Notes: generated by a model from the letters alone, not told the origin. A DNA stretch of 32,137 nucleotides from Syntrophomonadaceae bacterium (GCA_007127255.1 SKZS01000077.1:1-32137); one strand, 5' to 3'. Shown: positions 1-32,137, numbered from the stretch's first letter. A program made the numbers and translations.

Positions 1-1003
1 TCATCACCGACCTTGACATAGCCCGGCAGGCTTCCACCGATTTGAACATGTGGAACAACTTGTAGCGCACTAGCTGGTGTTCAAATAAAAGCTTGCCACC
101 CTGGACTCTTTCCTTGGCATAGTTAAGAGCTTCCTCATAGGCAGCCCGGGCCACCCCGGTAAAAACGGCGGACATGAAAGCGTTGGCTGTAGCCAGGGTA
201 ACGTCCAGAATCGCTTCATAGCTGTCTTCTTCGATTAGCATATATTGTTCGGGAACAGCAACATTATCGAAGAAAAGCTCTCCCTGGCTCAGGGCCCGCT
301 TACCGATCTTATTCAGAGCTTTGCCCCTTGATACACCGGGCAGATCCAGGGGCACGATACAGATTCCGCCTCCTGACATGCCGGTTGACGGATCTATAGT
401 AAGATAGACTGCGGCATGCGACGCTGCCGGGGCCATTGATACCCAGGCCGCTTTTTGACCGTTTAATATCCAGCTTTCCCCATTCTTACGAGCCCTGACC
501 TTGCCGGCAATTTTCGGATCCTTGAACTGCCTGGTATTGCAGGCCAGGGTATCCGAACCGTGATCAGGCTCTGTAATCGCCCAACACCCGCTAATTTTAC
601 CTTCCTTATCATTGCAAAATGGCAGGATAATATTTTCAACTAAATAGTCGGTGGGAACCATGGAGGAAAGGAAGGCCGGGAAACAGCAGACTCCAAGGGC
701 TATGGTCAAATCACATGCGCCCCAGCCCATTTCTTCGGCAACCATGTTAACTTCCACCGGGGCCAGGCCCAACCCTCCGTATTCTTCGGGAATTAAAATT
801 TTATGCAGGCCCAGCTTGTAGGCTTCCTTCATAAAAATCCACAACTCCGAGTCGGGGGCGGTAACTTCCTCCGGGGCCATAGCGTCAAGCTTTACGCTGA
901 TGGGACGCATTACTTCAGAAGCAAATTTGCGTACAGTATCGCGCAGCATCAACTGCTCATCGGTTAAATCGAGATCCAGATCAAGGTAAGCCAAAGCTAT
1001 CAC
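1..1003 (-). CDS. acyl-CoA dehydrogenase family protein (N-terminal ~334 codons; the 3' end runs off the window)
   Basis: Absent from the ORF track because it is edge-truncated. My manual minus-strand translation from GTG 1003 is open down to position 2; an in-frame TTG at 994 lies 8 nt after a GGAG and is an alternative start. It reads IALAYLDLDLDLTDEQLMLRDTVRKFASEVMRP ... CWAITEPDHGSD ... SWILNGQKAAWVS ... AKERVQGGKLLFEHQLVRYKL, which are typical ACAD N-terminal, middle and C-terminal signatures. It starts 13 nt after the stop of the ligase gene. Confidence 0.85.
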   Translation of the reverse strand, partial: MIALAYLDLDLDLTDEQLMLRDTVRKFASEVMRPISVKLDAMAPEEVTAPDSELWIFMKEAYKLGLHKILIPEEYGGLGLAPVEVNMVAEEMGWGACDLTIALGVCCFPAFLSSMVPTDYLVENIILPFCNDKEGKISGCWAITEPDHGSDTLACNTRQFKDPKIAGKVRARKNGESWILNGQKAAWVSMAPAASHAAVYLTIDPSTGMSGGGICIVPLDLPGVSRGKALNKIGKRALSQGELFFDNVAVPEQYMLIEEDSYEAILDVTLATANAFMSAVFTGVARAAYEEALNYAKERVQGGKLLFEHQLVRYKLFHMFKSVEACRAMSRSVM

Positions 1004-1016
1004 TCCTTTTCGTGAT

Positions 1017-2621
1017 TTAAGTGTCGAGCTTATAAATTTTTCCCTCTTTTTTTTCCAGCGCTTCCCGCAAGAAGCGATCGAGCGGTTTTTCGGAGATTGT
1101 TTTGGGAATTTCTTCGACCACCTGCAAGTAAGATGGAATAAAGTTTGCTGCCAGATTTTCGCGGCATTTTAGAAGAATGCTTTCAGGGTCGATTTCTTTT
1201 TCCTCAAACAGCGTTACGGCGGCAACCAGATCGCTTTCACCGGGGGCTCCGGAGGCAGCGGGAATTCCGTAAACACAGACTTCACTTATATCGGGATGCT
1301 CACCGATCACTTTTTCTACCTGGTCGGGCTGGATGAAGTCGCCGGCCCGGCGTAGTTCTTCTCCCTTGCGGTAATCGAAATAGTGCCAACCATCTTTATC
1401 GCGGTGGACCATGTCACCGGTGCGCAGCCAGCCACCCCGGGTTTTTTCTTTTGACGCTTCGGGCATACCCAGGTAGTCAACTTTAGTTTCGCCTTTGAGC
1501 AGACGGCAGATCAACTCTCCTGTTGTGTCAGGAGGCTGTTCACCGTCAGTTTCATCGACGACTTTGAATTCCATGATGCCGGGTACCGGTTTGCCGAAAG
1601 AACCGATCGGACCTTTGCCAATCGGTTTGTATGCGAAACCGCCTTCGACTGAACCGTACCATTCCAGGATCTTGACATCAAACCGCTTTTCGAAGTCTTC
1701 CCAGATCGCCGGCGGTGTCCCGGCGCTGATTACTTTTTTAACCGGGTTATCAGCATCGTCTTCACGGGGCGGTTCGCTGTAGATAGCGCTCATCATTCCC
1801 CCGAGCAGGGAAAAAGAGGTGCAGCCATATTTGCGGCAGATGTACCAGATTCGGCTTTTGGTAAAACGAGGGCTGAATACGGCCTTGATTCCCGAGTAGA
1901 GCGCAGGGAAAAGGGTTACCGCCTGGGCATTGCCGTGGGTCAGAGACAGCCCGTTATAAAGAATATCATCCTTTTTATACTGCCAGACCAGACGGGTTAA
2001 GATCGTAAACAACCCGGTGCGATTGTTACGAATCATTACACCTTTCGGTGGACCGGTAGTACCCGATGTGTAGATGATCTGCATCGGATGGCGTACGTCC
2101 ATAATCTGCTGCTCAACTCTCTGCCAGCTGTCCTGCTCCAGGGTTTCATTTAAAGGGTGATATTTTGCTGATACAGGCACATCTTGTTCGGATCGGTATG
2201 CTACGGTAACAAATTTGATCTGCGGCATTTCATCGATCAGCTCTTCTAAAGCCCCCATGCATTCCCCGGAAACCAGAACAGCTTTGGCCCCACTATTTTC
2301 CAGCAGAAACTTGAGGCGCTCGCCCCGATGACGGGGGTCGATGGGCACGGCAATAGCGCCCAGGGTAGTCCCGGCCAAAAGGGCATAAACAAATTCGGGG
2401 TGATTGCGCATATAAACGGCAAAGGTGTCGCCTTTTCCTATCCCCTGATCCGCCAGCAGGCGGGCCAGCTTGTTCGACTGATGATGCAGGTCCGCGTATG
2501 AAAGTATTTCTTCGGAACCGCTGCCGTCTTCAAAAATTAGTATTTCTTGATCCGGCACTTGATCGGCTTTTAACTCCACAAAGTGGGAGGCGATAACCTG
2601 GTTTAAGTGTGCTTTAGGCAT
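1017..2621 (-). CDS. AMP-dependent acyl-CoA synthetase/ligase (substrate unknown)
   Basis: 534-aa ORF with the AMP-binding signature IYTSGTTGPPKGV. It also has WYGSVEGG, WLRTGDMV and the C-terminal PKTISEKP lysine motif. The overall layout matches the adenylate-forming superfamily. Confidence 0.9.
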   Translation of the reverse strand: MPKAHLNQVIASHFVELKADQVPDQEILIFEDGSGSEEILSYADLHHQSNKLARLLADQGIGKGDTFAVYMRNHPEFVYALLAGTTLGAIAVPIDPRHRGERLKFLLENSGAKAVLVSGECMGALEELIDEMPQIKFVTVAYRSEQDVPVSAKYHPLNETLEQDSWQRVEQQIMDVRHPMQIIYTSGTTGPPKGVMIRNNRTGLFTILTRLVWQYKKDDILYNGLSLTHGNAQAVTLFPALYSGIKAVFSPRFTKSRIWYICRKYGCTSFSLLGGMMSAIYSEPPREDDADNPVKKVISAGTPPAIWEDFEKRFDVKILEWYGSVEGGFAYKPIGKGPIGSFGKPVPGIMEFKVVDETDGEQPPDTTGELICRLLKGETKVDYLGMPEASKEKTRGGWLRTGDMVHRDKDGWHYFDYRKGEELRRAGDFIQPDQVEKVIGEHPDISEVCVYGIPAASGAPGESDLVAAVTLFEEKEIDPESILLKCRENLAANFIPSYLQVVEEIPKTISEKPLDRFLREALEKKEGKIYKLDT

Positions 2622-2690
2622 CGTAAATCACCTCGGTCTTTTGCTAATTGACAATAAACTGGTCTCTTAGAAGCAAACCATCATGCCTCT

Positions 2691-3341
2691 TTACTCCTCA
2701 ACCGCACCGATAAAGCCCCGGTTGTAGGTAGGGAATTCCTTGTTGAAAATCTCTTCCCAGTATTCCTGCGTCCAGAACTTGTGCCGGTCAAAGTAAGGGT
2801 CTTTTTTGGCAGCACTAACCGAAACACTGACTACAAGATCGACATCCTCAATGATTTCCAGGGCCAGAGCGGCAAAGCCAAAGGTGCTGAATACCCGGCA
2901 GTGCAGGCCCAGGCGCCAGGCGATGCTGGCCGCGGCCGAAGCGGCAATATTCATGTTGATATTTCGAAACTGGCAGCTGGGACCGTGGGCGGTCAGAGAT
3001 TCAGTTGTTTCGGCCCGGTTTAATTCAGCACAGGTGCGATAGCCGCAGGCCCCGCAGTCGTAGTTAAAATATGATCTGCGTTTATCTCCAATGATCAGAA
3101 GGGAACAGGGTTCCTTAATCAGCTCGATCAAATGTCTTCCATCTCTTGCCGCCAGGGGAGACATATCACCAAGTGAAAAACAAAATTCGGCAATCGATTC
3201 CATCTCTTCATTGCCAACGGTAATCATCTTGATTGTATTGCGTCCCTCAAAGCGTATACTGTTGTGGGCAGATAGAGCCATCATTTCCACGGCTCTTTCC
3301 AGACCCTTTTGGACCAGATCTTCCATTTCCCGGATTGCCAT
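2691..3341 (-). CDS. DUF2148/COG4739-like ferredoxin-domain protein, paralogue A
   Basis: 216 aa with Cys pattern CGACGYRTC plus a distal GPSC, i.e. four Cys for one [4Fe-4S]. It aligns with the neighbouring ORF through the C-F-R..N.A.A....A..LG block. The family call is from memory of DUF2148 proteins and needs an HMM check. Confidence 0.6.
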   Translation of the reverse strand: MAIREMEDLVQKGLERAVEMMALSAHNSIRFEGRNTIKMITVGNEEMESIAEFCFSLGDMSPLAARDGRHLIELIKEPCSLLIIGDKRRSYFNYDCGACGYRTCAELNRAETTESLTAHGPSCQFRNINMNIAASAAASIAWRLGLHCRVFSTFGFAALALEIIEDVDLVVSVSVSAAKKDPYFDRHKFWTQEYWEEIFNKEFPTYNRGFIGAVEE

Positions 3342-3382
3342 TTTATAACCTCCTAAAACAGGCGGGATATTAAATATTGAAG

Positions 3383-4060
3383 TTAACTATAAATCGAACG
3401 GAACTGAGGCCAGAGCCGCCTGATAATGCGATCATGCATGGTTTTCTCATTAAATTCGTCGTATTTCAGAGGAATATCGCGGAAAGGACTTTTCTCCGTA
3501 ATTGATATACCTACAGCCAGGGCAAATCCTGTATTTTTGGGCAGCAGCCCCATGCGCATTGCTGCTGCTCCGGCCGACCAGAAGATCCCGTAGTCTATGC
3601 CCAAATTTCGGGCCAACGAGACCATGCCGTCGACGGCATAAGCAATGTTGTTGGCCCGGAATATGCACAAGGGTCCCGGATAGGCAACTCCCGGTTCATC
3701 GGGTAGTTCTTCTGCTTCCCGGAGATATTCGCAGGTAAGTTTGCCGCACATATTGCAGTTAATATCAGCCGGGTCGGTTTTACTGCGCAGCGAAGTAATC
3801 AGCGATACGGAATCGGCATCGCGGAGCATCTCGGCATCACGCCTAAAAAATCCCCATTTCTCGTTATCATTGGACATTTTCTCAACCTTCTGGCAGAGAT
3901 CTTCGATATCGCATTCGTCATCGAGGATATGGACTGTACACTCACCAACTCCGCCAACACGCGGCGCGGTTGTGGCTGAAGCCAAAAGGAGGCGGGCGGC
4001 TATTTTTACCGCATCCATCCTGTCCGTTTCAAACTGTTTAATGCTTCTCTCCATGCTCAA
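3383..4060 (-). CDS. DUF2148/COG4739-like ferredoxin-domain protein, paralogue B
   Basis: 225 aa with Cys pattern CNMCGKLTC plus a distal GPLC. The architecture matches 2691-3341, which lies 41 nt downstream. Confidence 0.6.
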   Translation of the reverse strand: MSMERSIKQFETDRMDAVKIAARLLLASATTAPRVGGVGECTVHILDDECDIEDLCQKVEKMSNDNEKWGFFRRDAEMLRDADSVSLITSLRSKTDPADINCNMCGKLTCEYLREAEELPDEPGVAYPGPLCIFRANNIAYAVDGMVSLARNLGIDYGIFWSAGAAAMRMGLLPKNTGFALAVGISITEKSPFRDIPLKYDEFNEKTMHDRIIRRLWPQFRSIYS

Positions 4061-4084
4061 TTGATTTCACCCCTTCTCGGTGGG

Positions 4085-4474
4085 TTACATTTTAATGCCG
4101 TGCTTTTGGGAAACCTCCGGATAGGCTTCATAGGCTGGCTTTAGCATAGGCAGCAGGTTCAATACTTTCGGCATCGGTCCTTTAGCCTTGATCAGACCCT
4201 TGGCAAGGGCCTGCGGCAACTTGAGCTGTTGCAGCCAGAATTGATGGCAGCTGTCACCGCTCAAGCTCATTTCAATGGTTGGTTTGTAATCAGCTTCTCC
4301 ACAGATAACTTGCCCGTCATTTGTAAGCCAGATATAGCCCTCAGGATCGTGAATATTGAACTTAATCACGATATTTGCCTCCCGGTATTTCGGACCTACA
4401 GACGGATCCTCTAAAAGCTTGTTAAAAAGTTCTCCCAGCACTTCGTACATCTTGGCAGTGCTTTCAAAAACCAT
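4085..4474 (-). CDS. SCP2 (sterol-carrier-protein-2-like) lipid/acyl-binding domain protein
   Basis: 129 aa. The pattern ...IVIKFNIHDPEGYIWLTNDGQVICGEADYKPTIEMSLSGDSCHQFWLQQLKLPQALAKGLIKAKGP... is typical of stand-alone bacterial SCP2 proteins. An RBS GGAGGG sits 6 nt before the ATG. It is the first gene of the minus-strand operon. Confidence 0.75.
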   Translation of the reverse strand: MVFESTAKMYEVLGELFNKLLEDPSVGPKYREANIVIKFNIHDPEGYIWLTNDGQVICGEADYKPTIEMSLSGDSCHQFWLQQLKLPQALAKGLIKAKGPMPKVLNLLPMLKPAYEAYPEVSQKHGIKM

Positions 4475-4895
4475 TTGACACCCTCCTCAAGACTCGATAG
4501 TATGTTAGCTCAAACAAATAATACCAATCAGTATGATTTTTATTCCACAGCCTCGCGGTTTATTCCTGCCTGAAATTTTAACTTTTCAAATTTTTTTACT
4601 TTTGCTTTTACTCTATTTATTTAGTTCATCTCGAAAGTATATGCTCAAATGATATAAAGCATTGTTTCCCGGCCGCACTGCCGGCTGATGACGTTAGTAG
4701 GTGTCGACGGCCTCACTTTATTGTCTTTCTTTTTATTACATTGGCTTATGCCTGCCAGGCCATTTCTAGTACCGGTTTTATCCGGTTATCCTCGATAATT
4801 ATATTTTCTCGAATACCCATCAAAAAAATAATTAAAAAATTTTTATTTTTAGCAGGAATTAATAGACACCTTGTAGAATATGTCGAAAACTAAAT

Positions 4896-4906
4896 TGGTC
4901 TGACCA
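4896..4906. promoter_or_regulatory. FadR-subfamily GntR (LldR/PdhR-like) operator candidate
   Basis: Perfect palindrome TGGTC-T-GACCA within AAATTGGTCTGACCATCAG. It fits the consensus TnGTnnnACnA. It lies 165 nt upstream of the TRAP SBP ATG in the divergent intergenic region, and a GntR/FCD regulator is encoded at 11297. Confidence 0.55.
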
Positions 4907-5070
4907 TCAGAACATATGTATTTTATAGATTTCTGAAGTCCTGAAATATGGTAATCAAGAAAGCAGCTCAATCAATAGCTTTAAAGGAGGTGTTTCATAA
5001 AGGACAATATAGAAGGGGTTAGCGTTAGAAAGGTTTGCTTTTTTATTACTTTAAACAGGAGGATTGTATA

Positions 5071-6189
5071 ATGAAAAAAGCACTTTTACTGCTGGTTCTT
5101 GTGACTTTACTTGTTAGTTTAGCAGCAGGCTGTGGTAACGATGTAGCTGCGCCAGATAATAATGGGGTTGCTGCTCCGGCCGGGCCGACAGCAGATGATC
5201 CGATCAGAATGACCCTGGCTACTTCATGGCCCACGGGGATGATGCTCCACTATATTCCACAGCATTTTGGACAGCTAGTTGAAGAAATGAGTGGGGGGAG
5301 ACTGTTGATTGATGTCCAACCCGGCGGCGCCATAGTAGGCCCCGGTGAGGTTATGGATGCAGCTGAAATGGGCACAATTGATGCATACCACAGCTTTTCC
5401 GGCTACTGGCTTGGCAAAATGCCGGCAGCACCTTTCTTCTCTTCAGTGCCGATGACCATGGAGCCTTTTCCACACCTGGTTTGGATTTATGAAGGTGGCG
5501 GCTGGGAATTTTGGCAAAGGATGTATGAAGAGGCCGGATATAGTAATATTATGGTAATTCCCTGCGGTATTGTTCACCCTGAAACTCTGGCATGGTCCAA
5601 TGTTCCACTGACAAAGATTGAAGACTGGGTTGGCCTGAAGTATCGTACTGTAGGCTGGTGGGGTGAAATTCTTGAAAAAAACGGTGTTGCCGTTACCTCC
5701 TTACCTGCAGCCGAGCTTTATCCTTCTCTCGATACCGGCATCCTGGATGCTACCGAGTTTAGCACTCCATATACAGACTTAGAACTTGGTTTTTATGAAG
5801 TGGCCCAATATTACACTGGTCCGGGAATGCACCAGCCCAGCGTTTTGTTTGAAGTTACCTTCAACAAGCAGTCCTGGGATTCATTGCCAGATGACCTGCA
5901 GGCAATTGTTCTTCAGGCTGCCCATGCTTCTACTCTTTGGGGATGGACCCACGATGCCTGGATGAGTATGGATGCTCTTGACTTCTACGCTGAGCAAGGC
6001 AATACTAAACTGATAGTTGACGAAGAAGTACAGATTGCATTTGCTGAGACTACCAATGAACTGTTAAATCAAAGAGCGGCTGAAGAAGGCGGTCTTTTCG
6101 AGGAAATCTGGGTGTCTATGAAGGAATTCCAGAATCGTTTCTATGATTTTGAAGAGTTCATGATGCCAGTTAGATACAGGATGGAATAA
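5071..6189 (+). CDS. TRAP transporter solute-binding protein (DctP-type), lipoprotein
   Basis: The ORF-track frame begins at 5035, but AGGAGG (5057-5062) sits 8 nt before ATG 5071. The N-terminus MKKALLLLVLVTLLVSLAAGC is a lipoprotein signal with a lipobox Cys. The body resembles the TRAP 'mannitol/chloroaromatic' COG4663-type SBPs and is followed by Q and M genes. Confidence 0.85.
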   Translation: MKKALLLLVLVTLLVSLAAGCGNDVAAPDNNGVAAPAGPTADDPIRMTLATSWPTGMMLHYIPQHFGQLVEEMSGGRLLIDVQPGGAIVGPGEVMDAAEMGTIDAYHSFSGYWLGKMPAAPFFSSVPMTMEPFPHLVWIYEGGGWEFWQRMYEEAGYSNIMVIPCGIVHPETLAWSNVPLTKIEDWVGLKYRTVGWWGEILEKNGVAVTSLPAAELYPSLDTGILDATEFSTPYTDLELGFYEVAQYYTGPGMHQPSVLFEVTFNKQSWDSLPDDLQAIVLQAAHASTLWGWTHDAWMSMDALDFYAEQGNTKLIVDEEVQIAFAETTNELLNQRAAEEGGLFEEIWVSMKEFQNRFYDFEEFMMPVRYRME

Positions 6190-6202
6190 AACCTCTTTGA
6201 TA

Positions 6203-6243
6203 GTTAGGGCAAGGCAAATAAAGCCTTGCCCTAACCGCTTTTA
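6203..6243 (+). terminator. strong hairpin after the SBP gene (intra-operon attenuator or partial terminator)
   Basis: GTTAGGGCAAGGC (6203-6215), a 7-nt loop, then GCCTTGCCCTAAC (6223-6235), giving a perfect 13-bp stem. It is followed by CGCTTTTAG and starts 14 nt after the SBP stop, before the dctQ-like gene. Confidence 0.6.
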
Positions 6244-6268
6244 GTACTACATTTGCCAGTAAGGAGGC

Positions 6269-6796
6269 TTGTTGCAATTGAAAATAGTGAACGGCTTGCT
6301 ATTTGGTATTGATAAAATCAATGAGTTCTTTGCAAAAATCGGGGCATGGATTCAGCTTGCTCTGATTATTGTCCTTGTGATCGAGGTAACGCTGCGCTAT
6401 GTTTTCGGTATGCCTACTCTTTGGGCTTATGACATCAGCTGGATGTTAAGCAGTGTACTGATTATGTGGGCGTTAGGCTATACCTGGGCTATGAAAGGAC
6501 ATGTCAGCATTGATATTTTCTATGAAAAATTTCCTCCAAGGGTACAAGCTTTACTTAATGTTTTTTTTGCCTTAATTTTATTTTTCCCGCTGATGTATGT
6601 GATTATAGATAACATGATTCCCCACCTGGCCTATTCATGGTCCAAGGGAGAAAGAGCGATATGGAGTGTTTGGTTACCGGTAGTCTATCCGTTTAAAACC
6701 TGGGTCTTCATTGGTGTAGCGTTACTGGCCCTTCAGGGGGTCGCTGAGTTTATCAGGGATCTTAAGGTTCTAATCGTCGGAGGTGAGCGGCTATGA
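6269..6796 (+). CDS. TRAP transporter small permease (DctQ-type)
   Basis: About 172-175 aa with 4 predicted hydrophobic helices, sitting between the SBP and the large permease. AAGGAGG at 6261-6267 makes TTG 6278 (or 6272) a more likely start than 6269. The stop overlaps the next gene (6793-6796). Confidence 0.8.
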   Translation: MLQLKIVNGLLFGIDKINEFFAKIGAWIQLALIIVLVIEVTLRYVFGMPTLWAYDISWMLSSVLIMWALGYTWAMKGHVSIDIFYEKFPPRVQALLNVFFALILFFPLMYVIIDNMIPHLAYSWSKGERAIWSVWLPVVYPFKTWVFIGVALLALQGVAEFIRDLKVLIVGGERL

Positions 6797-8115
6797 GTAT
6801 TGAAATGATTACTTTTCTAATTATTGGTCTCCTGCTTACATTTATCGTTCTAGGTTACCCGCTGGCTTATGTTTTAGGTGGAGTAGCCCTCATCTTTGGC
6901 TATATTTTTATAGGCCCGCAAATCGGCAACCTATTTATGCTGCGTATTTTTACTGTAACCCAGGATTATATATTAATCGCCATACCGTTATTTATTTTTA
7001 TGGGTGTAGTAATTGAAAAATCAGGATTGGCAGAAAGACTTTATGACAGCATGTATGTGCTAATGGGCAATCTGCGCGGAGGACTGGCAGTGGCCACAGT
7101 TATAACCTGTACAATCTTTGCTGCTGCGACCGGTGTAATCGGAGCATCAGTAGTAACTATGGGGCTTTTAGCGCTGCCTTCAATGTTAAAATATAAATAT
7201 GACAAACCCCTGGCAACGGGTTCAATCTGTGCTGGTGGCACCCTGGGTATTTTAATTCCACCCAGTGTTTTAATCCTGGTCTACGGTCCCACAGCCAGTA
7301 TTTCCATCGGGCGCCTGTTTGCTGCCGCTTTTATACCGGGCATCTTGCTGGCGGTAATGTATGTCGCTTATGTCATTATCCGCTGCTATATAAATCCCAG
7401 CCTGGGACCATCCCTTCCAAAAACAGCAATCAAAGTAACCGCAAAAGAAAAGTTGATCATGTTTTTAACTTCGGTCCTCCCTGTTTCGGCTTTAATCATT
7501 GCCGTGCTCGGATCAATCTTTTTCGGCCTGGCTGCGCCGACCGAAGCGGCGGCCGTTGGGGCTTTTGCTTCCTGTCTTTTAGCGCTTGCTTACAAGCAGC
7601 TTAACTTTGCCAATTTAAGAGAAATAGTTTATCGTGCAATGAGAGTTAATGCGATGATCTTCCTTGTACTTATCATGGCCAACTTTTACACCAACGTTTT
7701 CATCCGCATTGGCGGTGGCAGGGTTATCGAAGAAATGGTACTGGGGCTGCCTTTACCGCCATGGGGCATATTGATTACTATGTGGCTAATCATTATAGTC
7801 ATGGGCATGTTTATTGACTGGATCGGTGTAATCATGCTGGCAGTACCCTTGTTTACTCCCATAGGTGCAGCACTAGGATTTGACCCGTTATGGTTTGCCA
7901 TGATGAATATCGTGGTTATGCAGGTTTCTTTCCTTTCACCACCTTTTGCTTACGCTATTTTTTATCTTAAAGGAATTGCTCCCCCCGAAGTGCGAACAAT
8001 GGATATATACCGTGGTATTGTTCCGTTTATTGTGCTGCAGCTTGTAGGGGTGTCAATTCTGGCCGCTTTTCCAAATATCATTCTGTATTTACCACGGCTA
8101 TTTGGACTGTATTAA
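6793..8115 (+). CDS. TRAP transporter large permease (DctM-type)
   Basis: 440-aa polytopic membrane protein. Its 4-nt overlap with the Q gene is the standard TRAP QM arrangement. Confidence 0.9.
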   Translation: MSIEMITFLIIGLLLTFIVLGYPLAYVLGGVALIFGYIFIGPQIGNLFMLRIFTVTQDYILIAIPLFIFMGVVIEKSGLAERLYDSMYVLMGNLRGGLAVATVITCTIFAAATGVIGASVVTMGLLALPSMLKYKYDKPLATGSICAGGTLGILIPPSVLILVYGPTASISIGRLFAAAFIPGILLAVMYVAYVIIRCYINPSLGPSLPKTAIKVTAKEKLIMFLTSVLPVSALIIAVLGSIFFGLAAPTEAAAVGAFASCLLALAYKQLNFANLREIVYRAMRVNAMIFLVLIMANFYTNVFIRIGGGRVIEEMVLGLPLPPWGILITMWLIIIVMGMFIDWIGVIMLAVPLFTPIGAALGFDPLWFAMMNIVVMQVSFLSPPFAYAIFYLKGIAPPEVRTMDIYRGIVPFIVLQLVGVSILAAFPNIILYLPRLFGLY

Positions 8116-8209
8116 TTTTTACTTGTTAGAGACGGGATTACAGGTTCGACTGTCATAATCTAAGGCAACAGAAAAAGAAAGTGAGATTGTATATTAAGGA
8201 GGACAAATT

Positions 8210-9634
8210 ATGAAAGGTTATCGCGTTATCGACTCTGCCATTCTCGAGGAACTAAAAAAGATAGTTGGTTCAGAGAATGTAATTTATGACGATCATGAAA
8301 AAATTGAACCCTACTCTCATGACGAGGTGGCAGATTTAGATTACGCTCATATGCCCGAAGTAGTAGTTAAGCCAAGAACCGCAGAGGAAATCTCCGCAAT
8401 TATGAAAATGGCTAACGAGGAAATGATTCCGGTAACTCCCAGGGGAGCCGGAAGCGGACTTTCCGGGGGAGCCGTGCCGGCCAAAGGTGGTATTCTCCTA
8501 TCAACTGAAAGGATGAATAAGGTCCTGGAGATTGACAAAAACAACCTGATTGCAGTTTTGGAGCCCGGAGTGATTACCAATGATTTCAATAACGAAGTCC
8601 AAAAAGAAGGCCTCTTCTTTGCCGGCTATCCGATGAGCCTTGAGATGTGTTTCATCGGCGGCAATGTAGCTGAAAATGCCGGTGGAGGAAGGGCAATCAA
8701 ATACGGAGTAACTGGCCGTTATATTACCGGCATGGAGGTAGTTCTTCCTACCGGAGAAATATGCACTTTTGGCGGAAAAAGAGTAAAGGATGTTACCGGT
8801 TATAACATGTGTCAGCTTTTAACCGGTTCAGAAGGTACTCTCTGTATTTTTACCAAGATATTTGTCAAGCTTTTGCCCTTACCCAAGGCAAAAATTGACA
8901 TGATGGTCCTTTTTGAGGATGCCCAGTCAGCAATCGATGCTGTTCCGCTTATCATGACCCAGATGCGTATTATCCCGACTGGCATCGAATTTATGGACAA
9001 GGTGTCCCTTGATACTACCTGCGATTTTTTGAAAGATAAGAAACGCCACGAAGATGCCGGAGCTGTATTAATAATTGAACTGGATGGCAATGATGCAGAC
9101 CAGGTGCGCCAAGAATGTCTTGATATAGGGGATCTGTGCCTGGATAACGGCGCTCTCGACGCATTTGTTGCTGAAGGTCCGGCAGACCAGGAAAAAATCT
9201 GGAAGGTTCGACGGCATGCTGCTGAAGCTTTTAAAGCGATCAGCCCTGAACAGAGCCTGGAAGATATTGTTGTTCCGGTCAGCAGTATCCCTAAATTAAT
9301 TCCTATTTTAGAAGATATTTCTAATAAACACAACGTGATTATCCCCTGCTACGGACATGCCGGTGATGGAAACATGCATGCAACCATAGTTAAAAAACCG
9401 GAAGAAAGCATGGAGAGCTGGAAGAAAACCCTGCCCGCTGCCTTAACAGACCTTTATATAGCTGTCAGAGAATTAGGTGGCACAATCAGCGGTGAACATG
9501 GCATCGGCCATAAACGCAAGCAGTTTCTGCCATTGGTTTTGGGGGAAGCTGAAATTGAAGTCATGAAAAAAATCAAGCAGGCTATGGATCCCAATAATAT
9601 CCTAAACCCGGGCAAAATATTTGACATAGACTGA
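8210..9634 (+). CDS. FAD-binding oxidase, GlcD/D-lactate dehydrogenase family (D-2-hydroxyacid dehydrogenase)
   Basis: 474 aa with an FAD_binding_4-type N-terminus (VVKPRTAEEISAIMKMANEEMIPVTPRGAGSGLSGGAVP) and a C-terminal GGTISGEHGIGHKR motif. An RBS AAGGAGG precedes the ATG. Confidence 0.85.
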   Translation: MKGYRVIDSAILEELKKIVGSENVIYDDHEKIEPYSHDEVADLDYAHMPEVVVKPRTAEEISAIMKMANEEMIPVTPRGAGSGLSGGAVPAKGGILLSTERMNKVLEIDKNNLIAVLEPGVITNDFNNEVQKEGLFFAGYPMSLEMCFIGGNVAENAGGGRAIKYGVTGRYITGMEVVLPTGEICTFGGKRVKDVTGYNMCQLLTGSEGTLCIFTKIFVKLLPLPKAKIDMMVLFEDAQSAIDAVPLIMTQMRIIPTGIEFMDKVSLDTTCDFLKDKKRHEDAGAVLIIELDGNDADQVRQECLDIGDLCLDNGALDAFVAEGPADQEKIWKVRRHAAEAFKAISPEQSLEDIVVPVSSIPKLIPILEDISNKHNVIIPCYGHAGDGNMHATIVKKPEESMESWKKTLPAALTDLYIAVRELGGTISGEHGIGHKRKQFLPLVLGEAEIEVMKKIKQAMDPNNILNPGKIFDID

Positions 9635-9686
9635 TATGTCTTTTCCCGGAGTTCTATAACCATATTGCCAGAGGAGGCTTTTAAAT

Positions 9687-10982
9687 ATGAAAATAGACCT
9701 GCTTTACGGTGACAAAACTTTCCCCTTGGAGTTGCCGGATGATCGGGTAAAATATGTACTTGAAGCAAAACCTCTGCCTGTCCCTGAGTCGGAAGAAAAG
9801 TTGATCAAAGATGCGCTGGCACGACCAATCGATTCAGCTCCCCTGTCTGAGCTGGTTAACAGGGGAGAAAGCGCCTGTATTATCGTTGGTGATATGACCC
9901 GCTCATGGGTACGCCATCATGTGTTTATTCCCCTATTACTTGATGAACTTAATCGGGGGGGCATTGCAGATAATGATATCAATATCATTTCAGCTACAGG
10001 TGATCACCGCGAACAAACCGGAGAAGAACACAAAATACTGGTAGGGGAAGAAGCATATCGCAGGGTAAAGGTAATCGACCACCGGGCTCGCAACAAAGAT
10101 GAGATGGTCTTTTTGGGCAACACCAGTTACGGCACCCCGGTTAGTATTAACAAGCAAGTGGCCGATGCAGACCGGGTTATTCTAACCGGAGGTATTGTTT
10201 ATCACTTCCTCGCCGGTTGGGGCGGGGGTAAAAAAGCTATTATTCCAGGAGTGTCATCTTACGAAACAATTATGAAAAACCACTCTCTTGCTTTCTATCC
10301 TGAAGAAGGCAGAGGACTTAACCCTGATGTCTGCGCCGGGAAAATTGATGATAATCCCTGCTGTGACGACATGGTTCAGGGCACCAGCCTGGTTGCTCCT
10401 GATTTTATGGTTAACAGTATCATCAACGAAGAAACTCACCAAATTGCCTATGTTGTAGCCGGTAATTATATCACCGCATTCAGAAAAGGGTGTGACCTGG
10501 TTACTGAACACTTCGGAGCAGATCTACCCGATCGTTCTGAACTGGTTATTGCCTCATGCGGCGGATACCCAAAAGATATAAACTTCTACCAAACTTACAA
10601 GACAATTTATAACGCCCACTTTGCTCTTGAAAAAGGTGGCACATTGCTACTGGTCAGCGAAAGTCGCGAAGGTATTGGCAGTGATGACTTTGCCTCAATT
10701 TTTACTGCTTACACGGACAATGGGCAGCGTGAAGCAGCATTGCGGCGTGAATATACTATTGGCGGGCAAATGGGTTACCACAGTGCAGTTGTGGCTGAAG
10801 ATAATGATGTTCTCGTTCTATCAGGACTTTCAGACGACCAGGTGAAGCAGATGGGCATGATCCCGATTAAAACCCTTGAAGAAGGAATGGCTTTTATTAA
10901 AAAGAAGCACGGCAGTATTCCTCCGGCGTGTCTTATGCCTCATGGCGGAAGCACAATGCCCTGCCTGACTTGTAAAGATTAA
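9687..10982 (+). CDS. larA: nickel-pincer-nucleotide dependent 2-hydroxyacid racemase/epimerase, LarA family
   Basis: 431 aa. It aligns by eye with L. plantarum LarA landmarks. GDMTR matches SDHTR, ATGDHR matches ATGFHR (His108), and VYHFLAGWGGGKKAIIPG matches ESHFFAGFSGGRKSVLPG (His174, Lys184). IMKNHS matches IMANHS (His200). An RBS GAGGAGG sits 9 nt upstream. Confidence 0.85.
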   Translation: MKIDLLYGDKTFPLELPDDRVKYVLEAKPLPVPESEEKLIKDALARPIDSAPLSELVNRGESACIIVGDMTRSWVRHHVFIPLLLDELNRGGIADNDINIISATGDHREQTGEEHKILVGEEAYRRVKVIDHRARNKDEMVFLGNTSYGTPVSINKQVADADRVILTGGIVYHFLAGWGGGKKAIIPGVSSYETIMKNHSLAFYPEEGRGLNPDVCAGKIDDNPCCDDMVQGTSLVAPDFMVNSIINEETHQIAYVVAGNYITAFRKGCDLVTEHFGADLPDRSELVIASCGGYPKDINFYQTYKTIYNAHFALEKGGTLLLVSESREGIGSDDFASIFTAYTDNGQREAALRREYTIGGQMGYHSAVVAEDNDVLVLSGLSDDQVKQMGMIPIKTLEEGMAFIKKKHGSIPPACLMPHGGSTMPCLTCKD

Positions 10983-11006
10983 TCAAATTAAGATTACACT
11001 GAAGAA

Positions 11007-11040
11007 GTTAACCTTTCAATTATCAATAGTAAAGGTTAAC
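11007..11040. repeat. perfect 10-bp inverted repeat downstream of larA (terminator-like stem without a T-tail, or a protein site)
   Basis: GTTAACCTTT (11007-11016), a 14-nt loop, then AAAGGTTAAC (11031-11040). It is directly followed by a second inverted repeat, AACACAACA (11038-11046) / TGTTGTGTT (11108-11116). Confidence 0.4.
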
Positions 11041-11225
11041 ACAACAATGATGTTTAGAAGCTAACAATTATACCAGGCAGGCTGCACTATAATATAAAAT
11101 GATTCGCTGTTGTGTTGTTATATTTACAAAAACAGACCGATAAAATTGCAAGCTTAAAGATTCAAAAAGCATTTAGGAACTTAAACATATCGGCGGCAAC
11201 TCATACACATACCTATTCATTGGTA

Positions 11226-11243
11226 TGTTATAATTAATTGACA
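11226..11243 (+). promoter_or_regulatory. possible promoter elements for the GntR-SDR operon
   Basis: There is an extended -10-like TGTTATAAT (11226-11234) and, just downstream, a TTGACA (11238-11243). They lie 55-70 nt upstream of ATG 11297. No clean -35/-10 pair could be fixed. Confidence 0.3.
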
Positions 11244-11296
11244 ATACCTTTTATTAAAATAGGTAATAATACTTTAATTCAGGAGATGAATCACAT

Positions 11297-12028
11297 ATGT
11301 TTAAGCCGATCAAAACAAAGCGGGTCTATACAGAAATCGTGGACCAAATACAGGGGCTAATAAATGAAGGAACCCTTAAGCCAGGCGATAAATTAATTTC
11401 TGAACGAGAACTGGCAGAAAAACTGGAAGTAAGCCGTGCTTCAATTCGTGAAGCATACAGTGCGCTGGAGTCAATGGGTATCCTGGAAAGCAGAGCGGGT
11501 GGAGGAACCTTCATCCGCGCTGTTTCTTCAGAAGATATAATTAAGCCTTTAGCCTTAATTTTAATGATGGACAAGGAAAGCAACTTTGACATTATGGAAG
11601 TGCGAAAAATTTTGGAAGCAGAGAGTGCCTATTTAGCTGCAGAACGGGCCTCTGAAGAAAATATTCTAAAAATGAAAGAACACCTGGAAGGGATGGAAGA
11701 AGATATTCGTGAAGGAAAGATCGGCGAGGTGTCCGATGCCAACTTCCATTTTGCCATTGCTGAATCGACCCAAAATACCATCTTTGTCCGGTTAATGAGC
11801 ACTATATCAGACCTGGTAATGCATTCAATGAAGAAAAGCCGGGAAAAGATGTATTTTAAACCCGGAAATGATGATAAGTTATTTAAACAACACACGGCAA
11901 TTTTTGAAGCCATCTCCGCCAGGGATTCCAAATTAGCCCGGAAAAAAATGTGTGAACACCTGGTCTTTGTTTGCGATGAAATTTTTTCCATAGAAAAGGA
12001 ACCAACAAAAGACAAGCTGCGGCTGTAA
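11297..12028 (+). CDS. GntR-family transcriptional regulator, FadR subfamily (FCD C-terminal domain; LldR/PdhR-like)
   Basis: 243 aa. It has an N-terminal winged HTH, VYTEIVDQIQGLINEGTLKPGDKLISERELAEKLEVSRASIREAYSALESMGIL. The C-terminal helical domain is FCD-type (DANFHFAIAEST...). Confidence 0.85.
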   Translation: MFKPIKTKRVYTEIVDQIQGLINEGTLKPGDKLISERELAEKLEVSRASIREAYSALESMGILESRAGGGTFIRAVSSEDIIKPLALILMMDKESNFDIMEVRKILEAESAYLAAERASEENILKMKEHLEGMEEDIREGKIGEVSDANFHFAIAESTQNTIFVRLMSTISDLVMHSMKKSREKMYFKPGNDDKLFKQHTAIFEAISARDSKLARKKMCEHLVFVCDEIFSIEKEPTKDKLRL

Positions 12029-12039
12029 GGAGTTTGCCT

Positions 12040-12801
12040 ATGTTAAAAGATAAGGTATGTGTTGTAACAGGTGCTGCCGGTGGAATTGGCCTCGCTACAG
12101 CAGAGATTTTTGTAAATGACGGCGCTAAGGTTATTATGGCCGATATAGCGGGAGAGACTTTGGAAAATGAGGCTAACCGGTTGGGACAAAATTTCTTAAG
12201 GACAGACTTAAGCAAGCAAAATGAATGCAAGGCCTTAATAGAATACACTCTTAAAAAACAATCAAAAGTGGATATTCTGGTTAATATTGCAGGCATCCAG
12301 ACAGTTTGCCCAATCGATGAATTTCCGGAAGATAAATGGGAAACTATGATCAGCCTAATGTTAACAGCGCCATTTCTACTAACTAAATATGCGTGGCCTT
12401 CTATGAAAGCGCAAGGCTGGGGAAGAATAATTAATTTAAATTCTATTCATGGGATGGTAGCATCCGAATACAAAGCTGCCTATGTTTCAGCCAAGCACGG
12501 CCTTGGCGGGCTGACAAAGGTAGCCGCACTTGAAGGCGCAGAATATGGCATCACTGTTAATTCAATTTGTCCGTCATATGTAAGAACTCCACTGGTCGAA
12601 AAACAAATATCCGACCAGTCTAAAGCGCATGGCATCCCCAGTGAGCAGGTTATAAGTGAAATAATGCTGCAGAAAGCAGCCATAAAAAAGATCCTGGAAC
12701 CAAAAGATGTAGGCGAATTAGTAAAATTCTTATGCTCTGATACAGCCGCCTGTATCACGGGAACTATGCTTCCTATAGACTGCGGTTGGACTGCTGCATA
12801 A
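12040..12801 (+). CDS. short-chain dehydrogenase/reductase, 3-hydroxybutyrate-dehydrogenase-like
   Basis: It has the TGAAGGIG Rossmann motif, NIAG, and Y-x3-K (YVSAKHG). The ORF-track start at 12034 is a TTG. ATG 12040 sits 7 nt after AAGGAG (12027-12032) and is preferred. It begins 12 nt after the GntR stop. Confidence 0.8.
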   Translation: MLKDKVCVVTGAAGGIGLATAEIFVNDGAKVIMADIAGETLENEANRLGQNFLRTDLSKQNECKALIEYTLKKQSKVDILVNIAGIQTVCPIDEFPEDKWETMISLMLTAPFLLTKYAWPSMKAQGWGRIINLNSIHGMVASEYKAAYVSAKHGLGGLTKVAALEGAEYGITVNSICPSYVRTPLVEKQISDQSKAHGIPSEQVISEIMLQKAAIKKILEPKDVGELVKFLCSDTAACITGTMLPIDCGWTAA

Positions 12802-12818
12802 TAATACTCAGAGCGCCT

Positions 12819-13394
12819 TTATTGCTCAAGATGTTCATTTAGCATTGATTCCCAGGTATCTAAAGCTTCTTCTGATTCGGCTATATATTTATTAAATTCT
12901 TCATCAGCTTCAAATATTGCAATGATAATTCTATTTAGTTCTTCTTCAATATCCTCACGATCGGGATTTTCTTCAATATCCTTTAATTCAATCATGGCAT
13001 CAGTCAACACATATAAATAGTTCGTTGCACTCTTAAATTTACTGAGAGCTTCTACAAGATAATCATTTACCTCTTCAACTTTTTCATCGCTTGTATTCAG
13101 GTTTTCCACCGTAACTATCAAATTAGACTGTTTCGCAAGAAATTCATCTATCATCTCAATCAGCTTTTCAAAATCTTCAATACTACTCTCGTCTATTCTA
13201 ACAATTTTGTCAAATTCAGCATATAATGCCTGGACATCATCATCCAGTTCATCAATCTTTACAATTATACCCTTTTCTTCTATTTCTTCGACATAAGAAA
13301 CAATGGGATCAGCTGCACAACCTGTGATAACAAAAATGAAAGATGCCAGCAGGATGATCACTGTTAATGTTTTATTTCTATTATTATTTAACAT
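12819..13394 (-). CDS. hypothetical acidic lipoprotein
   Basis: 191 aa with the signal and lipobox LLASFIFVITGC. The mature part is very Glu/Asp-rich and predicted helical. The gene is about 33% GC. I recognise no family. Confidence 0.55.
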   Translation of the reverse strand: MLNNNRNKTLTVIILLASFIFVITGCAADPIVSYVEEIEEKGIIVKIDELDDDVQALYAEFDKIVRIDESSIEDFEKLIEMIDEFLAKQSNLIVTVENLNTSDEKVEEVNDYLVEALSKFKSATNYLYVLTDAMIELKDIEENPDREDIEEELNRIIIAIFEADEEFNKYIAESEEALDTWESMLNEHLEQ

Positions 13395-13475
13395 TATTTA
13401 TACCATTCCTTTTTTATTTAATTAACTAAATAGCACAATTCCAGAATTCTGAACTCTACCGTTTTAACTGAGCTG

Positions 13476-13910
13476 TTAACTGTTTTTTCTCCATAAAGGG
13501 AGATCTGTTTCGGAATCATGCTCGCGCTGCAACTTAGGCCCCAGTATTTCTTCTATAACAAACTCACCGGCAAATATTACAGTTCCCTTTTGAAGATGCC
13601 CGCCTTTAACATTACCTTTACTGTCACCAAGATTTATATGCAAATGGGCAGCCGGTTTGCCGTCTCGAATACTCAAGTTGCCCAAACAGCTGACTATTTC
13701 AAGATGCTCGTTTAATTCTCTGTCTTCATATACTCTCTTGTCTTGATGATAATAGCTTATAACTGCCTTTTCTACTGCACCGATAACTTCAACCTTCGCA
13801 CAATTAATCTTTTCTTCGGCTGCAAATTCTTGAATGCTTTCCAGTAAATCCCCATGAAAAGGAATCCTGCCTATCCAGATACGCCCTCTTTCACCTTTTT
13901 GACTCCACAT
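13476..13910 (-). CDS. PPC/DUF296-domain protein (PCC family, function unknown)
   Basis: 144 aa. The sequence ...EVIGAVEKAVISYYHQDKRVYEDRELNEHLEIVSCLGNLS...AHLHINLGDSKGNVKGGHL...GEFVIEEI matches the DUF296 pattern as I remember it. An RBS GGAGGG sits 7 nt upstream. Confidence 0.6.
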   Translation of the reverse strand: MWSQKGERGRIWIGRIPFHGDLLESIQEFAAEEKINCAKVEVIGAVEKAVISYYHQDKRVYEDRELNEHLEIVSCLGNLSIRDGKPAAHLHINLGDSKGNVKGGHLQKGTVIFAGEFVIEEILGPKLQREHDSETDLPLWRKNS

Positions 13911-14028
13911 CTTAATCCCTCCTGTCCTAAATTTTATACTAAACCATTAATTTCTCTTGCTGTACAGACAGCCATTTATGAAGTCAAGAAAAATGCAGAC
14001 AAACGTTTCCAACCAGCTCCGCTTTGTC

Positions 14029-14505
14029 TTAGTTAGAACTAATAACAAAACCATTTTTCCTGGCTATTGTATCTATTACAGCACCCACAATCAACCCAAC
14101 AGCTATACCAACGGCAAAACCGACTACTAAATTGTTTATGATCGATCCGATTAGAAAGCCGAATGCGATACCGACAGGCAGATATATACTAACAAAAAAA
14201 CCTTTTGTAACAACATTATGTTTAGTTCGAAGGTGCGTAAGCATACCTTTCATATTTTGTTGGTATTTATTCTGCTTACTACTATTAAATGACTTTAACT
14301 CGTCTAGTATGTCAGGTCTAAAACGATTTAATAACTTATTGCATTCCTCGCAGCCATCAGTAAACTGGTCAAGCTTGCTAACAATATCCTCCAAACTATC
14401 AAGCTTTAATTTTTTTAGATCACCGGGCAAGACATTACTTTTTATATTGTTTATTTCAGCAACCAACTCTTTTTTTGTATTCTTGCCTTTATTCAAGCTG
14501 TTCAC
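14029..14505 (-). CDS. hypothetical membrane-anchored protein (soluble N-domain plus a C-terminal glycine-zipper TM pair)
   Basis: 158 aa. The N-terminal ~95 aa are Lys/Asn-rich and contain CEEC. The C-terminus FFVSIYLPVGIAFGFLIGSIINNLVVGFAVGIAVGLIVGAVID is two TM segments. The start is ambiguous (GTG 14505 or TTG 14496). It lies 31 nt downstream of the MFS gene and is about 33% GC. Confidence 0.5.
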   Translation of the reverse strand: MNSLNKGKNTKKELVAEINNIKSNVLPGDLKKLKLDSLEDIVSKLDQFTDGCEECNKLLNRFRPDILDELKSFNSSKQNKYQQNMKGMLTHLRTKHNVVTKGFFVSIYLPVGIAFGFLIGSIINNLVVGFAVGIAVGLIVGAVIDTIARKNGFVISSN

Positions 14506-14536
14506 CTCACTCTCGCTTTCATTAATTATACCTTAA

Positions 14537-15709
14537 CTAACTCGATAATGTCGGCTTTTTTATCATCAGAGAGAGCAGAACTGCCAGCAAGTTGGCTGCC
14601 AGAAGGATTATGAAGACTTGGGTAAAATCACCTCTTAACTCGAAGAGGTAACCGGCAAGTAATGGGAAAAGGCCGCCAACGGCTATCCCGGTAAAAATCA
14701 AACCATAGAAAAATCCAAAGTTTTTTTCGCCGAAATAAGCTGAAACTGTAGCCGGGATAAGACCAAAAAGACCTCCATAAGTGAGACCTATTACTGATAC
14801 GGCAATAGCAAGGTTCAAAGGTGCACTAAAGCTGATGATATTTACCAGGACAAGAGCCATAGCCATAAACATAATCAACATTGCCCAGAGTCTCCCCAGG
14901 CTATCAAAAAGAACCCCTGCAATAATCCTGCCCCAGGCATTAAAAAAAGAAAATAGCGCTACTACAATAAAGCCTTCAGCAAACCCGAATTGAATGCGGG
15001 CTATTGTATCCATATGAGTCGTAAAAGTAACACCGACCCCGGTCATTAAACAAAATATAAGCCAGAGCAGATAAAACTGCGGAAAACGAAATATCTCCAG
15101 CGGCAACCTGGCCGGGTTGATTTCTGCAATAGTGCTGCCCGGGTTCAAGGGCAACGGAGGGTTTTCAATTAACCTGGATAGCAAAAGAATGCCAAAGAGG
15201 AGCAGAAAGCCAATGGATAAAAACGTAAACTGTACTCCCGCAGTTGATAGACTATAATTAATCAGGGGTGCCAGTATAAAACCTGAAATGCCCATTCCGA
15301 ATACAACAATCCCGGTGATTAAACCTTTTCGCTCGACCGGAAACCATTTTATCGCTGCCGGGGTTACAGTAGCAAAAGTACATGCCATGCCCAGCCCCCA
15401 GAATAACCCCCACACTATTGATATGCTGAGCGGTTCAATCAAAAATGAACTTAGGATAGTGGAACCGCCAAGGATTATTCCTCCAGTAACTACTACCGGA
15501 CGAGGTCCTATTTTATCCTGTATTCTGCCTGCAAGGGCCATAGAGGGAGCGTAGCTGAATAAAAACATTGTATAAGGCAAAGCTGCCTCCGTGAAACTCC
15601 ATCCCATATCCCTGACCAGGGCCCCGGCTATAATACTCCAAGTGTAAATAATGCCAGTTAAAAAATTGATTAATAGTCCTGCCAGCGTTACTACCCACCC
15701 ACGATACAA
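14537..15709 (-). CDS. MFS transporter, oxalate/formate antiporter (OFA)-like
   Basis: 390 aa with about 12 hydrophobic segments. The N-terminus YRGWVVTLAGLLINFLTGIIYTWSI is typical of the OFA family. The start is TTG, 7 nt after GGGAGG. Confidence 0.8.
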   Translation of the reverse strand: MYRGWVVTLAGLLINFLTGIIYTWSIIAGALVRDMGWSFTEAALPYTMFLFSYAPSMALAGRIQDKIGPRPVVVTGGIILGGSTILSSFLIEPLSISIVWGLFWGLGMACTFATVTPAAIKWFPVERKGLITGIVVFGMGISGFILAPLINYSLSTAGVQFTFLSIGFLLLFGILLLSRLIENPPLPLNPGSTIAEINPARLPLEIFRFPQFYLLWLIFCLMTGVGVTFTTHMDTIARIQFGFAEGFIVVALFSFFNAWGRIIAGVLFDSLGRLWAMLIMFMAMALVLVNIISFSAPLNLAIAVSVIGLTYGGLFGLIPATVSAYFGEKNFGFFYGLIFTGIAVGGLFPLLAGYLFELRGDFTQVFIILLAANLLAVLLSLMIKKPTLSS

Positions 15710-15923
15710 ATAATAACCTCCCGTTTTGTTTTAACCCAATTAAGCATATACCTTAAATTTCTTTAATCAGTTTATCTGATAAGCTTTCCTGTGGCAAGCA
15801 ATACTTAAAGTGACTACTAACGGTATTATGGTTCTGTCAATAAATTGTTATTCTGGCACAGTACAATTTCCTCTTTACAAGCTAAAAGCAGAGCAAAAAC
15901 AGATGCGTTTATAGGTTGCTTTA

Positions 15924-17066
15924 TTATTCTAGTGATTTCTGTAACTCCGCCATCAGGTCTGCCGGATCCTCCAGTCCGACTGAAAGCCGGACAAGATTTG
16001 GTGTAATCCCCAGTGCCTCACGTTTCGCCTCGGGCATAGTAGCGTGGGTCATCGTATAAGGATGGCAGGCCAATGACTCTACCCCACCCAGGCTTTCCGC
16101 TACAGCAAATAGATGCAGCTTGCGGAAAAAGGAGTCCACCATGGACGGATCTTTTAATTTAAATGAGACCATGCCTCCCCACCCTCTCATTTGCTTGCCT
16201 GCCAGCTGATGGCCGGGATGTTCTTCCAGACCAGGATAGTATACCCTTTCGACCATAGGGTGAGACTGTAGCTGGTCGGCTATTTTTGCAGCACCACGTT
16301 GGTGGGCTTCCATGCGCACCTGCAGGGTTTTTATTCCACGTAAGGTAAGCCAGGCATCAAAAGGTGAAGGAACAGCCCCAACTGCATTTTGAAAGTAGCT
16401 CATCTTATTGTACAAAGGTAGGCTGGAGGTAACTACAGCTCCACCAATAAGATCGGAATGACCATTTAAATACTTGGTAGTACTATGCACTACGATATCT
16501 GCTCCCATAGCCAGGGGGTTTTGCAGGTATGGGGTGGCAAAGGTGTTATCCACCACCATGAGTGCCCCATTTTCATGCGCAAGGTCGGCTATAGATTTTA
16601 TATTGTAAATATTTAACAGAGGGTTTGTCGGGCTTTCCAGCCAGACCATTTGAGTATTTTTTGTTAAGGCACTACGAAAATCTTCCGTTTTAGAGCTATT
16701 TACATGAGTTAATTCTAGTCCCCAACGCTCGTAAACCCCGGTAAAAAGACGAAAAGTCCCGCCGTAGACTTCAGCACACGATACAAGGTGGTCTCCCTGT
16801 TTCAGCAGGTTCACCACTGCATCAGTGGCAGCTGATCCTGAAGCGAAGGCTAACCCGTATTTTGCCCCTTCCAGGGAAGCCAGACACTCTTCCAGCGCTG
16901 TCCGGGTGGGGTTTCCGGTGCGGGAGTATTCGTAACCTCTGTGCTCTCCCGGCGCTTCCTGGGTATAAGTAGAGGTGGCATATATAGGCATTATCGTCGC
17001 CCCCGTTACCGGATCTGCATTCTGGCCGGCATGAATGGCCCTTGTAGCAAATTTTTTATCATGCAT
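15924..17066 (-). CDS. cystathionine gamma-lyase/gamma-synthase family PLP enzyme (MccB/MetC-like)
   Basis: 380 aa with N-terminal ATRAIHAGQ, YSRTGNPTR and the PLP-lysine motif HSTTKYLNGHSD. It lies 14 nt downstream of the CBS-like gene. Confidence 0.9.
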   Translation of the reverse strand: MHDKKFATRAIHAGQNADPVTGATIMPIYATSTYTQEAPGEHRGYEYSRTGNPTRTALEECLASLEGAKYGLAFASGSAATDAVVNLLKQGDHLVSCAEVYGGTFRLFTGVYERWGLELTHVNSSKTEDFRSALTKNTQMVWLESPTNPLLNIYNIKSIADLAHENGALMVVDNTFATPYLQNPLAMGADIVVHSTTKYLNGHSDLIGGAVVTSSLPLYNKMSYFQNAVGAVPSPFDAWLTLRGIKTLQVRMEAHQRGAAKIADQLQSHPMVERVYYPGLEEHPGHQLAGKQMRGWGGMVSFKLKDPSMVDSFFRKLHLFAVAESLGGVESLACHPYTMTHATMPEAKREALGITPNLVRLSVGLEDPADLMAELQKSLE

Positions 17067-17080
17067 TCTTACCCCTCCTA

Positions 17081-18040
17081 TTATTTTTCTACAGTAAAAT
17101 CGTTTTCTTCCATCCAGTCATCAGAGTAGATGCTGGAAATATAGTTGCGGCCGGTATCGGGAAGCATCACTACTATCACTTTTTCTTCCTGAAAACGTGC
17201 CGCATATTTTAACGCAGCGGCAACTGCCGTTCCTGTAGATCCACCTGCCAGCAGACCCTCTTCACGGGTCAGCCGCCTGGCCATGTCAAAGGATTCCTGG
17301 TCCTTAATCCGAATCATCTCATCAACCACATCGCGATCATAGGTTTCGGGGAAGAAATCCTCACCAATACCTTCCACTTTATAGGGTTTTGGCAAATCTC
17401 CTGAGAGAATTGATCCTGCCGGATCAGCACCAACCACTACCAGGGAAGGTTTTTTTTCTTTCAAGTAACGCCCGGCCCCGGAAATGGTACCACCCGTGCC
17501 AATACCGGCTACGAATACATCCACCTGCTCATCTGTGTCTTCCCATATTTCCGGCCCTGTGGTTTGGTAATGGGTCATAGGATTAACCTGGTTGGTAAAT
17601 TGATTCGGCCGAAAGGCACCTGGTATCTCCCGGGACAATCTGTCCGCAACACCATTATAGCTTTCCGGTGAATCGGGGGGGACGTCTGTTCGGGTTATAA
17701 CCACTTCAGCCCCATATGCTTTCAGCAAATCGACCTTATCGCGGCTCATCTTGTCGGGCAGGACAAAAACACAGCGGTATCCCCGTGTGGCGGCAGCCAG
17801 CGCCAAACCCACCCCTGTATTCCCGGCAGTAGCTTCAACAATAGTACCCCCCGGTTTGAGCAGGCCTGCTCTTTCGGCCTCTTCAACCATGGTCAGACCA
17901 ATACGATCTTTTACACTACCACCGGGATTTATACTTTCCATTTTGACCAATACGATGGCCTTAATCCCTGTTGTAACCCGGTTCAGTCGGACCAGCGGTG
18001 TTCTGCCGATTAACTCTTCAACGCGTTTAAAGTAACGCAT
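17081..18040 (-). CDS. cystathionine beta-synthase-like / O-acetylserine-dependent cysteine synthase family (MccA/CysK-like, no CBS domains)
   Basis: 319 aa with the PLP-Lys motif NPGGSVKDRIG, EATAGNTGVGLA, GIGTGGTISG and a CBS-type YKVEGIGEDFFP loop. Confidence 0.85.
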   Translation of the reverse strand: MRYFKRVEELIGRTPLVRLNRVTTGIKAIVLVKMESINPGGSVKDRIGLTMVEEAERAGLLKPGGTIVEATAGNTGVGLALAAATRGYRCVFVLPDKMSRDKVDLLKAYGAEVVITRTDVPPDSPESYNGVADRLSREIPGAFRPNQFTNQVNPMTHYQTTGPEIWEDTDEQVDVFVAGIGTGGTISGAGRYLKEKKPSLVVVGADPAGSILSGDLPKPYKVEGIGEDFFPETYDRDVVDEMIRIKDQESFDMARRLTREEGLLAGGSTGTAVAAALKYAARFQEEKVIVVMLPDTGRNYISSIYSDDWMEENDFTVEK

Positions 18041-18104
18041 ATTATCTGCTCCTTTCCTTAATTTTAAATTAAATCATCTTTCTAAATATAAAAGTTTGAA
18101 TTTG

Positions 18105-18133
18105 ACTATATGTTAGATTATATACTATGTCAA
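18105..18133 (-). promoter_or_regulatory. candidate sigma-A promoter of the CBS-like/gamma-lyase operon
   Basis: The minus strand reads TTGACA (18133-18128), a 17-nt spacer, then TATAGT (18110-18105). This is about 65 nt upstream of ATG 18040. Confidence 0.4.
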
Positions 18134-18330
18134 TAGGATATATGGCTTATTGATAATAAACTTTTCACTCCTCTAATACGGGGAAGACAAGGCTGCTCTT
18201 GTTATTAACATCGCATCAAATCGTTACAGCATTGTTTGCTTTGATAATAACCACTACCCTATCAACAACACAAACCAACCAAACTATTGCCGCCTTTTAC
18301 GGTAACCGGGGGTAGATACAAATTTAGGGG

Positions 18331-18376
18331 TTGCGTAACATGTAAAACACTGCTACAATATACCTATAGGGGGTAT
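18331..18376 (+). promoter_or_regulatory. promoter plus CsoR-type operator upstream of the copZ remnant and YHS gene
   Basis: TTGCGT (18331-18336), a 17-nt spacer, then TACAAT (18354-18359). It is immediately followed by the GC-centred pseudo-palindrome ATACCTATAGGGGGTAT (18360-18376). This resembles known CsoR boxes (TACC...GGGGGTA) and the second box at 19434-19452. Confidence 0.6.
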
Positions 18377-18408
18377 GTATGCAGTTTATTACAAGGGAGA
18401 TAGAAGAA

Positions 18409-18656
18409 ATGTACACTCTGTTATAAAGTCAGGAAATCACAGTAATATATGTATCCGAAATGAGTTGCAATCATTATATTCAGCAAGTCAGAAAAGAATC
18501 ATAACAAACCATGGGAATTAATTTGAAACAGGTAATTTCTATGCCGAAAAAGCTTACGTAGAATATGACCCTGCTGTAATAATTGAAGAAATTCTACTTC
18601 AGGTAATTCAGAAAACAGGATATAAAGCTGCCTTGTCCGGAAAACAATCTGCATAA
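18409..18656 (+). pseudogene. copZ: decayed copZ-like heavy-metal-associated (HMA) copper chaperone gene
   Basis: My translation gives MYTLL-stop-SQEITVIYVSEMSCNHYIQQVRKES-stop-QTMGINL. After a 1-nt frameshift it continues ETGNFYAEKAYVEYDPAVIIEEILLQVIQKTGYKAALSGKQSA-stop. The HMA fold pattern is recognisable, but there are two in-frame TAA stops and one frameshift. The metal-binding CxxC is mutated to CNHY. Confidence 0.75.
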
Positions 18657-18695
18657 GTTTAGATTTCTGGCATAGAGGGAAAAGGAGGTTAGATT

Positions 18696-18920
18696 ATGTA
18701 TTATGATCCAGTATGTAAAAATACCTTAACAGAAGAACAGGTAAAAAAAACTTATACATTTGATGGAAAAACATATGAGTTTTGCTGCGATTATTGCCGC
18801 GAGAAATTTAGTGATTCTCCAGAAACCTATATTGGTAAGAACTGGTGGCAGCGATTTCTCTACAGGCTGGCAGAATCCAATGCTGAAGAGTTTAAAGGGA
18901 AAAATCCTACCTGCCACTGA
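18696..18920 (+). CDS. YHS-domain metal-binding protein
   Basis: 74 aa. YYDPVCKNTL...YTFDGKTYEFCCDYCREKFSDSPETY fits the YHS pattern (DPVC ... Y.F.G..Y.FC...C...F...PE.Y). The C-terminal tail ends in CH. A strong RBS AAAGGAGG sits 8 nt upstream. Confidence 0.75.
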   Translation: MYYDPVCKNTLTEEQVKKTYTFDGKTYEFCCDYCREKFSDSPETYIGKNWWQRFLYRLAESNAEEFKGKNPTCH

Positions 18921-19026
18921 CAGCCTATCTACTATCTTTTACCGAAACCTTTCCGTAAACATTTAATAAAACCCACTTCTCTCTATTGCTGTGAGCAATA
19001 TAATAAAATGCTGGTTTCTGATATAT

Positions 19027-19362
19027 TTACATAAGCCTTTTTATTACGTCCATAAGTTCTTCTATTGTGCTCTCTTCACTATCTTTACTCAGAATAGCTG
19101 TACTGACACATCCCCTGGTATGATCTTCCAGTATTAACATAGCCAGGCGAGCGAGGGCCATTCTTGAGGCAGCAATCTGATTCAACACATCAACACAATA
19201 CCTTTCTTCCTCAACCATTCGTTGTATTCCCCTAACCTGACCTTCCACCCGCTTCAAGCCATCCAAAATCTTTTTTTTGTTTTCCTGGTAACTTCCTTGA
19301 ACTTGATGGTGACATATTGCACCATTTTCTGAATGATCGTTGGTAACACTTTTTTCAGTCAT
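19027..19362 (-). CDS. csoR: CsoR-family metal-sensing transcriptional repressor (Cu(I)-type C-H-C ligand set)
   Basis: 111 aa. It contains LKRVEGQVRGIQRMVEEERYCVDVLNQIAASRMALARLAMLILEDHTRGCV, which carries the x-C-H-C fingerprint (YC ... H-x3-C). The N-terminal extension is His/Cys-rich (AICHHQ). Confidence 0.8.
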   Translation of the reverse strand: MTEKSVTNDHSENGAICHHQVQGSYQENKKKILDGLKRVEGQVRGIQRMVEEERYCVDVLNQIAASRMALARLAMLILEDHTRGCVSTAILSKDSEESTIEELMDVIKRLM

Positions 19363-19430
19363 AAAAATATGCTCCTTTTATAGGGCTTACAATAACCTGG
19401 TAATAATTGTTATGAATATATCTTTAAAAT

Positions 19431-19460
19431 ATTATAAACCCTAGGGGAGTATAGTGTCAA
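19431..19460 (-). promoter_or_regulatory. csoR promoter with an embedded CsoR box (autoregulation)
   Basis: The minus strand reads TTGACA (19460-19455), an 18-nt spacer, then TATAAT (19436-19431). The spacer and -10 region carry ATACTCCCCTAGGGTTTAT (plus-strand coordinates 19434-19452). This is related to the box at 18360-18376. Confidence 0.6.
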
Positions 19461-19536
19461 GGCTTGATTGCCAGGAGGGCCGGCGTTCTATAAATGATTA
19501 TTGAAAACTGTTTTTTTCTCTTAACCGGCAACATCA

Positions 19537-20388
19537 TTATTGGTTACCATTACCGGATGGGAGGACATCATTCATACTGCCACTACGAAATCCACCCAAA
19601 TCAAGGGTCACGTATAAAAAACCAATTCTTTTTAGTTTCAACAGTACCGTTTCCGCAACTTCCAGCAAGCGTGGCATATCTTCTTTAGGAACCTCAATCC
19701 GGGCAATTTTGCCGTGATATCTAACCCGTAACTGTTTAAAATTGAGTTCCTTTAAACTTCTTTCCGCTTTTCTGATCTGTGCAAGAATCTCCGGGGTAAT
19801 GCGGGTACCGTACGGAACTCGTGATGAAAGACAGGCCATGGACGGTTTCTCCGCTGTAGGTAGATTATAAAAACGGGAGAGTTCACGAATATCCACCTTG
19901 GTCAACTCTGCCTCCTGGAGCGGGCTGCGCACTTTTAGCTCTAAACCTGCTTTCATTCCAGGTCTGTGATCAGCCAGATCATCGTGGTTGGCGCCGTCCA
20001 AAACAAACTGGAAACCCCTTTCTCTCGCTATATTCCAAAGCTTTCCGAATAACTCTTTTTTGCAGTAATAGCATCTTTCCGGGGGGTTTTCCACGAAATG
20101 TTCATTTGCAAGTTCTTCGCTCTTGATTACTTCATATGCAACCCCAAAATCTTCTGCCAGGCGCTGCGCATCTTGAAACTCTTCTTGTGGATAGGTCTCG
20201 GACCGGGCAATTACCGCCAGGACCTTTTTTCCTAGCACTCTGGAAGCCAGGTATAGAAGAAGGGCGCTGTCTACCCCTCCCGAAAAAGCTACCAGTACAC
20301 TCTCCATCTCTCCAAGTATTTTCTGCAGGGTTTTTAGTTTTTTCCCCAGTGGACCGACTGTAATTGGTAAATGATCTATTTTGGCCAT
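19537..20388 (-). CDS. larE: LarE, the ATP-dependent (PP-loop) sulfur transferase of nickel-pincer nucleotide biosynthesis, three-cysteine type
   Basis: 283 aa with PP-loop VAFSGGVDS. It is collinear by eye with L. plantarum LarE. DGANHDDLADHRPGMKAG matches DGMIKNDENDYRPGLKAR, and ACLSSRVPYG matches SCSVSSRFPYG (the sacrificial Cys176 position). VTLDLGGFRSGSMND matches VTLDLGGFRSGRMND. Where L. plantarum has WYYAKK, this protein has CYYCKK, giving a CxxC plus C triad. Confidence 0.85.
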   Translation of the reverse strand: MAKIDHLPITVGPLGKKLKTLQKILGEMESVLVAFSGGVDSALLLYLASRVLGKKVLAVIARSETYPQEEFQDAQRLAEDFGVAYEVIKSEELANEHFVENPPERCYYCKKELFGKLWNIARERGFQFVLDGANHDDLADHRPGMKAGLELKVRSPLQEAELTKVDIRELSRFYNLPTAEKPSMACLSSRVPYGTRITPEILAQIRKAERSLKELNFKQLRVRYHGKIARIEVPKEDMPRLLEVAETVLLKLKRIGFLYVTLDLGGFRSGSMNDVLPSGNGNQ

Positions 20389-20499
20389 TCTAAATACCCT
20401 CTCCTCCCGGACTTAGGGACGTCATACCGTACCCATAACATTCTAGCCAGATGTGCTGATCTGATATTTGCCTTTCATAATGCGGTCTTTTTCACTTTA

Positions 20500-21522
20500 C
20501 TAAGTTCCTATAAATCTTGCATAAAGGTTTCGTGCTTCGGCTTCATCGCTGGTGCCGCGAATAATAGCCCTTCCATTTGGAAATAAAACTATTTCATGCT
20601 GGCCTGTTTTAAAGCTGAGGAGAAAACCGTTGAAAGAAGCATGGCCGGCCTGCTTTAAGTTAGTTTCAAGTTGTTTTAAATCTATATTCTGTTCCGATGA
20701 GGGCATAATTTGGACAGCATTTCGCCCACAGAGTACATTCGTCCATGAAAACGCTGAACCGTCAAGAAATTCATAGCGACCTTCTCCACATGCCGGACAA
20801 TCCTGACGCCGTTCAAGATCAAAGTTGTCAAATTGACGCTGCCAGACATCAAGATAAAGGAGCCCGGGTGTAGGCTCGAATCCGGTCAGCAGACGCAGGG
20901 CTTCAGCACACTGGAGCGAAGCAATCGTTCCGGTAGTCATACTGAGTACTCCTTCTGTGTCACAGTTGGGTAGTGCTCCCACCGGGGGCAGTTGGTCAAA
21001 ATAGCAACGCAGGCAAGAGGTTTGATGTGGAACAATAACCATCAACATGCCAACGGACCCCAAAACCGCGGTGTAAATCCAGGGTATGTTATTTTTAAGA
21101 CAGGCATCATTGATTAAGAAGCGGGTTTCAAGATTATCTGTGCCATCGATGACAAGATCACTGTCTTTTATTATCGTTTCTATATTTCCTGGTGATACGT
21201 CGGCAATAAGGGGTTCAATAGTTATTTCTGAATTAGCAGCAATCAACTTTTTAGCAGCAGCCATCGCCTTGGGCAGACGCTGTTCAGCATCGTATTCGTC
21301 AAAGAGGAGTTGACGCTGTAAGTTGTTTTTTTCTACAAAATCCCGGTCAACCAGTTTGAGCCTTCCAACCCCGGCCCTGCATAAATGACTGCAGCTTACC
21401 GTTCCCAGGGCGCCTAAACCAATAATTGTTACTTCACTTCCTGATATTTTAGCCTGGCCCTTTTCACCGACCGGGCGAAAGAGAATCTGCTTGGCATAAC
21501 GGCTATCTAAAAGATCTCCCAT
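20500..21522 (-). CDS. ThiF/MoeB/HesA-family E1-like adenylyltransferase (long, Bacillus ThiF-like form with a C-terminal extension)
   Basis: 340 aa with SRYAKQILF, nucleotide loop IIGLGALGT and DRDFVEKNNLQRQ. It has Cys pairs CLRC and CPAC. The ~90-aa C-terminal extension is (VLCGRNAVQI ... FPNGRAIIRGTSDEAEARNLYARFIG). Confidence 0.8.
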   Translation of the reverse strand: MGDLLDSRYAKQILFRPVGEKGQAKISGSEVTIIGLGALGTVSCSHLCRAGVGRLKLVDRDFVEKNNLQRQLLFDEYDAEQRLPKAMAAAKKLIAANSEITIEPLIADVSPGNIETIIKDSDLVIDGTDNLETRFLINDACLKNNIPWIYTAVLGSVGMLMVIVPHQTSCLRCYFDQLPPVGALPNCDTEGVLSMTTGTIASLQCAEALRLLTGFEPTPGLLYLDVWQRQFDNFDLERRQDCPACGEGRYEFLDGSAFSWTNVLCGRNAVQIMPSSEQNIDLKQLETNLKQAGHASFNGFLLSFKTGQHEIVLFPNGRAIIRGTSDEAEARNLYARFIGT

Positions 21523-21562
21523 GATAACTTTAATCTCCTATTTATCATTTGCCTTAAATTTT

Positions 21563-22717
21563 TTACCTCATTGGGGAAAACTGGCGAATCTGCTCTACCG
21601 CCTCGGCTATAACATCGATAACATATTCAATCTCTTCTGAAGTATTGTTTATCCCAAGTGAAAAACGTAGTGTCCCTCTGGCTGTGACCGGGTCAAGGCC
21701 AATAGCTGTTAATACATGAGACGGTTCATCAGACCCGGAGCTGCAAGCTGAAGCTGTCGATACGGCAATCCCTTTTGTATCCAGAGCCAGAAGCAGAGCT
21801 TCCCCCTCAAGGAAAGCGAAATTCAAGCTGGTTATATTAGGTACTCTATGCTGGAGGTGGCCGTTAATAGTTACATGATCTATACGTGAAATAATCCCGT
21901 TTTCAAGCCTGTCGCGCAGAGTTGACAAGTTGGCAGCTTCAGTATCAAGTTCATTGGTTGCAAAACGCAGGGCTGTAGCCAGGCCAACCACTCCGGGAAT
22001 ATTTTCAGTTCCGGGGCGTAAAATCTTTTCCTGGTGCCCTCCTTCAAAAAGCGGGGCAAGCTTGACGCCATCACGCTTGAAAAGAGCTCCGGTTCCCTTT
22101 GGACCGTAAATTTTATGAGCTGTGAGGGAGAGCAGGTCAACGCCTATTTCTTTAACGCTGACCGGGATCTTACCTACAGCCTGGACGGCATCAGAGTGAA
22201 CTGCTATGCCCCGCTTACCGGCAAGGGCAGCAATTTCTTTCAGAGGCTGGATCGTGCCGATTTCATTATTAGCTAACATTATACTGATCAAGATGGTATC
22301 GTGACGGATTGCTTTTCTAACTGTTTCAAGCTCAACCAGACCATATTGATCAACCGGCAGATAGGTTACTTCAAATCCCTGCTTCTCAAGTTCATGAAAA
22401 ACGTTGAGGACTGCATGGTGTTCAATGACTGAGGTAACCAGGTGTTTGCCTTGTTTGCTGTTAGCATAAGCAAAACCCTTAATAGCCAAATTATTGCTTT
22501 CCGTGCCACCACTGGTAAAATAGATTTCTTTAGGTTCAGCCTCTATGGCTGAGGCAACCTCATTGCGTGACTCTTCCAATGCACGCTTTGCCTTCTGCCC
22601 TATGGAATACAGGGTGGAGGGGTTTCCGTAAATTTCAGTATAATATGGTCGCATGGCATCAGCAACTTCAGGTAAGACCGCTGTTGTAGCGGCATTATCC
22701 AGGTAAATCTCTTTCAT
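21563..22717 (-). CDS. nifS: cysteine desulfurase, class V aminotransferase (NifS/IscS type)
   Basis: It has IYLDNAATT, the PLP-Lys motif LTAHKIYGPKG and the active-site Cys in STASACSSGS. The ORF track starts at 22723, but GGAGG (22730-22726) is only 2 nt from that ATG and 8 nt from ATG 22717. I therefore prefer 22717. Confidence 0.9.
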   Translation of the reverse strand: MKEIYLDNAATTAVLPEVADAMRPYYTEIYGNPSTLYSIGQKAKRALEESRNEVASAIEAEPKEIYFTSGGTESNNLAIKGFAYANSKQGKHLVTSVIEHHAVLNVFHELEKQGFEVTYLPVDQYGLVELETVRKAIRHDTILISIMLANNEIGTIQPLKEIAALAGKRGIAVHSDAVQAVGKIPVSVKEIGVDLLSLTAHKIYGPKGTGALFKRDGVKLAPLFEGGHQEKILRPGTENIPGVVGLATALRFATNELDTEAANLSTLRDRLENGIISRIDHVTINGHLQHRVPNITSLNFAFLEGEALLLALDTKGIAVSTASACSSGSDEPSHVLTAIGLDPVTARGTLRFSLGINNTSEEIEYVIDVIAEAVEQIRQFSPMR

Positions 22718-22851
22718 GAACATAACCTCCTGCTAACCCCTAAAAAGTTTCTCATCATTATGCCTTCACTTTCGGCAATTTCAGGCGGGCTTATTTATCT
22801 TCAATCTACCTTTTATATTTCTCGACCCTGGCTTTTGGTATTATAAGCTTA

Positions 22852-22902
22852 TTGACATAATTACTATAGTTTCAGTATACTTTACAAGGGAAAAGGTGTC
22901 AA
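22852..22902. promoter_or_regulatory. dyad-symmetric back-to-back promoter pair sharing a palindromic -10
   Basis: On the plus strand: TTGACA (22852-22857), an 18-nt spacer, TATACT (22876-22881). On the minus strand: TTGACA (22902-22897), a 17-nt spacer, TATACT (22879-22874). The two -10 hexamers overlap inside the palindrome AGTATACT (22874-22881). The minus-strand promoter drives nifS-E1-larE. The plus-strand promoter faces the 22.9-23.3 kb gene-poor region. Confidence 0.55.
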
Positions 22903-22948
22903 CACCGGATATTTTTAGCGAATAAACAATTCAAAGGAGTATTTCCTG

Positions 22949-23168
22949 GTGGCTATAATAACACGACAAGAACAAATATTTATAGAAGGAAGAACTTGAA
23001 ATTTTAGATGATCTTGAAATATTCCGGCTCGCAAAAGATTATCTGCCAGATTAAATGCTGATGCAGCACTTAGAAGGAGACAGGGACTGCCGGCGCAATG
23101 ACTACTCCTGTACGGGCTGTATGGAATTCCAGCGTGACCGGGTTAATATATCAGCATCCTTCTACTGA
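22949..23168 (+). pseudogene. possible decayed small ORF (or a 16-codon leader ORF) downstream of the plus-strand promoter
   Basis: AAGGAG (22934-22939) sits 9 nt before GTG 22949. That ORF reads MAIITRQEQIFIEGRT-stop (22997-22999). The +1 frame continues LEILDDLEIFRLAKDYLPD-stop(TAA 23052), then MLMQHLEGDRDCRRNDYSCTGCMEFQRDRVNISASFY-stop (23166-23168). One frameshift plus one stop would restore a ~75-aa product. I recognise no family. Confidence 0.25.
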
Positions 23169-23308
23169 AAACTCAATTTTCTTGCAGCCTCTATTTCGAA
23201 TTTTCTTTCGGCTTCCTAATTACATTTTATTCCATATATAGCTGCGTTTCCGAAAATCGGTTGAATATAAACTAATGTTAGTGCCTAAAAAAAATAAGTG
23301 CCAAGCTA

Positions 23309-23683
23309 TTACTGTTTTTCTTTAAAAACCTCTTCTGCTACCCTGAAGCTGTCAATTGCTGCCGGAACACCGCAGTAAATAGCACACTGTAAAAAGACTT
23401 CCCTTATTTCCTCGGTGGTCACACCATTGTTAAGAGCTCCCCGCACATGCAGCTTCAATTCGTGGGGCCGGTTTAAAGCGGTGATCATGGCCAGGTTAAG
23501 CAGGCTGCGGGTTTTTCTTGAAAGCCCCGGCCTTTTCCAGATTTCTCCCCAGCAATACTGTGTTACAAGTTCCTGCATGGGCCGATTGAACTCAGTCATT
23601 CTGTTAATGGCATTATCCACGTACTCAGAGCCGAGCACTTCTTTACGGACGGCAAGACCTTCATCAAACTTTTTTTGATCCAT
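23309..23683 (-). CDS. carboxymuconolactone decarboxylase (CMD)/AhpD-like family protein
   Basis: 124 aa. The sequence ...ELVTQYCWGEIWKRPGLSRKTRSLLNLAMITALNRPHELKLHVRGALNNGVTTEEIREVFLQCAIYCGVPAA... is the typical gamma-CMD family pattern. Confidence 0.8.
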   Translation of the reverse strand: MDQKKFDEGLAVRKEVLGSEYVDNAINRMTEFNRPMQELVTQYCWGEIWKRPGLSRKTRSLLNLAMITALNRPHELKLHVRGALNNGVTTEEIREVFLQCAIYCGVPAAIDSFRVAEEVFKEKQ

Positions 23684-23877
23684 GTCAAGCTCCTTTCCTG
23701 GAATTATTCTATGGCTTTATAAATCTTATCACTTAGAAAGCCCTGTGACACATACTATTCTATCAAATTCGGACAGTACTTCAAAACTTTCATGATTAAA
23801 ATACAACCTGCTAATATAATACTGCCAGTATTTTGCCTTCTTAAAAACTAATAATCAAATTACAAGAGACCTATATA

Positions 23878-23905
23878 TTGCATTATTGTAATATTATGCT
23901 ATAAT
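23878..23905 (+). promoter_or_regulatory. candidate promoter of the CoADR-rhodanese gene
   Basis: TTGCAT (23878-23883), a 16-nt spacer, then TATAAT (23900-23905), with a TG at 23897-23898 (extended -10). It is about 35 nt upstream of the preferred GTG start. Confidence 0.5.
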
Positions 23906-23939
23906 CTTAATTAGCTAATCTTTGGAGAGGGTGTTTACT

Positions 23940-25607
23940 GTGTCATCTAAAGTTGTTATTGTCGGTGGAGTAGCCGGCGGGGCTTCTACTGCCGCCCGTC
24001 TGCGTCGCCTGAGTGAAGAAGCGGAAATCGTTTTGCTGGAACGCGGCGAATATATTTCTTACGCCAACTGCGGCCTTCCCTATTACATCGGAGGAACAAT
24101 CGAAGAAAGAGACAGCCTTTTTGTCATGACTCCGGAAAAGTTTAAGGCATGGCTGAATATTGATGTGCGAACCTTGAATGAAGCTGTTAGCATTGACCGC
24201 GAAAATAAGGAAATCGAGGTGTTGGACAAAACCACCAATCAGAAATACCGGGAAAGCTATGATTGCCTGGTTCTTTCACCGGGCGCCGAGCCGCTGCGCC
24301 CTCCCCTGCCCGGGATCAACAGCAAAGGCATTTACAGCCTGAGAACAGTCAATGATGCTGACCGTATTTTTGATCACTTGAAAGAAAAATGCCCGCAAAA
24401 AGCTGTTGTAGTAGGGGCCGGTTATATTGGCCTGGAGATGGCCGAAAACCTGTACCACCGCGGCCTGGAGGTCACCGTTGTGGAACTCGCTCCCCAGGTT
24501 CTGCCGCCTGTTGACGCTGATATGGCAGCACTGGTTCAACAATATCTGCGCGCCAGGGGTGTACAGCTTCATTTAGGCAGTGGTGTTAAACAGTTCCATC
24601 AAACTGAAAAAGGCGGTCTTGAAGTTGAACTAAACAACGGCGAACTGTTGGAATCCGACCTTATAATCCTTTCAATTGGTGTAAAACCGGAAACGAAGCT
24701 GGCCCAGGAGGCCGGATTAGCGGTCGAAAGGGGAATAAAGGTTAACGAACAGATGCAGACGAGCGACCCTTCAATATATGCTTTAGGTGATGCTGTTGAG
24801 GTTATCCACCTGATCACCGGTAAACCGGCAGTAATTCCCCTGGCCGGACCTGCCAATAAGCAGGGGCGTATTGTCGCAAACAACATCGCCGGAAAATTTG
24901 ATACTTACAAAGGAACCCAGGGCACCTCCGTTTTAAAAATATTTGATATGACTGTTGCTACAACGGGCGCAAATGAGCGAATTCTAAATGATGCAGGCTT
25001 AGAATACCAGAGCATTATTATTCATCCCAATGACCATGCCGGTTATTATCCCGGGGCCTCTCCCCTGTCGCTCAAGCTGCTTTTCAGCCCCGAAGGAACT
25101 ATACTGGGTGCCCAGGCTCTGGGTTACGGAGGAGTGGAAAAACGGATTGACGTGCTTGCTACCGCCTTGCGCGCAAGCAGCAGCATCTATGATCTGCAGG
25201 AGCTGGAGCTGGCCTATGCTCCGCCATACTCTTCGGCAAAGGATCCGGTCAATATGGCCGGCTTTGTTGCCGGCAACAAGCTGCAAAATGGTTATGAAAC
25301 CATCGAAGCGCTTGAATTGCTGGAATCAGTTTCGGATAATATGCAAATAATTGATGTGCGTGAAGCAGAAGAATTTGAACTCGGCAATATCCCGGGCAGT
25401 ATAAATATCCCCCTGGGACAACTGCGCGAGCAACTGGAAATACTTGATCGCAAAAAGGAAGCAGTCACCTACTGCAGTGTCGGCCTGCGCTCTTACCTGG
25501 CATCGCGCATTCTTATCCTAAACGGTTTTAAAAAAGTGCGTAACTTAAATGGCGGCTACCATATATTCCAGGCTTTACAAAGTGAAAATAACAACTCAAA
25601 AACATAA
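23940..25607 (+). CDS. CoA-disulfide reductase / CoA-persulfide reductase-type pyridine nucleotide-disulfide oxidoreductase with a C-terminal rhodanese domain
   Basis: It has VVIVGGVAGGASTAARLRR (FAD), the redox Cys in SYANCGLPYY and the NAD(P) motif VVGAGYIGLEMAE. The C-terminal rhodanese domain (IIDVREAEEFELGNIPGSINIPL) carries the active Cys in YCSVGLRS. The ORF-track frame opens at TTG 23922. GTG 23940, 9 nt after GGAGAGG, gives the canonical MSSKVVIVGG start. Confidence 0.85.
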   Translation: MSSKVVIVGGVAGGASTAARLRRLSEEAEIVLLERGEYISYANCGLPYYIGGTIEERDSLFVMTPEKFKAWLNIDVRTLNEAVSIDRENKEIEVLDKTTNQKYRESYDCLVLSPGAEPLRPPLPGINSKGIYSLRTVNDADRIFDHLKEKCPQKAVVVGAGYIGLEMAENLYHRGLEVTVVELAPQVLPPVDADMAALVQQYLRARGVQLHLGSGVKQFHQTEKGGLEVELNNGELLESDLIILSIGVKPETKLAQEAGLAVERGIKVNEQMQTSDPSIYALGDAVEVIHLITGKPAVIPLAGPANKQGRIVANNIAGKFDTYKGTQGTSVLKIFDMTVATTGANERILNDAGLEYQSIIIHPNDHAGYYPGASPLSLKLLFSPEGTILGAQALGYGGVEKRIDVLATALRASSSIYDLQELELAYAPPYSSAKDPVNMAGFVAGNKLQNGYETIEALELLESVSDNMQIIDVREAEEFELGNIPGSINIPLGQLREQLEILDRKKEAVTYCSVGLRSYLASRILILNGFKKVRNLNGGYHIFQALQSENNNSKT

Positions 25608-25611
25608 GAAG

Positions 25612-25703
25612 GTGGGACAAGGGGACAGGTTCCTTGTCCCACACTTTTTCCCTCTCTCAGGGACAAGGGGACAGGTTCCTTGTCCCACACTTTTTCCCTC
25701 TCT
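25612..25703 (+). repeat. tandem duplication of a 44-nt hairpin element (two intrinsic-terminator-like stem-loops)
   Basis: Two identical units lie at 25614-25657 and 25660-25703 (period 46). The unit is GGGACAAGGGGACAGGTTCCTTGTCCCACACTTTTTCCCTCTCT. Each forms a 9-11 bp GC-rich stem (GTGGGACAAGG / CCTTGTCCCAC) with a 9-nt loop, followed by ACTTTTT. The array starts 5 nt after the CoADR stop. Confidence 0.85.
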
Positions 25704-25757
25704 GAAGGAAACAAACAGGCCACATAGAAGTACCTGTTAATAATTCTTTGGAGAGGA

Positions 25758-26294
25758 ATGGGCACAGTGAAAAATACCGCTTTCATTCTTTTAATTGTTG
25801 TCTTTTTTGTTTTAGTGGTGACATTTTATCTTGGTGGGACTCCCCTTGTTGCAGAGGGTTTGACCCGGGCAGGAGAAACCGCGATGCGGGCCTCCCTGCT
25901 TATTATCACTGCTTTTATTGTTATTGGCCAACTGCAGGTAATGATTTCTTCCGAGATGATAAAAAAATGGCTGGATAAGTATTCTGGCAATAAAAGTTTA
26001 GTTTACAGTTCCCTGGCAGGCGGCCTTTTCCCCGGAGGACCATATATATTCTACCCTTTTTTAGCAGGATTTAAGGGCAAGGGCATTCCTTTCTATATCA
26101 TTTTTTCTTTCGTTATTGGCAAGCAAAACTATGACTTTACCCGCCTGCCCCTGGAAATCAGCCTGACCACCCCCGGCTTAGCGATCTTAAGAAATATTAT
26201 TACTCTTCCTTTCCCCTTTATAATGGGCTTGATCGTCAGACGTTTTTTCCCAAAAGGTTTTGGGGAGAAGTATAGGGAACAGGGTGAACAGTAA
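25758..26294 (+). CDS. membrane permease half A (UPF0718/DUF318-like 'two-component permease' subunit)
   Basis: 178 aa with 4-5 hydrophobic segments. It resembles the paired ~170-aa permease subunits annotated as a putative two-component membrane permease complex in streptococci (from memory). GTG 25767 is 10 nt from GGAGAGG and may be the true start. The stop overlaps the next start in TAATG. Confidence 0.55.
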   Translation: MGTVKNTAFILLIVVFFVLVVTFYLGGTPLVAEGLTRAGETAMRASLLIITAFIVIGQLQVMISSEMIKKWLDKYSGNKSLVYSSLAGGLFPGGPYIFYPFLAGFKGKGIPFYIIFSFVIGKQNYDFTRLPLEISLTTPGLAILRNIITLPFPFIMGLIVRRFFPKGFGEKYREQGEQ

Positions 26295-26779
26295 TGGCGA
26301 TGCCGACCATAGTATTTTTGATCCTGGCTGTTATTCTTTTTTTGATAAACCTGAGGAGCGGCAAACACTGGGAAGGTTTAAGGAGCGCGGTTAAACAATT
26401 TATTGTTGTCCTGCCGGTTATCCTGCTGGCCATGTTGCTGGCAGGATTGCTCGAAATTCTGATCCCCGAAGAATTCATTAAGCGCTGGTTGTCCCAGGAA
26501 GCCGGGTTGACCGGAATTATACTTGGCACTTTTGGCGGCATGCTTATGGCTTTCGGCCCTTATGCATCTTATCCAATTATAGCTACTATTTATCATGCCG
26601 GTGCCGGCCTTGGTACGACCATAGCGCTGCTGGCAGGATGGACTTACCTCAGCCTGTCAAGAATACCCTTTGAAAGCAGTTTTTTAGGCTTGAGATTCAC
26701 TTTCTTACGGATGACGCTGGGGTTAATATTTACTATCCTTGCCGGAGTTATCGCTCATTTGATTGAACTGCTTTTTTAA
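26294..26779 (+). CDS. membrane permease half B (partner of 25758-26294)
   Basis: 161 aa with 4-5 hydrophobic segments. Its ATG overlaps the upstream TAA by 1 nt (translational coupling). Confidence 0.55.
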   Translation: MAMPTIVFLILAVILFLINLRSGKHWEGLRSAVKQFIVVLPVILLAMLLAGLLEILIPEEFIKRWLSQEAGLTGIILGTFGGMLMAFGPYASYPIIATIYHAGAGLGTTIALLAGWTYLSLSRIPFESSFLGLRFTFLRMTLGLIFTILAGVIAHLIELLF

Positions 26780-26803
26780 CCTGCTCAAGCAGATATTTCA
26801 GGG

Positions 26804-27247
26804 TCAATTTTCAACAGCTTCATTGATCATTTCGTCCAGTACTTTTAAAAAGTTTAAGTCATTTTTTACCGTACGTTTCCTGGGCCCCCTGGTCCTGCCC
26901 CCACTGCGGCGGTATTTGGCTTTCATCGCCCGTTCTTCCAATAAAAAGTCTATATTTTCCGGCCTGTATTCTCTGCCATTGGGACTTAAACATCTGGCCT
27001 GCTTTCCGACAATCATCGCAGCCAGGCCCCAATCCTGGGTAACAACGATATCACCCTTTTCGGTAAGGTTCATGACCTTAAGATCAGCTTCCTGTGAATC
27101 ACTTCCGACGACAACATGATGGTCCGATTCAATATCATGATTAAAACTGGCCACCGTCCATACCTCAATATTGTATTTGCGGCCCATATCAAAACATGCC
27201 TGCAGCACTCCCTTAGGGCAGGCATCTGCATCCACGATTACTTTCAT
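26804..27247 (-). CDS. YaiI/YqxD family protein (UPF0178/DUF188)
   Basis: 147 aa. The N-terminus [14 protein letters not shown] and the segment [11 protein letters not shown] are characteristic of the family. Confidence 0.75.
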
Positions 27248-27340
27248 AGCAGCTAAAATCCCTTCTTTGACGAATATTTATCGGTTAAAAGGCACAGAGG
27301 TTCCCTGGATGGTTAATAAAGCCAAAAATGGAGCGATATG

Positions 27341-27399
27341 GTGGGACAAGTGACCTGTCCCCTTGTCCCGGGGACAGGGGGACAGGTCACTTGTCCCAC
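27341..27399. repeat. 59-nt near-perfect palindrome related to the 25.6-kb hairpin repeats
   Basis: The 22-nt arms are GTGGGACAAGTGACCTGTCCCC (27341-27362) and GGGGACAGGTCACTTGTCCCAC (27378-27399). The 15-nt centre is itself self-complementary (TGTCCC-G-GGGACA). The minus strand at 27369-27354 carries GGGACAAGGGGACAGG, the same 16-mer found in both units at 25614 and 25660. It lies 10 nt downstream of the cysE stop. Confidence 0.85.
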
Positions 27400-27409
27400 C
27401 TGGTAAGCA

Positions 27410-28393
27410 TCAGCCGGAATGGGAATCCTTCTTATCAGAGCCCTGGCGGTAAATCAGCTGCGGTGTTTCTATAAGCACCTGCGTATCGGGCGGCACCGAT
27501 TCTGTTAGCCAGACGTTACCACCGATTACAGATCTTGCTCCAATGGTAGTACTGCCTCCGAGGATTGTGGCCCCCGAATAAATAATCACTTCATCTTCAA
27601 TGTCGGGATGGCGCTTCCGGCCCCGGTATTTATCGCCTGCCCCGCGGGGCAGGGAAAGCGCGCCTAAGGTTACACCCTGGTAAATGCGAACATCTTTACC
27701 GATTGTAGTCGTTTCACCGATCACTACCCCCGTTCCATGGTCTATCACAAAGCGTTCGGCAATTTCCGCCCCCGGGTGAATATCGATACCGGTCTGCCCG
27801 TGGGCATGTTCGGTCATGATCCTGGGTAAAAGCGGCACCTCGTTTTTATACAGAAGGTTTGCCACCCTGTAAACTGTAATTGCATAAATACCCGGGTAAC
27901 TGAAAATTATTTCATCATAGCTCCGGGAAGCAGGATCTCCTTCATATGCAGCTTTAACATCTTCCTCCAGGGTATCCCTGATAGCAGGGATATTATCTAA
28001 AACCTTCAGGGTAATATCATAACCGGAATCAATGCACTCCCGGCAGGTCAGGTTGTAGCGTATGCAATCGTGACGAATGCTGCTGATGACCTGCTCGGAG
28101 AGCATCATAAAAAGCTCAGTTACTCCCTGACCGATATAATAGCTTAAGTTAACCGGATCGATCTTTTCAGGATTAAAATATCCCGGGAATATTATCTCCA
28201 TCAGTTTATTGATGATGTTTACTACAGACTCTTTAGAAGGTATCGGTTCAAAATCGACATGGCTGTTACATTTACGCTCATTACAGCTATCAATAATTTT
28301 TTTTGTTACCTGGGGCAGTTTTTTGCGATAGCCCGCCAGGATTTCTTCTTCTGTAAGACAATTGCTATCTTTTCTTTGGCCATGGTCTGCCAT
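27410..28393 (-). CDS. cysE: serine O-acetyltransferase (long N-terminal form)
   Basis: 327 aa with the left-handed beta-helix hexapeptide region DIHPGAEIAERFVIDHGTGVVIGETTTIGKDVRIYQGVTLGA. An SAT-type helical N-domain precedes it. Confidence 0.85.
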   Translation of the reverse strand: MADHGQRKDSNCLTEEEILAGYRKKLPQVTKKIIDSCNERKCNSHVDFEPIPSKESVVNIINKLMEIIFPGYFNPEKIDPVNLSYYIGQGVTELFMMLSEQVISSIRHDCIRYNLTCRECIDSGYDITLKVLDNIPAIRDTLEEDVKAAYEGDPASRSYDEIIFSYPGIYAITVYRVANLLYKNEVPLLPRIMTEHAHGQTGIDIHPGAEIAERFVIDHGTGVVIGETTTIGKDVRIYQGVTLGALSLPRGAGDKYRGRKRHPDIEDEVIIYSGATILGGSTTIGARSVIGGNVWLTESVPPDTQVLIETPQLIYRQGSDKKDSHSG

Positions 28394-28469
28394 TATCTAT
28401 CACTCCAAACAATTCGAACAACTTTAATTATTTTTTAAGCTTTTTTTCAATAGATATACTTACAGTTAA

Positions 28470-28499
28470 ATTATACACCTAAAGTTTGACTGACTTCAA
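28470..28499 (-). promoter_or_regulatory. candidate cysE promoter
   Basis: The minus strand reads TTGAAG (28499-28494), an 18-nt spacer ending in TG, then TATAAT (28475-28470). This is about 75 nt upstream of ATG 28393. I could see no T-box or S-box-like leader. Confidence 0.5.
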
Positions 28500-28638
28500 T
28501 AAAGGCAGCTGCAATGATTTGAAATCTCCTGCGGAAAACCACATGACTTGATGAAATCCCTGGAAAAATTTCTCTTTACAGCCTATATATTAATAGCTTT
28601 AGTTGTTGAGCTCTATGTAAAGCAAGTGGATTTTTAGT

Positions 28639-28667
28639 TTTTGAAAAGGCCCGGGTTATGCTATACT
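28639..28667 (+). promoter_or_regulatory. candidate promoter of the GH18 gene
   Basis: TTGAAA sits at 28641-28646 (spacer only 15 nt), or TTTTGA at 28639-28644 (spacer 17 nt). The extended -10 TGCTATACT occupies 28659-28667. This places the TSS inside the ORF-track start and supports a downstream start codon. Confidence 0.4.
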
Positions 28668-28709
28668 TTAATGGCCGATTCGGAAGGATTGCCCGGAGGT
28701 GTTCATCAG

Positions 28710-29843
28710 TTGAGATTAACGAAAAACAGGCGCCAAAACTCCAGACTGTTTTCCTGGAATCAAAAAATAACCGGATTAGCCATAATCATCTTTACGCTTG
28801 CAGTGCTTATAGCAGTAATATTTTATGGTTTTTTTCAGGTTGATCCGTCCATTGATAGAGCTGAAGTAGGCAAAACTGAACCATCCGAACCGCTGGTTAT
28901 CGTCTGGGAGTATGCGGCAATCGAAGCTGAACCGTCAACAATCAGCCAGATGCCTTCACTCCAGGTTGTTTCACCAACCTGGTTTCATATCATAGACGAA
29001 ACAGGTACCATAGATAGTCAATTTGACAAAGATTATCTCATTTGGGCAAGGGAACGCGGCTACGATGTCTGGGCCCTGGTTACCAATAGCTTCGATCCTG
29101 ATATAACTGCAGCCATTCTCAGCAATGAGGAGATCCGGCACAGCATTGTTGACGATCTAATCAACCTGGCCCTTAAATATGAGCTTGAAGGTCTTAATAT
29201 TGATTTCGAAAACTTTCACAGCGATTATCGCGATCTCTTCACGAAATTCGTAAGTGAACTGGCAGAACGCTGCCGCGAAGAACATATAATCGTTTCGGTT
29301 GATGTAACGATGATCTCAAACTCGACATACTGGAGTGCCGGTTATGACCGCGCCGCCCTGGCTGAAGCGGCAGACTACATTATCCTGATGGCTTATGATG
29401 AACACTGGGTTTCATCACCGGTAGCCGGTTCTGTAGCTTCTCTGCCGTGGGTGGAGCGCGGCCTGGAACGGGTGTTAAACGAAGTTCCCCCGGAAAAACT
29501 AATCCTGGGTGTACCTTTCTACACCCGCTTATGGCAAATAGATAAATCAGGTGATGAGCCGTTAGTTTTAAACAGCTGGGCCTACTCCATGCACAGGGCA
29601 GAAGAAATAATTGAGGAAAATGAAGCAAATCTACACTGGGACGGTGACGCTCTTCAATACGTAGCAACCTATACCAAAAACGGCCTGGACTATGTAATGT
29701 GGCTTGAAGATACTACTTCGACGAGTTACCGCCTGGAGTTAGTCAGCCGTTATGAACTGGCAGGCATGGCCGCCTGGAGGCGCGGTCTGGAAAAAGAGGA
29801 AATATGGCTGCTTATAGATGATTGGCTAACAACCACCAGGTAA
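28710..29843 (+). CDS. glycoside hydrolase family 18 protein with an N-terminal membrane anchor (YaaH/YdhD-like peptidoglycan/chitin hydrolase)
   Basis: It has the GH18 catalytic-strand motif GLNIDFENF and YIILMAYDEHW. There is a TM segment LAIIIFTLAVLIAVIFYGFF. The ORF-track frame opens at TTG 28641. In-frame TTG 28710, 8 nt after GGAGGTG, is preferred. Confidence 0.75.
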   Translation: MRLTKNRRQNSRLFSWNQKITGLAIIIFTLAVLIAVIFYGFFQVDPSIDRAEVGKTEPSEPLVIVWEYAAIEAEPSTISQMPSLQVVSPTWFHIIDETGTIDSQFDKDYLIWARERGYDVWALVTNSFDPDITAAILSNEEIRHSIVDDLINLALKYELEGLNIDFENFHSDYRDLFTKFVSELAERCREEHIIVSVDVTMISNSTYWSAGYDRAALAEAADYIILMAYDEHWVSSPVAGSVASLPWVERGLERVLNEVPPEKLILGVPFYTRLWQIDKSGDEPLVLNSWAYSMHRAEEIIEENEANLHWDGDALQYVATYTKNGLDYVMWLEDTTSTSYRLELVSRYELAGMAAWRRGLEKEEIWLLIDDWLTTTR

Positions 29844-30013
29844 GTGTATAATGAGCTTAAATCAGCATATTTTATGAAGTGAGACCAATTATAACCGGGC
29901 CAACACTGTAACCCCACAACTGCGAAGTATATCTTGTCATTTCCAGAACTCCGGAGTAAAATCTAAACAGTATAAGAGTCAACTATAAACTTGCAGGAGC
30001 GTCAATTACCGCT

Positions 30014-30769
30014 GTGAAAAAACCCGGCCAGCCTTATTCCGGATTCGCCGATATTTACGATCAGATAATGTGCAGCGTAGATTATGAAGCCTGGGCTGAC
30101 TACGTGGAACAACTGCTCAACCGCTTCTCGAAAAACCCCCGTTCCCTGGTTGATTTGGCCTGCGGCACAGGAAATTCTACTCTGCCCTTCGCCCGTCGCG
30201 GTTACCTGACCGCGGGAGTAGACCTCTCCCCCGAAATGTTGGAACGGGCCCGCAGCAAAACAGCCCAAAATGGACTCCGGGCTAATTTTTTTGAACAGGA
30301 CCTCCGCCGCCTTGACCTGCCGGAGGAGTACGATTTAGCCCTGCTTTTCCAGGACGGCTTCAACTATATCCTCAGCGAAAAAGAATTATCCGAAGCAATT
30401 AACCAGGTTTACCAGGCGCTGAAACCTGGTTCGCTATTCATTTTCGACCTGACCCGCCCATCGCTACGCTCAGATGGCGATACCGGGAATGTATCGTGGG
30501 CTGATCAGGATGATTACGCCTTGATCGTGGAGAGCAGCTATAGTTCCAAAGAAGACCTCTGGTCAGCCCGGTTAACTGTTTTCCAAAAGTTAGAAAACGG
30601 CTTCTACAGAAAGTTCCAGGAGATGCACCATGAAAAAGATCACGATCCGGACCTGGTTGCCAGGCTGTTGGAAAAGACCGGGTTTAAATTGCTGGACATC
30701 TACCCCAGTTTCAGTCTGGAACCGGCAGGCAGTTCTGAGCCGAAACTTACCTTTGTTGCTGAAACATAA
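30014..30769 (+). CDS. class I SAM-dependent methyltransferase
   Basis: 251 aa with motif I LVDLACGTGNSTLPFARRG and post-I VDLSPEML. The GTG start has only a weak or distant GGAG, so the start is uncertain. Confidence 0.75.
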   Translation: MKKPGQPYSGFADIYDQIMCSVDYEAWADYVEQLLNRFSKNPRSLVDLACGTGNSTLPFARRGYLTAGVDLSPEMLERARSKTAQNGLRANFFEQDLRRLDLPEEYDLALLFQDGFNYILSEKELSEAINQVYQALKPGSLFIFDLTRPSLRSDGDTGNVSWADQDDYALIVESSYSSKEDLWSARLTVFQKLENGFYRKFQEMHHEKDHDPDLVARLLEKTGFKLLDIYPSFSLEPAGSSEPKLTFVAET

Positions 30770-30980
30770 AAATAACCTGGATAAAAATCTCCAGCCCCTT
30801 TTTCCGCTTCGAAAACAGCCAAATAGATCAATAAACTTTTAAGTATCGGTAATAACACTGCATAACAATGCAGGCTAACAATTTATTCACTTGGCCTGCC
30901 ATAGATTGCGCCGGACACAATTTTCAGAACTGACAATTCGAAACCTTATTGCCTGCCCCTGGTTAAAGAGCAGCACATTT

Positions 30981-31763
30981 TTACTTGAAGGCCTCAAGAT
31001 AGGATTTAACCCGTTCTGTTATTTCCTTTTTTCCTCCTCCTTCTTCCACCAACCTGACTATCGCACTGCCAATGATCACGGCGTCTCCTTCATCACCAAG
31101 CGACGCCACCTGCTGCGGACGGGAAATTCCGAACCCGAGGGCCAGGGGCATATCAGTATAAGAACGAACCCGCTTTAACAGCTCTCGGCCCGACGCAGGG
31201 ATATCTTCTCTTGCCCCGGTAACACCTGTAACAGAAACACAGTAGATAAAACCTCCCGCCTGCTGGGTGGTGGCACGGATTCGTTCAGTTGAACTGGTAG
31301 GCGAAAGGAGGTTAATAAAGTGGATGCCGGCATTGGTCAAGACCCGACTCAGGGTTTCACTTTCCTCGAGGGGCAAATCCGGAACGATTATTCCATCAAT
31401 GCCACTCTTCCGGGCATCTTCTACGAAACGATCGATTCCGTATGATAAAACCGGGTTGTAATAGCTCATAATAAGAAGTGGGATATCAGTCTTAGAACGT
31501 AATTTAGCAGCCAGGTTAAGCACATCATTTAAAGTTACCCCCTTTTTTAGGGCTCGGGCTGAAGCAGCCTGGATAACCGGGCCATCGGCAACGGGATCAG
31601 AAAAGGGGACTCCCAATTCGACCATGGCGACACCGCTGAGCGCCATTTCCATCACAAGGTCTTCTGTAGCTGCCAGATCAGGATCGCCGGCCGTCAGGTA
31701 GGCAATAACGCCTTTGCGACCTGCAGCTCTTAAGCTTTTAAACCTCTTGTCTATCCTGTTCAT
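30981..31763 (-). CDS. trpA: tryptophan synthase alpha chain
   Basis: 260 aa with [26 protein letters not shown] and GFGIS motifs. Its start overlaps the trpB stop (ATGA). Confidence 0.95.
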
Positions 31764-32137
31764 CTGCCTGCCTCCTTCAGAACTTTTGAGACCTCGGCTA
31801 CATCTTTATCACCGCGCCCCGAAAGACATACTATTACTATCTCATCTGGTGAAGTAAAAGAAGTAAGCTGCTCCAGGTAAGCAAGGGCATGAGCACTCTC
31901 AAGGGCGGGAATAATACCTTCACATTCGGCTAGCAGGGCGAAAGCCTTTAACGCTTCATCATCGGTAACGGCTTCATAAACTGCCCGTTTTGAATCTTTA
32001 AGACAGGCATGTTCGGGGCCAACCCCGGGGTAATCGAGCCCTGCTGAAATTGAATGGGCAATCTCGACCTGTCCGGCTGCATCCTGCAAAAGGTAACTTA
32101 AGTTTCCATGCAGCACTCCGGGTCTTCCGCCTCGTAA
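31760..32137 (-). CDS. trpB: tryptophan synthase beta chain, C-terminal ~125 codons (the 5' end is outside the window)
   Basis: The frame is open to the window edge. It reads [19 protein letters not shown]...[16 protein letters not shown]...[10 protein letters not shown]...LSGRGDKD, which is the typical TrpB C-terminus. The Met at 32116 in the ORF track is internal. Confidence 0.9.

Follow-up and report, generated by a model that had tools for sequence, protein, structure and literature searches.

The nifS-E1-larE operon of the Syntrophomonadaceae bacterium studied here is most likely a new combination of known parts and not a new sulfur relay, with two enzymes drawing separately on the cysteine desulfurase NifS. 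It unites two gene pairs that recur independently of each other, i.e., NifS-E1 without LarE and LarE-NifS without E1, which favours a model in which NifS serves in parallel, rather than in series, two independent consumers: an E1-like adenylyltransferase and a [4Fe-4S]-type LarE. We regard this parallel supply as probable. A literature search retrieved no account of LarE together with ThiF and cysteine desulfurase, of LarE-cysteine desulfurase neighbourhoods, or of ThiF together with cysteine desulfurase and CymR. The relevant features of the window (the whole stretch of DNA analysed, 32,137 nucleotides; GCA_007127255.1 SKZS01000077.1:1-32137) are as follows:

22874..22902, minus strand: sigma-70-type promoter (TTGACA-17-TATACT), matching 11 of 12 consensus positions, ~150 nt 5' of nifS
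21563..22723, minus strand: nifS, class I (NifS/IscS-type) PLP cysteine desulfurase
20500..21522, minus strand: E1, ThiF/MoeB/TtuC-type E1 adenylyltransferase, 340 aa
20503..20760, minus strand: C-terminal domain of E1 (residues about 255-340), TBP-like fold, Cys265 of its LCGR motif being invariant
19537..20388, minus strand: larE, three-Cys, [4Fe-4S]-type PP-loop ATPase, 283 aa
9687..10982, plus strand: LarA homologue (LarAH10-like), 493 bits with NF052525 (cutoff 540)

The three genes are arranged head to tail, separated by gaps of 40 nt (nifS/E1) and 111 nt (E1/larE), with no terminator-like sites seen between them and with a ribosome-binding site preceding larE in the short gap after E1. 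Thus, the view of the initial annotation that three co-directional minus-strand genes follow one strong promoter is confirmed, its gene coordinates hold, and the identities which it gave to the three proteins are borne out by family models. Likewise, all motifs quoted were found in the translations (AHKIYGPKG, SACSSGS, GLGALGT, CLRC, CPAC, SGGVDS, CYYC, ACLSSRVPYG and VTLDLGGFRSGSMND). An Rfam scan of the window revealed no riboswitch or leader RNA, and the nifS leader matches no family.

NifS has the aminotransferase class V fold with the PLP-lysine motif (AHKIYGPKG) and the active-site Cys loop (SACSSGS). The protein matches PF00266 (E 1e-89) and scores above the cutoff of the IscS subfamily model NF002806 (353.9 bits, cutoff 304) and just under that of the NifS equivalog TIGR03402 (525.3 bits, cutoff 530.75). 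On identical contigs, nifS is called from the second ATG at 22717, resulting in a protein of 384 aa; this ATG is likely to be the true start.

The E1 protein matches PF00899 (E 3e-70) and contains the GxGxxG motif (GLGALGT), two CxxC zinc pairs (C170/C173 and C242/C245), which are invariant in an alignment of 64 sequences, and the crossover-loop Cys187. It scores below every equivalog cutoff, i.e., those of ThiF (TIGR02356, 226.8 bits, cutoff 275.25), of the MoeB models (TIGR02355, NF006444 and NF004281; 137-209 bits, cutoffs 266-449) and of PRK12475 (349 bits, cutoff 510). The alignment with PRK12475, the long form of Bacillus type, spans positions 2-338 of 338 and thereby supports the Bacillus-ThiF-like C-terminal extension postulated initially. 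In the AlphaFold2 model (pLDDT 92), the structures matching best are those of the E. coli proteins ThiF (PDB 1zud) and MoeB (PDB 1jw9; TM 0.89-0.93 for the two), with which E1 shares the adenylation domain (TM 0.9), both zinc CxxC pairs and the crossover-loop Cys, while its likeness to the PRK12475 long form extends over the full length, C-terminal extension included. It differs from all of these, apart from the scores, in having nifS as conserved neighbour and no adjacent thiS, thiG, moaD or moaE. For the C-terminal domain (pLDDT 81), Foldseek ranks nothing but TBP repeats at the top (E values of 0.04-0.3, TM of about 0.55-0.60), and Cys265 is invariant across the 64 sequences; a solved homologue covering this domain was not found. 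Its interpretation as a rhodanese or a fused beta-grasp carrier was rejected, since the model matches TBP repeats and the C-terminus reads IGT instead of GG. The conserved NifS-E1 pair, as well as the TBP-like domain of this E1 family with its invariant Cys, may be of interest for work on thiocarboxylate formation in anaerobes.

Scanning a genome collection with an E1 profile yielded matches that, as far as listed, all shared at most 56 % identity; closer relatives were checked individually. In all 10 distinct relatives (L001, L002, L003, L005, L085, L087, L088, L089, L090 and L177; 56-81 % E1 identity), nifS is located directly upstream of E1, most commonly in the layout Rrf2-CysK-NifS-E1. 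Rrf2 and CysK, the usual partners of the pair, are missing from the copy in the window. None of the 10 relatives has larE adjoining the pair; the sole nearby larE is found 3.7 kb downstream of E1 in L005, the most distant of the ten. The designation of E1 as an orphan does not really apply to the family: in L002, E1 is directly followed by a ThiS-family gene (96 aa, GG terminus), and the distant relatives L021 and L030 possess the order NifS-MnmA-E1-ThiS-like-TtuA (ThiS-like proteins of 63-66 aa, GG terminus), clusters of the same E1 family that occur in Desulfobacterota. Neither thiG nor moaD nor moaE was observed beside E1 at the window locus or in the close relatives examined.

The absence of a sulfur-carrier gene beside E1, as well as that of larB and larC from the 32 kb, both noted in the initial annotation, was substantiated. 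No GG-ended stop-to-stop frame of at least 40 aa is present in any of the six frames of the whole window, tblastn of the window with three ThiS/TtuB-like carriers gave no match, and neither did Pfam models on the small intergenic ORFs. According to family models, larB, larC, thiG and moaE are absent from the window, and no larB, larC, thiG, moaE, thiS or moaD was detected in the 10 kb beyond each of its ends (source contigs of 103 kb and 90 kb). Since no carrier gene was found across these about 52 kb, the substrates of E1 in this organism are assumed.

LarE matches TIGR00268 with 343.1 bits (cutoff 150), residues 17-273 corresponding to positions 2-259 of the 259-position profile. The PP-loop motif SGGVDS (residues 36-41) is invariant in 62 homologues, as is the Cys triad proposed from the beginning (C106, C109 and C186; 62/62), a mark of [4Fe-4S]-dependent LarE (PMC9283937). 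The LarA homologue is encoded 8.5 kb away in a different operon, as had been reported, namely in a separate plus-strand cluster with TRAP transporter, FAD oxidase and GntR genes. Its Lar_N and LarA_C domains are annotated on identical contigs, and it probably uses the LarE-derived cofactor. Since larB and larC were not located, the NPN pathway in this organism is deduced solely from this homologue.

Of the LarE loci, 40 have flanks of 2.5 kb or more on each side. Among these, NifS is encoded within 4 kb in 14 (13 distinct LarE sequences), LarB or LarC in 13 and E1 in none; nor is E1 present at any of 80 LarE-centred loci. The typical NifS-linked layout is LarE-Rrf2-NifS-IscU-MnmA-NadA; four near-identical loci display LarB-LarE-Rrf2-CysK-NifS-IscU, and LarB, LarE and NifS are joined in one cluster at L119-L123. 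It is therefore plausible that NifS and LarE are functionally linked, the more so as the IscS persulfide passes sulfur directly to the [4Fe-4S] LarE of T. maritima in vitro, with LarE acting catalytically and no carrier taking part (PMC9283937). This direct transfer was later restated, and the addition of iscS to expression systems was proposed (PMC11796402). Accordingly, the dedicated sulfur relay feeding LarE, as initially suggested, remains plausible in its NifS-LarE part and appears to fail in its E1 part, considering the lack of adjoining larE in the E1 relatives and of E1 at the LarE loci; nor is it a previously undescribed delivery line, since the route from the desulfurase to LarE is already published.

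The foremost alternative to parallel supply is that the adjacency is fortuitous, i.e., that a recent rearrangement placed larE behind an existing nifS-E1 pair and LarE receives sulfur from any desulfurase of the cell. The triad is indeed species-specific, its nifS-E1-larE junction being seen only in contigs of one species with identical E1. An ABC-transporter binding protein follows E1 in larE's place in the relative at 80 % identity, opposite-strand genes do so in those at 74-79 %, and the nearest LarE relatives (75 % and 61 % identity) are encoded by stand-alone genes in unrelated contexts. However, occurrence of NifS beside LarE in 14 of 40 loci, with 13 distinct sequences and in some cases with larB adjacent, makes chance unlikely, and the short gap before larE with its ribosome-binding site and without terminator also argues against mere juxtaposition. 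On balance, this explanation appears rather unlikely.

Less probable is that the protein represents a LarE paralogue which works with NifS in the manner of MnmA and whose thiolation substrate is not P2CMN but, e.g., a different carboxylate or a base in tRNA. In the NJ tree, NifS-linked LarEs form a clade of their own, accompanied by IscU, MnmA and NadA rather than by LarB/LarC, and LarE of the window is sister to this clade, outside the LarB/C-linked one; the failure to find larB or larC within about 52 kb points in the same direction. On the other hand, LarE of the window keeps 59 of the 66 positions conserved among LarB/C-linked LarEs, and the alignment contains no positions separating these from NifS-linked LarEs, which is why a different substrate, also considered initially, is not favoured. 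Moreover, LarE reaches no more than about 25 bits with models of tRNA thiolases (TtuA model 22.6 bits, cutoff 450), the clusters at L119-L123 combine LarB with LarE and NifS, and the window encodes a LarA homologue, for which NPN has to be supplied.

A serial relay, in which NifS loads the E1-adenylated carrier, or E1 itself, and the thiocarboxylate or persulfide acts as in vivo donor to [4Fe-4S] LarE as TtuB-COSH does for TtuA, is improbable to a slightly greater degree. It would agree with the one promoter common to the three genes and with the three-Cys [4Fe-4S] cluster with open iron site present in both LarE and TtuA, the latter using a thiocarboxylated carrier (PMC6225789, PMC9283937). 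The TtuA/TtuB/TtuC system of Thermus resembles the window in its logic of E1, cysteine desulfurase and [4Fe-4S] PP-loop thiolase (PMC6225789), but neither a TtuB-like carrier nor TtuA is encoded here, and only the distant L021 and L030 combine a GG-ended carrier and TtuA with this E1. Further support for a relay may be seen in the larE of L005 downstream of E1 and in L047, where larE is clustered with NifS, E1, MnmA, one radical-SAM and one ThiI-like protein; the presence of the last three, however, indicates a general sulfur hub. The serial arrangement is further opposed by the missing carrier gene, by the absence of E1 from the 80 LarE-centred loci, by the lack of larE adjoining NifS-E1 in the ten close E1 relatives, and by the ability of LarE to adenylate by itself and to accept sulfur directly from IscS in vitro (PMC9283937). 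Least probable of all is E1 as an obligatory intermediate from NifS to LarE, handing on sulfur as protein thiocarboxylate or persulfide via a carrier encoded elsewhere or via the invariant Cys265, in analogy to TtuA/TtuB; if true, this would add a third way in which LarE obtains sulfur.

Returning to the favoured supply of both enzymes in parallel, one NifS/IscS-type desulfurase would be co-expressed with two users of persulfide sulfur. We infer that both enzymes are supplied by this particular NifS and that the genes for the carriers of E1 are located elsewhere in the genome. E1 would adenylate these GG-terminated ThiS/MoaD/TtuB-type carriers, and sulfur from NifS would turn the carrier adenylates into thiocarboxylates for thiamine, molybdopterin and/or tRNA thiolation. 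LarE, in turn, would hold a [4Fe-4S] cluster by its three Cys, adenylate P2CMN itself via the PP-loop and receive a non-core sulfide straight from the persulfide of NifS. The product, P2TMN, is the precursor from which the nickel-pincer cofactor arises, and the LarA homologue would use this cofactor.

Dedicated desulfurase-acceptor pairs are known from Bacillota, e.g., YrvO-MnmA and NifZ-ThiI of B. subtilis, in which a class I desulfurase is encoded beside the PP-loop enzyme that it supplies, often behind an Rrf2/CymR-type regulator together with cysK. In these pairs the acceptors are tRNA thiolases, whereas in the window they would be LarE and E1, with neither Rrf2 nor CysK. The system of T. 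maritima, consisting of [4Fe-4S] LarE and IscS (Chatterjee et al. 2022, PMC9283937), is similar with respect to the PP-loop, the triad of CxxC plus Cys, and the cysteine desulfurase as source of the inserted sulfur, and its mechanism is the one that we propose for the present organism. In T. maritima, the desulfurase genes are located far from larE, in contrast to the single operon of nifS and larE with the E1 gene in between. If parallel supply applies, the locus would provide natural genomic support for the in vitro recharging of [4Fe-4S] LarE by a cysteine desulfurase, and the adjacency of LarE and NifS in many uncultured lineages would point to a physiological partner for heterologous NPN reconstitution. 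The apparently orphan E1 itself is no evidence for a new relay.

Downstream of larE, a CsoR-like gene is preceded by its own promoter (19460..19431, 12/12 match) and thus forms a unit separate from nifS-E1-larE. Its consideration as operon member or as nickel sensor for NPN was rejected on account of this perfect promoter and of the C-H-C fingerprint of its product, which is typical of copper sensors. The CsoR-like gene adjoins a gene for a YHS/LDCC metal-binding protein.

The three ORFs at 22723..19537 run in the same direction on the minus strand and encode a cysteine desulfurase (NifS), an E1-like protein (E1) and LarE; all motifs quoted for them in the initial annotation were found in the ORFs. 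The operon comprises the following features:

22902..22874 (minus strand): promoter TTGACA-17-TATACT, ahead of nifS
22724-22873 (minus strand): leader of ~150 nt between promoter and nifS
20503-20760: C-terminal domain of E1 (residues ~255-340), highly conserved, with Cys265 at 20728-20730

The leader yielded no Rfam match, and nifS starts at the second ATG (22717) according to gene callers on identical contigs. The genes are separated by gaps of 40 and 111 nt, between them no terminator-like site was found, and the identical arrangement is present in a 103-kb ENA contig and two NCBI MAGs of the same species. The CsoR-like gene downstream is a separate unit, since it possesses its own promoter (12/12 matches, 19460..19431).

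The nifS product belongs to the class I cysteine desulfurases (PF00266, E 1e-89), scoring 525.3 bits against TIGR03402 (NifS; cutoff 530.75) and 353.9 against NF002806 (IscS subfamily; cutoff 304). LarE passes the LarE equivalog TIGR00268 (343 bits, cutoff 150), and its C106, C109 and C186 are kept in 62 of 62 distinct LarE sequences. The three-Cys LarE of T. maritima holds a [4Fe-4S] cluster (Chatterjee et al. 2022, PMC9283937) and turns catalytic with L-cysteine and E. coli IscS, the persulfide of IscS being the direct source of its sulfane sulfur, without a carrier (PMC9283937; restated in PMC11796402); a [4Fe-5S] species is probably formed, and the desulfurase genes of T. maritima are distant from larE (PMC9283937). 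Since this NifS-to-LarE mechanism is already published, the route is not "previously undescribed", as had been proposed. The locus combines known parts in a new way. TtuA contains a cluster comparable to that of LarE and obtains sulfur from the TtuB thiocarboxylate, made by the E1 TtuC with cysteine desulfurases (PMC6225789). Literature linking LarE with ThiF, or describing LarE-desulfurase synteny, was not found outside subscription journals.

E1 (340 aa) belongs to the ThiF family (PF00899, E 3e-70), with full-length PRK12475 ("MoeB/ThiF family"; 349 bits, cutoff 510) as best NCBIfam match and scores under the cutoffs of all ThiF and MoeB equivalogs. Residues 7-247 of its AlphaFold2 model (pLDDT 92) superpose on E. 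coli ThiF and MoeB with a target TM of ~0.9. Invariant across 64 family members are the zinc CxxC pairs (C170/C173 and C242/C245), Cys187 of the crossover loop, which aligns to the Cys of the NCRTAGV loop in E. coli ThiF, and Cys265 in the LCGR motif of the C-terminal domain.

The E1 family is large, its members keep full length including the C-terminal extension, and the matches listed range over Bacillota, Chloroflexota, Desulfobacterota, Acidobacteriota and Planctomycetota. A nifS orthologue (product 52-81 % identical to the window NifS) lies immediately upstream of E1 in every inspected relative with 56-81 % E1 identity (loci L001, L002, L003, L005, L085, L087, L088, L089, L090 and L177), mostly in the layout Rrf2-CysK-NifS-E1. 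None of these ten has larE adjoining the NifS-E1 pair; the genes after E1 are unrelated or on the opposite strand, e.g., an ABC-transporter binding protein in the 80 % relative. More distant members (45-50 % identity) often stand alone. The Rrf2-CysK-NifS-E1 operon is conserved among Bacillota and Chloroflexota relatives (L001, L003, L005, L085, L087, L088; E1 at ~8001-9020 in most), and in the window copy Rrf2 and CysK have been lost; L085 additionally contains a hexapeptide transferase with FeS_assembly_P match, and a Cys_Met_Meta_PP gene after E1.

Carriers are encoded in cis in L002, where E1 is followed by a ThiS of 96 aa with GG end (PF02597, E 3e-8), and in two Desulfobacterota MAGs (Syntrophobacter and Desulfarculales) with the following runs:

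L021, 7729-12161: NifS-MnmA-E1-ThiS-like-TtuA
L030, 7729-12190: NifS-MnmA-E1-ThiS-like-TtuA

Here, the ThiS-like proteins (63-66 aa) end in GG and TtuA combines TtuA_LIM_N and PP-loop domains, the run being a set of TtuABC-like genes joined to a NifS-MnmA pair. Based on these in-cis carriers and the upstream nifS, the E1 family behaves like E1 enzymes of the ThiF/MoeB/TtuC kind, which activate carriers, and its preferred neighbour is NifS. Within the window, the reported lack of a carrier gene held: the whole 32 kb contains no GG-ended stop-to-stop frame of at least 40 aa, and neither tblastn with three carrier sequences from related loci nor Pfam on small intergenic ORFs gave a match. The absence of larB and larC likewise extends to 10 kb past each window end, where thiS and moaD were also not found and tryptophan- and folate-type genes (one side) or fatty-acid- and purine-type genes (other side) are located. 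Overall, the gene triad was confirmed, as were its accompanying absences for the DNA surveyed.

Across 80 LarE-centred metagenome loci (LarE 49-75 % identical to the window LarE; neighbours by Pfam), LarB (AIRC) was a neighbour in 22, NifS in 20, LarC (Ni_insertion), IscU and Rrf2 in 16 each, MnmA in 15 and NadA in 10. Considering genes within 4 kb in the 40 loci with at least 2.5 kb flank on both sides, 10 contained NifS without LarB/LarC, 9 LarB/LarC without NifS, 4 both (near-identical, LarB-LarE-Rrf2-CysK-NifS-IscU) and 17 neither; E1 occurred in none. In a neighbour-joining tree, NifS-linked LarEs form one clade and LarB/C-linked LarEs another, with the window LarE sister to the former; its two closest relatives (75 and 61 % identity) are both encoded singly, amid unrelated genes. 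A metagenomic cluster LarE-Rrf2-NifS-IscU-MnmA-NadA recurs (L094-L097, L125, L129, L155; LarE at ~8001 or at another position), its LarEs representing a clade of their own. Proximity of larE to E1 was seen in three cases only: in the window species, in L047, a general sulfur hub that reads LarE-NifS-MnmA-E1-radical SAM-ThiI-like, and in L005, where larE is 3.7 kb downstream of E1 past ABC-transporter genes.

The simplest reading is that NifS acts as a sulfur hub around which client genes (IscU, MnmA, E1, TtuA, ThiI-like proteins, LarE) gather in varied combinations, two clients sharing the nifS operon in the window species. Because NifS-E1 and LarE-NifS pairs each recur in many independent lineages, while the triad occurs essentially once, we favour, with some reservation, that E1 and LarE use NifS sulfur independently. 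E1 would then charge carriers encoded elsewhere, and LarE would be recharged directly by NifS persulfide and supply the nickel-pincer cofactor to the nearby LarA homologue. That larE adjoins nifS-E1 purely by chance is rather improbable, as LarE-NifS synteny is recurrent. That the window LarE is a paralogue acting on another substrate is unlikely in view of residue conservation and of the LarB-LarE-NifS loci: the window LarE keeps 59 of 66 positions at least 95 % conserved among LarB/C-linked LarEs, and since no alignment position is conserved differently between NifS-linked and LarB/C-linked LarEs, the sequences give us no indication of a changed substrate. A serial passage of NifS sulfur through E1 to LarE is very unlikely, being without comparative support. 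Of the proposed sulfur relay, the NifS-LarE link is supported, and the involvement of E1 is not.

No solved structure covers E1 residues 250-340 and no Pfam family the C-terminal extension. Modelled alone (pLDDT 81), this domain displays a beta-beta-alpha-beta4-alpha topology; its top Foldseek matches (E 0.04-0.3, query TM 0.54-0.60) are all single TATA-box-binding protein (TBP) repeats, next the N-terminal domain of RNase HIII. From the TBP matches, a TBP-like fold is predicted; the same matches rule out a rhodanese or a fused beta-grasp carrier. The conserved NifS-E1 pair with this domain and the recurrent LarE-NifS synteny are side points of modest added interest.

Further genes in the window are:

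5035-12801: locus of the LarA homologue
9687-10982: LarA homologue (LarAH10 493 bits, cutoff 540)
15924-18040 (minus strand): PALP and Cys_Met_Meta_PP enzymes in tandem, then MFS transporter, 1.5 kb downstream of the operon
18696-18920 (plus strand): 74-aa protein with YHS domain and LDCC motif, divergent from the CsoR-family repressor
19027-19362 (minus strand): CsoR-family repressor with C-H-C fingerprint, behind a perfect TTGACA-18-TATAAT promoter (19431-19460, minus strand)
23309-23683 (minus strand): CMD-family protein, upstream of the CoA-disulfide reductase
23922-25607 (plus strand): CoA-disulfide reductase with a fused rhodanese domain
25758-26779 (plus strand): two half-size ArsP_1-type permease genes, after the CoA-disulfide reductase

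The LarA homologue is accompanied by TRAP transporter DctPQM genes, a GlcD-like FAD oxidase, a GntR/LldR-type regulator and a 3-hydroxybutyrate-dehydrogenase-like SDR, and the locus looks like one for 2-hydroxyacid uptake and racemisation. The CsoR-family repressor and YHS protein probably form a small module for copper sensing that has no relation to the operon. The CoA-disulfide reductase, permease and CMD genes beside the nifS operon could represent a persulfide or sulfur-handling module, and the PALP/Cys_Met_Meta_PP tandem has the layout of a putative transsulfuration pair.
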